Below, piece by piece: positions 1-44,831 of a stretch of DNA of 44,831 nucleotides. Under the pieces are notes generated by a model, which searched no databases, was not told the DNA's origin, and worked only from the letters and a program-made list of their open reading frames with translations. Where the stretch lies: contig JADLGZ010000018.1 of NCBI GenBank assembly GCA_020849075.1, positions 1 through 44,831 on the forward strand. Direction: 5' to 3'. How positions within the stretch are numbered: the first letter of the stretch is position 1; the number at the start of each line of letters is the position of its first letter. This stretch comes from Fimbriimonadaceae bacterium. Lineage in GTDB: Bacteria > Armatimonadota > Fimbriimonadia > Fimbriimonadales > Fimbriimonadaceae. A program made the translations under genes and the position numbers.

Positions 1-1
1 C

Positions 2-529
2 GACACGGGTGAATACAAGGGGTTATTCGCGGCGAATTGGAATATCTTTGGGTACGGTCTTGCGGTCGAAACCCCCGCAACGGTTTCTGGATCGCTGGTC
101 TTCGGGGACTACGTCGGCACCGGGGTAACCCGCCCTGTCACCTTTGAGTTCTATGACGGAGCCACGTTGATTGACTCCACAACCGTCAACGTGACCCCAA
201 ACGGCGGAACTCCAGTTGCATACAGCGTCCGCACGGATGCCCGCGGCCCCGCAATCACCGTCAAGGCTCGAGGTTCTCGATGGTTGAAGAAGGCGGTCGT
301 CGCCAATATTTCGGGGCCAGGCGTCTCCGGTGTTAGCATTACCATGACCAATGGCGACTGCGATGCTTCCACTGAAGTTGATGCGGCCGACATTGATCTG
401 GTCATCGCCAATTTTGGATTAATCTTCCCTGGGCCAGGCCCCGAGGATTCCGATATTGACGGATCGGGCGAAGTTGACGCTGCTGATATTGATATCGTCA
501 TTGCCAACTTCGGCAGCGTTGACGACTAA
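2..529 (+). CDS. 3' part of a secreted protein (5' end outside the window) ending in a beta-sandwich-like segment plus two dockerin-type Ca-binding repeats
   Basis: Frame 2 is open from nt 2 to TAA 527-529; the listed ORF 167..529 is only its tail. The C-terminus has two copies of [22 protein letters not shown], the same tail as the CDSs at 2844..4106 and 7822..9192. Confidence 0.7.
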
Positions 530-2661
530 GCGGGAAGGAGCACACCGTCAAGCACAATATCGTCTGGTGCTAGGCACTCTGTGTCTGTGCAGGCTTGGAA
601 CTGTACGGTCACCTGAAACTCCGTCAAAGACGTAGCGTTACTGCTGAACTCAATCTCCACAATCCCCGTGAACTGATCATCAGCTCCCTCCGGATAACGG
701 ACCTCCGGCTCAATCCCCTGGAAGCGAAGCTGAGTTGGGGTGAGCCAGCGCGCGGGAGGATCGTTTGTGTTAAGGTGCAGTCCTTCAGGAATGTTCAGGA
801 TAACCGCTCCTGTGCCCCTTACCTCTCGATCTCTAAGTACGGCCGTGACTTTGCCGAGTACCTTTTTTTCTGAACTCTCTAGAATCGGCCCGCTCACCGT
901 TTTGGAATGCTCCATCATCATGGCGACTCGCACCATACTTTCGGCAGCTTGGGGCATTTTTTGGGCGATCCCGACTACCGCCATGAGCGCTCGCTCGGCC
1001 ACTTCCCTCTCGCCATAAGCGAGACATGCTTCAATGGCGACCGCGTTAGGCGAGGGAACGGCTTGATCCATTACGGGCTTTGAACGACCAAAAAGGTCGT
1101 CGTGGCTCCCGTTCGTAAAATAGAAACCTCCCTTGACCCGGTCCTCAAACTCGGTGATCATGTGCTGGATCAGTTGCTTGCCAAACCCTTGGTAAGCGGG
1201 CTCACCTGTCGCTCTACCAAGCTCAATCGCCGCCAGCGCCATGTGTGCAACATCATCAAGGTAGGCTTCCCCGCTCGGCGTTCCATCCGTGACTTGATGG
1301 GGCAAGGCTCCATGAGTTTCAACATGCATCATCCAACGCCGCATTGCTGCTTCGGCAATCAGCAATTCATCGGCCGCAACTAACCCACGAATAACGGCAC
1401 CATTCCACGCGGCAATTGCCTTGTTGTCCAGTTGCGGGGCAGGTCTGGTTTGACGGGCCTCTAGCAAAGTTCGCAACTGCAGTCGAAACTCCTCCCGGCG
1501 ATCTTCTGCGAGGTAAAGCAGATTCAGGCCTGTCAATTGTTGGGTGGCTTCATCTAGGAAGTTGCCGTTCTCTTCGATGCCAAAAGCTTCGATGAATGCT
1601 GTAGCATCTTGACCAAGAGCTACCTTGATTTCATCCACCGACCATAGGTAGTAGAGCCCCTCTTCGCCCATGGTATCGGCGTCTTGAGCAGAGCAGAAGA
1701 GCCCTTCGGCGGTGACCATTTCTCGCTTTAGCCATTCAATGATGCCAATCGTAGTCTGCTCCAACAAGCCAGCTACAGGAGCATTCATTTCACCTGCTAG
1801 CTGGGCAGCTCTTGCGTAGACCTGAAGGAGGAGCCCATTGTCAATCAGCATCTTCTCAAAATGCGGAAGTCTCCACTCAGAATCCGTGCTATACCGATGG
1901 AACCCGCCGCCTATCTGGTCATGAATCCCACCCAGAGCCATTCGCTCCAAGGTCAAAAGCACCATTGACAGCGCTTCACTGGTCGCGTCAGGAGCAGTTG
2001 AGGCATAGTCAAGCAGGAACAGCAGAGCTGGCGCGGGAGGAAATTTGGGAGCTGGCCCGAAGCCACCATTCTCGCCGTCGAAATCTGCCCTTAAGGCATT
2101 GAAGCAGTCCGTAAACAGCGAGGGCTCAATCGTGCTGGTGAGGGAGCTCATCGTCCGCCCCAAAGCCTTGCCAATCGCTTCAGAGATCTGGTCTGCACTC
2201 TTCAGAACATCGGGCCGAGACCGACGCCAAAGGGTGGCGATTTGCGTGGCCAAAGTAGCGAAGCCAGGAACTTTGCCCCGATCCTGGCGGGGGAAAAAAG
2301 TACCCGCGAAAAATGGCTTACGATCGGGTGTCATGAAGATCGTCATGGGCCATCCCCCGCGTCCGGCAATCATTTGGACGGCGAGCATATAGGCTTCATC
2401 CACATCGGGACGCTCTTCCCGATCAACCTTGATACTTACGAAGTGTTCGTTCAAGAACTCGCCAATAGCGGGATCTTCAAACGTTTCATGAGCCATCACG
2501 TGGCACCAATGGCAAGAGCTGTAGCCGATGCTCAGAAAGATCGCCTTATCCTCAGCTTTAGCCTTAGCAAATGCCTCGACTCCCCACTCATACCAGTCCA
2601 CCGGGTTATCTTGATGTTGCCTTAAGTAGGGCGACATTGACTGGGCAAGACGGTTGGGCAT
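526..2661 (-). CDS. Thioredoxin-domain protein of the DUF255/YyaL (SSP411-like) family with an (alpha/alpha)6 epimerase-like body and a C-terminal Cys-pair extension
   Basis: N-terminus reads [18 protein letters not shown]...[15 protein letters not shown] (CxxC in a thioredoxin fold), typical of this family. Start set at MPNRL (ATG 2661) because the first 27 codons of the listed ORF ([10 protein letters not shown]...) are the antisense translation of the tRNA at 2716..2791. The tail carries ...[18 protein letters not shown]. Confidence 0.8.
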
Positions 2662-2715
2662 ACCCCTATTGTGACAGGCCCAGCCAAAGTCCTTGGGGGT
2701 ATCCTCTAGCCTCAG

Positions 2716-2791
2716 GCGCTCGTAGCTCAGTGGATAGAGCATCAGCTTGCGGAGCTGGGGGTCGGAGGTTCGAATCCTCTCGAGCGCGCCA
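2716..2791 (+). tRNA. tRNA-Arg, anticodon read as GCG
   Basis: Hand-folded cloverleaf. Acceptor GCGCTCG/CGAGCGC, D arm GCTC-AGTGGATA-GAGC, anticodon arm TCAGC-TTGCGGA-GCTGG, variable loop GGGTC, T arm GGAGG-TTCGAAT-CCTCT, discriminator G, encoded CCA. Body resembles bacterial Arg tRNAs; G at position 37. Confidence 0.85.
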
Positions 2792-2843
2792 AAACTGGCA
2801 GAATTGATTTGGGTTTGGCACGAACTTTTCGTATACTGTAGCC

Positions 2844-4106
2844 GTGCATGCCCGCGTAACTGCCCTTTGTGTTGGTTTATTGGGAGCTAGCTTCAGCCAC
2901 GCTATTATCCGTCGCGTAGATGTTCCCGATGCCCAGCACCAGGCTTTGGCCAACAATATTCCACTGGGGTGGATCCAATACCCTTCACCGAGCGCCGTAC
3001 CGACAAGCTGCGCTTTGATAGCCGACCAGTTCATTCTGTCTGCCGGTCACACATACTCCAGCACTCCGGGCGCGATTATCAAGCTGGGTGGTGAAACCTA
3101 TAATATCGTTGCGTGGGTCAAGAATCCGGCCTTCAACATTAATGACTTGACCGCCGGTCACGATTTCTCGGTTGCAAGGCTGGATCGGCGCGTTTTGAAC
3201 CAAACACCCCTTACCATTCGATCGGCCACGGTTCCTGTGCAAACCATCATCAAGTGCTTCGGCATGGGTACGACTGGGCTTGGCGATGGCACCGGATTTG
3301 TCGCCCCATGGAATCCGATTCCGAGTTCATGGCCACCCCGCGGAATGACAAACCGGGTTGATATTGATAGCTCCATACCCAATGTTATCTTGACGGACTT
3401 CGACAAACCAGATGGGACAACAAATACCCTTTCGGACATTGGTTCCAGTCCAGCCGCAACCGACCATGAAGGGCAATTGGCGGGTGGCGACAGCGGTGGG
3501 CCGGTTACCATGTTGGTCAATGGCCAGGAACAGATTGTAGGTGTCAACTCAGCGGTAGCCAATTTCAATAACAATGGAATCACAGGAGACTACGGGGATC
3601 TGTCCGTAGTCTCGAAGATATCCGTGGACTACACATGGGTCATGAGCAACGCTTGGCAGGCGGGCCGGGTAGCAGGAAAGATCCACTTGGGTGACTTTGT
3701 TGGCTCACCAATGTTGCGTACAGCAACCATCTCCCTTCGCAATCCCGGAAGCACAACCAACTTGGAGAGCTTTATTGTTCCTCTAGCGATCGATTCGGGT
3801 TTTTCATTTGTTACGGCCCGTCGAGGTTTGACCGACCTACACATTACGATTCCCGGGTTCTGCGCAAAGAATCTGACAAATGTTAACATCACCAACACAT
3901 CACCGGGTGATCTAAGCATCCTTCTTCCCAACGGCGATCCGGATCAGTCCCAGGAAGTTGATGCTGTGGATATTGACCTCGTCATCGCCCACTTTGGTCA
4001 ACCCACCACGGATGCAACTCAAGGTGACCTTGACGGCTCAGGCGAAGTGGACGCAACCGACATTGACATCACGATTGCCAATTTTGGGACGCTAGGCCAA
4101 CCTTAG
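2844..4106 (+). CDS. Secreted trypsin-like (S1 family) serine protease with the C-terminal beta-sandwich + double dockerin-type cassette
   Basis: GTG start followed by a signal-peptide-like N-terminus ([20 protein letters not shown]). Catalytic triad contexts LSAGHT (His), DFSVARL (Asp) and GGDSGGP (Ser). Tail has [15 protein letters not shown] and [15 protein letters not shown]. Confidence 0.8.
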
Positions 4107-4122
4107 GCCATCTCGTCGGAAT

Positions 4123-7100
4123 CTAGAATCGAAGCTGGTAATCCAGCCGAAGCGTCCAGTTATCGCGCTTCACATTTGCGTCACGGAAATTAGCCCAGCT
4201 GACATTACCAGCACTGACGCTGAACAATTGATTTGGACCGGGGCGCTGGCTAAACTCAATCCCATAGCGATGCATGGTTCTGCGAACGCCATCTAGGTCG
4301 GTTTGCTCCAAGCCGTAACTGAGCCGCAAGGGGGATGGGTTCTGAGCGTTTAGGGTCAGATTGATGGATGCAATGCGCGACAGTTGATGCGTTTCGTCGT
4401 TGATCCGCTCTTCCCAAGATGCGCCGAAGAGTGTATTTGCCTTGTCGCTTCGTTGTTGGAGCCGGAACCCTTGAGTTCTTGTCGGCTGGACAATCGAGCC
4501 CAGCAACGCGTCGCCCCTCGCCTGTTCTGGATAGGTCTGCGTTTGGAAGGTCAAGTCATAGCCGGGGATGTAGCGTGCCGTAACCGCAACATTGCGAATC
4601 ATGTACGTCTTGTCCCAAGGTAACTGGCGTGACTTGAGCATTGCATCAAAGCTCAGCTTGCGCGATGGCTCATTCGGAGTTGAGAACCGAAATGCTCGAT
4701 CTACGGCGCGGCGACCTTCGCCGTCTACCTGCCCCGTGTAATCAAATCCGAGTGTCAGATCCCCGATACGTAGGCCCACAGAGCCAGTTTGGTTTTCGCG
4801 TTGCCAGCGACTGTAATCCTTGACGGTATCACTTCCAATTGAGAAACGGAAATCCCGAATGAAACCGAGTTGAATGGGCTTGCTTGTACCCAGCTTGAAG
4901 TTGCCAGTAGATCGGTCTCGCTCCGTGCCCCAAGCCTGTTGAGTATAGTTTGCCCCACCGAAGCTCAGTCCTCCAATAGTGCCACCGGTCAGACTCATAT
5001 TTGAATTCTGAGTATCGTTCAACCCCAGTTCTCGGGCAAACCCATAGGTGAACTTGATGCCACCGCCAAGATTGACCCAGAACCCATAGTTCCTCCGTTG
5101 TTCGTCGGGCCGATCGGCCTGCGTACGACTGATCTTCACCTCAGTAACGCTGACTCCGGTGCGTTCCGTGATGCCGGTACTGAGCGTGTGGGCGCTAACG
5201 GTCTCGCGATTACCATCGCTGTATTCCGTCCTAGTTTGCTCTGTGCGTATGTTGGTATTGGCCGCAACCTTCGCTTCGGCGGTTAATGAGTTACGAGTAC
5301 TATCGGGGGCCGTTGTCGAGGTGCCACCGTTCTCGATAACCTCGCGCTCAAACTGCACTGCGCCAAAGCCATTGAAATTCCTGGCAAGTAGCAATCGGTC
5401 CACAGACTGATCAAGTAGCGTCTGCGTCGGATCCGCCCATGAATTCGCATACCGGAACCACTGCAGTTTCGTGTCTTTATCAATATCCCACGTCAGCAGG
5501 GACTCAGCAATGGTGCGCTTTTCGTCCAAGAGGTCGTTCTGAGACTTCATGAGGTTCATCCTCACGTTAAGTCCGCGCATGAGCATCAGGTTGGCAAGGA
5601 GCTGACGTTGTTCTTGACCAATCATCTGGCCAAGCATCTCTCGCTCTGGATCCACCAAGCCCGAAACATTTAGGAAATTGGGATCAACCCCGCGCTCGAT
5701 GTACTGAACTTCCATGCGAGGGTCCTGCAGGCGGAAACTGCCACGATGGGCTGAGCTTCCCCCAATGCGGGCGGTCATTGAACTGGCCTCAAACGATCGC
5801 CCTGAGCCCCAACTGGTTGAGAAGCTTAGGTCTGTCTTGTTCAAGCCAGGCAAAATCCCGAGTCGCTCACGCTCAAAACCCATAAGAGAGTTAAGCTCCA
5901 CCAGATTTGCGCCCAACTCCTGGTGCCGGTAAGCAAACTTGGTGCTGCCCCAGTCCAAAGTTCCGGTTGTCAAACGACCCGAATCTTGGGTGCCAGAAAT
6001 GAGTAGATCCGAAATGCTCACCCCGATGCCCTTTCCGGGAGTGTAGTTCATACGGTGAGAAGTGCGTGTCAGGCCCGTAGACCGGGTGAACCATTGCCGA
6101 TCTTCGGGTCGTGCACTGAGGCCCGTAGGCTGATACATCATGGCGATACGAGCGATGTTCCCATTCTGCTCCGCTTCGCTCTGTTTGCTCGGGCCGTCAA
6201 AGCCATCATCGTTGCCAATGGTGTCCTGCTCGTAGCTCCAATTCGCTCCAGTTACCGTGATATTTTGGGTGGAGAAGCCCAGTCCCGAGCGATTCATCTC
6301 GCTTTGGCTGTACTTCAGCGTTAGCCCTTTGGTTCCCCAGCCGAGATCAAAAGCCGTCCGAGAGATTCCCCGTTCCTTGGCCAACTGACCTTTGTCCGAC
6401 TCTCGCAAGCCATCAAATTGGTCGAAAGACTGGTCTACCGATTGGCTTAGGTATCCAAGGGTTAGGGTGCCACTCTGCAGGCCAAACTTGGTGCGCTGAA
6501 CCCTGCCGCCACTACCTTCGCGGACGCTGAGATCGGACAGACTTAGCTTCGCGCTCTTTTGGTCTAGGTTAAAGCCGAAGTTCGTGGTCTGGAGGCCTCG
6601 CTCTTTCTCAAGCTGCTTCCGATCTGACTCGCGGAGGTCCTTGAAGCGATCGAATCCAGAGTCCACATTTCGTGAGCTGAAGTTCAGTGACCATCCGGCA
6701 CCAGCGACACCATAAGACTGACGAGTGATAGAATTACCCTTCTCGCCAACTGTCTGAAAATCCTGATTCAAGGTGAGGGTTCCCGCCTTGATGTCCTTCA
6801 TGCTCAAGCCGATCCGTTTGAGTCCACGCTCTTTGGATAGCGCCGTCACATCAGCTTCGCTGAAGCCGTTGTCGGTGAATGCGCTAAAACCGGTGAACTT
6901 ACGATCACTCGATTGGTAGCTCAGTGACACCTTGCCACCCAGGACATTGCCGCCGATTTCCTGTACGATGGCAGTCCCCGACTCTTGCGCGGGTTGATCA
7001 AGGCCATCGCTAGCTCCCATCAAGGACTGGGATTGCGTAGTCTTCCGGCTTGAATAGGCAAACATGCCATTCATGCGCATGGAGCGTCCAAGTCCAAAGT

Positions 7101-7578
7101 TGTTCTTTAGGCCGTACAAATCCGTTCGCATCACCGAACCATTTTCGCCTCGCTCGGCCATTCCTAGGCCCAAGACAATGTTGGACTGTCCGAGGCTTAG
7201 TTTCATCGTATTGAGGCTGCTTCCCACCTTTGCAGCTTGTTCTTGGTCGGGATCGTGGCGATACGTAACCCGAAGGGTCTGCCCTGGCTTAACGGCAATC
7301 CGCAGCATGAGCATCCCACTCGGATAGTCCATAACATACTCATCCGACTTGAGATCACGGCCTTCCAAGGTAATGGTCTCGCTTCCCTTCACCACACCAG
7401 CGAAGCGAAGAGGGACAGTCGGGGCACCATCAAGGCGAATAAAGTCAGCCGCGGATATCCCGCCCACAGCCGATGTCTTGGGCGTTTCGCCCACGGACGC
7501 AGAAGAACCCTGAGCGAAGCCGATCGTGGGCATCGCACAGACCAACAGAGCTATCCCAAGCAACCGTTTTCTCTGCAT
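4123..7578 (-). CDS. Large (1151 aa) predicted outer-membrane beta-barrel protein of unknown function
   Basis: Signal peptide MQRKRLLGIALLVCAMPTIGFAQG. Sequence is rich in alternating-polarity Gly/Ser/Thr/aromatic beta-strand patterns. C-terminal ...LRLDYQLRF ends in Phe, as in OMP sorting signals. Internal repeated modules are described in findings. Confidence 0.6.
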   Translation of the reverse strand: MQRKRLLGIALLVCAMPTIGFAQGSSASVGETPKTSAVGGISAADFIRLDGAPTVPLRFAGVVKGSETITLEGRDLKSDEYVMDYPSGMLMLRIAVKPGQTLRVTYRHDPDQEQAAKVGSSLNTMKLSLGQSNIVLGLGMAERGENGSVMRTDLYGLKNNFGLGRSMRMNGMFAYSSRKTTQSQSLMGASDGLDQPAQESGTAIVQEIGGNVLGGKVSLSYQSSDRKFTGFSAFTDNGFSEADVTALSKERGLKRIGLSMKDIKAGTLTLNQDFQTVGEKGNSITRQSYGVAGAGWSLNFSSRNVDSGFDRFKDLRESDRKQLEKERGLQTTNFGFNLDQKSAKLSLSDLSVREGSGGRVQRTKFGLQSGTLTLGYLSQSVDQSFDQFDGLRESDKGQLAKERGISRTAFDLGWGTKGLTLKYSQSEMNRSGLGFSTQNITVTGANWSYEQDTIGNDDGFDGPSKQSEAEQNGNIARIAMMYQPTGLSARPEDRQWFTRSTGLTRTSHRMNYTPGKGIGVSISDLLISGTQDSGRLTTGTLDWGSTKFAYRHQELGANLVELNSLMGFERERLGILPGLNKTDLSFSTSWGSGRSFEASSMTARIGGSSAHRGSFRLQDPRMEVQYIERGVDPNFLNVSGLVDPEREMLGQMIGQEQRQLLANLMLMRGLNVRMNLMKSQNDLLDEKRTIAESLLTWDIDKDTKLQWFRYANSWADPTQTLLDQSVDRLLLARNFNGFGAVQFEREVIENGGTSTTAPDSTRNSLTAEAKVAANTNIRTEQTRTEYSDGNRETVSAHTLSTGITERTGVSVTEVKISRTQADRPDEQRRNYGFWVNLGGGIKFTYGFARELGLNDTQNSNMSLTGGTIGGLSFGGANYTQQAWGTERDRSTGNFKLGTSKPIQLGFIRDFRFSIGSDTVKDYSRWQRENQTGSVGLRIGDLTLGFDYTGQVDGEGRRAVDRAFRFSTPNEPSRKLSFDAMLKSRQLPWDKTYMIRNVAVTARYIPGYDLTFQTQTYPEQARGDALLGSIVQPTRTQGFRLQQRSDKANTLFGASWEERINDETHQLSRIASINLTLNAQNPSPLRLSYGLEQTDLDGVRRTMHRYGIEFSQRPGPNQLFSVSAGNVSWANFRDANVKRDNWTLRLDYQLRF

Positions 7579-7686
7579 CTTCTCCTATCCCATATTATAG
7601 GACGAATTACGTTCAAAGTTGCTTCATTTCACTAAGTTCTTGGTGAACTTACGGATATTGGGCCTTTGGGTATCATATTCGGGCAC

Positions 7687-7762
7687 CCGGACGTAGCTCA
7701 ATGGATAGAGCATCAGTCTTCGGAACTGAGGGTTGGGGGTTCGAGTCCCTTCGTCCGGGCCA
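7687..7762 (+). tRNA. tRNA-Arg, anticodon UCG
   Basis: Hand-folded. Acceptor CCGGACG/CGTCCGG, D arm GCTC-AATGGATA-GAGC, anticodon arm TCAGT-CTTCGGA-ACTGA, T arm GGGGG-TTCGAGT-CCCTT (two G-U pairs), discriminator G, encoded CCA. Confidence 0.85.
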
Positions 7763-7770
7763 ATCAATAT

Positions 7771-7800
7771 TGAAGCGAAGCCTATCAAGGCCTCGCTTCA
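7771..7800. terminator. Hairpin between the tRNA (+) and the convergent minus-strand CDS; probable bidirectional intrinsic terminator
   Basis: TGAAGCGAAGCC-tatcaa-GGCCTCGCTTCA forms a 12-bp stem with one mismatch. Flanks are A/T-rich on both sides (..aatatt / attcatt..). Confidence 0.5.
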
Positions 7801-7821
7801 ATTCATTGAGGTCCGCAGAGC

Positions 7822-9192
7822 TTAGTCGTCTACGCCACCAAAGTTCGCGATGACAATGTCAATGTCCGCAGCATCAACCTCATCGGAGAGATCCACATCG
7901 CCGTTGTTAGGTCCGACTCCGGTGCCGCCAAAGTTGGCGATAACGAGGTCAATATCAGCGGCGTCAACCTCACCGGAGCTATCAGGGTCACCATTTTGCA
8001 TATTGACCTTGTGCTCAAAGACGCCGGTCTCGGTTAGTGTAATCGGAACGACGCGCTTCAACCAAGAGCCGCCATCAATGACGAGGTTATATTCGCCTCG
8101 AACGTCGGTCGGAAATCCAATGTTGATTTCGCCATTGGCGTTCATGTTTGCCGTGAACGTACTGACGGCGCTGTTGGTATTACCGTTGATCGGCACCAGT
8201 TCTAAGCTGAAGGCGACCGATTGGGCTGCCGTCTGATTAACAATATCTCCGAGGATCGGGAGGATCTGCATTGAGCCATTTGGGAAAGCTCTCACCTTGA
8301 TGTCATCAACCCAAACATCCTGAGATGCTGTTTCTAGGGTTGGATTGAGGATAATCGTGTTCAACTTCCTTTGGGTGCCGGTTAGGTTCGGGTTGATATC
8401 CCAAGCCCCGTACAGCACACTGTCAACATAGAACTCAACGCGCCGAACGTTGTAGACCGTCGTAAACTTGTGCCACCCATTTGATCGCCGGTAGTCATCT
8501 CCGACGCCGTAGAACATCCAGTTCGGTGCGGAGTTACCCCCAAGTTCCAACGTCGTCGTACCAGCCATGAAGCCTGCACCGGGAGCTACCGAAAAGATGC
8601 GGCCAGCATAGTGGTTAGCGATACTCTGCCCCGTAGGAGCGGTACCAAACCAAGCATTGCCAACGAATCCAGTCCCAAAGCTCGAGTTAACTCCATTCCA
8701 GAGGCCGTGAGCGATGATCTGATTAAGTCCGACGAATGGATCTACCCCGCCACTCTCTCGCAAAGCTACAAAGAAGCGTTGGTTGAAAATGCTGTCAGTT
8801 CCCGAGGTTGCGACACCCTCGCCGCCGATCTGGTCGTAGATGAAATGCGAGAAGACGACCGTCTCGTCAACAGTCTGCTGACGAGAGAAGAGGGCGCCCT
8901 TGCTGACCCGTGGGCTACGCAGTGGATCACCGGTGGGTGCTCCGCTTCTACCTTGAACCTTGACGGCATATAGGCCCTCAAATACATGCTCCGTAGTTGA
9001 GGCGGAAACGGTTACCGGGGTTAAGGCGGTGGCCGTGCCGCTAACGGTTGAGAATGGCCATGCCGCTAGGTCGTTCGATTCAAAGTTATCAGAGAAAAGG
9101 ACTTCCGGGGTGAGACTTGTTTGGCCAAAAGCGATGGATGCGGAGATACCTGACAGGACAAGGGCTGTCGTTAGTTTGGTCATGGGTTGCAT
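7822..9192 (-). CDS. Secreted protein with a concanavalin/LamG-like jelly-roll region and the C-terminal beta-sandwich + double dockerin-type cassette
   Basis: Start moved to ATG 9192 (MQPMTKLTTALVLSGISASIAFGQ signal peptide), which has GAGGA 7 nt upstream. FSDNFESNDLAAWPF...VEFYVDSVLYG...VWVDDIKV resembles lectin/glucanase-fold domains (weak, by eye). Tail has [15 protein letters not shown] and [19 protein letters not shown]. Confidence 0.65.
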   Translation of the reverse strand: MQPMTKLTTALVLSGISASIAFGQTSLTPEVLFSDNFESNDLAAWPFSTVSGTATALTPVTVSASTTEHVFEGLYAVKVQGRSGAPTGDPLRSPRVSKGALFSRQQTVDETVVFSHFIYDQIGGEGVATSGTDSIFNQRFFVALRESGGVDPFVGLNQIIAHGLWNGVNSSFGTGFVGNAWFGTAPTGQSIANHYAGRIFSVAPGAGFMAGTTTLELGGNSAPNWMFYGVGDDYRRSNGWHKFTTVYNVRRVEFYVDSVLYGAWDINPNLTGTQRKLNTIILNPTLETASQDVWVDDIKVRAFPNGSMQILPILGDIVNQTAAQSVAFSLELVPINGNTNSAVSTFTANMNANGEINIGFPTDVRGEYNLVIDGGSWLKRVVPITLTETGVFEHKVNMQNGDPDSSGEVDAADIDLVIANFGGTGVGPNNGDVDLSDEVDAADIDIVIANFGGVDD

Positions 9193-9307
9193 AGAATTTC
9201 CTCGTTGAAAGGTGCAACACGAAACTGCGTGTCGCACCTATAGGATACGACACTCAGGCTAAGAGTGGGCTACTGGGATCAGATAATCAGGGGGCCAACA
9301 ATTACAA

Positions 9308-9325
9308 GCCCGTAGTAATACGGGC
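9308..9325 (-). terminator. Short GC hairpin downstream of the lipoprotein gene
   Basis: GCCCGTA-gtaa-TACGGGC is a 7-bp stem. On the minus strand it is followed by ttgtaattgtt, only a modest T tract. Confidence 0.3.
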
Positions 9326-9348
9326 ATGTAAAGGGCAAACGAGCTTGA

Positions 9349-10134
9349 TCAGACCCTATCGTAACGTCCTCGTTCGGTCTTTCCGCGGTACAGCACTTTC
9401 CCGCTCTTGGACACCATTGCTTCAAAGGATTTGGCGTCGGACTTGTCGGGAGCCTTGCCATCAATAGTCTTCACCGAGAGGGTTGCAACCCCGTTCTTTA
9501 CGGTCCAAGATCCGATAATCTTACGCCCCGTAATCAGGGCATTGTCATCCCAAACAAAAGTGCCGTCTGGTTTCAACGTGAGGATATTGTCAATCGGGAA
9601 TACCTTCTTCCCGCGCTTCTTCTGTAGAGCTTCAACCTTAAGATACTTGCCCCGTAGCTTGGGGTCAATGAAGCGCTTCCACGTACCGGCAAAGTTTGTC
9701 GCCACTGCGCCCTTGTTAGCATCAGCTGGGATTGCTGGCTTAGGGCGGGCTTGCGGAGAAGGAGTGCCTTGGGAGCTTGTAGGATTTAGCCTCTGCTCCG
9801 AAACTTTGGATGCTTCTATAGTAGGCTTGGCCTGCGTAGCCTTGGCCTTTTCGGCTTCTATCACGCGACGTTTTTCTGCCTCGGGGTCCTTCGCTGCGGT
9901 TTCTTTGGCTTGAGTGCCTTTGGTGTCCGGCTTTTCTTGCTTCGACTCGGACAAAGTGGTCTTGGCCGTCTCCGCGCCACGCTTCACGTCGGCTGGGGCA
10001 GTAGTCGTTGGGTTGCTCGACGCAACTGACGTCCCATCAGCCTTTGAAGTTGTTGCCTCCTCCTTCGGCTGGCATCCAGCTAGGACCAGCGCTCCGAGGA
10101 GGGCTGAAAACATAAACCACGTTCCTTTTCTCAT
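9349..10134 (-). CDS. Lipoprotein with a low-complexity Thr/Lys/Ala/Pro-rich linker and a small C-terminal globular domain
   Basis: Start set at MRKGTWFMFSALLGALVLAGC, which has an LAGC lipobox. No recognisable catalytic motif. Confidence 0.55.
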   Translation of the reverse strand: MRKGTWFMFSALLGALVLAGCQPKEEATTSKADGTSVASSNPTTTAPADVKRGAETAKTTLSESKQEKPDTKGTQAKETAAKDPEAEKRRVIEAEKAKATQAKPTIEASKVSEQRLNPTSSQGTPSPQARPKPAIPADANKGAVATNFAGTWKRFIDPKLRGKYLKVEALQKKRGKKVFPIDNILTLKPDGTFVWDDNALITGRKIIGSWTVKNGVATLSVKTIDGKAPDKSDAKSFEAMVSKSGKVLYRGKTERGRYDRV

Positions 10135-10215
10135 TGTCTTTCCCGTATCAGTATAGGATATTTTGGCGCAATCTCCAGGTTCAACCAACCTCTCAGACCC
10201 AGTTTGAGTTCCCGA

Positions 10216-11610
10216 CTACCACCGACTTTCCACCGTAAAGGTGACCGTTTTAACTTCGTTTGCCTTTAGCGGCACTTCAAATTGGAAGGTATTCGAATCC
10301 AACTGCTTATAGGTCATGCTCGGATTTGTAACCTTGTAGTCGCCCCAAAATCGCTCAATGCAAGTAACCGAGTCCGGGGTCTCTTTACGATTGCGCAACT
10401 CGATCACGAAAGTCTCATTGGCACCTCGAATGGTCTTTCCATCCCGAACGTACTCAAACTTCGTTCGCTTTCTCTCTCCCAACACGTCAAACGCCCTTCC
10501 CACAACAAGGCTGATCATCTCGTCCTTGGGCGTGTGGGCGATCGCGTCTTCGCCAAGGAGTTGGAGCGAGCCCGACTTATCGCGCTGGAATACCTTGACC
10601 GTGCCCTGGGGCAGGGGCATGCCCATGCGACTCGCTTGGTCATTTTTGAACTCAATCCGAATCTGGGGCTTCATTGCACCCGTCCCAACCTCACCTTCCT
10701 GAGGTCGCCAGCCTCCATAAGATCGCATCGGATCGAGGATCAATTTCTTACGAACGGGAACGCTAAAAGCCTCTAGCAGAGAGACCTGCTTCGCCTCATT
10801 GTTCTTCACCGTAGCCGGACGTTGAAGGGTGTACAGATGATAGTCGGCAAACTGCTCTTCGGCAAAACTTTCCTTGGCCGCCGCCATCGGGGCCGCATCA
10901 TAGCCACCTCGTGACCGAGCCATTTGGTTGGGCTGGACCCGCTGAACATCGCCCGCCAAGAGTTTCAACGTGGCATTCGCGAAATTAGCCCCACTCTGAT
11001 TGTCAAGCCGAACCCAACCCTTAAAATCACCCGTGGCACCATCCTTTTCAAGCGCCATGACGTAGTCGCAAGTCCAACCGATTCCTTGGGTTAGGTAGCT
11101 CAACTCAATCGTGTTGCTTCCGGCTTTACTGGACTCAAGGTCCCAAACGAGCGTCGGCTTACTGATCAACCCTTCAGGCATGCTATCTACAGTGATCTCG
11201 CCACTCGGATTAAGCAAAATCCTGCCGTCATCGGCCTGAACCACCATGCCATTAGCTGGTGAGCTCAGCAAGGTGCCACGGATGGTCTCCCGGTCACCGT
11301 TGGGAAGAACACGGTGGAGGGTGATCTTATGGCCAACCGCCTTGTTCAAGATTGCGGTAACACCAATCAGATCGTATTGGTAGTTTTGCTCCAGAATCGT
11401 GAATGATCCGGGTGCGCTCAAGCTCTTGATCGCGACGCTGTTTGGTTCGATCCTTTCGGCCACATCTTCGACATTGACCAGTTGCCGGCCCGAACGAAGG
11501 TCCATCGTTCGGGTTTCCTTGACGAGGGCAAACCCTTGGTTGTATACCGTTAACTCAGTAGCAGTGGGACCAGCAGTAACGATAGCGGCGAGAGCAGCAG
11601 CATGAATCAT
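10216..11610 (-). CDS. DUF4139-like conserved hypothetical protein
   Basis: The N-terminal pattern ...ELTVYNQGFALVKETR...LRSGRQLVNVEDVAERIEPNSVAIKSL and an all-beta ~460 aa body match my memory of the DUF4139 family. Cleavable-looking hydrophobic N-terminus. Confidence 0.5.
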   Translation of the reverse strand: MIHAAALAAIVTAGPTATELTVYNQGFALVKETRTMDLRSGRQLVNVEDVAERIEPNSVAIKSLSAPGSFTILEQNYQYDLIGVTAILNKAVGHKITLHRVLPNGDRETIRGTLLSSPANGMVVQADDGRILLNPSGEITVDSMPEGLISKPTLVWDLESSKAGSNTIELSYLTQGIGWTCDYVMALEKDGATGDFKGWVRLDNQSGANFANATLKLLAGDVQRVQPNQMARSRGGYDAAPMAAAKESFAEEQFADYHLYTLQRPATVKNNEAKQVSLLEAFSVPVRKKLILDPMRSYGGWRPQEGEVGTGAMKPQIRIEFKNDQASRMGMPLPQGTVKVFQRDKSGSLQLLGEDAIAHTPKDEMISLVVGRAFDVLGERKRTKFEYVRDGKTIRGANETFVIELRNRKETPDSVTCIERFWGDYKVTNPSMTYKQLDSNTFQFEVPLKANEVKTVTFTVESRW

Positions 11611-11645
11611 TGTGTTAATAACCTTTCCGCTGATTGGGACGGCTC

Positions 11646-12320
11646 TTAACTATGTGTCGTTACACTTCTCGCCCGTTCAATGATTTTCGCGGCGACTTCT
11701 TGGGGGGTTAATCCATAGGTCTCAATGACCATGGCCTCGGGCACGCGAATAAGGGGTGAGTCAGACCGATTCATATCCCGAGCATCGCGCTCCGCTATCT
11801 GCTTCATGAGTTCTCCAACGCTGACCTCGTGCTCCGTCGCAACCAAGTCTTTTCGACGCCTTTCTGCCCTTTCTTCGATACTCGCCGTCAAATACACCTT
11901 GACTTCGGCATCGGGAGCAACAACACTCGTCGTATCCCTGCCCTCAAGCACATACCCACCCTCTAAGATAATTTGGCGCTGGCGCGATGCAAGCACACGC
12001 CGAATCGCCGGCTTCGCGCTGAGAGAACTGGCTAGGCTCGAAAGCTCAGGAGTTCGAATGGCCTTCGTTACGTCTTCCCCGTCGAGGAGGACACCATCCT
12101 CAATGAACTTGATCTTGCTCCGTTCGGCCAGCGCGGCAACCTCTTCGCTTTCAGATTCCTTGAGGCCCGCCCGCTTTGCCAGCAACGCCACACAGCGATA
12201 CATCGCGCCGGTATCCAAGTAGCGTAGTCGGAGTGCCGAAGCTACCAGCTTTGCAACCGTACTCTTCCCCGCCCCTGCGGGCCCATCAATAGCGACAACA
12301 ATCGGCTTAGTATTCAACAA
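11646..12320 (-). CDS. cmk: Cytidylate kinase
   Basis: Motifs VVAIDGPAGAGKSTVAK (P-loop), LDTGAMYR and GRD. Start placed at TTG 12320 (GGAG 4 nt upstream), overlapping the aroA stop by 14 nt. The ATG at 12377 would add about 19 non-conserved residues. Confidence 0.85.
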   Translation of the reverse strand: MLNTKPIVVAIDGPAGAGKSTVAKLVASALRLRYLDTGAMYRCVALLAKRAGLKESESEEVAALAERSKIKFIEDGVLLDGEDVTKAIRTPELSSLASSLSAKPAIRRVLASRQRQIILEGGYVLEGRDTTSVVAPDAEVKVYLTASIEERAERRRKDLVATEHEVSVGELMKQIAERDARDMNRSDSPLIRVPEAMVIETYGLTPQEVAAKIIERARSVTTHS

Positions 12321-13563
12321 GTTTCTCCAAATGTTTGACGAACTCTGGGTAGCTAGTGGCGATACAATCCACATCATTTACAACCGAATCCTGTTCGGCA
12401 ACGAGCCCGGCGATCACCTGGCTCATGGCAATTCGATGATCGCCCTGTGAATCTAGCACCGCCCCTCGAAGCGGAGTTGGGCCCTCAATGATCATGCCGT
12501 CATCAGTTGCCGTGATGCACGCCCCCATCTTGGTCAGAAAGGCAACGGTGGCGGCAATTCGGTCACTCTCCTTCACCCTAAGTTCTGCGGCATCCTTGAA
12601 AAAACTCGTTCCTTGCAGTTGGGTGGCCAAGACGGCAAGGATTGGGATTTCGTCAATGAGGAGGGGTACGAGTTCGCCTTCAATCGTGAATGGTTTAGGT
12701 TTTGCGGGTTGCTGAATCACCAAGTCACCAATTGGCTCTCCAAGAGCTTCACGCTCATTTTCAAGTGAAACGTGAACAACTTGTAGCAAGCCGGATCGGG
12801 TGGGATTGGTGCCCAACCCTTGCACAATCAGTTCGGAGTCGCTCAAGAGCGTTGCCGCAACAATCCAAAAGGCGGCACTGCTGAAATCGCCCGGGATATC
12901 TATCTCGAATCCTGGGAGCGGACCAGGTTCAACCTCCGTCCATCCCCCAGCCGAGCGGATCCCAACACCAAGGGAGCGCAGTAGCCGCTCCGTGTGGTCT
13001 CGGCTCTGGCATGGCTCCCGAACAACGGTGGTCCGATCGGCGCGAAGGCCGGCAATCAGTAGGGCTGATTTCACCTGCGCACTTGCGACCGTAAGGTCAT
13101 GCTCAATGCCTCGAAGGTTGCGCCCGATTAGTGTAAGCGGAGCGGTGTCTCCAGATATCTCGGCTCCCATCTGGCGAAGGGGCTCGGTAACACGGCGCAT
13201 TGGGCGCTGGCTAAGGGACTCGTCACCCATGAGCGTTGCCTGAACACCGTGGTGGCTTGCCACGGCGCCAGCCAAGAGGCGCATGGCCGTCCCGCTGTTG
13301 CCGCAATCCAATGAGACATCCGGACTCTGTATTGGGCGCGGCGAAAGCCGTAGGCCGGGTCCATCAACATCGGCCCGCAAACCGAGATTCCGGAGGCACT
13401 GAAGCATGGCTCGGCAATCTTCGGCCCACAGGGGATTCCGAATGAATGACTCAGATTCAGCCAACGAGCCGAGCAACAATGCTCTATGCGTGATGGACTT
13501 ATCGGGCGAAGCATGAATTTCTCCCGCAATGCGCTTGGCGGGGCGGATGCGCAGAGAACTCAC
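12307..13563 (-). CDS. aroA: 3-phosphoshikimate 1-carboxyvinyltransferase (EPSP synthase)
   Basis: Motifs LRIRPAKRIAGEIHASPDKSITHRALLLGSLA, LDCGNSGTAMRLL and KESDRI. Start placed at the second GTG of AAGGAAGTGGTG (13563). The listed ORF runs to 13812, but that extension overlaps the divergent gene and is not AroA-like. Confidence 0.85.
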   Translation of the reverse strand: MSSLRIRPAKRIAGEIHASPDKSITHRALLLGSLAESESFIRNPLWAEDCRAMLQCLRNLGLRADVDGPGLRLSPRPIQSPDVSLDCGNSGTAMRLLAGAVASHHGVQATLMGDESLSQRPMRRVTEPLRQMGAEISGDTAPLTLIGRNLRGIEHDLTVASAQVKSALLIAGLRADRTTVVREPCQSRDHTERLLRSLGVGIRSAGGWTEVEPGPLPGFEIDIPGDFSSAAFWIVAATLLSDSELIVQGLGTNPTRSGLLQVVHVSLENEREALGEPIGDLVIQQPAKPKPFTIEGELVPLLIDEIPILAVLATQLQGTSFFKDAAELRVKESDRIAATVAFLTKMGACITATDDGMIIEGPTPLRGAVLDSQGDHRIAMSQVIAGLVAEQDSVVNDVDCIATSYPEFVKHLEKLVEY

Positions 13564-13618
13564 CACTTCCTTGTACCCGATGCGCCACCACACGAGAGAA
13601 TCGCGTATTCTGGAACAC

Positions 13619-14482
13619 ATGCTTGCCGCCACCCTTTCCGCGGCCATTGCCATGGCGCAACCTAACCTTGACCAGATATGCCCAAGCGCCTTTGTGGCAG
13701 CAAAGACCAGCCTTCCGGCGGAGAAGCTTGACATAGGGGATATCTCCATCACTGTCATGCAGAGGGAAGGACAGAAGTGGCAAGTCGGCGGCTTTGAGCA
13801 AGACACGCCCATGTACCCAGCAAGCGTGGTGAAGCTCTTCTGGCTTGCGTTCGCTCATCACTCGGTCAAGAAGTGGTCGGATGAAGACCTGAGAGCGGCG
13901 CGAGAGATGATTGTAGATAGTAACAATGATGCAACGGGGCACATCGTGAATCTTTCAACCGGTGCCCTTCCGGGCCCGGAACTTCAGGGGAAGGAGTTTG
14001 ATAAGTGGTCGTTTCAACGACATGCCGCCAACCGGTGGTTTAAGTCCCTTGGCTACGAGAAGATCAACGTCTTAAACCGAACGTACAACGAGGGACCCTT
14101 CGGTCGAGAAGCGCAGATCATCAAGACCTCTGGACGAAATAGCCTCACCACCCGAGCCACCGCTCTCCTCATGAGCCGATTTGCCGATGATCAGGTTGAA
14201 CCCCAGCGATCTATTAAGTCGATGCGGCAGTTCCTGAAAAGGGACATTAACTCTGCCGATGAGCAGGTTAAGGGTTACCTTGGCGGCATAATGCCCGCCG
14301 GAACCCAACATTGGTCGAAGGCAGGCTGGACGAGCGAAGTCAAGCACGATGTCAGCCACGACATCATGCCAGACGGTCGGCAATTTGTGTTTTGCATTTT
14401 CACGAAACGACCGGACAGCGAGGTCCTTATCCACGTTATCGGACGAGAACTGTTGAAGGGACTCGGCTATCCAACCAGATAG
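13619..14482 (+). CDS. Secreted serine hydrolase, class A beta-lactamase-like
   Basis: Start set at MLAATLSAAIAMAQP (signal peptide). S-x-x-K motif in PASVVKLFW. About 290 aa, compatible with beta-lactamase class A-related proteins. Confidence 0.55.
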   Translation: MLAATLSAAIAMAQPNLDQICPSAFVAAKTSLPAEKLDIGDISITVMQREGQKWQVGGFEQDTPMYPASVVKLFWLAFAHHSVKKWSDEDLRAAREMIVDSNNDATGHIVNLSTGALPGPELQGKEFDKWSFQRHAANRWFKSLGYEKINVLNRTYNEGPFGREAQIIKTSGRNSLTTRATALLMSRFADDQVEPQRSIKSMRQFLKRDINSADEQVKGYLGGIMPAGTQHWSKAGWTSEVKHDVSHDIMPDGRQFVFCIFTKRPDSEVLIHVIGRELLKGLGYPTR

Positions 14483-14495
14483 CGTGCTGGGTAGC

Positions 14496-15515
14496 CTAAA
14501 AGTTGTCTTTGGGTACCACCAGCTTCCCGGCCTCAATCTCTTTGCGGGCACTCTCTACCTTTTGCATCGCTTCTGGCGTAACTTTGCCCGCAAGGGCTGG
14601 GTTCATGATGAAATCAATCGCCCCTTCCTTCATTCCGAAGAGTTGGATTCCCCCCTTATGCTTTCCTGCTTTCACCTCTTCTGCAAGGGCAATGAACGCG
14701 GGCTTGGCGACGATCGTTGCCGAAGCCAAGACCGCGCCACTTGAGTTACTGTTCTGGTCCAAGTTTGCGCCGATTGCATATACGCCCTTTTCCTTAGCGG
14801 CATCGAATACTCCTTGCGCGGCTGCATTTGCCTGATGGATGAGCACATCGGCCCCCTGATCAATGGCCGAGAGAGCCGCTTGCTTTGCCGCCTGAATGTC
14901 GGTGTTCATGGCCAAACTCATTCTGATGATTTGAATGTCTGGCTTCACAGACTTCGCGCCGGCTTCGTAAGCCTTAAAGGTACTCACAATCGATGGGATC
15001 GTATCAATTCCTACGGTCGCGATTTTGCCGGTCTTGGTCATTTCCGCCGCCAAAATTCCCGCAAGGTAGAACCCTTGCTCAAGGTAGAACCGAAACGCTC
15101 CCGCATTTCGGGTGAACTTGCCACCACTTGAACTCACAAAGACCGTGTCGGGAAAATCCTTTGATAGCTCGATCGCGGGCTCGTTGTACTCAAACCCATG
15201 GCCAATGATCAGTTGGTAACCGTCTTGGGCAAAGCTGCGCATCGAGTCCTTGATCTTTGCGCCACCCGCAACTTCGTTGGCAATCTTGGCCCCTGTGGCC
15301 GTCTGGATGCCCTTCAGCCCTTCGTAGGCCATCGCGCTCCACCCCGCATCGCTGACTGGACCAGGGGTAATCAAAGCGACCTTAAAGTCCCCAGTTATGG
15401 GCTTCATCGGTTCCGAAATGGCATCCTTTGACGATGCTCGCGTCGAAGGCTCCATTGGCGATGACGAACAACCAACTATTGCGGCAAGAAGGAGAGGAAT
15501 CCAAGCAAATCTCAT
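14496..15515 (-). CDS. BMP-family (Med/PnrA-like) ABC transporter substrate-binding lipoprotein
   Basis: Lipobox in MRFAWIPLLLAAIVGCSSS. Also VALITPGPVSDAGWS, GHGFEY and VGIDTIPS..., typical of basic membrane lipoprotein nucleoside-binding proteins. Confidence 0.8.
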   Translation of the reverse strand: MRFAWIPLLLAAIVGCSSSPMEPSTRASSKDAISEPMKPITGDFKVALITPGPVSDAGWSAMAYEGLKGIQTATGAKIANEVAGGAKIKDSMRSFAQDGYQLIIGHGFEYNEPAIELSKDFPDTVFVSSSGGKFTRNAGAFRFYLEQGFYLAGILAAEMTKTGKIATVGIDTIPSIVSTFKAYEAGAKSVKPDIQIIRMSLAMNTDIQAAKQAALSAIDQGADVLIHQANAAAQGVFDAAKEKGVYAIGANLDQNSNSSGAVLASATIVAKPAFIALAEEVKAGKHKGGIQLFGMKEGAIDFIMNPALAGKVTPEAMQKVESARKEIEAGKLVVPKDNF

Positions 15516-15546
15516 GGCTTAAGCCATGATGCTACCCCGGCCTTGA

Positions 15547-15756
15547 TTACATTTCAGGAAAGGCGATCTCTTCCTCGTCGTTCATAAACCCTGGAAGGAG
15601 CGCGTCCGGCACTGAATAACCTTGGACAATAAAATCATCCTGATTGACGGTGTAGGTCCCAGACTCAAACATATCCGCGCTGAGCGAAATGAATGTCAGC
15701 CCAAATGCTGGCGTTGCCATGATGGCAAGGGTTGCTAATGCGACTATTCTGCCCAT
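15547..15756 (-). CDS. Small acidic secreted hypothetical protein (69 aa)
   Basis: ATG start with a signal-peptide-like MGRIVALATLAIMATPAFG. No recognisable domain; coding status uncertain. Confidence 0.3.
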   Translation of the reverse strand: MGRIVALATLAIMATPAFGLTFISLSADMFESGTYTVNQDDFIVQGYSVPDALLPGFMNDEEEIAFPEM

Positions 15757-15852
15757 TCCTTGAATCTCCTACAACCTTAAGGGACGATCTTAAGATTGCT
15801 AGGGAGCAAGGATTGTTCCAAGAACAGATCCATATCGATGATTTGGGCGAAA

Positions 15853-16341
15853 TTACCTAATAGTGGGTACTCGCTTGTAGCACTCATCCGCTTCGCCAGG
15901 GACCTTCTCTAAGAGCATTTCCTTGGTGTAAATGAAGTCCTTACGTTCGTAATTGGCGAGCTCAAAGTTCTGCCGGAGAACGATCGCTCCAGTGGGGCAG
16001 GCTTCTTGGCAGTACCCGCAAAAGATGCACCTAAGCATGTTGATTTCGTATCGCTTTGCGTAGCGCTCACCTGGGCTGTAGCGCTCCTGATCTGTATTCT
16101 CGTCAGCCTCAACGTAGATGCATCGGGCTGGACATGCCCCCGCACAGAGCGAACAACCAATACACTTTTCCAGCCCCGATTCGTAGCGGACAAGATAGTG
16201 GCGCCAACGAGTACGCGGATACTGCTCTCGTCGCTCGTCCGGGTAACTAATCGTGACCTTCTTGTTCTTCAGGCGACGGGCGGTGATGCCAAATCCAGCC
16301 AAGATTGGCTTGGCGACATCACGCATAAGGTCTAGGCTCAT
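15853..16341 (-). CDS. nuoI: NADH-quinone oxidoreductase subunit I (2x[4Fe-4S] ferredoxin-type)
   Basis: Motifs [12 protein letters not shown] and [12 protein letters not shown] in an NuoI-like context (RYPEE-like [15 protein letters not shown]). The ATG follows the nuoB TAA immediately. Confidence 0.85.
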
Positions 16342-16917
16342 TTAAGCTGAATCCTCCAAGGTGCGTGGCGCGACCTCAATGATACGAAGGTCGCTGAATG
16401 ACGTGGCCTTCTTGCGCTTAATCTTTTCTTGCAACTTCATGACTGCATAAATCAAGGCATCCGGATTGGGTGGGCATCCCGGTACATACACATCAACTGG
16501 CACCACCTGATCTGCCCCTTGAACGATGGCGTAATTGTTGTATACCCCTCCGCTACTTGCGCAGGCACCCATACTGATGACCCATTTGGGTTCTGGCATT
16601 TGATCGTAAATTTGTCGTAGGACAGGAGCCATCTTCTTACTGAGCCGGCCCGCAATAATCATGACATCGGCTTGTCGAGGGGTCGCCCGAAAAGCTTCAC
16701 TCCCGAATCTCGACAGATCAAATCGAGCAGCCACAGTAGACATCATCTCGATGGCGCAGCAGGCGAGGCCAAAGGTGAGGGGCCAAAGCGCATTGGCCCG
16801 CGCTTGGCTCAGTAGCGTCTCGACAGTTGTGACCACCACATTTCCACCCTTCTGGATGTCGCCCAGAATTGGAGTGGAGCTATCGTGGAGAACCACCGTT
16901 TCGATCTTCTTCGGCAT
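16342..16917 (-). CDS. nuoB: NADH-quinone oxidoreductase subunit B
   Basis: Motifs [25 protein letters not shown] and [11 protein letters not shown], the N2 cluster ligand set. Confidence 0.9.
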
Positions 16918-16934
16918 GAGTGTTGAGTCTACCT

Positions 16935-17738
16935 TCAGTCGGAGAGCATCTGAGAGATGGCCGATTTGTCGCCCGATTCGAGGGCCCTGAGGAGTTCCTG
17001 CAGGCGGCCCTCCAAAGCCAAGATGGCTAGCCGGACTTCGTCACGATTGTGCATGAGAACCTGCGCCCAAAGTTCGGGGCTCGTCCCTGTACGGATCGGC
17101 CAATTTGAATCAGAAATATGGGCGAATGACAGGTCCCGCTCCAAACCACCGAGCATGCCAGCAAGCGTCGCTGGAAGGTGGCTCAGCATCGCGAGGTGGC
17201 GGTCGTGGTCCGAAGCCGTCATATGAACTGGGATTGCATCTAGGGCAAAGACCATCTGTTCAATACGCTTGACGGTCGTGTCGTCCGCATCACCTGGAAT
17301 CAATATCCAATGCTGGTCAGCAAAGCAGTGTGGGTTGGGAACCTCACACCCGTGCTGGTGCCCACCGATAAGTGGGTGCCCACCTACAAATCGAGATCTA
17401 AGGCCATCCGGAATACAAGCGTAGATTGACTCTTTGACACTCGTGGTGTCGGTAATCACGGCCCCAGGTTGTGCCAGTGCAGCAATGCGCTCCAGCCATG
17501 GTCCGACACTATCGGGCGGTACGGCTAGGACCCAAATATCAACCACTTGGGCATCTTGAGCAAGGTCAAGACGTCGGGTTATCGAAGCCTGCTGAAGGGC
17601 ACTTGAATCAATATCTTCGCCTACAATCTGCGTAGCAAACCCAGATTCTAAGAGCCCCTTCGCGATGGACGCGCCAATGAACCCGGTGCCGATAACGGCG
17701 ACCGTCAAGCCCTGTTCGTCCACCAAATCAACGGCCAT
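16935..17738 (-). CDS. tyrA: Prephenate/arogenate dehydrogenase
   Basis: Rossmann motif [17 protein letters not shown], followed by GGHPLIGG and ...[14 protein letters not shown], typical of TyrA. Confidence 0.8.
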
Positions 17739-17865
17739 CCCTCAAACTACGCAACTTGCGGGGAGGACCGTGTCCAAATCCCCAGCACTGCCTATTTTGA
17801 CCCCATGTCGCCAATGTTCGTACGCCCCTCGCACCACCAAGGCCATAGAGTATGGTTTGCGTTAG

Positions 17866-19236
17866 ATGCTCACCCTCTCGGGAATCACCAAACGGTATGG
17901 AGGATTGCTCGCCCTCGACGGGGTCTCAATCGAATTTGCCCCAGGCGAAATCCATGCCGTCATTGGCGAAAACGGAGCTGGCAAGAGCACGCTAATGAAT
18001 GTCCTTGGAGGATTTATTGCTCCTGACTCCGGTACTGGATCCTTGGGTACTAGCACCCCTTTACCGTTTGGTGATCCGCGCCGCACGCGCCACCTTGGCA
18101 TTGAGATGGTGCACCAGCATTTCGTGCTTGTGCCCGAGTTTTCGGTAGCTGAGAACCTAGCGCTCTCAGCGATAAAGTCGTTATCAGGTGCTCTAGACTT
18201 AGAATCCGCAACATCAAAGCATCGAACCTTGGCGGCAAGGCTCGGCTGGACACTGGACTTCAATGCAAGAACTGGCTCCCTACCCGTCGGCATTCAGCAA
18301 CGAGTAGAACTGCTGAAGTCCCTAGCCGCGGGCGGCACCGTCATTGTCCTAGATGAGCCGACAGCCGTTCTCTCTGACGAAGAAGTTTCGGAGCTTTTCC
18401 GGGTGATGGGCGAACTTAGAGACGAAGGAAGGGCAGTTGTCCTAGTGGCCCACAAACTGCGCGAAGTTCTTGCCGTTGCCGACCGCATAACGGTCCTTCG
18501 AAATGGTCGAATTGTTGGCTCAACCCTCGCTGATGGCACCACGGAGCACGAACTTCAGACTTGGATGACGGGTGAGGCTCTCAGTCCAATTGCTTCTTCA
18601 AGCACGATCGCCGGTGAGATATGCCTTGAAGCGCGTGGCCTGCAAGTTAGCGGCGACCGAGGAGAAGAGGCAATTCGAGGGATTGACCTTGTCGTCCGGC
18701 ATGGCGAGGTCGTAGGCATTGGCGGCGTGGATGGCAATGGTCAGGTGGAGCTTGCGGAAGCAATCGTTGGTATTCGGAGCTCGCGGTCAACTTCCCTTCG
18801 CCGCCCCGAGCAAATCGGCTACATCCCGCAGGACCGGCATGCAGATGCTTTGGCGCTAACGATGTCAATCAAGGAAAACTTTTTGATCGGAAGTACCACA
18901 GGTCCGCTGCTCATGCCGAAAGCCGTAAACAAGGGCGCAAGGAGTCTGATAGATAAATACAACATAAAGGCACAAGACATTAACGCTACTGTTGGCTCCT
19001 TGAGCGGAGGGAATCAACAGAAAGTCGTTGTCAGCCGCGTGATGGAGCGACAACCCTCGCTTCTTGTCGCGGTGAACCCGACTCGTGGATTGGACTTCCA
19101 AGCAACCAAGTTTGTCCATACGGCTATCGGTGAGGCCGCCCAACGCGGGATGGCTGTCTTGTTGATCAGCACCGATCGTGACGAGATTCGTGATTTGGCT
19201 ACTTCAGTGCACAGGCTTGAAGGTGGACGAATTTGA
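17866..19236 (+). CDS. ABC transporter ATP-binding protein with two fused NBDs (sugar/nucleoside-uptake type)
   Basis: First NBD has GENGAGKST (Walker A), LPVGIQQRVELLK (signature) and VIVLDEPT (Walker B). The second, degenerate NBD has GIGGVDGNGQ, LSGGNQQK and LLVAVNPTRGLD. Confidence 0.85.
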   Translation: MLTLSGITKRYGGLLALDGVSIEFAPGEIHAVIGENGAGKSTLMNVLGGFIAPDSGTGSLGTSTPLPFGDPRRTRHLGIEMVHQHFVLVPEFSVAENLALSAIKSLSGALDLESATSKHRTLAARLGWTLDFNARTGSLPVGIQQRVELLKSLAAGGTVIVLDEPTAVLSDEEVSELFRVMGELRDEGRAVVLVAHKLREVLAVADRITVLRNGRIVGSTLADGTTEHELQTWMTGEALSPIASSSTIAGEICLEARGLQVSGDRGEEAIRGIDLVVRHGEVVGIGGVDGNGQVELAEAIVGIRSSRSTSLRRPEQIGYIPQDRHADALALTMSIKENFLIGSTTGPLLMPKAVNKGARSLIDKYNIKAQDINATVGSLSGGNQQKVVVSRVMERQPSLLVAVNPTRGLDFQATKFVHTAIGEAAQRGMAVLLISTDRDEIRDLATSVHRLEGGRI

Positions 19237-20204
19237 CACGGTTCGTTCCTGCGATCATTCTCATTTTGCTTCTCTCGCTTTGGGCATTTGGGGTGAACCC
19301 AATAACTGGCTGCGAGATCATTGCTCGTGGAGCATTCGGCGGAGAGATCGGTCTGTCGAGGACATTGGTCGCAATGACCCCTCTCCTGCTGACGGGGCTC
19401 GGAATGGTGATCGCTTGGCGGGCTGGGATGTACAACATTGGTGGCGAAGGGCAATATATTATCGGCGGGCTTATGGGCGCTTCAGTCGCGAAGCTCCACT
19501 TCGGGGGGCCCGGTGTGATCTTGCTGTCAACCGGGCTGGGTGGTGCGTTCTATGGTGCGCTTGCGGGCTGGCTCCAAGTCAAGCGCGGAGTGCATGCGGC
19601 GATATCAACGATCTTGCTCAACTTTATTGCCTTGCAGATCCTCGCTTGGGCGGTAACGGGCCCCCTTCAGGCCCCAGGCACCACCGCGAGTCAAACCGCA
19701 ACACTAGAACCCGGCCAGATGCTGGCCAAGTGGTCAAACCGCACTGATCTTCATTCGGGGGTGCTTCTGGCTGTCCTTCTCAGTTTCGCCGTGTGGATGT
19801 TGCTGAGCTACACAAGCTTTGGATTCCATCTCCGCCTAACGGGGGAAAATCCATTGGCGGCTAGGGCCGCGATGTTGAATGCGGATCGCATCCGAGTTCA
19901 GGCGATCGCCCTAAGCGGTGGACTCTGCGGCCTTGCCGGGGGCGTTCAATTTTTGGGCACAAGCGGTGTCATTGATGTTGGTTTCAATCAGCAATGGGGA
20001 TTCTTGGGAATTCCGGTTGCCTTACTCGGTGGCCTCAATGCTCTCGGAGCACTAGCGTCAAGCTTTTTGTTCGGCGCGCTGATGGCCGGTACGCAATCGC
20101 TTTCGCGATCCGTTCTCGGTGGAGATCTCCTGATCTTCGTTATACAAGGTGCCGCAGTTCTGACCTTCTTAGCGATGCGCAAGCGGGAGAGAGGCAATGC
20201 TTGA
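19233..20204 (+). CDS. ABC transporter permease (BMP-associated, branched-chain/ribose-type fold)
   Basis: Polytopic membrane protein. Its TTG start overlaps the ATPase stop (TTGA). NIGGEGQ motif typical of these permeases. Confidence 0.8.
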   Translation: MTRFVPAIILILLLSLWAFGVNPITGCEIIARGAFGGEIGLSRTLVAMTPLLLTGLGMVIAWRAGMYNIGGEGQYIIGGLMGASVAKLHFGGPGVILLSTGLGGAFYGALAGWLQVKRGVHAAISTILLNFIALQILAWAVTGPLQAPGTTASQTATLEPGQMLAKWSNRTDLHSGVLLAVLLSFAVWMLLSYTSFGFHLRLTGENPLAARAAMLNADRIRVQAIALSGGLCGLAGGVQFLGTSGVIDVGFNQQWGFLGIPVALLGGLNALGALASSFLFGALMAGTQSLSRSVLGGDLLIFVIQGAAVLTFLAMRKRERGNA

Positions 20205-21039
20205 CTTGCTGAGATTCGCGGCTCCAGTGGCGTTCGCTAGTCTTGGCGAGACCGTTGGGCAGCGAGCTGGTGTGCTCAACATTGGCTTAGAGGGCATGAT
20301 GCTCTCGGGGGCTTATGCTGGCATGCTCGCAACTCGTCAAACGGGAAATCCTTGGGTAGGCATATTGGCGGGAGTTGTCGCGGCAGTGCTGGTTGGACTC
20401 TTGCAACTCATCTTCGTCCTCAAGCTGGAGGCTGATCAGGTCGTCGCGGGGACAGCAATCAACTTGCTCGCGCTGGGTGTAACCAGTGCCAGTTACCGAA
20501 AAATTTTTGGTGAGAGTGGCGAGCTTCTGAGCATTCCATCAATATCGAATTCAGCGCTCATAGGATTCATGGTTTTGAGCGTTCCAATGCTGACTTGGCT
20601 TCTGTTCAAGACCCGATGGGGACTTGCCTTGAGAGCCGCAGGTGAGTACCCCGATGCCGTTCAAGCGAGTGGTTTCAGCGTGGTCAAGCTCCGCCTTCAG
20701 GCTTGCCTAATTGGAGCAGCCTACGCGGGACTAGCTGGCGCCCACCTAAGTATTGTTAATGCAGCCAGCTTCCAAGAAGAATTGACAAAGGGGCGGGGCT
20801 TCATTGCCATCGCTATGGTCACCTTCGGCCGGTTCAATCCTGCATGGGCGTTCGTGGCGAGTGTCGTGATTGGAGGAGCAGAGATGCTCCAGTATCGCCT
20901 TCAAGCACAGAGCATTCAAGCTCCACCTCAATTATTCTTGGCCTTGCCGTATGTTTTTGCCCTGCTAGTATTGGTATTTGTTGGGAAAGGTGGCCGAGCG
21001 CCGGGAGCTTTGGGAATACCGTACCGTAAGGAACAGTGA
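20197..21039 (+). CDS. ABC transporter permease (second subunit)
   Basis: Polytopic, with an NIGLEGMM motif. The ATG overlaps the previous permease by 8 nt. Confidence 0.8.
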   Translation: MLDLLRFAAPVAFASLGETVGQRAGVLNIGLEGMMLSGAYAGMLATRQTGNPWVGILAGVVAAVLVGLLQLIFVLKLEADQVVAGTAINLLALGVTSASYRKIFGESGELLSIPSISNSALIGFMVLSVPMLTWLLFKTRWGLALRAAGEYPDAVQASGFSVVKLRLQACLIGAAYAGLAGAHLSIVNAASFQEELTKGRGFIAIAMVTFGRFNPAWAFVASVVIGGAEMLQYRLQAQSIQAPPQLFLALPYVFALLVLVFVGKGGRAPGALGIPYRKEQ

Positions 21040-21857
21040 TGGGCGCAGTCCGACTTACCCGAAGAGTCATGTTCAGTAGCGGGCACCGCTATTGGAATGC
21101 CTCCCTATCCGCGGAGGAGAATCGTGCCCGGTTCGGGCCGTGGGCCTCGCCTTTCAACCACGGACACAACTATGTGCTATTTGTCACCACCATCGGACGC
21201 GTCAACCCGCTTGACGGCATGGTTATCAATATCAAGACTATTGATGACCTTTTGCAAGAACACGTTGTGGCAAGATTTGACCAACGCTCAATCAACGATG
21301 AAATACCTCCATTCGACGTATCCCCACCGACAACAGAAAACCTTGTCCGGTATTTTGCTGATCTATTGCCTAGACATCTCCCGGATGAGGCTCAGCTTGA
21401 TGAACTTAGGCTGGAGGAAACCCCGACCCTCTTTGGCGGTTGGAAGGCAAACATCGTGACCCTAACGAGAAGCTATGAATTTGCGGCAGCTCATCGGTTG
21501 CACAGTGCAAACTTGTCAGAAGCTCAGAATCTCGAAATCTACGGCAAGTGCAACAACGCGGCTGGGCATGGTCACAACTATGTGCTAGAAGTCGAAGTCA
21601 CGGGGCCCATCAACGCTGAAACCGGGATGATGGTGGATTTATCAACATTAGATGCGATCGTGAATCGAGAGGTCGTCGATCGGTACGACCACCACAACTT
21701 CAACTGCGACCTTCCTGAATTCGAAGGCAAGAATCCGACTAGCGAAGTCGTATGCGAAGAGATTTTCTCGCGTCTCGCTTCTTCCCTACCGGTGAAGCTG
21801 GTCAGCATCCGACTTTGGGAAACGCAACGCAATATGTTTGAGGTGCGGGCTGAGTAA
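21039..21857 (+). CDS. Tandem-domain 6-pyruvoyl-tetrahydropterin synthase / QueD-like protein
   Basis: Two PTPS-like halves: SSGHRYWN...FNHGHNYVL and FAAAHRLHS...GKCNNAAGHGHNYVLEVEV...DHHNFN. ATG 21039 overlaps the permease stop (TGATG) and has AAGGAA 5 nt upstream. Confidence 0.75.
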   Translation: MGAVRLTRRVMFSSGHRYWNASLSAEENRARFGPWASPFNHGHNYVLFVTTIGRVNPLDGMVINIKTIDDLLQEHVVARFDQRSINDEIPPFDVSPPTTENLVRYFADLLPRHLPDEAQLDELRLEETPTLFGGWKANIVTLTRSYEFAAAHRLHSANLSEAQNLEIYGKCNNAAGHGHNYVLEVEVTGPINAETGMMVDLSTLDAIVNREVVDRYDHHNFNCDLPEFEGKNPTSEVVCEEIFSRLASSLPVKLVSIRLWETQRNMFEVRAE

Positions 21858-22548
21858 GCGCGTTCTCATCACGGGAGCAAGTAGCGGGATCGGTCGGGCC
21901 ACCGCGTTTGAACTAGCCAAGGAAGGCTACAGTTTGGTCTTAGCCGCTCGACGGGAGAACTTGCTCTTGCAGACGTCAACGGAGTGCATGAAGTTGGGCG
22001 CACCAGCGGTCGTTCCAGTGCCTTGCGACATCACGCAGGATGTGGGCAGAGAACGCGCCGCGCTGGCCCTTGGCGAACTGCCCAATGACCTTGAACCATG
22101 CCTCGTCAACAATGCAGGCATCGGCGAGTTCGGCCCATTTTCTGACATGAAGGGGCCCGACATCGAAAGCCAGATCCAAACCAATTTGGTTGGCACCATC
22201 GCGCTGACCCATCGCGTTTTGCCCCTCTTCGCGAACGGCGGACGAATGATCAATGTCCTTAGCGTTGCCGCCTCGGTGCCTTTGTCAGGAGCCGCCGTAT
22301 ATGGAGCGAGCAAGGCAGGCCTGCGGATGTTTGGCTTGGTCTTGCAAGCCGAACTTCGAAGCCAGGGTGTCGTCATCACGAATCTTTTGCCGGGAGCAAC
22401 CAGCACGGACATGTGGTCCGAGAACTCACCCCGAGAAGACATGTTGCCCCCAGAGGCCCTTGCCGAGACGATCGCTTGGCTCCTTGCCTTACCCAAAGAT
22501 CGTGTGGTGGAGGAGATGAGCCTAATGCCGCCCAAGGGAATCTTGTAG
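21838..22548 (+). CDS. Short-chain dehydrogenase/reductase (SDR)
   Basis: Motifs ITGASSGIGRATA (TGxxxGxG), NNAG and YGASKAG (YxxxK). The TTG start overlaps the upstream gene by 20 nt. Confidence 0.8.
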   Translation: MRCGLSKRVLITGASSGIGRATAFELAKEGYSLVLAARRENLLLQTSTECMKLGAPAVVPVPCDITQDVGRERAALALGELPNDLEPCLVNNAGIGEFGPFSDMKGPDIESQIQTNLVGTIALTHRVLPLFANGGRMINVLSVAASVPLSGAAVYGASKAGLRMFGLVLQAELRSQGVVITNLLPGATSTDMWSENSPREDMLPPEALAETIAWLLALPKDRVVEEMSLMPPKGIL

Positions 22549-22550
22549 TC

Positions 22551-24167
22551 TTATTGGTTGGCCCATCGGTTGATCAGCCACCAACAAGCCTGGTCGTGAG
22601 GGACGAACTTGGGATGAGTGATTACCTCCCACGCCGGGAGGTATCCGAGTGACCCATCACCATAAGTGCGTACGCGCTGCATTACCTTTTCCACCCACTC
22701 CTTGCCAATCCGGCACCGTTCGATATCGGCCAACGAACCTCCAATGCGCTGGTGGTTCCACCGAGCGTATTTAGCAAGATCATCAAAGACTTGACGGGAG
22801 GCCGCCAGCTTTGCGACGGCTGCCTCAGTCTGGCCGCGTGCATAGAGCAGTCGAGCTTCTTCTGCGATCTTGACAAAGCTCATCCCGCTACGCAGGAGCA
22901 TTGCCGGTCCCTTGTATGCCTCTTCAGGGGCAACCATTAAGGCTTCCTCGGCAATCTCGGCGGCTCGGTTCCCCCGTTCTTCCTCGGCAAGATCCTCGGC
23001 ATGATGCATCCACAACAGGAATGGGTTGCTCATCAATAGGAGCCGAGTCTTGAGCCAACTCCTAATTTGGCCCGGGGTAAATCCGCCGCCAAGTGAGGCC
23101 AGCTTTTCGCTCATTAGTCTCGCCCATTCTTCATGGGCTTCACTCTCACGTGCGTACTCCTCATAGAACGAGCCTTGGCTACCGTTCATAATCGCCGCGC
23201 TAGCCCGCAGGGCTGGAAACAACGTGTCGTAGGCCCCGAACATGCCGCATTCCCATGTCGTTACGCACTCGCCAAAGAGGTTGAGCTCCCGAACATCATC
23301 GGCCACCTCACGAACGTTCTTCTCGCTGGCCTCAACATGCTGCCAGGTCGCATTATAAGTCTGAATAGCGGGACAACCCACCACCTCAAATCCATGGTCC
23401 CGGAACATAGGCGCCCATTCAGAAACCCCCTTAAAGTATTGCCATTCAAAGATCAGGGTGCTCTTGGGCATAAAGCCGAGAGCATGCGGATGATCATGGA
23501 ACATATCTCCCCACACTGCAGGCCGGCGTCCCCTCTCAACAACCGCCTTGGCAAGCGGGCCGAAATGAGCTCCATAGAGGAGCGCCTTTCCATCTTGTTC
23601 GCCCCTGTTTTGACAAAGTAGTTCGTCAATGCGCGCCTTACTCGCGTCGCTAGCACCTAACTGCCAAGTTTCATCGCCCCCAATATGGATGATCTCACTG
23701 TCGAAAATGGTGCATGTATCTTCAATTATTTGCTGACAAAGCTTTACAAAAGTCGGATTAGCAGGGGAGGCTTGTAGTCCGGAAAAGAGCTCTTCTCGAA
23801 ATTGCTTGCCGGTCTCGGTATAGAGGAACCCTTCAAAGTGCCCCAGTAGATTTATAAAAGGAATCAGAACTAAACTTGGAAATTCTGACCGCAACCGTGC
23901 GATCATCTCCGGCGTGACGCAGCCTTTGCCATGAGCCCAGGGCGTCGAAGGGTAGGCAAACCGGTGCTCCATATAGAGACCGAGGGCATTGAAGCCGGCT
24001 TCCTGAGTGAATGATGCGATCTGGTAAAGGTGGTCAATCGTGGGTGCCTGCTCTCGAGCCAAGTCATAAGTCCACATCTTCAACTGCATGACAACAGTAT
24101 GCAGTGGTACCTTCTTAGGATGTTCGCCAGCATCATGGGCAGCGCCGAAAAATCGGCTTCCACTCAA
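22551..24167 (-). CDS. Glycoside hydrolase family 20-like (beta-N-acetylhexosaminidase-type catalytic domain) protein, cytoplasmic
   Basis: IIHIGGDE motif (the GH20 D-E pair). Also YDLAREQAPTIDHLYQIASFTQEAGFNALGLYMEHRF and IPFINLLGHFEG, with a helical C-terminal half. Start uncertain: TTG 24167 has AAGGAAG 5 nt upstream; the alternative ATGs 24089 and 24077 lack an SD. Confidence 0.6.
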   Translation of the reverse strand: MSGSRFFGAAHDAGEHPKKVPLHTVVMQLKMWTYDLAREQAPTIDHLYQIASFTQEAGFNALGLYMEHRFAYPSTPWAHGKGCVTPEMIARLRSEFPSLVLIPFINLLGHFEGFLYTETGKQFREELFSGLQASPANPTFVKLCQQIIEDTCTIFDSEIIHIGGDETWQLGASDASKARIDELLCQNRGEQDGKALLYGAHFGPLAKAVVERGRRPAVWGDMFHDHPHALGFMPKSTLIFEWQYFKGVSEWAPMFRDHGFEVVGCPAIQTYNATWQHVEASEKNVREVADDVRELNLFGECVTTWECGMFGAYDTLFPALRASAAIMNGSQGSFYEEYARESEAHEEWARLMSEKLASLGGGFTPGQIRSWLKTRLLLMSNPFLLWMHHAEDLAEEERGNRAAEIAEEALMVAPEEAYKGPAMLLRSGMSFVKIAEEARLLYARGQTEAAVAKLAASRQVFDDLAKYARWNHQRIGGSLADIERCRIGKEWVEKVMQRVRTYGDGSLGYLPAWEVITHPKFVPHDQACWWLINRWANQ

Positions 24168-25472
24168 GCCATCTTCCTTAACCCAAGCCTAAACGCACCC
24201 AAGGGCATTTCGATACCGACCAATTTTAAGGGCAAACGAGGCGAACTTAAAGAAGTTCTTGATACAGGGGGACGCACCTTTTTTGTCGGCACGGGACCAG
24301 ACGGCGACATCTTCCATGCGGCTGGTGTGCTGGGTCGGAAGCTAGCAGAGCTTGAGATTCACGAAGTCCAAGTCCTAGGCGACATTGACGCAGTACAACT
24401 AGGAGCTGGTCTCGGGGTCCTAGGCTGGAACCCAACCCAGTTCAAAGGCGCGGGCACCCCAAAGAAGGAGCTCGTGAACCTCACGGTTCAGTTGGAGGAC
24501 ACCGCGGCTTTCAAGAAGGGCCAAGGTATCGGGGACGCGATGAACCTGAGCCGGGACCTGAGCCTCACCCCACCTAACATTGCGACGACCGATTTCATTG
24601 CAAAGCAAGCGGAAAAGCTTGCCAAAGATGCCGGTCTTGAGTGCAAGATTTTTCGAGGCAAGGATCTTGAAAAGGAGAGACTGGTTGGCCACATCAATGT
24701 TGGAAAAGCCAGCGAGAATGAGCCCTGCTTCATTCGTCTCGCTTACAATCCAACGGGGGCCAAGGCTAAGCCGGTTGTCTTGGTCGGCAAGACCATGTGC
24801 TATGACACGGGCGGACTGAGCCTAAAAATTAGCGGCAGTATGGTTGGCATGAAGCAGGATAAAGATGGTGGATGTGCTGTCCTAGGCGCCATGCACCTCA
24901 TCGCTAAGACCCTCAAACCCAACGTACCGGTTATTGCCCTGCTGTGTGTCGCGGAGAACTCGGTCAGCGATGAAGCCTACCGTCCCGATGACATCCTGAC
25001 CTATCGCAATGGGGTGACGGTGGAGGTCACCAATACCGACGCTGAGGGTCGCCTCGTGCTCGCGGATGGCCTCTGCTGGGCGTGCGACCAAGAGGACCCA
25101 GCGGTCATCGTTGATATTGCTACATTGACGGGCGGCGTAGTGACGGCGCTTGGCAAGGTCTACGCCGGCGGATTTGGTAACGATGAAGAATCTTACAGCG
25201 CAATGAACACGGCATCCACGGCAACTGGAGAGCGAGTTTGGAGATTGCCTCTGCATGAGGACTATCGCGAAATGATGAAATCGCCTGTCGCCGACATTCT
25301 TAACTCAAACCCAAATCGACAAGCCCATCCCATTCAGGGAGCCGCGTTCCTCTCCTACTTTGTGAATGAAAAAACGCCGTGGATTCACCTTGATATTGCG
25401 GGCGTCCACAATGCCGAGAAGGACAGCGGCCCGTTCATCAAGGGACCAAATGCTTTTGGGGTGCGCCTATGA
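24135..25472 (+). CDS. pepA: Leucyl aminopeptidase (M17 family)
   Basis: NTDAEGRLVLAD signature, VGKTMCYDTGGLSLK and MKQDKDGG. Start uncertain: in-frame ATGs at 24099, 24120 and 24135, none with a clear SD. Confidence 0.8.
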   Translation: MGSAEKSASTQAIFLNPSLNAPKGISIPTNFKGKRGELKEVLDTGGRTFFVGTGPDGDIFHAAGVLGRKLAELEIHEVQVLGDIDAVQLGAGLGVLGWNPTQFKGAGTPKKELVNLTVQLEDTAAFKKGQGIGDAMNLSRDLSLTPPNIATTDFIAKQAEKLAKDAGLECKIFRGKDLEKERLVGHINVGKASENEPCFIRLAYNPTGAKAKPVVLVGKTMCYDTGGLSLKISGSMVGMKQDKDGGCAVLGAMHLIAKTLKPNVPVIALLCVAENSVSDEAYRPDDILTYRNGVTVEVTNTDAEGRLVLADGLCWACDQEDPAVIVDIATLTGGVVTALGKVYAGGFGNDEESYSAMNTASTATGERVWRLPLHEDYREMMKSPVADILNSNPNRQAHPIQGAAFLSYFVNEKTPWIHLDIAGVHNAEKDSGPFIKGPNAFGVRL

Positions 25473-25501
25473 GCAGAGTTTGTTGCAAGTTGGAAAGGTA
25501 G

Positions 25502-25870
25502 CTAAGCAGTCCGTTTCTTGGCCATGAAGTGAGCTGATGAAAGCGCTAGCAGAACGAGCAACCCCACGACCCAAAGGGTCAGATTAGGCCAAGGCTTCCA
25601 GGTGGATTCTGTGACACCAACTAGCTTCATTTTGCCATCCACGCGAGTCGTCAGGGCAAATTGAATGGTCATGAGGAGGGCCAGGACCGTCGCCCCAATG
25701 TAGGCTAAGCGGGGCTTGCTTGGGACCAAGAAAAAGCAGACAAGAAGCAATAGCCCTACTCCTCCGCCCGCAATAAGGGAGGGGATGCTCCCCTTGCTGG
25801 AATAGGCTTCAATGCCTACGCCAAGATTGAAGAGTCCGTACAAGCCGACGAGTGCGCGGGGCCAAGCCAT
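25502..25870 (-). CDS. Small four-helix membrane protein, TMEM14-like
   Basis: GLFNLGVGIEAYSSKGSIPSLIAGGGVGLLLL resembles the TMEM14/UPF0136 pattern (GG..GY.K.GS.pSL.aG). Confidence 0.45.
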   Translation of the reverse strand: MAWPRALVGLYGLFNLGVGIEAYSSKGSIPSLIAGGGVGLLLLVCFFLVPSKPRLAYIGATVLALLMTIQFALTTRVDGKMKLVGVTESTWKPWPNLTLWVVGLLVLLALSSAHFMAKKRTA

Positions 25871-25887
25871 GACCCAATTGTACCGGG

Positions 25888-27978
25888 CTAAGCCGCCGCT
25901 TCAGCCTCAGGTTGAACTTGTCCCACGAATTCGACTTCGGCTCGAGATGACACTTCGTTATAGCTGAGGACATGAAGTTGCGGGATATATCTCTCCACGA
26001 GTCGCCGTAGCGGTAAGCGCAACGACGCCGAACATAGAACCACGGCCTGGATTCCTTGAGCCATTGCGTTTTCGGTCTGCTCACGGATACTTCGAATGAG
26101 TCCTTGCTGCGTCGCGGGGTCAATTGCAAGGATGCTTCCGCCTGCAGTGAGCTGAATTTGTTCGGTCAACCGTCGCTCCAAAGTTGGATCCAAGGTGATG
26201 CAGTAAAGCTTATTCTCGTGGTCGAGATATTGGCGGGTAATGGTACGACTGATCGCCGATCGTACAAGCTCGCCCATCTGCTCTGGGTCCTTAACGCGAC
26301 CAGAGTAGTCGGCCATCGTTTCGAGAATGGTGACCATGTCGCGGATGGGCACGCGCTCGCGCAATAGGTGCTGGAGGACCTTCTGAATATCGCCGATCTG
26401 AACCACGTTCGGAACTAATTCCTCAACAACGGCGGCATTGACCTGCTTAGCGTTTTCGACAATCTGGGCAACTTCTTGTCGGGAAAGAAGTTCGGCTGCA
26501 TAGGCCTTCACGATTTCGCTCAGGTGGGTGCTGATCATCGCGCTCGGTTCGATGACGGTGTAGCCATTTCTCTCAGCCACATCGCGGACTTCGCGGCTGA
26601 TCCAAATCGCATCAAGCCCGAAAACGGGGTCCTTTGTTACCTGCCCTGGAATCGGTTGGATGACCCCTCCACTATTGATTGCCAGGAGGAGGTCCGGCTC
26701 TGCGGTAGCACGGGCCACTTCCTCACCGCGCACCTTGATGACGTAGCTGTTGGGCGTCAGGGTAATAGCATCACGAATCCGAACGCTGGGCATCACGTAG
26801 CCGAGATCAATCGCGATTTGGCGCCTGGTAGCTGTGATCCTCTCGGGAAGATCGCCTCCCGCCTTGATGTCTGCGAGCTTGGTGAGACTGTAACCGATTT
26901 CGATTTCCAGTGGGTCAACACTCAGTAAAGGCATAACCGCTTCCGGCGAGGAAGGCGCAGGCCCGGCGGGAACTTGCTCCTTGGGGGCAGGTTCAGCCTT
27001 GGGGCTTGTGAACTTGGCGATTAGATCGCCATTCTTTCGGATGAATCGGCTCAAGGCAATGAGACCTCCTCCAACACCGAGGAAGATGATGGTCGGGAAG
27101 CCGGGCACGAAGCCAAACAAACAAAGGAATGCGCCGCTGGTCAGAATGGCCTTCTCTTGACTGGCAAGCTGAGAAAAGACTTCCCCACCCATGCTCCGCT
27201 CCTGCCCGGCACGGGTCACCAGCAAGCCGCTTGCGGTTGAGACCAACAGGGCTGGAATTTGAGCAACTAGACCTTCGCCGACGGATAAAAGAGCGTAGCG
27301 CTGGAGAATCTGAATGGCGTCGCCTTCTCCTCGAAAGAAGCCTACGGCGAAGCCACCGATAACGTTGATAATAATGATGAGGAGGGCGGCAATGGCATCG
27401 CCCTTGACGAACTTGCTCGCACCGTCCATCGCACCATAGAAGTCTGCCTCTTGCTTGACCTCCTTGCGCCGCTTTCGGGCAGCTTCCTCATCAATCAGCC
27501 CCGCGGCCAAATCAGCATCAATGGCCATCTGCTTACCTGGCATTGCGTCGAGGGTGAATCTAGCTACGACCTCTGAAACGCGACCCGCACCATTGGTGAT
27601 GACCAAGAACTGAACGGCCATCAGGATAAGGAAGGCAACAAATCCAACGACAAAGTCTCCTCCCATGACAAAGTTGCCAAAGGTCTCGATGACATGGCCA
27701 CCATCACCATGACCGAGAATGAGCTTTGTCGCCGCGATGCTCAGGGCAAGTCGAAACAGCGTTGTCACCAATAGCAACGACGGGAAGATGCTGAACTTCA
27801 TCGGCTCATCCACGTTCACCGCGCTCAACAGAATCAGTACAGAACTGGCGAGGGCGATACAAAGACCGAAGTCAAGGAGCCAGGTGGGTAGCGGAAGCAC
27901 CAGCATCGCCACGACAATTAAGAGGCCCACTCCGAGGAGCAGATCTGTGTTCTTAAGGAGACGCTGGAGAGCCTTCAT
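25888..27978 (-). CDS. flhA: FHIPEP-family type III export gate protein (FlhA/SctV)
   Basis: Motifs FPSLLLVTTLFRLALSIAATKLIL, ARFTLDAMPGKQMAIDADL, ADFYGAMDGASKFVKGDAIA, and a ~350 aa cytoplasmic C-terminal domain. Confidence 0.85.
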   Translation of the reverse strand: MKALQRLLKNTDLLLGVGLLIVVAMLVLPLPTWLLDFGLCIALASSVLILLSAVNVDEPMKFSIFPSLLLVTTLFRLALSIAATKLILGHGDGGHVIETFGNFVMGGDFVVGFVAFLILMAVQFLVITNGAGRVSEVVARFTLDAMPGKQMAIDADLAAGLIDEEAARKRRKEVKQEADFYGAMDGASKFVKGDAIAALLIIIINVIGGFAVGFFRGEGDAIQILQRYALLSVGEGLVAQIPALLVSTASGLLVTRAGQERSMGGEVFSQLASQEKAILTSGAFLCLFGFVPGFPTIIFLGVGGGLIALSRFIRKNGDLIAKFTSPKAEPAPKEQVPAGPAPSSPEAVMPLLSVDPLEIEIGYSLTKLADIKAGGDLPERITATRRQIAIDLGYVMPSVRIRDAITLTPNSYVIKVRGEEVARATAEPDLLLAINSGGVIQPIPGQVTKDPVFGLDAIWISREVRDVAERNGYTVIEPSAMISTHLSEIVKAYAAELLSRQEVAQIVENAKQVNAAVVEELVPNVVQIGDIQKVLQHLLRERVPIRDMVTILETMADYSGRVKDPEQMGELVRSAISRTITRQYLDHENKLYCITLDPTLERRLTEQIQLTAGGSILAIDPATQQGLIRSIREQTENAMAQGIQAVVLCSASLRLPLRRLVERYIPQLHVLSYNEVSSRAEVEFVGQVQPEAEAAA

Positions 27979-28035
27979 TCAAATGGCCCATTGGGGGCCA
28001 ATTGGATTGTCGGCTGATACCGGCTGATTCTTAAG

Positions 28036-29442
28036 CTAGACGATTACGGTCTTCCACTGACCACGCTTCCAGTAGACCATGGCTAGGAGCCCTTGGGCGA
28101 CCTGTGAGAGGGACATTGCGATCCAGCCGCCGGTGGATCCGAGCCCAAAAGCCGGATGAGTGAGGGTAAAGGCCAAAGGAACCCGGATGGCCCACAATGT
28201 CGCGATCGTGATCCACATTGTGCGCTTCGCATCCCCTGCGCCTTGCATCGCCCCGATGAGCACCATTGCGTACCCAAACATCATCTCGGTCGCGATAAGA
28301 ATCCGAATATAGTTTGCCGCCTCCACCGCCACGCCCGGCTTATCTCCACCCGTGAGCAAGGTCGCAATGTGGGGAGCAAAGATGAACATTGGGATCGACA
28401 CCACTAAGATGACAATGGCGGCATAGTGCCCAGCCATCCAGCCAAGGCGCTCGGCTCGGTTAGGATCCTTAGCCCCTAGACTCTGGCCAACCAGAGCACC
28501 CGCAGCCACTGAAAGTCCAAAGGCGGGCATAAACATCATGCCTTCAAGCGCGATGCCAACCCGCAGGGCCGCGAGAGCATCGGCAGCGGTCGGGGTGTTC
28601 CGCAAGATCATGGTGAAGAACGTGAAACTTCCTACACGCAACAACGACTGCAACGCACTCGGTACGGCAATGGCCTGAATGCGCTTGACCCAGTCCATGC
28701 TGGGCACCTGGAACCGGGCCCGACCCAGCTTTGTTCGTCTGGTGTAGATGAAGTAAAGGATCGCGCTCGCCCATCCGCTCACCGCAATGGCAATTCCGGC
28801 GCCCGTCAGTCCAAGACCCAGCCCGGGAACTTCAAATGCAAGGAAGCCATGACGTCCGTTTGGATAGATTAGAAAGAAATTGAGGATCATATGTAGCAGA
28901 ATTTGAATTCCGCTAATCACCATTGGCGACTTGGTATCGCCAATCCCTCGCATAGAACCGCTCAGCGTCGTAAACACCGCTGTGGCGGGAACTCCAAAGG
29001 CGTAAGCAGTTAAGAAATTCCTGAATAGGGTTGCTGCCTCGGCATTCCCGGCGGGTACCAGAAACGGGGCAGCGAGCGGCGCGATCACTAGGCAAACCGC
29101 CGCTAAGATTAGTCCAACAACAAACGAAAGGCTCAAGCATTGACGGTTCGCCTCCCGATACTCTGCAGGATTATCCGCACCATATGCCCTGGCCACCATT
29201 GCGGTTGAAGCGACGCTGATCGCCATGGCGAGCGAGAACATCAGAAAGATCACGTTCAACGCTGCCCCATGAGCGGTCAAAGAATTGACCGAAAGATGTC
29301 CTACAAAAAAAGTATCCAGCAAGCTATTGATAACTTGCAGGCCGTTCAAGGCAACAGCGGGCCAAGCGAGGGCCCAGACCACCTTGCCATCTACTCTCAA
29401 CCGCCTACGCGCTTTGAGTAGGGCTCGTTTGGTGGTCACCAT
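28036..29442 (-). CDS. MATE-family efflux transporter
   Basis: 12-TM protein of 468 aa. The N-terminus (...LAWPAVALNGLQVINSLLDTFFVGHL) and a repeated half are typical of NorM/DinF-type MATE pumps. Confidence 0.8.
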   Translation of the reverse strand: MVTTKRALLKARRRLRVDGKVVWALAWPAVALNGLQVINSLLDTFFVGHLSVNSLTAHGAALNVIFLMFSLAMAISVASTAMVARAYGADNPAEYREANRQCLSLSFVVGLILAAVCLVIAPLAAPFLVPAGNAEAATLFRNFLTAYAFGVPATAVFTTLSGSMRGIGDTKSPMVISGIQILLHMILNFFLIYPNGRHGFLAFEVPGLGLGLTGAGIAIAVSGWASAILYFIYTRRTKLGRARFQVPSMDWVKRIQAIAVPSALQSLLRVGSFTFFTMILRNTPTAADALAALRVGIALEGMMFMPAFGLSVAAGALVGQSLGAKDPNRAERLGWMAGHYAAIVILVVSIPMFIFAPHIATLLTGGDKPGVAVEAANYIRILIATEMMFGYAMVLIGAMQGAGDAKRTMWITIATLWAIRVPLAFTLTHPAFGLGSTGGWIAMSLSQVAQGLLAMVYWKRGQWKTVIV

Positions 29443-29499
29443 GCTTACTTATTCTATACTCATTTGTCTGCAAAACCATTCCCACTGGGCCCAATCGCT

Positions 29500-30156
29500 A
29501 TGCAAGTCGAGCTTCTTCATCAACCCGCTTCCACCATTGCCAAGGTTACATTGAGACACGGCGAGTCAGTCCGAGCCGAGAGCGGGGCCATGATCGCGAT
29601 GACACCGACTATTGAGGTCAAGTCCAAGCTGGAGGGAGGAATCGGTAAGGCTCTCGGACGACTCCTAGCGAAGGAGAGTCTCTTTCAATCCACCTTTACC
29701 GCATCGCTCGGTCCGGGCGAGGTCTTACTGGCCCCAGCCGGACCAGGTGATGTTGTGGCAGTGGAGCCACATGACGGGTTGATGGTGACTAGCGGGTGCT
29801 ACCTTGCGAGCGACCCAGACATAAAGTTCGAAACGATTACCTCGGTGAAGAACTTCTTCAGTGGAGAGGGCATTTTCCTAATGCGCGCCAGAGGGGGCGG
29901 CAAGATTTTGCTCAGTAGCTATGGGGCGATCCATCCCGTGCAACTTCAGCCGGGGCAACAGTACCTGGTTGACACCGGGCATTTGGTGGCTTTCTCCGCC
30001 AGCCTTGGCTACCGCCTGAGGAAGGTGGCAAGAGGTCTGCTCAACACGATCAAAAGCGGCGAAGGAATCGTGGTCGAACTGACAGGTCCCGGCATCGCGT
30101 ACCTTCAGACGCGCACCCCTCACCTCCTTGGTGTTGCCACGGGTGGCAACGACTAG
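29500..30156 (+). CDS. AIM24/TIGR00266-family (TRAP-like fold) protein
   Basis: Motifs MQVELLHQPASTIAKVTL..GESVRAESGAMIAM, FSGEGIFL and GEGIVVELTGPGIAYLQT. Start set at ATG 29500 rather than the listed TTG 29464. Confidence 0.7.
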   Translation: MQVELLHQPASTIAKVTLRHGESVRAESGAMIAMTPTIEVKSKLEGGIGKALGRLLAKESLFQSTFTASLGPGEVLLAPAGPGDVVAVEPHDGLMVTSGCYLASDPDIKFETITSVKNFFSGEGIFLMRARGGGKILLSSYGAIHPVQLQPGQQYLVDTGHLVAFSASLGYRLRKVARGLLNTIKSGEGIVVELTGPGIAYLQTRTPHLLGVATGGND

Positions 30157-30530
30157 TGTTCTGGCGCAAGTCCTACCTTACCCTCATCAAAGGCCCCTGC
30201 TTAGTGCCGCAATTGACGTTTAAAGGCCGGGCCGCGCTATTGGCGGCACCAACGGCTGACGGCTTCCGTGAACTCGAGGTCTGGCGCCGCCTTTGTGAAG
30301 CTGAGTTGCCTATTCCCTACTGGCTCGGGTCAATTGAGTTTGACGCATTGCAGTTGATTTCACCACCATCGCGGCGCAGTCGGCTCATGCGACTTGGTGA
30401 GGAGTGGGCTGACATTGCTGCAGATGCTCCTTGCCTCGCGCTCATCGGGCAAGGAAACGAGGCAGAGGTTCTCATGCTGGGGTCGCCAACGGAAGATGCT
30501 TGGGCCGAATTCCTTCGGATCAGCGCCTAG
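30156..30530 (+). CDS. Hypothetical protein (124 aa)
   Basis: The GTG start overlaps the AIM24 stop (TAGTG). No recognisable motif. Its 3' end overlaps the convergent FNR gene by 4 nt. Confidence 0.35.
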   Translation: MFWRKSYLTLIKGPCLVPQLTFKGRAALLAAPTADGFRELEVWRRLCEAELPIPYWLGSIEFDALQLISPPSRRSRLMRLGEEWADIAADAPCLALIGQGNEAEVLMLGSPTEDAWAEFLRISA

Positions 30531-31507
30531 GCTGGAAGATCCATGTCGCTACTGTGGCCCGGAAACAATCTCGCCTCCGGTTCAATGAGAGTCTTTGCGA
30601 CGCACACCGCCGTAGCAGCCTCACCAACCCCTGTAGCAATGAGCTTGAGTTTTCCGTCAAAGGTACACACATCGCCAACAGCAAACACTCCAGGGCGATT
30701 AGTTTGATAAAGATGATCAACCACAATCTGGTTCTTCTCAATCGTCAAGCCCCACTCCTTTAACGGCCCCAACGAAGACTTAAAGCCGATGTTTACGATG
30801 ACTGTATCGCACTCTATGGTCGAACGCTCCTTCGTCTGGGTGTCCTCCAACTCAATAGCGGAGATCTGCTCATCGCCCTGAATGGCGGCCACGGTCTTGA
30901 AGAGATGAAACCCGACGGGCAGAGCTTTGACCTTCGCCACCGTATCCTCATGAGCTCGGAACCCATCTCGGCGATGGACGATACAAACATTGCTGGCAAC
31001 CTCAGAGAGCGCAAGGGCCCAATCGAAAGCACTGTCTCCACCGCCAATGACAGCGACCCGGCGTCCTGCGAAATCCGCAAGGTGGCGCACGCCATAATGG
31101 AGACCCCTTCCAATCCAGCTCTCTTCATCGGCAAGGCCAATCTTCGTAGGCGAAAAGGCACCAGCACCAGCCGAGATAATCACGGTCTTCGTAGGCATAT
31201 GTAACCCGCTTCTAGTGCTGATAACCATGTCTTCACTCAGCGACTCGGCTGTGTCGCCAAGCACAACTTGGGGAGAGAACTGAGTTCCCTGTTGGGCCAT
31301 TTCTCGCGCAAGATCCTTGGCCAAAATCTTGGGAAAACCCGGCATATCGTAGACATACTTTTCGGGATACAGCGCGGTCAGTTGACCTCCAAGTTCGGGC
31401 AACGAATCAATAATCCTCACCGACATGTTGCGAAGGCCAGCATAGAAGGCAGCGAACAGACCGACGGGCCCGCCGCCAATAATGGTCACATCTACTTGGT
31501 CAGTCAT
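30527..31507 (-). CDS. Ferredoxin-NADP+ reductase, thioredoxin-reductase-like type (YumC-like)
   Basis: VTIIGGGPVGLFAAFYAGLRNMSVRIIDSLPELGGQLTALYPEKYVYDMPGFP is the characteristic N-terminus of TrxR-type FNRs. There is no CxxC redox pair. Second Rossmann motif VIGGGDSAFDWA. Confidence 0.75.
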   Translation of the reverse strand: MTDQVDVTIIGGGPVGLFAAFYAGLRNMSVRIIDSLPELGGQLTALYPEKYVYDMPGFPKILAKDLAREMAQQGTQFSPQVVLGDTAESLSEDMVISTRSGLHMPTKTVIISAGAGAFSPTKIGLADEESWIGRGLHYGVRHLADFAGRRVAVIGGGDSAFDWALALSEVASNVCIVHRRDGFRAHEDTVAKVKALPVGFHLFKTVAAIQGDEQISAIELEDTQTKERSTIECDTVIVNIGFKSSLGPLKEWGLTIEKNQIVVDHLYQTNRPGVFAVGDVCTFDGKLKLIATGVGEAATAVCVAKTLIEPEARLFPGHSSDMDLPA

Positions 31508-31511
31508 TCAG

Positions 31512-31910
31512 TCAAAAGGTACCAGACCTCTTCCAACCACTCCGAGGATGAACCGTGGCGCAGACCGGAAACCCCAACTTGTCGCGCCCCTCAAGCTCGG
31601 CCACATATCTTGCCCCGCCCTCCAATTCCTTCGGCAAATAGACCTTGGCGCGCCGACCTATTTGGGTCATGGGCTGCCCTGCTCGTGTGCCCCAGAGGAC
31701 ATATATGAAAGCCCCTTTGGCATCCTTTTGCACAAACTTGCCCGTTGGTTTACCGTCCTTCAACGTAACCGATACCGACCACTCGGCTTCCCCGCCCGTC
31801 AGTTTCTTCAGGTCAATGGGCTCACCGGCTGATCCCTGCCCGCGCTGAATTGCACCCCAGACGCCGGGCATGACATCCAAAAATCGAATCCCAAACTCAA
31901 CTTCCATCAT
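31512..31910 (-). CDS. Small conserved hypothetical protein (132 aa)
   Basis: Start set at MMEVEF (ATG 31910), overlapping the upstream TPR gene by 14 nt. The motif KGAFIYVLWG...RRAKVYL recalls small uncharacterised proteins; I cannot name the family safely. Confidence 0.45.
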   Translation of the reverse strand: MMEVEFGIRFLDVMPGVWGAIQRGQGSAGEPIDLKKLTGGEAEWSVSVTLKDGKPTGKFVQKDAKGAFIYVLWGTRAGQPMTQIGRRAKVYLPKELEGGARYVAELEGRDKLGFPVCATVHPRSGWKRSGTF

Positions 31911-32511
31911 TGGCCAGGGCCCTCTTTGCTTCTGCAATCGCTTCCTTGGCGATCTCAATTGGTCGGGCTATCCCCTGCCGCTCTCGCTCTTCCAAACCGA
32001 GTTCAAAGAACTCTAGGGCCTTCTCATACTCCCCAAGATCGAAGTACGTCCAGCCCAGGTTGTTGTACAAGGGGCCCAGCCAGCGGCGGCACTTCTCGTC
32101 TTGGGCATTCATTGCGATCGCGATTCCTTCTTCGGCCCAGCCGAGTGCCCCCGGAACATCGGCAATGGCGAGCATATGTATGGCGTCAAGCTGGAGATTC
32201 TGCATCTGAAATTCTGTGGCCAACTCCCTGGCAGAAAGAAAGTGAGGTACTGCCTGCTGAGGATGGCCCGAGCTATTGAATATTCGGCCCAGTTCCAATT
32301 CATATCGGACCCGCGCTTCGGGAAATGACCTCTCGACGCTGCACAAGGCATCTCGACCCTCATCAAACATGCCTCGCAGGCTATAGGTTCGGGCAATCTG
32401 CGTCCAGAGGACCGCACGAGTCTGATCATCTGATCCGACGAGATGGCTCCGGAAGACAAGTTCTGTATCTCCAGGCTCGCTAAAGTCCCACAAGCTTTCA
32501 ATGTCAATCAT
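31897..32511 (-). CDS. Tetratricopeptide-repeat protein
   Basis: Helical repeat pattern with ...LYNNLGWTYFDLGEYEKALEFFELGL... (canonical TPR). Confidence 0.6.
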   Translation of the reverse strand: MIDIESLWDFSEPGDTELVFRSHLVGSDDQTRAVLWTQIARTYSLRGMFDEGRDALCSVERSFPEARVRYELELGRIFNSSGHPQQAVPHFLSARELATEFQMQNLQLDAIHMLAIADVPGALGWAEEGIAIAMNAQDEKCRRWLGPLYNNLGWTYFDLGEYEKALEFFELGLEERERQGIARPIEIAKEAIAEAKRALANDGS

Positions 32512-32571
32512 CTGTACTGACCATACCTAGCAACATGAGTCCAGTTCAAATATGGAAAATACCCTTGTTCA

Positions 32572-33993
32572 ATGAAGGTCCTTTTTGTTTCCGCTGAGGT
32601 CGCTCCATGGGCGAAAGTTGGCGGATTAGCCGATGTTGCCGGATCCCTACCTCAGGCTCTTCGTGGGTTAGGACATGAGGTCCGAGTGCTCATGCCTGCT
32701 TATGGCATGGTGACCAAGGGCAAGGTGCCCGTCAAAACCTTGTCCGTTCGAGTAAACCTCGAAGAGGAGTACAAGGCGAACCTTTTCGAAGTTGACGGGA
32801 TCTGGATGATCAATTGCCCTGAGTTCTTCAGGAATGCTTCTCGATCTGAAGAGATCTATGCCTATGGCCGCGACGCCTATTTGTTCCTGAGCCAAGCCGC
32901 AATTGCCTTATGTGAGGCTTCGGACTGGATCCCGGATATTGTCCATGCAAATGATTGGCATACCGGCTTTGTTCCCGTCATGATTCGCGAAAAAGGTGGG
33001 AAGAAATGGGATCACACGGCCACAATCTTCACCATTCACAACTTGCTTTATCAAGGCACCTTCGGCAAGGATACGATCGAAGCGGCGGGCCTGGATCCAG
33101 ACCTGTTCACCATGGACAAACTGGAAACATGGGGCGGGGTTAATTTCATCAAATCAGCCTGCGTGTATGCTGATATGGTCAGCACGGTGAGCCCGACCTA
33201 CGCGAAGGAAATACAGACCGAAGAATATGGCGCCAGCCTTTGGGGCCTTATGCGCGATCTCCATCAACTTGGCAAGCTCCGCGGCATCCTCAATGGAATT
33301 GACACGGAGGTCTTCAACCCACAAGATGATCCGGCCATCGCCGCCCCTTTTTCGTCGGCTGACTTAGGTGGCAAGGCTAAGTGCAAGATTGCTCTACAAG
33401 GCGAACTTGGGCTTCCCGTCAGCCAAGAGCCACTTTTGGGGGTTGTCAGCCGATTGAGTGATCAGAAGGGGTTTGACCTCATCATCAAACAGGCGTACGG
33501 CATGCTGGGTTTGGGCTGTCAATTCGTCGTGCTCGGTACGGGAGACCCCTGGGCAGCTGATCAATTGAGGCAGTTGGAGAGGGATTGGCAAGACCAGGTT
33601 CGCTTCATTGAGCGATACGACGCTCCACTCGCCCAGCGGATCTATGCGGGCTCGGACATGTTCCTCATGCCCAGCGCATTCGAACCCTGCGGCCTTGGGC
33701 AAATGATCGCATGCCGATACGGCACGGTTCCAATCGTTCGCAAAACAGGGGGACTATCCGACTCCATCCATGATGGAAACAACGGCCTCGTGTTTGAAAA
33801 CAAATCTGCCCGCGAATTGCTCGAGACTATCCGGCGCGGCGTGAGTCTCTACGGAGACAAAGTGAGCTGGCTGGAATTGGTACGCCGATGCATGACCACG
33901 GACTTCAGCTGGACCAAAAGCGCACAAGACGTCATCGCAATGTACGATGACGCCCTGCAAGCTCGGGTCGGGGCAATGGCCGTTAGCCGGTAG
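32572..33993 (+). CDS. glgA: Glycogen (starch) synthase
   Basis: MKVLFVSAEVAPWAKVGGLADVAGSLPQAL (KxGGL motif), HANDWHTGF, and a GT5-type C-terminal half (PSAFEPCGL). Confidence 0.9.
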   Translation: MKVLFVSAEVAPWAKVGGLADVAGSLPQALRGLGHEVRVLMPAYGMVTKGKVPVKTLSVRVNLEEEYKANLFEVDGIWMINCPEFFRNASRSEEIYAYGRDAYLFLSQAAIALCEASDWIPDIVHANDWHTGFVPVMIREKGGKKWDHTATIFTIHNLLYQGTFGKDTIEAAGLDPDLFTMDKLETWGGVNFIKSACVYADMVSTVSPTYAKEIQTEEYGASLWGLMRDLHQLGKLRGILNGIDTEVFNPQDDPAIAAPFSSADLGGKAKCKIALQGELGLPVSQEPLLGVVSRLSDQKGFDLIIKQAYGMLGLGCQFVVLGTGDPWAADQLRQLERDWQDQVRFIERYDAPLAQRIYAGSDMFLMPSAFEPCGLGQMIACRYGTVPIVRKTGGLSDSIHDGNNGLVFENKSARELLETIRRGVSLYGDKVSWLELVRRCMTTDFSWTKSAQDVIAMYDDALQARVGAMAVSR

Positions 33994-33995
33994 CT

Positions 33996-35234
33996 CTATT
34001 CACCCAAGCTTTCCAACTGAGTAGCTTCAGCCTTAGGGATGTCGCTACTCCCGGCCAAGGTCGCTTCGGATTTCTTGTGCTCTGGCGGAGTCTCGAGGAT
34101 GCCCTTGAGTGTCATTAACCCAATCAACAGAATTGCCGCAAAGCCCGACATGATAATCCACTGTCTCTTGGCGGGATGGCGTGATTTGGACCGATCTAAC
34201 CAAGGTAAAGCAAACATGCCAATTGTGATCCCCGTGGGGATAATCACCGTTGCCACGACCTCCCAACCGCTTGGCATGACCTTCAGTAGCTCATATAGCC
34301 CGAGGAAGTACCATTCAGGGCGCGGGCTAAAATCAGTTCCCGTAGGGTCAGCAATCGCTTCTAGCCCTGGGGGCAATGCGACCGCAAGATAGATCAATAG
34401 CCCGACCCCAAAGAGCAGTACAATGGCGTCCTTGAAGAGTTGGTTGGGATAGAAAGGTACCGGGGCCCCTTTTGCGGGAGTTACCGGGCCGGCAATGTGA
34501 TGACGCCTCACCAGGTAGAGGTGGAGGAAAGTAAAGAGAATCAGGCTTGCCGGTAAAAGCATCACGTGGAAGGAATAGAAGCGGGTCAGGGTTAGGGCCC
34601 CCACCTCCTCTCCACCTCGAATGAAGACCAGCAGTGCATGTCCAACGACCGGTATGGTCGCGGCTATGCGGGTTCCAACAACGGTCGCCCAATATGCTTT
34701 TTGATCCCAAGGCAACAGATAACCCGTAAATGAGAAGCCAAGGATCACCTGAAAGATGATCACCCCAACAACCCAAGTCAACTCCCTAGGCTTCTTATAG
34801 GAGCCCCAGAAGAACACCCGGAGCATATGGAGGACCACGGCGATCACAATGACCGTTGAACCCCATGAATGTAGCCCTCGGATGAAGGAGCCTAAGCCAA
34901 CCTCATAGGTAAGGTGCTTTACGCTCGCATGAGCGGAATCTGGACTCGGCGAATAATACATCGCCAAGGCAAAGCCGGTGATGAACTGAAAGACCAAAAG
35001 GGTCATCAGCAGGTTGCCGAGTGTCTGCCACCACCCCACTCCCGCGGGCATTGGCTCGTCTAGGTTCTTCCGAACAAAACCGTACCAGCCGAGTCGCAAA
35101 TCCATCCAGTCGCGAAGCGATGGGCGCTCAATTTGGAGGCGTTCTTCAGACGAAACGGCCTCACGAGGCTCATCTACCTTGACCTCGGGACTGAGGGTTG
35201 GGGCATCCTTGGGTTTGTACGTTTTTTGGCTCAT
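33996..35234 (-). CDS. Cytochrome b (fused b6 + subunit IV-like) of a Rieske/cyt b complex
   Basis: WWQTLGNLLMTLLVFQFITGFALAMYYSP...SFIRGLHSWGSTVIVIAVVLHMLRVFFWGSYKKPRELTWVVGV carries the heme-ligating His pairs. A PEWYF motif lies in the C-terminal half. Confidence 0.85.
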   Translation of the reverse strand: MSQKTYKPKDAPTLSPEVKVDEPREAVSSEERLQIERPSLRDWMDLRLGWYGFVRKNLDEPMPAGVGWWQTLGNLLMTLLVFQFITGFALAMYYSPSPDSAHASVKHLTYEVGLGSFIRGLHSWGSTVIVIAVVLHMLRVFFWGSYKKPRELTWVVGVIIFQVILGFSFTGYLLPWDQKAYWATVVGTRIAATIPVVGHALLVFIRGGEEVGALTLTRFYSFHVMLLPASLILFTFLHLYLVRRHHIAGPVTPAKGAPVPFYPNQLFKDAIVLLFGVGLLIYLAVALPPGLEAIADPTGTDFSPRPEWYFLGLYELLKVMPSGWEVVATVIIPTGITIGMFALPWLDRSKSRHPAKRQWIIMSGFAAILLIGLMTLKGILETPPEHKKSEATLAGSSDIPKAEATQLESLGE

Positions 35235-35237
35235 TGT

Positions 35238-35732
35238 CTAGACCTCTCGAGAAATCCAAATCTTTCCTGCTTCGATCTTTACAGGGTGGCGCTCCAACGG
35301 CTTGGGCGGAGGCCCTGATTTGTTGGTGCCCTCATCGTCGAAAACGCCACCGTGGCAAGGGCATATAAACTTGTGCTGATCAGCGTGATAGTCCACGCGG
35401 CAGCCAAGGTGAGTGCAGGCTGGGTCAATACAGATCACATCCTCCTCACTCCGTCGCAAAAAGACCGTGAACTTCTGTTCTACTTCGTGATAGCCATCAA
35501 CGACGAGTAAGGAATAGTTCACTTCCTTCACTTCGCCGGGCTTGATGCGCGACTCGTCCATCAACTCAACCCAGCGAGACTTCCGCTTGTTACCAAGGGG
35601 GGCAGCCGCAAACCCGACCATGGGGCCAACGATGGCACCGATAAGGCCTAAGTTGATTACTCCAACAACGAGCCCCATCATCTTTCGGCGGGAGATTTCG
35701 ATATTGTCTTGGTTCAGATTATCTTTCGGCAT
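35238..35732 (-). CDS. Rieske [2Fe-2S] subunit
   Basis: CTHLGCRV...CPCHGGVFD motif, plus an N-terminal SRRKMMGLVVGV Tat-type signal anchor. Confidence 0.85.
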   Translation of the reverse strand: MPKDNLNQDNIEISRRKMMGLVVGVINLGLIGAIVGPMVGFAAAPLGNKRKSRWVELMDESRIKPGEVKEVNYSLLVVDGYHEVEQKFTVFLRRSEEDVICIDPACTHLGCRVDYHADQHKFICPCHGGVFDDEGTNKSGPPPKPLERHPVKIEAGKIWISREV

Positions 35733-35744
35733 GTTTCGTATTCC

Positions 35745-36872
35745 TTATGGGTAGTAGCGCATGGTTATCGGGCCATCTTCGCCAAGCTGTTTCATGACAT
35801 CGCTTGCGATCTTCATGGATTTGTGGTGCCGCCCTGGGGATGGCTCGCGCTCAAAGCCCAGCTCCACCCCGCTGGCAACGATGGCTTCGGTGAGTCGAGT
35901 CATTGCGGCAAGGGCTGGCACAACGTACATGTGCTGGAACCGAGTGAACGGCCCGGTGGCGATGAGGAGCGCGACCGCTGCCAGATGCCAGATGTAAATC
36001 GTCATCACAAAGTCGTGAATTCCCATTCGCTTAAGCGCGACCACGAGGAACCCGCTAATGATCACATGCACAAGAAGATTGACAAAGAGGAAATCCTTGC
36101 CGAGCGTTAGCCCGTTATCAATGAACTCATCCTTCTTGTAGCGGTACATCACATAGAAGATCCCTATCAAAACGGCAATCCCTGAAACGACCGGCAAGAG
36201 TTTTAGGGGATGCGTCAATGGCACCTGACCTCGCTGTGGATTCAAGATTGCGATCAGAATGTCAGCTAGCAGGAGGCCACAGAAACCATAGAGGAGTAGC
36301 CCGTGCATGAACCACCGCTTCTTATTGTTCTGCCAAAGAGATCCGACAAAGAAACCGTCTACGATGAGCGACTTCAGGACGACGCCAAAGGATCGCGCCC
36401 ATCCAAACTTCGCTATCGCAGGCTTTAGCTCCTTCAAGCCAGCACACTTCAGCCAGTAGCTGAGTCCTCGAATGGCAAAGACCGTGGCAAAGAGGAAGAC
36501 CACGATAAAGAAGTGGCTCACACTACGTGGCGTCAGAAATTGTCCGACCTTAAATGCAATCGGGATTTCGTCGGGAATCCACGGCTTTGCCTTAACTTCT
36601 TCGTAAACTTGGTCAAGATCTGTATCACTGAGGTCCGCTTCGCTGATGGCGGGCATCATCCCCTTACCATTTCTCACCACTTGCCGGAACGTAGATAGCC
36701 CGACCTTGGTCTGTGCCAATGGTGGCCCCAGGCCGCCCATTGCATTCTGGCCGTGACAGCCCATGCAAGACGTAACTGGATAGACTTCCTTCTTCTTGAG
36801 GTCAGTCTGGGCATAGCTACATGCTACGGCCAGCAAGAGCATGAAGATCGCGACTACTTTTGATAGTTTCAC
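35745..36872 (-). CDS. Fusion protein: periplasmic mono-heme class I cytochrome c domain + NarI-like (nitrate reductase gamma family) di-heme b membrane domain
   Basis: Signal peptide MKLSKVVAIFMLLLAVACSYA, CMGCH heme c site and GMMPA (candidate Met ligand). About 5 TM helices follow, with conserved His residues (FMHG, LVHVI, IWHLA) and GPFTRFQHMYVVP, which resembles the E. coli NarI C-terminal PFTRL(V/I)HIWSAPV. Confidence 0.7.
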   Translation of the reverse strand: MKLSKVVAIFMLLLAVACSYAQTDLKKKEVYPVTSCMGCHGQNAMGGLGPPLAQTKVGLSTFRQVVRNGKGMMPAISEADLSDTDLDQVYEEVKAKPWIPDEIPIAFKVGQFLTPRSVSHFFIVVFLFATVFAIRGLSYWLKCAGLKELKPAIAKFGWARSFGVVLKSLIVDGFFVGSLWQNNKKRWFMHGLLLYGFCGLLLADILIAILNPQRGQVPLTHPLKLLPVVSGIAVLIGIFYVMYRYKKDEFIDNGLTLGKDFLFVNLLVHVIISGFLVVALKRMGIHDFVMTIYIWHLAAVALLIATGPFTRFQHMYVVPALAAMTRLTEAIVASGVELGFEREPSPGRHHKSMKIASDVMKQLGEDGPITMRYYP

Positions 36873-37588
36873 TTTTGACCTCGCTGTGTTCTTTGGGCTT
36901 CTTCTTGCTTGGCATCTCCGATGCCATCCGACTGACCGAGGGTGCTCGGTCGTTGCTCGGCCATGGTTCCGAGATAGCAGCCGGCGGGTTTTGTCTCCGC
37001 CTCGGGAAGGAGGTGGAAGGGCGACCTGCCGGTCTGTTCCTTCTGCTCTTCAATGTAGGTCGAGACATCGCTTTCGGGGTCTTCTAAGTCACCGAAGATG
37101 CGAGCCGTTGTCGGGCATGCAACCACGCAAGCAGGCTGCAGCCCTTGGTCAACCCGGTGCGCGCAATAAGTACACTTGCGCGCTACATTCTCCTTCATGC
37201 GAAGCTTCACAAAGTCCTGTTCATAAGCCTCGTTCTCGTCGAGGTACCACCCTTCTTCCTCGCGGTGAAGGATGATGTTGCCGTAGGGACAAGCCGAGAC
37301 GCAGGCTCCGGTACCTCGACAACGATCCTGATCCACAAGAACGATTCCATCGGGCCGTCGGACAATGGCCTTATTCGGGCAGGATTTGAGGCACGGTGCA
37401 TCGTCGCAGTGGTTGCACAGGACCGGAATGTAGACCCGCTTCACGTCAGGATACGTTCCAGCCTCAACATTTAGGACACGAGCAAAGAAGGTGTCGTAGG
37501 GCGTTCCGTTCTCCTGCTTGCAAGCCAAGGTGCAGGCATCGCAACCAATGCACCGCGTCAGGTCAATGAGCATCGCGAGGCGTGCCAA
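36869..37588 (-). CDS. Iron-sulfur (beta) subunit of a type II DMSO-reductase-family enzyme (short NarH-like)
   Basis: Motifs CIGCDACTLACK, CNHCDDAPCLKSCP and CTYCAHRV...CVVACP. DGIVLVDQDRCRGTGACVSACPY lacks the second Cys (Thr in its place), as NarH has Trp in [23 protein letters not shown]; this predicts a [3Fe-4S] cluster. Confidence 0.8.
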   Translation of the reverse strand: MARLAMLIDLTRCIGCDACTLACKQENGTPYDTFFARVLNVEAGTYPDVKRVYIPVLCNHCDDAPCLKSCPNKAIVRRPDGIVLVDQDRCRGTGACVSACPYGNIILHREEEGWYLDENEAYEQDFVKLRMKENVARKCTYCAHRVDQGLQPACVVACPTTARIFGDLEDPESDVSTYIEEQKEQTGRSPFHLLPEAETKPAGCYLGTMAEQRPSTLGQSDGIGDAKQEEAQRTQRGQK

Positions 37589-37589
37589 C

Positions 37590-40031
37590 TTACTTCACCC
37601 TCCTAACGTCCACGCGAGTGTCCTTCCAGTGCTGCCCGGGCGCATACACCGCCGGGAGGTAATAAACCTCGTGGGTAGGTTTCACCTTTTGATACGTGTG
37701 CACGCTGTGGTACTTTCCAGCCCCGAGATAGCGATCCCACCAGCCATGATCCACACAAACCACACCTGGCTTGATGGCCTCAGTCACAAGGGCCCAGAGT
37801 TCGTAGCTTCCAAACTCATTGAAAACTTCCACCGCTTCCCCGTCTTTGATCCCCCTCATAGCCGCATCCTTGGGATTGATCTCAATGACCGGTTTTCTAT
37901 TGAGATTTCGAAGGAATGGGTTGTTGCAGTGGGTCGAGTGAACACGCCACTTTGAGTGAGGGGTGACGATTGCGAGCGGCATTTCTTGGGCGGATACCGG
38001 AAGGTGCTCAAACGCCCAGTGGTAGGTCGGGACGGTCTCGCCCATCTTCTGGTAGATCTCCTCTTCCTTGTAGAACTCCATACGTCCCGTCTTGAGGAAT
38101 TCCCGCTGGGCCCCTTCGGGGAAGGGGTAGGCACGCGGCGGGAAGAGCTTGTCTTCATGAAGTTGCTCGTCCAGCCCGCATTCGGGGTCGTGGACATTCA
38201 ATCGCACAGGACCCTTCTGCAACATTTCCAGCGTTATGCCTTCAACCTCTTTGCCTCCGCCCTTAAGCATGATTTCGATGGCGTCTTCCTCGGTGTAGTC
38301 CATCTGCTTGGCGAGTTCTGGATCGACTCGTTTTAGGAGTTCTTTCTGAACCCACATCTCCGTGCGGCTCTCGTATTGAGGTTTGACGACCTCCTGCTGG
38401 ATTTGCAGATAGGGATGGCAGCTGGTGCCCACCAAGTCCAATTTCTCCCAGAAGGTCGGAGCCGGCAAGACCACATCCGCGTACTCACAAGTCGGCGTCA
38501 TCGAGAAATCGGTAACCACGAACAGGTCCAGACGGTCAATGGCCTCCTTCATGGGGGCGCTAAACTCCGTGACCAATGGATTGGCGTGGCTCACAAAAAG
38601 GGCCTTGAAACCATCCTTCGGGAACTTGATCTTGGGGTTCATGGTCCCCGTGGGCTGACCGAGCACGAAGTAATGCATCGGCACGCCGTTCGGTCGCTTT
38701 CCATCCGGGAACCACCAAGGGGAGACATCGAGCCGGAAGTGGTGCTGCCCAGAATAGATCGAAACGCTCTCGCCCGGCTTACCATGAGCTCCGACAAGCG
38801 AGGCCAGCAGCAGGATGGCGCGAATCGTCAGGTCGCCGTGCAACCGGTGATTTACACCCATGCCGATGATAATTGAGCTGGGGCGCTCGGTGGCATATCG
38901 TATGGCGACCTGGCGGATGGTGTCGGCTGGAATGTCACAGGTCTTGGCGACATGTTCGGGCGCGTACTCGTCCCGCATGATCTCGTTCTCAAGGAGCTCA
39001 AAGACCGGAGTTACGCTGACCTTCGTGCCATCGCTCAGTTGAACCGTGCGCTGGCCTCGAAAAGCAAACTTGGCGTCCTCGGGCAGCTTCAGCGAATCCA
39101 TCGGAAGTTTGTAAAGAGCATCCTTCCCTTCGTCCCAGACCATGAACTCGGCCTCGGTCCCTTCGCCAACGTCACTGGCGCGGAGCCGCTCGCCCGTATC
39201 CTGCCGAATTAGGGTGCAAACGTCGCTGAACTTTTGCAAAAACGCCCAGTCCACATGGCCTTCCTTCAAGACAACCTGGCACATGGAGAGCGCAAGCGCC
39301 CCGTCCGTTCCCGGATTGACGGGGAGCCACAAATCCGCGCCCTTGGCGGTTTGGCTGGCACGGGGGTCAATCGAGATGATTTGGCAATTGTTTCGCTGCT
39401 TGGCGTGGGTCGTGAGAAACTTCGCGTCGGGGATTCGGGTTTGGAAGATGTTGCTTGACCAAAGAATGGCGGTCTTGCAATGAGCCCAACTTCGGGTCTC
39501 GCACTCCACGCAGTCAATACCTACGGTCTGGGTGAAACCCATCGAAATGTCGCCATTGAAGTCATAAGCCGTGGCGAAAGACATCCCGAGCAAGGCGGCG
39601 GCCCGGACTTGGGCGCCTTTCTGGACATATCCCGTGCCCACCACTTGATTAAAGAGGAGCATGGATTCGGGCCCGTGATCCTTGCTGATGCGCTTCATGT
39701 GGTCGGCGATGTAGTCCAAGACTTCATCCCATCCAACCTCCCGCCATTTGTTTTCCCCGCGCTCGCCGGCGCGGATCAAGGGCTTGTGCACGCGGTCCGG
39801 CCCATAAATAATGTGCGTCATGGACATCCCGCGCAGGCATCCGCGAGGGTTGTATTCCTGGCAGGGATAATCCGCCGCCGGCTTGAGGTCAACGATAACA
39901 TCGTCCACGACGGTGGCGAGCCAGCCGCAGGCTCCCGTGCAATTCGGACTATCGGTGGTGCGAACCACCCGCGCCTTTTCGTTAGGAGCGACCGTTGGTG
40001 CTCGACCCGGAACTTTATGTCTGGTTGCCAT
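37590..40031 (-). CDS. Molybdopterin catalytic (alpha) subunit, NarG-like type II DMSO-reductase family, compact (813 aa), no Tat signal
   Basis: DSPNCTGACGW...NPRGCLRG parallels NarG HGVNCTGSCSW...EPRGCPRG (FS0 cluster). AYDFNGD parallels NarG FYDWYCD (Asp Mo ligand region). LWSSNIFQTRIPDAKF parallels AWGSNVPQTRTPDAHF, and DLWLPVNPGTDGALALSM parallels DLWLAPKQGTDAAMALAM. The N-terminus MATRHKVPGRAPTV... has no RRxFLK motif. Confidence 0.8.
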   Translation of the reverse strand: MATRHKVPGRAPTVAPNEKARVVRTTDSPNCTGACGWLATVVDDVIVDLKPAADYPCQEYNPRGCLRGMSMTHIIYGPDRVHKPLIRAGERGENKWREVGWDEVLDYIADHMKRISKDHGPESMLLFNQVVGTGYVQKGAQVRAAALLGMSFATAYDFNGDISMGFTQTVGIDCVECETRSWAHCKTAILWSSNIFQTRIPDAKFLTTHAKQRNNCQIISIDPRASQTAKGADLWLPVNPGTDGALALSMCQVVLKEGHVDWAFLQKFSDVCTLIRQDTGERLRASDVGEGTEAEFMVWDEGKDALYKLPMDSLKLPEDAKFAFRGQRTVQLSDGTKVSVTPVFELLENEIMRDEYAPEHVAKTCDIPADTIRQVAIRYATERPSSIIIGMGVNHRLHGDLTIRAILLLASLVGAHGKPGESVSIYSGQHHFRLDVSPWWFPDGKRPNGVPMHYFVLGQPTGTMNPKIKFPKDGFKALFVSHANPLVTEFSAPMKEAIDRLDLFVVTDFSMTPTCEYADVVLPAPTFWEKLDLVGTSCHPYLQIQQEVVKPQYESRTEMWVQKELLKRVDPELAKQMDYTEEDAIEIMLKGGGKEVEGITLEMLQKGPVRLNVHDPECGLDEQLHEDKLFPPRAYPFPEGAQREFLKTGRMEFYKEEEIYQKMGETVPTYHWAFEHLPVSAQEMPLAIVTPHSKWRVHSTHCNNPFLRNLNRKPVIEINPKDAAMRGIKDGEAVEVFNEFGSYELWALVTEAIKPGVVCVDHGWWDRYLGAGKYHSVHTYQKVKPTHEVYYLPAVYAPGQHWKDTRVDVRRVK

Positions 40032-40088
40032 GATTCATGCGCACGCCACCCCGTGCTCACATGAATTATCAAACACTTAAATTAAGTT

Positions 40089-40110
40089 CAGTATGATGAT
40101 GATCATACTG
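40089..40110. promoter_or_regulatory. 22-bp palindrome containing an FNR/CRP-family-type box upstream of the molybdoenzyme operon
   Basis: CAGTATGAT-GATG-ATCATACTG has 9-bp perfect arms. The core ATGAT-N4-ATCAT matches TTGAT-N4-ATCAA at 8 of 10 positions. On the minus strand a GATAAT hexamer (40070..40065) lies about 32 bp from the palindrome centre, the class-II (-41.5) geometry. The ATG of the alpha gene is at 40031. Confidence 0.45.
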
Positions 40111-40145
40111 GTAAAAAAACTTGCCAAAGCCCAAAATTGAGTGGG

Positions 40146-41747
40146 CTAGCGATTTCGAAACTTGGTCAGGGCCCGATCAATCGTGGCCGTTTCCGGCATC
40201 CCCATCTTCTTCGTGATCCAGGTGTAGAGGCCCATTCCGAGGAGCCCATAAATCGCCAATCGAGCAAACGACAACAGGTGGCTCCCATGCTGAGCGCCCG
40301 GTCCCCAAGCTAAACAGAGCCCCACCAGCACGATGCACATCGCCAACCCGGCCAAGAGGGTCTGGTCCAGAGCCCGCCCAATCTGACCAACCTCCAAACC
40401 GTTCGCATCCTTGCGCAAGGTAAAGGTCATCAGACAAGCCAAGAAGATCGCCGAAAGCGAACTGGCCAAAGGCAGACCCATATAGGAAAGCGGGGTCGCG
40501 AGGAGCGTATAAGCCAAAACAATAAACACCAGCGTCGTCGCCGTCCCCAAAATAATCGGCTTGACCGTCTTGTGCATCGCAAAATAGCCGCGCATCAGGA
40601 TCGGATGCATGCACCATGCCGGGATGCCGAGGCAGAACAGCCGCAAACAAACCACCATCGCCGTGGGGTCGCTCTTCGCCCCCTTGCCATAACCAAAAAG
40701 CGCATTGACAATGTCGGGCGCCATCACCGCCATGTAGATCGCGATCGGCACGCTCACATACAAAGCGGTGCGCATCGTTTTTACGATCTGCTCGCGGAAC
40801 ATGTCCATCCGTTCCTGGGCGAAAAATTGCGACAAGGCCGGGAAAACCGCGATGGCGAAACTCTGCCCGAAGACGCCCAGCGGCGCCTGCATCAACTTAT
40901 TGGAGAGATCCAGCGAGGTGACGATGCCATTCACAAAGCCGCTCCCGAAATAGCGCATGAGAATCCCGTAAACCCCGGGCAGCGAGAGGCCAAACACCAC
41001 GGGCAACATCAGTACGAACACCTTTTTGACGCCCGGATGCCGAAAATCGAAGTTCGGGCGGAACTCCACGCCGATCTTGCGCATCTCCCATGCCGGGAGT
41101 AGGAGGTTTCCGACGAACGCCCCGATCAACGCGCCCCAAGCCATGCCCGCAATGCCCGGATGCACAAAGTGGGAGAGAATCAATGCCCCCAAAATGATGC
41201 CGATATTGTAAACATTTGGCCCTAAACCTGGAATCGAAAAGCGCTGATGGGCATAAAGCGTCCCAAACATCAACCCGCCCAAGAAAAAGGCGAATTGGGC
41301 CGGGAGGACAATGCGGCTCATCTGCGCGATCATCGGGATGCTCGCGTGCTGCTCGGGCTGCAACGTCAGGCGGAGGAGCGGTTCCGTATACACAAACACC
41401 AAACCGACCATCACGAACAAGGCGGCCGTCATGATCGTGGCCACCGCGCTGAAGATATGCCACGCATCGCGCTTTCGATCTGTGTGCAAGTATTCGGAAT
41501 AAACCGGAATAAAAGCCGAGCTCAGGGCCCCGCCGGCAATGAGAAAGAAGAGGAGATCGGGGATGACAAAGGCGAGCGAATAGGCGTCGGTGAACTGGTT
41601 TCGACCGAACTGGGCGGTCATGATCATGTCGCGCACGATGCCCAAGATCCGGCTGAGCAAGAGGCTGCCCCCCATGATGAGGCTCGCGCGGCCGACGTGG
41701 GGTTTCCCGCCCTGTTCTTCCATGAATCCCACAGGGTACCCGCGCAT
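40146..41747 (-). CDS. murJ: Lipid II flippase MurJ (MOP superfamily)
   Basis: Motifs ...LLLSRILGIVRDMIMTAQFGRNQFTDAYSLAFVIPDLLFFLIAGGALSSAFIPV... and a ~14-TM body. The start could be ATG 41747 or 41723. Confidence 0.85.
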   Translation of the reverse strand: MRGYPVGFMEEQGGKPHVGRASLIMGGSLLLSRILGIVRDMIMTAQFGRNQFTDAYSLAFVIPDLLFFLIAGGALSSAFIPVYSEYLHTDRKRDAWHIFSAVATIMTAALFVMVGLVFVYTEPLLRLTLQPEQHASIPMIAQMSRIVLPAQFAFFLGGLMFGTLYAHQRFSIPGLGPNVYNIGIILGALILSHFVHPGIAGMAWGALIGAFVGNLLLPAWEMRKIGVEFRPNFDFRHPGVKKVFVLMLPVVFGLSLPGVYGILMRYFGSGFVNGIVTSLDLSNKLMQAPLGVFGQSFAIAVFPALSQFFAQERMDMFREQIVKTMRTALYVSVPIAIYMAVMAPDIVNALFGYGKGAKSDPTAMVVCLRLFCLGIPAWCMHPILMRGYFAMHKTVKPIILGTATTLVFIVLAYTLLATPLSYMGLPLASSLSAIFLACLMTFTLRKDANGLEVGQIGRALDQTLLAGLAMCIVLVGLCLAWGPGAQHGSHLLSFARLAIYGLLGMGLYTWITKKMGMPETATIDRALTKFRNR

Positions 41748-41854
41748 CGGAAGGTACTCGCTTTACGTCCATTCCCCGTGGGCCTTCTGAGAGAATTTGA
41801 ATTGATACAGACGGTATGGTGAAGGTATCTGGCCCAATCACGGACTCCTAACTA

Positions 41855-42757
41855 GTGGCACGCAATAGAGCTGGCTTTGGTGTTTGCGCTTTCATGGACT
41901 CTCTCGGATCATCCGAGCTGTACGTCGAGCTTTCTCAGCAAGGCTTGAAGGGTTATCAGAATCATCTCCGACTAATGACAGGTGAGAGAAAGGGGCTAAG
42001 ATATTACATTGAAGTCGCTCGTGATTCTTATCCTAGCGTCAAGGACATTTCCTTCCAGTTCTTCTCAGATTCAACCTTCCTCTACGCATTTGCGGGCGAC
42101 GAAAAGTCCTTTTCCTACGCGCACGCAGATGTAGTGATTGCGGCAGCCGAAGTCTGCGCACGATACCAAGTTCATCAGCTTGTAAATGGCCGGCTCCTTC
42201 GAGGTGGACTAGCACATGGTGAAATTGTTGCACAAACAAATGCATTGGTCGGTCTTCCAGTCTATCAAGCCGCCGCGATTGAGTCGAGTGCCAAACACCC
42301 CGCGATCGTGCTGGCAAAGCAGGCCGAGCTCTATGTACGTAGCTTGCTAATGTCGGACGACATCAACATCAACGACCAGGACCTCATCACTAAACAGAGG
42401 GCCAAGAGGTCGCACTTGTTTCTTTACCTTGCGGGAGGTCAAATGATCGTTAATCCTTTCGCGGTGTTGAGGCCAACTGCGGACGCTGAACCGGGCCTAC
42501 TTGAGGCTATCCTGAAGCATTGCCATGATTCGATCAAATGGCACCTACTCAAGTTCACGACCGACGAGCGACGTTATTCGAAGTATGCATTCATGCGCGA
42601 CCTCTTCAACTTTCACCTACTGCAGCACACGGAGTATCTGCGGTTCTATCTGGCGCTGCCCGGAAGTGAGACCGCCAGCCAATTCTTCGGCATCGAACAC
42701 TTTCTTGACGAAAATCTAGATCAGCTGGCTACGAAACCTCCTCGCCCTATCAAATAG
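41855..42757 (+). CDS. Hypothetical protein; N-terminal half resembles a class III nucleotidyl cyclase-type palm domain, C-terminal half helical and unassigned
   Basis: GTG start; the alternative ATG 41894 would remove the first motif. By-eye motifs: FGVCAFMDSLGSS (beta1, Asp15), ISFQFFSDSTFLYAF (Asp72) and LLRGGLAHGEIV...GLPVYQAAAIESSAKHPAIVL (Arg116; compare RiGihtG...G..vN.AsRles.a.pg.I.v). Visibly lower GC than neighbours: two 60-nt lines I counted gave 24/60 and 30/60 G+C, against 34/60 for one line in murJ. Confidence 0.5.
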   Translation: MARNRAGFGVCAFMDSLGSSELYVELSQQGLKGYQNHLRLMTGERKGLRYYIEVARDSYPSVKDISFQFFSDSTFLYAFAGDEKSFSYAHADVVIAAAEVCARYQVHQLVNGRLLRGGLAHGEIVAQTNALVGLPVYQAAAIESSAKHPAIVLAKQAELYVRSLLMSDDININDQDLITKQRAKRSHLFLYLAGGQMIVNPFAVLRPTADAEPGLLEAILKHCHDSIKWHLLKFTTDERRYSKYAFMRDLFNFHLLQHTEYLRFYLALPGSETASQFFGIEHFLDENLDQLATKPPRPIK

Positions 42758-42837
42758 AGCTTGGTATCAAACCGCTTCAAATATTTTTCATTCAATTGGC
42801 CCTAGTTAAGATCACGAGCTAAGTCAGAAATCTCCTC

Positions 42838-42964
42838 AACCCCGTCGTTTAGGGAAAAAATCCCCCGACGGAAAAGTCTTAAACCCCATCATTCATCGCA
42901 AAAACCCCTTCGTTCAAGCCAAGAACCCGGTCGGACAATGAAGAACCCCTTTGTAGTCTTAAGG
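42838..42964 (+). repeat. Six tandem degenerate ~21-bp units, each beginning AACCCC (one ATCCCCC, one AACCCG)
   Basis: Units start at 42838, 42860, 42882, 42903, 42924 and 42944 (lengths 22, 22, 21, 21, 20, 21). They read AACCCCGTCGTTTAGGGAAAAA / ATCCCCCGACGGAAAAGTCTTA / AACCCCATCATTCATCGCAAA / AACCCCTTCGTTCAAGCCAAG / AACCCGGTCGGACAATGAAG / AACCCCTTTGTAGTCTTAAGG. The region is non-coding: no ORF of 60 aa or more on either strand. Confidence 0.7.
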
Positions 42965-43127
42965 TTTCTTAGGCCGGCGCAAGCTTGGAGATGGCAGCAA
43001 GCTGCGAAACATTCAAACGGGCCGATCCAAAGCTGCAGCAAGCAGCCCGCACTCTAAAGTTCGCAACTGTGGAAAAGGTGTTCATAACCGGTGGACACGC
43101 TCGACAAAACTAAGGGAAAAGCGTAGG

Positions 43128-43202
43128 ACAAGATGTGAAGAAAAAAGTGCATCCAAACCACATCTTGTGTCGTCCATAATGTCGCGATACAAGATGTTGT
43201 AT
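43128..43202 (+). promoter_or_regulatory. NrdR-box-like operators upstream of nrdR-nrdJ
   Basis: The 9-mer ACAAGATGT occurs three times: 43128..43136 direct, 43160..43168 inverted, 43189..43197 direct. Two 16-mers, AAACCACATCTTGTGT (43155..43170) and ATACAAGATGTTGTAT (43187..43202), approximate the published NrdR box acaCwAtATaTwGtgt. Their centres are 32 bp apart, the usual tandem-box spacing. A CATAAT hexamer at 43175..43180 lies between them. Confidence 0.55.
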
Positions 43203-43216
43203 TGCGAGGAGTTGAA

Positions 43217-43690
43217 TTGATTTGTCCGTACTGCGGCGGGGAGGAGCAGAAAGTGCTCGACTCTCGAGACGCCAAGGACGGACTTGCGATCCGACGCCGT
43301 CGCGAATGCGCCTCGTGTAATCGTAGATTTACGACGTTCGAGGAGCCGGAAAAGCCGCGTCTCTTCCTGGTCAAGCGCGATGGGTCGCGGGAGGAGTTCT
43401 CCCGCGAAAAAGTCCTGCGGGGCGCCATTGTGGCTTGTCGAAAGAGGCCGGTGGATCATAGCCGGCTCCTGGAACTCGCGGAGGGAATCGAAAGAAGCCT
43501 TATGGATGATGGCGAACTCGAAATTCCATCGGCCCAGATCGGCCGAATGGTGATGGAGCGTCTCCTCGATGTGGACGAGGTCGCCTATGTTCGGTTCGCC
43601 AGCGTGTACGAGCAATTCGAGACGCCGGCTGAGTTCAGCAACATCGTGGATCAAATCAAGAAGTCGCGCAAGCCGCGCATTTTAATGTAG
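43217..43690 (+). CDS. nrdR: Transcriptional repressor NrdR (zinc ribbon + ATP-cone)
   Basis: ICPYCGG...CASCNRRFTTFE zinc ribbon, then an ATP-cone (VKRDGSREEFSREKV...). Start set at TTG 43217 (GAGGAG 5 nt upstream), giving the canonical M-I-C-P-Y-C N-terminus. The listed ORF starts at TTG 43202. Confidence 0.85.
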   Translation: MICPYCGGEEQKVLDSRDAKDGLAIRRRRECASCNRRFTTFEEPEKPRLFLVKRDGSREEFSREKVLRGAIVACRKRPVDHSRLLELAEGIERSLMDDGELEIPSAQIGRMVMERLLDVDEVAYVRFASVYEQFETPAEFSNIVDQIKKSRKPRILM

Positions 43691-43720
43691 AAGTTTGTAT
43701 ACTAAAGCAAGGAAAGCATA

Positions 43721-44830
43721 ATGAAGATTAAGAGGGTTTTCACCACCGCCGGGCAGGACGCCTATGCTGGCATCGAGTTTGAAGCGAGGAAGAGCGAGAT
43801 TCGCAATCCCGACGGCAGCACCGTCTTTTTGATGGAGGATGTCATGGTGCCGAGCCATTGGAGCCAAGTCGCGACCGATATCCTCGCGCAGAAGTATTTC
43901 CGTAAGGCCGGGCTGAAGGATCCCTCGAACGAGAAAGGCCACCTCAGCAAGTTTGGCGACAAATCCAAGGACCACGAAACCGACAGCCGCCAGGTCTTTC
44001 ACCGCCTCGCCGGCTGCTGGCGACACTGGGGCGAGCAATTCGGCTACTTCGATACGAAAGAGGACGCCCAGGCATTCTATGATGAGCTCGTCCGCATGTT
44101 GGCGATGCAGGTCGCGGCGCCGAACAGTCCGCAATGGTTCAACACGGGGCTCCACTATGCCTATGGGATCACCGGCACCTCGCAGGGCCACCACTATGTG
44201 GATCCCAAGACCAAGAAACTGAACCGGAGCGTCAATGCCTACGAGCGGCCCCAGCCCCATGCCTGTTTTATCTTGAGCGTCAAGGATGATCTCGTCAACG
44301 AAGGCGGCATCATGGATTTGTGGACGCGAGAGGCACGCATTTTCAAGTACGGAAGCGGCGTCGGCACGAACTTTAGCAAGCTCCGCGGCGCGAATGAGAA
44401 GCTGAGCGGCGGCGGTCGAAGTAGCGGCCTCATGAGCTTCCTTCGCGTTGGCGACCGAAGCGCGGGCGCGATCAAGAGCGGCGGCACCACTCGCCGGGCG
44501 GCCAAGATGGTCTGCCTCGATGTTGACCATCCCGATATCGAGCAATTCGTAAATTGGAAGGTGAAGGAAGAGCAGAAGGTGGCGGCGCTCGTCACCGGCT
44601 CGGTTCTCAATAATCGGCACTGCAACGCGGTCGTGAAAGCCTGCTGGACCGGCACGCGCAACGACGAGCAACAAGCCCAGAACAAGCCGAACACCGATCC
44701 GCGTAGCAATCCCGAGCTCCGCCTCGCGATCGCCGAAGCCAAGCTCGACGCGATCAGCCCGAACTACATTCAGCGCGCGATTCAGCTCGCCGGAAATGGC
44801 GTCACCAGCATCGACTTCCCTGTTTTCGAT
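43721..44830 (+). CDS. nrdJ: Class II (adenosylcobalamin-dependent) ribonucleotide reductase, 5' part (runs off the window)
   Basis: Not in the ORF track because there is no stop inside the window. My own translation from ATG 43721 (AAGGAAAG upstream) gives MKIKRVFTTAGQDAYAGIEFEARKSEIRNPDGS...VMVPSHWSQVATDILAQKYFRKAG...APNSPQWFNTGL...QPHACFI...IFKYGSGVGTNFSKLRG...GGRSSGLMSFLRVGDRSAGAIKSGGTTRRAAKMV, which are hallmark NrdJ motifs. Confidence 0.85.
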   Translation, partial: MKIKRVFTTAGQDAYAGIEFEARKSEIRNPDGSTVFLMEDVMVPSHWSQVATDILAQKYFRKAGLKDPSNEKGHLSKFGDKSKDHETDSRQVFHRLAGCWRHWGEQFGYFDTKEDAQAFYDELVRMLAMQVAAPNSPQWFNTGLHYAYGITGTSQGHHYVDPKTKKLNRSVNAYERPQPHACFILSVKDDLVNEGGIMDLWTREARIFKYGSGVGTNFSKLRGANEKLSGGGRSSGLMSFLRVGDRSAGAIKSGGTTRRAAKMVCLDVDHPDIEQFVNWKVKEEQKVAALVTGSVLNNRHCNAVVKACWTGTRNDEQQAQNKPNTDPRSNPELRLAIAEAKLDAISPNYIQRAIQLAGNGVTSIDFPVFD

Positions 44831-44831
44831 A

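Follow-up and report, generated by a model that had tools for sequence, protein, structure and literature searches.

A conserved five-gene operon in Fimbriimonadia

The stretch of DNA analyzed here (the window; 44,831 nt) comes from a metagenome-assembled genome of a member of the Fimbriimonadaceae (Armatimonadota; GCA_020849075.1, contig JADLGZ010000018.1) and contains five genes encoded on the minus strand, on which all features described below lie. In order, they code for a molybdoenzyme alpha subunit (37590-40031; 813 aa, ATG start), a beta subunit (36869-37588; 239 aa, TTG start), a gamma subunit (35745-36872; 375 aa, GTG start of the GVG type), a Rieske protein (35238-35732; 164 aa, ATG start), and a cytochrome b (33996-35234; 412 aa, ATG start). 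The open reading frame coordinates bear out the packing described in the first-pass annotation, with spacings of 1, -4, 12, and 3 nt, too short to accommodate promoters or terminators within the operon. Among the intergenic spaces, just the 114-nt gap between murJ and alpha (40032-40145) could hold a promoter for the operon; it contains one sigma-70-like match (40127-40099), which is a weak candidate for the operon promoter, the number of matches being not above that in shuffled sequence. The operon has no NarJ-like chaperone gene and no heme c motif other than that in the periplasmic head of gamma, so the Rieske/cytochrome b pair has no c-type cytochrome gene of its own there; both absences had been noted previously.

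The linkage is well conserved in relatives. Among related Armatimonadota loci with at least 3.6 kb of downstream DNA, the alpha-beta-gamma-Rieske-cytochrome b order is kept in 35 of 39, and the remaining four (L017, L025, L029, and L051) have unrelated genes after alpha. The same order was recovered independently in both cytochrome b-seeded loci that include upstream DNA, and cytochrome b and alpha are conserved to a similar degree (∼65 to 85% identity) across the class Fimbriimonadia. Synteny at this level excludes chance adjacency, and the five genes form one tightly packed, conserved unit, as had been proposed. Fimbriimonadia are soil and wastewater bacteria, and the operon is widespread in soil, sludge, and anammox reactors.

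Alpha and beta subunits

Alpha has the Pfam domains Molybdopterin, Molydop_binding, and Molybdop_Fe4S4, and its best family is the type II DMSO-reductase alpha subunit (TIGR03479), which it matches at 484.5 bits (cutoff, 984.75). None of the curated NCBIfam models reaches its cutoff, and alpha does not nest within a characterized clade. Its best matches in the PDB are PcrA (350 bits), EbdA (228 bits), and NarG (187 bits), with solved NxrA at only 105 bits. The predicted FS0 and molybdenum ligand regions are both present, in agreement with the first-pass annotation. The FS0 motif D27-x3-C31-x3-C35 (39927-39953), with a fourth ligand at C65 in NPRGC, aligns with the H-x3-C-x3-C of PcrA and NarG, although the first ligand position is Asp rather than His or Cys; DSPNCTGACGW is identical in all listed full-length clade members except P0118 and P0119, which have CTSAC. 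Asp161 (39549-39551), the predicted Mo ligand, is conserved across the clade, and its YDFNGD context aligns with YDWYGD of PcrA and YDWYCD of NarG. The His of a GQHH motif aligns with a PcrA position that is Trp in 4ydd and Glu in 5e7o; NarG has Glu.

Beta is a four-cluster ferredoxin (Pfam Fer4_11) whose best match among family models is ArrB (184 bits). Its PDB matches include ArrB (173 bits), PsrB (139 bits), PcrB (106 bits), NarH (72 bits), 6btm_B, and 6f0k_B; by bit score, NarH is thus a more distant relative of beta than ArrB and PsrB are. QrcB and QrcC are among the NCBIfam matches. Fifteen Cys residues are invariant. In the group III motif, C90-x2-T93-x2-C96-x3-C100 (37289-37321), Thr replaces the second Cys, and does so in 48 of 50 homologues. 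NarH has a Trp at this position, and the cluster there is 3Fe-4S. A 3Fe-4S cluster is similarly predicted in beta because of this Thr, as suggested earlier, together with three [4Fe-4S] clusters.

Both subunits face the cytoplasm. The alpha homologues inspected that reach the N terminus have no RR/TAT motif and share a conserved MATRHxVPGR sequence, and the nearest alpha/beta relative found is a TAT-exported enzyme whose gene lies beside an NrfD-type anchor gene. Rather than NarG and NarH reduced to two-thirds and half size, as they were initially described, alpha and beta form an uncharacterized, TAT-less clade of compact type-II-like enzymes.

The gamma subunit

Gamma is composed of a signal/anchor helix, a periplasmic mono-heme cytochrome c, a five-helix membrane domain of the di-heme b type, and a cytoplasmic tail. 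The cytochrome c domain (residues ∼23 to 100; 36573-36806) matches Cytochrome_CBB3 at 38.8 bits, with a CMGCH heme c motif (36753-36767) and a Met ligand in GMMP; all 67 sequences compared retain C36, C39, H40, M72, and M73. The membrane domain (residues ∼113 to 333; 35874-36536) belongs to the NarI/HdrE/QmoC superfamily, matching QmoC (E value, 2e-18), TcuB (1.3e-7), and TmcC (4e-5). H190, H296, and H314 are invariant, and H269 is His in 60 of the 67 sequences; the 18-residue spacing of H296 and H314 is the same as that of H187 and H205 in NarI. The PFTRFQHM motif is present, with P308 to R311, F312, and H314 invariant or nearly so. An AlphaFold model (pLDDT, 85; pTM, 0.71) gives NarI chain C as the top Foldseek match (prob, 1.00; E value, 0.047), along with Mycobacterium smegmatis EtfD and class I cytochromes c. 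The description of gamma as NarI-like therefore holds at the level of the superfamily and the PFTRxxHM signature, but not of the family, since the match to Pfam Nitrate_red_gam (18.6 bits) is under the 22.9 cutoff. The helix that carries two His residues in NarI has a single one in gamma. NarI H66, the distal-heme ligand beside the NarI quinol site, aligns with an invariant Leu (L200).

The cytoplasmic C-terminal tail (35748-35873; R-E-P-x-P-G-R-H-H-K ... R-Y-Y-P) is invariant from R342 to K351 and from R372 to P375, is also present in Desulfosporosinus gamma, and is likely a docking element for beta and alpha. Of 120 gamma homologues listed, 32 are fused to beta, and in these a hydrophobic transmembrane helix links the FeS domain to the cytochrome c domain. 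Because a single helix joins them, beta must lie inside the cell and heme c outside, and the fusions support a single membrane-spanning electron wire.

The Rieske protein and cytochrome b

The Rieske protein has a TAT-like N terminus (RRK) and one anchor helix, matches Pfam Rieske, and has b6f and bc1 Rieske models as its best NCBIfam matches. It contains the motifs CTHLGC and CPCHGGVF, and the Gly and Phe residues following CPCH suggest, by comparison with the literature, a low-potential cluster of the menaquinol type. Cytochrome b is a fusion of a b6-like N-terminal part and a subunit IV-like C-terminal part (Pfam Cytochrome_B and Cytochrom_B_C), with H-x13-H in helix B, H-x14-H in helix D, and a PEWY motif; the Cys at the heme ci position is absent from its sequence.

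Gene neighborhoods and substrate

A NarK-family-like MFS transporter gene, often in tandem, is adjacent to the operon in ∼22 loci, with TIGR00886 as its best match by >100 bits (200 bits, under the curated cutoff of 311.7). In locus L053, an MFS gene that overlaps the start of alpha scores 166 bits against TIGR00886, also below that cutoff, and this pairing arose independently; in L058, a gene assigned only as MFS precedes alpha. Seventeen loci have a CRP/FNR regulator and nine have an NnrS-like gene. In several relatives, the genes immediately upstream include those for MoaA, MoaC-MoaB, MoeA, MoaE-MoeB, and MobA. Outgroup neighbors include Hcp, hemerythrin, DUF2249, and a TDT-family anion channel, the last adjoining the Desulfosporosinus homologue; the Hcp, hemerythrin, DUF2249, and NnrS-like neighbors suggest nitrogen-oxide stress. 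The 44.8-kb window itself contains no NarK, FNR, NnrS, or Mo-cofactor genes. The substrate had been considered unreadable from the sequence, but the NarK-like, CRP/FNR, NnrS-like, and Mo-cofactor genes around the operon in relatives indicate nitrate or nitrite, and the enzyme is most likely a nitrate reductase.

Proposed electron path and alternatives

We propose, with about even confidence, that the operon encodes one respiratory module for bc-complex-dependent nitrate reduction in Fimbriimonadia. The Rieske/cytochrome b pair would be a menaquinol-oxidizing Q-cycle complex without its own cytochrome c1 or f gene, passing electrons to the heme c of gamma, which the N-terminal helix would place in the periplasm. 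The b hemes, carried by the five further helices, would take them across the membrane to the four FeS clusters of beta and then to FS0 and Mo of alpha, with the tail docking beta and alpha as a cytoplasm-facing Mo-bisPGD/FeS enzyme and nitrate entering through the NarK-like transporter. We infer that nitrate is the substrate, that electrons flow from quinol toward it, and that the Rieske protein touches the gamma head and passes electrons to it. The hard-wired, supercomplex-like module envisaged in the first-pass annotation is thus substantiated as a conserved unit with beta inside and heme c outside, while its Rieske-to-gamma step is an inference.

A less probable, though by no means negligible, explanation is that gamma oxidizes menaquinol itself and the heme c head is an outlet to periplasmic acceptors, such that gamma is a branch point as in Thermus NarCGHI and Rieske/cytochrome b is merely a coregulated complex III. 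Electrons would not have to pass from Rieske to gamma, and the acceptors could be NrfA, oxidases, or the reductases for nitrite, NO, or N2O; a multiheme NrfA-like gene does lie near the operon in L040. The outgroups keep alpha-beta-gamma without adjacent Rieske/cytochrome b. In L053 and L058, gamma has its cytochrome c, so the head needs no neighboring bc complex, and in Desulfosporosinus relatives gamma lacks the head as well, so the ancestral gamma was probably a quinol oxidase and the present gamma may oxidize quinol directly. Thermus NarC is a NarI-binding protein that has been proposed to take over from complex III in supplying the downstream reductases (PMC7694296). However, complex III is packed translationally into the operon in 35 of 39 loci, unlike the Thermus replacement, no dedicated gene for a cytochrome c partner accompanies the Rieske/cytochrome b pair, and the equivalent of NarI H66 is the invariant L200.

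The reverse direction, with cytoplasmic nitrite oxidized as in Nitrobacter, electrons leaving through the b hemes and heme c of gamma to an oxidase, and Rieske/cytochrome b serving reverse flow, seems improbable to us. Nar and Nxr cannot be separated by sequence (PMC5877337), the Nitrobacter NXR gene cluster is very similar and includes a NarC homologue according to the Thermus review (PMC7694296), a TDT-family anion channel adjoins the Desulfosporosinus homologue, and Okubo et al. described the armatimonadote 'Ca. Nitrosymbiomonas proteolyticus' as a nitrite oxidizer on the strength of nxrAB genes detected there (PMC7814187). That assignment is by annotation only, though, and with no carbon-fixation pathway reported for this organism (PMC7814187), reverse electron flow would have no obvious purpose. 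Moreover, the CRP/FNR-family, NnrS-like, and tandem NarK-like neighbors resemble the Thermus nitrate-respiration cluster (PMC7694296), homologues occur in strictly anaerobic Desulfosporosinus, and alpha is distant from solved NxrA.

We are slightly more skeptical that the same architecture acts on a different oxyanion or small molecule carried by the MFS transporter (chlorate, perchlorate, or selenate, for instance). Among solved structures, the perchlorate reductase PcrA is the closest, the GQHH His gives alpha a pocket matching neither PcrA nor NarG, and both alpha and the transporter fall below curated family cutoffs. Nonetheless, this clade is TAT-less, unlike the known type II enzymes for chlorate, perchlorate, selenate, and DMS, which are all periplasmic TAT substrates; the transporter is by far most similar to NarK, the neighbors point to nitrogen-oxide stress, and a common substrate, such as nitrate, is consistent with the wide occurrence of the operon in soil, sludge, and anammox reactors. 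Finally, it is very hard to credit that alpha and beta are cofactor-less structural relics on an ordinary bc complex, like ActB of alternative complex III (ACIII) or QrcB, or that the adjacency is meaningless: in ACIII and Qrc, subunits with a molybdopterin fold have lost Mo and turned structural, but the Mo-ligand Asp, all FS0 ligands, and the 15 beta Cys residues are conserved, relatives have MobA and Moa/Moe genes beside the operon, the alpha-beta-gamma set appears to work without Rieske/cytochrome b in Desulfosporosinus and other outgroups, and the synteny rules out chance.

Comparison with known systems

If bc-complex-dependent nitrate reduction is correct, the Q cycle plus inward transmembrane transfer would move ∼4 charges per two electrons, versus ∼2 for classical NarGHI, and the wiring could roughly double the energy gain from nitrate respiration. 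The view that no described system is wired in this way stands for this exact form, although related wirings are already known, and there are precedents for each step of the path in Thermus, haloarchaea, and Streptomyces. In haloarchaea, the Nar gene cluster includes Rieske/cytochrome b (PMC3509893), which feeds Nar, and growth on nitrate is antimycin sensitive (PMC3509893, PMC4683180); in Methanoperedens, Rieske/cytochrome b feeds a pseudoperiplasmic Nar (PMC4683180). Streptomyces Nar1 depends on bcc-aa3 (PMC7931247). The contact between NarC and NarI in the Thermus cytochrome c nitrate reductase is a precedent for the gamma head, but complex III is repressed under the conditions in question in Thermus, and the cytochrome c route is proposed as its substitute (PMC7694296), whereas in Fimbriimonadia complex III is packed into the same operon.

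Organization and conservation of the operon

An ORF check of the window finds five closely packed minus-strand genes with the positions, sizes, and spacings that the first-pass annotation had proposed: alpha, the molybdenum enzyme (37590 to 40031, 813 aa); beta, the iron-sulfur (FeS) protein (36869 to 37588, 239 aa); gamma, in which a cytochrome c is fused to a membrane anchor (35745 to 36872, 375 aa); a Rieske protein (35238 to 35732, 164 aa); and cytochrome b (33996 to 35234, 412 aa). The intergenic spacings are 1, −4, 12, and 3 nt, and Pfam and NCBIfam domain searches bear out the proposed domain labels at the superfamily level. Upstream of alpha, across a 114-nt gap, lies murJ (40146 to 41747, minus strand), and downstream of the operon is the convergent glgA (32572 to 33993); a window scan for promoters and terminators is uninformative because match counts equal those in shuffled sequence. 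The rest of the window carries housekeeping genes such as aroA, flhA, and MATE transporters, and ORFs without a Pfam match at the thresholds used are present at 2844 to 4106 (plus, 420 aa), 4123 to 7578 (minus, 1,151 aa), 7822 to 9237 (minus, 471 aa), and 41855 to 42757 (plus, 300 aa).

When the five proteins were mapped onto 52 related loci, the neighborhood survey upheld their linkage: beta, gamma, Rieske, and cytochrome b follow alpha in the same order and on the same strand in 35 of the 39 Armatimonadota loci that extend 3.6 kb or more downstream of alpha, and shorter contigs carry the same genes up to the contig end. Loci seeded from cytochrome b rather than from alpha have the same order in both cases with upstream DNA (L059 and L060); the third, L061, begins at cytochrome b. 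Given this synteny across Armatimonadota loci, the five-gene linkage is a class-level conserved trait and not a chance adjacency. A Fimbriimonadaceae MAG contig (L001) is 99% identical to the window, and named alpha homologues at 70 to 88% identity are mostly from Fimbriimonadia or other Armatimonadota MAGs. Searches with cytochrome b return only Fimbriimonadia-type orthologues, at 65 to 100% identity, and Fimbriimonas ginsengisoli is absent from the named matches of every homologue search.

In loci L017, L025, L029, and L051, the genes behind alpha (a fragment in L051) are unrelated ones, encoding for example a sialidase-like BNR protein, a protease, a methyltransferase, and a porin. We take these loci to be rearrangements or assembly joins and do not count them against the linkage. 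We also note that locus L006 (JADZEW010000030.1), binned in a "Methanoregulaceae archaeon" MAG, encodes an alpha 84% identical to that of the window, and is almost certainly a Fimbriimonadia contig contaminating that bin.

Alpha and beta belong to a compact type II-like lineage

Alpha contains Molybdopterin, Molydop_binding, and Molybdop_Fe4S4 domains, and its best model is the type II DMSO-reductase alpha family TIGR03479, at 484.5 bits against a cutoff of 984.75; P0125, a canonical type II member, reaches 1,145 bits on the same model. The match to the NarG equivalog TIGR01580 is 231.3 bits, in five separate stretches and below the cutoff of 1,084, and the best solved relatives are perchlorate reductase PcrA (350 bits), EbdA (228 bits), and NarG (187 bits). 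Both cofactor features claimed for alpha, an Asp Mo ligand and the N-terminal [4Fe-4S] cluster FS0, are present, with Asp replacing His as the first FS0 ligand. In a residue alignment, the FS0 motif is D27-SPN-C31-TGA-C35 ... C65 where PcrA and NarG have H-x3-C-x3-C, and Asp161 (YDFNGD) aligns with the Mo-ligand Asp of PcrA (YDWYGD) and NarG (YDWYCD).

Beta is a four-cluster ferredoxin with 15 invariant Cys residues. It scores 72.6 bits on the NarH equivalog TIGR01660, members of which exceed a cutoff of 524 bits and are about 500 aa long with NarH-specific insertions, and 122.5 bits on the type II beta model TIGR03478 (cutoff 480.7); in size and overall similarity it is closest to ArrB (184 bits) and PsrB, not NarH. 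The second Cys of the group III motif is indeed missing, as was first noted: the motif reads C-x2-T-x2-C-x3-C, with the Thr present in 48 of 50 homologues, and predicts a 3Fe-4S cluster as in NarH and the type II enzymes.

A HMMER scan of 1.84 billion representatives shows the alpha clade to be isolated. The next relatives, P0121 to P0124, are 49, 41, 38, and 34% identical, and all four carry a twin-arginine (TAT) export signal while none reaches a curated family cutoff. In a rough neighbor-joining tree, without support values, the TAT-less, Asp-FS0 clade is the sister group of P0121 and lies outside canonical type II; a "Mo:D" column in the DmsA-like lower half of this tree is probably an alignment artifact, and was left unused. 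From the clade position and the similarity scores, we conclude that alpha and beta are not miniaturized NarG and NarH but represent a separate compact type II-like lineage, which, on this reading, has moved from the periplasmic to the cytoplasmic membrane face.

The orientation of alpha is read from its N terminus. Alpha homologues inspected that reach the N terminus share MATRHxVPGR and have no twin-arginine motif; because this conserved terminus lacks a TAT signal, the enzyme is predicted to face the cytoplasm. The first-pass annotation had reported no NarJ-type chaperone gene, and we likewise find none in the window or in the Armatimonadota flanks examined. The conserved MATRHxVPGR segment (alpha residues 1 to 10; window 40002 to 40031), without a TAT signal and with no NarJ-like gene nearby, may be a chaperone-binding remnant, by analogy with the N-terminal tail of NarG.

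The cytochrome c-headed anchor and the Rieske/cytochrome b pair

In gamma, a class I cytochrome c domain (CMGCH ... GMMP) leads into a polytopic membrane domain, which matches the QmoC (E = 2e-18), TcuB, and TmcC models. It scores 18.6 bits on Nitrate_red_gam (PF02665), below the 22.9 cutoff, and neither profile nor single-sequence searches of the PDB reach NarI, the top matches being spurious designed Kelch-repeat proteins. A confident AlphaFold model built from 67 homologues (pLDDT 85, pTM 0.71) has as its best structural matches Escherichia coli NarI (probability 1.00, E = 0.047, TM 0.44 on NarI) and Mycobacterium smegmatis EtfD, and its head resembles small class I cytochromes c. The fold search and the QmoC, TcuB, and TmcC models are the only ties of gamma to the NarI superfamily. 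Invariant gamma residues include C36, C39, H40, M72, M73, H190, H296, and H314, with the same 18-residue spacing between H296 and H314 as between H187 and H205 of NarI. The four His ligands of the NarI family, however, are paired on helices 2 and 5, and the helix 2 equivalent of gamma has a single His, H190, with an invariant Leu at the aligned +10 position; H269 lies on a different helix and is conserved as His in 60 of 67 sequences. The subthreshold PF02665 score, the fold match with NarI first, and the His pattern together place gamma within the NarI superfamily but outside the NarI family itself.

Beta and gamma are fused, as proteins of about 610 to 650 aa, in 32 of 120 gamma homologues among the matches listed, with a hydrophobic helix joining the FeS domain to the cytochrome c domain. 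These fusions fix the layout, with beta inside and heme c outside, and show that beta and gamma belong to a single complex; the predicted topology is completed by five helices and a C-terminal tail on the inside. Some gamma relatives have two cytochrome c domains, and the window gamma has one heme c. The C-terminal tail (residues 334 to 375; window 35748 to 35873), REPxPGRHHK...RYYP, does not vary among 67 Armatimonadota sequences and recurs in a Desulfosporosinus gamma; it has low confidence in the AlphaFold model, and is probably where beta and alpha dock.

The Rieske protein has an RRK N terminus, an anchor helix, and CTHLGC and CPCHGGVF boxes; by comparison with a published Rieske series, the Gly and Phe behind CPCH suggest a low-potential, menaquinol-type cluster. 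Cytochrome b has a b6-like N-terminal part and a subunit IV-like C-terminal part, His pairs H-x13-H and H-x14-H, and PEWY at the Qo site, assignments on which Pfam and NCBIfam agree, and no Cys at the heme ci position. A motif scan confirms that the operon holds no cytochrome c gene for the Rieske/cytochrome b pair, and that its sole CxxCH is in gamma. Other heme c genes near the operon in relatives, encoding planctomycete-type PSCyt proteins, a DUF2231 protein, and one NrfA-like multiheme protein, were considered as the missing cytochrome c1, and none is conserved enough.

Neighboring genes in relatives and outgroups

That the substrate cannot be read from the sequence, as first stated, holds for the window, which has no NarK, CRP/FNR, NnrS-like, or Mo-cofactor gene within its 44.8 kb, but not for its relatives. 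In about 22 loci a NarK-family-like MFS transporter gene, often present as two tandem copies, lies within or adjoins the operon; the protein scores 200 bits on TIGR00886, far above any other model yet under the 311.7 cutoff. Seventeen loci have a CRP/FNR regulator gene beside the operon, mostly on the opposite strand, and nine have an NnrS-like gene; MobA, MoaA, MoaC-MoaB, MoeA, and MoaE-MoeB genes adjoin alpha in relatives.

Outgroup loci carry the first three genes with no adjacent Rieske/cytochrome b. In L053 (alpha 61% identical) the order is Rrf2, NarK-like MFS (166 bits), alpha, beta, and cytochrome c::gamma, and in L058 (60%) it is MFS, alpha, beta, and cytochrome c::gamma; in L057 (61%) alpha, beta, and gamma lie beside hemerythrin, DUF2249, and FeS-assembly genes. 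The Desulfosporosinus system (54%) has a gamma without the cytochrome c domain, and is flanked by genes for Hcp, hemerythrin, a TDT anion channel, and a rubrerythrin-like protein. Such associations, which recur independently in the relatives and the outgroups, suggest that the substrate is nitrate or nitrite. They show as well that the Rieske/cytochrome b link is a Fimbriimonadia-specific innovation.

Several other neighbors merit mention. An Alginate_exp-type outer membrane beta-barrel gene (PF13372) adjoins the operon in at least eight relatives (L003, 17317 to 18438; L059, 674 to 1843; L060, 8251 to 9531; also L019, L031, L032, L039, and L046), and may encode an anion porin for the same pathway. 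A PLP-dependent decarboxylase of about 640 aa (PF00282 plus a tyrosine-decarboxylase C-domain) is encoded behind or near cytochrome b in eight relatives (L010, 14511 to 16481, plus seven more loci, cluster 9). A second, shorter molybdopterin paralogue (about 727 to 729 aa) is a few kilobases from the operon in L059, L048, and L020; that of L059 (12545 to 14734) carries Molybdop_Fe4S4 and, with another MFS gene beside it (11098 to 12429), looks like an assimilatory nitrate reductase with its transporter. In L040, genes for a seven-CxxCH protein with a weak NrfA-type (Cytochrom_C552) match and a CcmF_C-like protein (1845 to 3356 and about 5000 to 5800) lie upstream of the CRP/FNR gene and operon, and hint at nitrite ammonification in some relatives. 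A 350-aa protein encoded upstream of the operon in L021 (4458 to 5510, minus) and two other loci (cluster 22) has a weak Nitrate_red_gam match (22.4 bits), and may be a gamma paralogue without the cytochrome c domain. Directly beside the L053 alpha-beta-gamma genes, and convergent with them, is a second molybdoenzyme set (12198 to 17158, minus) encoding a PhsA-like alpha (411 bits), an FeS protein, a 376-aa protein without a family match, and a NarJ-like chaperone, with MOSC and MoeA genes nearby.

Proposed electron path and alternatives

The hard-wired electron path originally proposed, from a Rieske/cytochrome b complex to a compact NarGHI-like molybdoenzyme, is thus supported in its operon and cofactor layout, but not in the NarGH kinship of alpha and beta. 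We predict that the operon encodes a bc-complex-dependent nitrate reductase, a reading to which we give about even weight. Electrons would pass from menaquinol to Rieske/cytochrome b, with a Q cycle, then to the heme c head of gamma, across the membrane through the b hemes, and by way of beta and alpha to nitrate. Textbook potentials of about −75 mV for menaquinone and about +420 mV for nitrate/nitrite imply a driving force that should be enough for about four charges per two electrons, as against about two for NarGHI. It is possible, although we are doubtful, that the five proteins form one obligate "bc-Nar" supercomplex, in which Rieske/cytochrome b no longer has a cytochrome c1 of its own and the gamma heme c is the sole acceptor. 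If so, every electron going from menaquinol to nitrate would pass through the Q cycle and then recross the membrane, with about four charges moved per two electrons, giving a more efficient nitrate respiration of a mode not yet described in bacteria. The gamma heme c may also be a hub feeding oxidases in these aerobes.

The main rival is a Thermus-like branch point, in which gamma itself oxidizes quinol and its heme c exports electrons to other reductases. The outgroups without Rieske/cytochrome b fit such an arrangement, but a bc complex that lacks its own cytochrome c and is tightly packed into the operon does not, and we think the branch point unlikely. The enzyme could alternatively run as a nitrite oxidase, as might be supposed from one Armatimonadota genome labeled a nitrite oxidizer from its "nxrAB" annotation alone (PMC7814187); however, that organism is without carbon fixation (PMC7814187) and the operon neighbors resemble a nitrate-respiration cluster, making this quite improbable. 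We give other oxyanions a small chance as substrates, as a minor rival. A cofactor-less relic is scarcely credible, since a Mo-less ACIII/Qrc-type protein is at odds with the conserved Mo-cofactor ligands, the lack of a TAT motif, and an anchor of the NarI superfamily rather than NrfD.

A bc-complex-dependent nitrate reductase would matter beyond this clade. A cytoplasm-facing nitrate-type enzyme with a built-in Rieske/cytochrome b and a cytochrome c-headed anchor would be a genetic counter-example to the textbook view drawn from characterized bacterial Nar, which is fed directly by quinol and bypasses the bc complex (PMC3509893), and the operon offers a testable system for the question, raised by Streptomyces Nar1, of whether a bc complex feeds a cytoplasmic Nar (PMC7931247). 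In one anammox reactor, Armatimonadota accounted for about 10% of the community (PMC7814187), and anammox reactors are also the source of several related MAGs in our survey; nitrogen-cycle models for such reactors would differ according to whether the enzyme makes or consumes nitrite. Similar MAG proteins are named "perchlorate reductase" or generic "molybdopterin oxidoreductase," and one genome is labeled a nitrite oxidizer on annotation alone.

Comparison with known systems

In the literature searched, we found no description of this architecture, in which a compact Mo enzyme on the cytoplasmic side is combined with a cytochrome c covalently fused to the anchor and with Rieske/cytochrome b genes in the same operon. 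Within that literature, the proposal that the wiring has no described precedent holds for its exact form, although related wirings have been published.

In Thermus NarCGHI (narCGHJIKT), a periplasmic cytochrome c binds NarI; NarK, NarT, and a CRP regulator are encoded in the cluster; and NarC is proposed to act in place of complex III (PMC7694296). Both systems have a cytoplasm-facing, Asp-type Mo enzyme on a di-heme-b anchor in tight association with a membrane-bound periplasmic cytochrome c, and relatives of the window share the NarK-type transporters in or near the operon and the CRP-family regulator alongside. Unlike the separate NarC, the operon cytochrome c is fused to the anchor, its CxxCH domain preceding the anchor helices and facing outward; moreover, alpha and beta are of a different compact lineage, NarJ is absent, and Rieske/cytochrome b is encoded in the operon.

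Genetic or functional coupling of a type II/Nar-type molybdoenzyme to Rieske/cytochrome b, with a Q cycle before nitrate reduction, is shared with archaea. In haloarchaea, a Rieske/cytochrome b gene cluster is joined to an outward-facing Nar, and characterized bacterial Nar was said by Baymann et al. to be one that "bypasses the Rieske/cytb complex" (PMC3509893); Methanoperedens has been modeled with Rieske/cytochrome b feeding a pseudoperiplasmic Nar (PMC4683180). The archaeal enzymes, however, are TAT-exported and face outward, linked through a periplasmic b-type cytochrome or soluble cytochromes c with no transmembrane electron return, whereas the operon alpha and beta are predicted to be cytoplasmic, such that electrons must recross through gamma. 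Among bacteria, Streptomyces coelicolor Nar1 faces the cytoplasm, needs bcc-aa3 in vivo, and copurifies with it, and its authors propose electron input from, or stabilization by, bcc-aa3 (PMC7931247). That link is physiological and joins a canonical NarGHI from separate operons, whereas in the window the link is built into one operon with a fused cytochrome c.

With E. coli NarGHI (1Q16), the operon proteins share the Asp Mo ligand, FS0, a beta with a predicted 3Fe-4S cluster, and a cytoplasmic active site, and gamma shares with NarI a five-helix, N-out/C-in anchor with PF(S/T)Rx2H and the 18-residue His spacing on the last helix. They differ in the sizes of alpha (813 versus 1,247 aa) and beta (239 versus 512 aa), in missing all three curated cutoffs, in the Asp rather than His as the first FS0 ligand, in the one His on gamma helix 2 as opposed to two in NarI, in having no NarJ, and in the extra heme c domain. 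The QmoC, HdrE, DsrM, and TcuB domains, the best sequence matches of the gamma membrane domain, are di-heme-b modules that carry electrons between cytoplasmic FeS proteins and either the quinone pool or the periplasm, but their partners are Hdr-like or CCG-domain proteins and not molybdoenzymes, and none has an N-terminal cytochrome c.

The type II Ebd, Ser, Clr, Ddh, and Pcr enzymes have a TAT-exported, periplasmic alpha-beta and a soluble heme b gamma, in contrast to the TAT-less alpha and integral membrane gamma of the operon. The closest sequence relative found for alpha is P0121 (49%), whose locus, L054, encodes a TAT-alpha, beta, NrfD, and a NarJ/TorD-like protein. It resembles the window system in the size of beta (217 aa in L054), the CTGxC FS0 motif, and the aligned Asp, but is TAT-exported, and has an NrfD-type quinol-interacting anchor and a dedicated chaperone gene. 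On this reading, the window clade dropped its TAT signal and took up a NarI-superfamily anchor at the opposite membrane face, and thus illustrates a possible side-switch of a molybdoenzyme, by TAT loss and replacement of an NrfD anchor.

Follow-up and report, generated by a model that had tools for sequence, protein, structure and literature searches.

Species of the phylum Armatimonadota carry a conserved group of five genes that probably wires a Rieske/cytochrome b quinol oxidase, by means of one operon, to an inward-facing and probably nitrate-reducing molybdoenzyme. The group was found in the window, which is the whole 44,831 nucleotide stretch of DNA analysed here from a Fimbriimonadaceae bacterium. 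The third gene codes for a cytochrome c that is fused to a haem b membrane anchor. We tentatively consider the five products to be a respiratory module in which the Rieske/cytochrome b quinol oxidase feeds the inward-facing molybdenum (Mo) enzyme via the fused subunit, although we would place slightly less than even confidence in this reading. The operon has the following order:

37590..40031, minus strand: Mo-bisPGD catalytic subunit of the type II DMSO reductase family (813 aa), without a Tat signal
36869..37588, minus strand: four-cluster FeS subunit (239 aa) with four Cys groups, NarH/DmsB/ArrB-like (Pfam Fer4_11, 3e-24)
35745..36872, minus strand: cytochrome c::anchor gene (P0001, 375 aa), a single ORF for a signal peptide, a cytochrome c domain, a five-TM haem b anchor and a cytoplasmic tail
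35238..35732, minus strand: Rieske 2Fe-2S protein (164 aa; Pfam Rieske, 1.7e-11)
33996..35234, minus strand: long cytochrome b (412 aa) with b6 and subunit IV fused (Pfam Cytochrome_B, 4e-53)

The sequence-only reading of this DNA had proposed that the third gene joins a class I cytochrome c, located in the periplasm, to a NarI-type anchor with two b haems, and had warned of an overlooked frameshift or stop between the two parts. No such interruption was found in P0001, which lies on the minus strand, a point that reading left unstated; its frame is unbroken and its translation from the window contains no internal stop over 375 aa. One database protein is likewise 375 aa long and 99% identical. 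The same domain architecture, which that reading had recommended searching for, is present in at least 200 database proteins, and the frame is continuous in 52 species-level genome loci at 46-98% identity. The cytochrome c and membrane domains are thus the product of one real, conserved gene fusion. Given that the source metagenome-assembled genome (MAG) is fragmented (248 contigs, 78% complete), one might suspect a sequencing error that joins a small cytochrome c gene to a NarI-like gene, or a decaying pseudogene. However, the sharing of this frame by so many independent proteins and genomes, the invariance of all key residues and the lack of any stop within the ORF make an artefact of assembly or annotation so improbable that we regard it as ruled out. 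The gene is also tightly packed with its neighbours. A 4-nt GTGA combines its GTG start with the TGA of the FeS gene upstream and thereby couples the two genes translationally, and the Rieske ATG lies 12 nt past the stop of the fusion gene.

The fused protein can be divided into the following parts, where the basis for each assignment is given in parentheses:

36804..36872, minus strand: signal peptide or signal anchor, residues 1-23, VKLSKVVAIFMLLLAVACSYAQT (read from the sequence)
36573..36803, minus strand: class I mono-haem cytochrome c domain, residues 24-100 (Pfam PF13442)
36753-36767, minus strand: CxxCH haem attachment motif, residues 36-40, C36-M-G-C-H40 (sequence)
36654-36659, minus strand: axial Met72/73 (GKGMMP motif, Met72/73-Pro74)
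35871..36530, minus strand: five-TM NarI-fold haem b domain, residues 115-334 (AF2 helices and structural matches)
36303-36305, minus strand: H190, candidate haem ligand (residue counts)
36066-36068, minus strand: H269, clade-specific candidate haem ligand (residue counts)
35985-35987, minus strand: H296, candidate haem ligand (hhalign to NarI H187)
35931-35933, minus strand: H314, candidate haem ligand (hhalign to NarI H205)
35748..35870, minus strand: conserved cytoplasmic tail, residues 335-375 (E343-P-S-P-G-R-H-H-K351 ... R-Y-Y-P375, invariant columns)

The first of these parts agree with the signal peptide and the CMGCH...MP domain described from the letters alone. Pfam Cytochrome_CBB3 (PF13442) matches residues 35-90 with an E value of 1.2e-9 and 38.8 bits, well over the cut-off of 27, and this score, the CxxCH motif, the distal Met and the export signal together characterize a class I cytochrome c. 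It is strongly supported that the N-terminal signal sequence would place this predicted mono-haem domain in the periplasm. The segment formed by residues 1-23 is an internal TM helix in relatives whose FeS subunit is also fused (P0053). C36, C39, H40, M72 and M73 are invariant in all 40 locus sequences, and, as judged from this alignment, conservation of the fusion together with its haem c residues is far beyond what chance is expected to produce. The fold resembles that of the cytochrome c subunit of p-cresol methylhydroxylase (TM 0.75, Z 7.7). A Pfam scan revealed no other c-type cytochrome gene in the operon.

In the AF2 model of P0001 (pLDDT 89.3), long TM helices span residues 115-143, 184-210, 222-247, 257-283 and 289-309. 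Since the first helix begins only at about residue 115, a domain of approximately 100 aa precedes the helices, just as had been proposed. VIA structural alignment gave the best match to EtfD (9ojn, Z 12.1), while NarI (1q16_C) was matched with a Z of 11.5 over 185 of 224 residues. Hhalign to E. coli NarI gave a probability of 92%, and the profile match to 1Q16_C has an E value of 4e-4. Foldseek against the PDB yielded no match for P0001 at E <=0.001, though NarI ranked first. A phmmer single-sequence search of the PDB gave no genuine match for the membrane part, and the designed beta-propellers in its top rows were dismissed as spurious. K/R residues concentrate in the predicted cytoplasmic segments. 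Moreover, natural in-frame fusions of the FeS subunit to the cytochrome c::anchor protein occur in 23 of the 52 loci, and in these the FeS domain must be cytoplasmic and the haem c periplasmic. From the helices, the VIA alignment, the K/R distribution and these fused forms, an anchor with five TM helices, the NarI fold, an outer N-terminus and an inner C-terminus is strongly supported.

The label of a NarI-type anchor stands as far as the fold is concerned, but the protein falls below the Pfam NarI cut-off (PF02665; 18.6 bits against a gathering cut-off of 22.9) and has only three of the four expected b-haem histidines. Among its relatives, P0125 passes PF02665 with 28.4 bits, and P0031 carries this domain in its precomputed domain list. 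H190 is retained in 55 of 55 sequences of a broad alignment of relatives, and H296 and H314 are each retained in 54 of 55, but the position of NarI His66 is occupied by Leu200, with Leu in every relative, including all 40 locus sequences. The equivalence of H190 to NarI H56 is drawn from position and topology, because the N-terminal half of the anchor (TM1-TM2) gave no significant hhalign match to NarI residues 1-107 (probability 0.4%). H269 is present in 34 of the 40 locus sequences, and the others have W, Q, N or L at this site.

The best curated sequence match of the anchor is the membrane half of QmoC (2e-18). Equivalog cut-offs were missed for QmoC (67 bits against 300), TcuB (31 against 247) and TmcC (23 against 240), and by these scores the anchor is a relative that belongs to none of the three families. 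The anchor has one His in TM2 and a pair in TM5 with a spacing of 18 residues, which is the three-His pattern described for the HdrE/EMO/QmoC-like branch of the NarI family (bioRxiv 10.64898/2026.08.18.745454). Given the NarI score below its cut-off, the better match to QmoC and the three His residues, the anchor is assigned by sequence to this branch. Within the branch, the distal site may be empty or may bind either a single haem or two stacked haems (bioRxiv 10.64898/2026.08.18.745454; PMC13083937), and the earlier 'di-haem' label is a putative one. M. smegmatis EtfD, which among solved proteins is the nearest in structure, has no distal haem (PMC13083937).

The C-terminal tail is probably a dock for the FeS subunit. 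It is absent from relatives P0128 and P0133, both of which have no FeS or Mo gene upstream. A strict link between tail and Mo/FeS genes was rejected, as P0141 is without the RYYP tail yet adjoins Mo and FeS genes.

The anchor is encoded with Mo and FeS subunits of the NarG/NarH type, and this association is conserved across the loci. The closest solved relative of the Mo subunit is perchlorate reductase PcrA (4ydd; 3e-103, 350 bits), to which it lies nearer than to NarG, and its Asp161 aligns with the Mo ligand Asp170 of PcrA. We sought a twin-arginine motif at the N-terminus of this subunit and found none; a stop codon lies upstream. The enzyme is therefore taken to face the cytoplasm, and this Tat-less Mo subunit of the type II DMSO reductase family, within the same operon, agrees with the cytoplasm-facing, Nar-type partner that the sequence-only reading expected for the anchor. 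The FeS subunit also matches the NCBIfam ArrB and TtrB-like models. On the other side of the fusion gene, the Rieske protein exhibits an RR-containing N-terminal anchor with CTHLGC and CPCHGG boxes, and the cytochrome b carries an invariant PEWY Qo motif (P306-E-W-Y309).

The gene order of the module recurs in approximately 50 species-level Armatimonadota genomes (52 loci). It is an accessory trait of the phylum, being present in 13 of 301 genomes of a phylum-wide sample. Some related MAGs have record titles of the AMX-MBFR kind, which indicate anammox-type reactors. In every main-clade locus whose contig continues downstream, the Rieske gene and then the cytochrome b gene follow in the same order and on the same strand; the contig of L012 ends after the Rieske gene and gives no view of cytochrome b. 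All 13 fusion-bearing genomes of the phylum sample have the cytochrome b gene about 1 kb downstream. The Mo gene is still present where it does not adjoin the module. At an E value of 1e-30, cytochrome b is absent from 24 of 31 genomes of the same family, and the operon copy is the only cytochrome b found in the window's own MAG (78% complete), which has a separate ACIII cluster. Because most genomes of the family have no cytochrome b and this MAG has ACIII, the Rieske/cytochrome b pair is considered to travel with the module. The possibility that the module is a housekeeping complex III of Armatimonadota was rejected, given its occurrence in only 13 of the 301 genomes and the presence of ACIII.

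With these associations in mind, we propose that the cytochrome b/Rieske pair would oxidise menaquinol at the Qo site, and that the Rieske cluster would pass electrons to the fused haem c, which would stand in for cytochrome c1. The haem c had been suggested to link the anchor to periplasmic carriers, and this fits the genetic context, in which the Rieske/cytochrome b pair of the operon is the probable carrier. Electrons would then move inward across the membrane from haem c through the b haems and the four FeS clusters to the Mo site, where an oxyanion, most probably nitrate, would be reduced in the cytoplasm. H190 and H314 are the candidate ligands of a haem near the cytoplasm, and H296 would serve a distal haem site near the periplasm. 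With a Q cycle added to the Nar-type transmembrane transfer, the yield would be about two charges per electron rather than one. Transfer from a Rieske/c-type potential to the b haems would run against the membrane potential and require favourable potentials. If the distal haem were missing, as in EtfD, the path from haem c to the b haem would be too long.

A prediction of the complex between residues 24-375 and the cytochrome b gave an ipSAE of 0.57 against 0.00 for the best control, a value classed as weak support where the mark for such scores is reached by 58 of 80 solved complexes and by 2 of 110 mismatches, and only 7 of the 80 solved complexes score 0.60 or below. The runs agree in at least 72% of contacts, and the partner pLDDT is at least 76. 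It is conceivable, though on balance somewhat doubtful, that the five proteins form one supercomplex, with the fused subunit in two roles at once, as 'cytochrome c1' for a quinol oxidase of the Rieske/cytochrome b type and as 'NarI' for a nitrate reductase that faces the cytoplasm. This would be an undescribed form of coupling in anaerobic respiration. If so, every electron would go through the Q cycle and then back inward, for about four charges per two electrons, or twice the yield of NarGHI.

Relatives also connect the haem c with the Rieske/cytochrome b pair. Multi-cytochrome-c relatives without a Mo or FeS gene (P0128, P0131) retain Rieske and cytochrome b downstream, whereas cytochrome-c-less relatives (P0130, P0141) have Mo and FeS genes and neither Rieske nor cytochrome b. 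A strict link between the cytochrome c and the Rieske/cytochrome b pair was rejected on the basis of a divergent clade (L057, P0125), in which the cytochrome c is fused to the anchor but neither a Rieske nor a cytochrome b gene adjoins. The cytochrome-c-less relatives presumably draw electrons straight from quinol, and therefore the anchor may keep a quinol site of its own, in which case the Rieske route would be unneeded.

These considerations lead to a reading that we judge unlikely but worth keeping in view, in which the anchor itself, like NarI, oxidises menaquinol at a distal quinol site and passes the electrons to the Mo enzyme, while the fused haem c is a periplasmic port on a side branch and the Rieske/cytochrome b pair is merely a co-expressed anaerobic complex III. 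The partners of the haem c, in either direction, might then be nitrite, NO or N2O reductases, soluble cytochromes or an oxidase, a proposal that we again regard as doubtful. In Thermus, the di-haem cytochrome c of NarCGHI binds NarI and is a proposed shunt to later denitrification enzymes under repression of complex III (PMC7694296). SaEMO, from the same branch of the NarI family as our anchor, binds a quinone at the distal haem site (bioRxiv 10.64898/2026.08.18.745454). The cytochrome-c-less relatives imply that the anchor is able to draw on the quinone pool, and the divergent clade, with its fusion but no Rieske or cytochrome b alongside, also favours this reading. However, the quinol-site ligand His66 of NarI is missing from the anchor, and the order of the Rieske and cytochrome b genes is invariant wherever main-clade contigs show it. 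Moreover, the cytochrome b gene tracks the module where most genomes of the family have none, which is tighter than usual co-regulation, and the MAG already has ACIII for quinol:cytochrome c transfer.

The substrate of the module is most probably nitrate, or otherwise another oxyanion; the greater similarity of the Mo subunit to PcrA than to NarG tempers the case for nitrate. Transporters of the NarK family are encoded within 8 kb of the module in 24 of the 52 loci, MobA is nearby in 8, and genes for Moco biosynthesis adjoin it in L005. The own MAG (78% complete) was searched for NarK and NarJ, and neither was found. An improbable alternative is that the Mo enzyme oxidises a cytoplasmic substrate such as nitrite, in the manner of Nitrobacter-type NXR, with electrons passing from the b haems to haem c and on to a cytochrome c oxidase, and with the Rieske/cytochrome b pair serving reverse electron flow. 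The cytoplasm-facing active site, the A-type haem-copper oxidase found in the MAG and the relatives from nitrogen-cycling reactors, as named in record titles such as AMX-MBFR, would all suit this direction, and the NXR clusters of Nitrobacter are noted to be similar to narCGHI of Thermus, down to a cytochrome c of the NarC kind (PMC7694296). The NarK-type transporters suit either direction. On the other hand, the solved NxrA (7b04) is only a distant match to the Mo subunit, with 105 bits against 350 for PcrA, and Crp/Fnr-type regulators, located near the module in 18 loci, suggest anoxic induction. The description of cultured Armatimonadota as heterotrophs with an aerobic lifestyle (PMC7509429) also argues against such a role.

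Among known proteins, E. coli NarI (1Q16 chain C) shares the five TM helices, the outer N-terminus and inner C-terminus, the H-x17-H of TM5 followed by a P-F-(S/T)-R-x-x-H kink, and the role of membrane anchor for a Mo/FeS enzyme that belongs to the type II DMSO reductase family and faces the cytoplasm. It differs from the window protein, which has Leu200 in place of His66, a Pfam NarI score below the cut-off, an N-terminal haem c domain on the periplasmic side and a long C-terminal tail that is conserved, and for which no NarJ was found in the MAG. The partner subunits of NarI measure 1247 and 512 aa, compared with 813 and 239 aa in the window. The HdrE/EMO (EtfD)/QmoC proteins (9OJN, SaEMO) provide the best structural and curated sequence match, with three His residues and the 18-residue spacing on TM5, but they dock HdrD-like CCG or FeS domains and react with quinones, and there is no report of one that carries a fused cytochrome c or that accompanies a Mo enzyme or Rieske/cytochrome b genes. 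Cytochrome c1, cytochrome f and QcrC are also c-type cytochromes that are encoded beside Rieske and cytochrome b genes and combine a periplasmic haem domain with a membrane anchor. The window haem c matches the class I Cytochrome_CBB3-type family, and its anchor is a five-helix haem-binding bundle with a putative inward electron path rather than a single helix.

The closest known systems are Thermus NarCGHI and haloarchaeal pNar with NarBC. In Thermus thermophilus, NarI of a cytoplasm-facing nitrate reductase is bound stoichiometrically by a c-type cytochrome of the periplasm, NarC, which forms its periplasmic electron port (PMC7694296). However, NarC is a separate, membrane-bound di-haem protein, Thermus NarI is canonical, and the Thermus operon includes narJ but lacks genes for Rieske and cytochrome b; NarC is considered to substitute for complex III and not to work with one. 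Haloarchaeal pNarGH is reportedly co-encoded with the Rieske protein NarB and the cytochrome b NarC, and Martinez-Espinosa et al. reportedly proposed in 2007 that a Q cycle feeds it. As in our module, an enzyme of the type II DMSO reductase family, here a nitrate reductase, shares its locus with a Rieske/cytochrome b pair. Being exported by Tat, the archaeal enzyme faces outward and needs no transmembrane b-haem anchor, and it is not known to have a cytochrome c::NarI fusion.

Literature searches for a module built on a cytochrome c::NarI-type anchor uncovered no paper that describes it. Membrane-bound nitrate reductases are textbook redox loops, in which each electron translocates one charge, whereas the Q cycle of aerobic and photosynthetic chains is run by Rieske/cytochrome b complexes. 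If our interpretation is correct, the module would join a nitrate-reductase-type loop to Rieske/cytochrome b through a single fused subunit, to which the FeS subunit has also been added in nearly half of the loci, and would thus provide a testable model for higher-yield anaerobic respiration. It also suggests that a three-His, HdrE/EMO-type anchor can serve molybdoenzymes. MAG Ch118 (L049), which carries the operon, has been reported to be narG-positive (PMC7509429). If this narG call corresponds to the Mo gene of the operon, then the energy yield, and perhaps the direction, that nitrogen-cycle models assign to these organisms would need to be revisited.

The single-gene fusion of a cytochrome c domain to a NarI-like membrane anchor proposed in the sequence-only reading proved to be genuine. 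Its 375-amino-acid (aa) open reading frame (ORF) contains no internal stops, and a frameshift or stop artefact is ruled out. The database contains over 200 homologues with this layout, under names drawn mostly from Armatimonadota, Fimbriimonadaceae or Chthonomonadaceae; the closest is likewise 375 aa long and 99% identical, and JGI annotates another as ‘nitrate reductase gamma subunit/cytochrome c553’. Residues 1-23 resemble a signal peptide, as judged from the sequence, and are followed by C-M-G-C-H (residues 36-40) and G-K-G-M-M-P (residues 69-74) motifs within the region matched by Pfam Cytochrome_CBB3 (residues 35-90, E 1.2e-9, exceeding the cut-off). The fusion gene begins with a GTG that overlaps, in a GTGA tetranucleotide, the TGA ending the FeS gene upstream, and 12 nt separate the stop of the fusion gene from the Rieske gene start. 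In order, the operon encodes:

minus strand: Mo-bisPGD subunit, 813 aa
minus strand: FeS subunit with four clusters, 239 aa
35745-36872, minus strand: cytochrome c-anchor fusion, 375 aa
minus strand: Rieske protein, 164 aa
minus strand: cytochrome b, 412 aa

Elsewhere in the window, the product of 41855-42757 (plus, 300 aa) has no Pfam match at E 0.01, and the products of 2844-4106 (plus, 420 aa), 4123-7578 (minus, 1151 aa) and 7822-9237 (minus, 471 aa) have none at E 1e-5.

A scan limited to one genome per species uncovered 52 loci, almost all in Armatimonadota MAGs and including one Fimbriimonadaceae MAG with 98% identity. Gene order and the single strand are retained wherever the contig permits, and in two genomes the Mo gene is 12-27 kb distant yet present. 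For the loci binned as Methanoregulaceae (L018, JADZEW010000018.1), Solibacteraceae (L052) and Acidobacteria (L054), the 51-58% identity to Armatimonadota genes suggests mis-binning of the contigs or recent transfer.

The remainder of the protein is hydrophobic. Its match to Pfam Nitrate_red_gam is weak, at 18.6 bits versus a cut-off of 22.9; NCBIfam QmoC is matched better, over its membrane half (2e-18), and TcuB and TmcC also match. An AF2 model built from an alignment of 55 sequences is confident (pLDDT 89.3, pTM 0.76) and places a small helical domain before long helices at 115-143, 184-210, 222-247, 257-283 and 289-309, the last extending as 311-334, with short amphipathic helices separating the first two. 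Exhaustive structural searching put Mycobacterium smegmatis EtfD (9ojn; Z 12.1, 226 residues aligned) and Escherichia coli NarI (1q16_C; Z 11.5, 185 of 224 residues) at the top, and the cytochrome c part matched the cytochrome subunit of p-cresol methylhydroxylase. NarI was recovered at E 4e-4 by a family profile search of the PDB, and hhalign aligned E. coli NarI to residues 226-327 with 92% probability.

The strongest topology evidence comes from natural fusions. In 23 of the 52 species-level loci, the FeS domain, former signal peptide, cytochrome c and anchor form one open frame, wherein the signal peptide segment has become an internal TM helix. Lacking a signal, the FeS domain has to remain cytoplasmic, and haem c attachment takes place on the outer side; the five helices of the anchor therefore run N-out to C-in, as in NarI. 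Segments predicted to be cytoplasmic are enriched in Lys/Arg.

Alignments of 27, 40 and 55 sequences show H190, H296 and H314 to be invariant or nearly so. By hhalign, H296 and H314 correspond to NarI His187 and His205, and the P-F-T-R-F-Q-H motif is common to the window protein and E. coli NarI. H190 is found where TM2 reaches the cytoplasm, corresponding in location to NarI His56; this equivalence is by position only, since the N-terminal half of the anchor has no significant alignment to NarI. Ten residues beyond H190, at the NarI His66 position, every relative carries Leu. H269 (TM4) is kept in 34 of 40 close-clade members, replaced in some and lost in distant relatives. Thus, the four conserved b-haem histidines anticipated for a NarI-type anchor are reduced to three, and the assignment stands only in part: the anchor is a putative b-haem protein of NarI fold and, in the wide sense, NarI family, but not a canonical four-His NarI. 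Its three-His set with 18-residue TM5 spacing is the pattern reported for the HdrE/EMO branch of the NarI family, where two His ligate the proximal haem and only one His serves the distal site, which in SaEMO holds a stacked haem pair (bioRxiv 10.64898/2026.08.18.745454). In the M. smegmatis protein, the distal site is without haem (PMC13083937).

Other NarI-like genes were also noted. In the MAG that carries the window, a 661-aa protein (L001, G000:C167:6867-10238; ORF 283-2268 minus) with an N-terminal NarI-like domain and HdrD-like Cys-rich domains is a candidate EtfD/EMO-type ETF:quinone oxidoreductase, the family that supplied the best structural match to the fusion anchor. A second NarI-like protein (L002, G000:C111:2745-5909; 364 aa, ORF 1162-2256 minus) is encoded divergently beside a Tat-signal Rieske gene (169 aa, SRREFFKF, ORF 39-548 plus), and a similar 350-aa gene (L050, 1287-2339) lies ~5 kb upstream of an operon copy.

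A search of 1.84 billion proteins with the membrane domain alone retrieved no more than 173 cluster representatives. Relatives carrying three cytochrome c domains, or five and more, have no Mo/FeS gene, and Rieske and cytochrome b genes come after them; one of these multi-cytochrome c proteins (P0128) is without the RYYP tail. Relatives without cytochrome c have Mo and FeS genes alongside and no Rieske or cytochrome b. This pairing is not absolute: no Rieske gene lies downstream of the related protein P0125, and in a divergent clade, seen in an Armatimonadota MAG (L057:5724-9074 and 9087-10202), a SLAC1/TehA-type anion channel follows, with no Rieske/cytochrome b. The 1116-aa frame of that locus joins the C-terminal two-thirds of Mo to FeS, cytochrome c and anchor, and because a separate 207-aa ORF lies upstream, the frame may reflect a frameshift or else be a genuine triple fusion. 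Feature-based look-up hinted at other cytochrome c-NarI fusions in Bacteroidota and cytochrome c-b561 fusions in Chloroflexota, which are leads only because their scores fall below 0.8.

The Mo subunit is a type II DMSO reductase-family protein whose best solved relative is perchlorate reductase PcrA (3e-103), with NarG scoring lower; its Asp161 aligns to the PcrA Mo ligand Asp170. Its FS0 motif (T-D-S-P-N-C-T-G-A-C, residues 22-31, window 39939-39968) has Asp in place of the His found in PcrA and NarG (H-x3-C-x3-C). The N-terminus carries no twin-arginine motif and a stop is directly upstream, so the active site should face the cytoplasm. Cytochrome b retains the PEWY Qo motif; both cluster boxes are present in the Rieske protein, whose anchor contains RR.

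The best-supported role for the fused haem c is as the link from the Rieske cluster to the FeS/Mo subunits. In this reading, haem c would be reduced by the Rieske cluster belonging to the co-encoded quinol oxidase, and the electrons would continue via the b haems to FeS and Mo on the cytoplasmic side. Complex prediction for the mature fusion and cytochrome b gave an ipSAE of 0.57 versus 0.00 for three controls, graded by the tool as weak support. The main rival is a NarC-like arrangement, wherein the anchor itself oxidises quinol and haem c serves as a side port. Its precedent is Thermus NarCGHI: there NarI is bound by a di-haem cytochrome c, encoded separately, for which a role in diverting electrons to periplasmic reductases has been proposed (PMC7694296). 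Electron flow in reverse, as in NXR, is the less likely reading.

Within a phylum sample, the fusion occurs in 13 of 301 genomes, each with cytochrome b ~1 kb downstream (13/13), and in 4 of the 31 genomes of its own family, 24 of which are without cytochrome b (E 1e-30). Its own MAG has one A-type oxidase and an ACIII-type cluster adjoining haem A synthesis genes. This distribution and linkage, together with the ACIII, indicate that the Rieske/cytochrome b pair belongs to an accessory module; we reject it as the general complex III of the cell. The Alternative Complex III-like cluster (L076, G000:C175:1-10233) encodes a multihaem cytochrome c (249 aa), an ActB-like 1020-aa Mo-binding/FeS protein and an NrfD-like subunit, and immediately adjoins a fused CtaA-CtaB (COX15 + UbiA) gene of 672 aa.

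Precedents exist for the parts, namely NarI, NarC, the haloarchaeal pNar with NarBC, and the HdrE/EMO anchors. We found no description in the literature of a module uniting this fusion with Rieske, cytochrome b and Mo proteins, and the combination of a covalent cytochrome c-anchor, often FeS-fused, with a Rieske/cytochrome b pair and a compact Tat-less Mo enzyme appears new. For one operon-bearing MAG, Ch118 (L049), the published account says just that it is positive for narG (PMC7509429).

With regard to substrate, the catalytic subunit is closer to PcrA than to NarG, and no NarK or NarJ was found in the MAG that carries the window (78% complete). An Alginate_exp-family outer-membrane porin gene, which could encode an oxyanion porin, sits beside NarK-type transporters in eight loci (among L012-L061). 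NarK-family nitrate/nitrite transporters, scoring 308.7 bits where the cut-off is 311.7, lie within 8 kb of the operon in 24 loci and are often paired; Crp/Fnr-type regulators do so in 18 loci and MobA in eight, and Moco biosynthesis genes adjoin the operon in one genome. From these neighbours we infer the substrate, and they point to a module for nitrate reduction under low oxygen.
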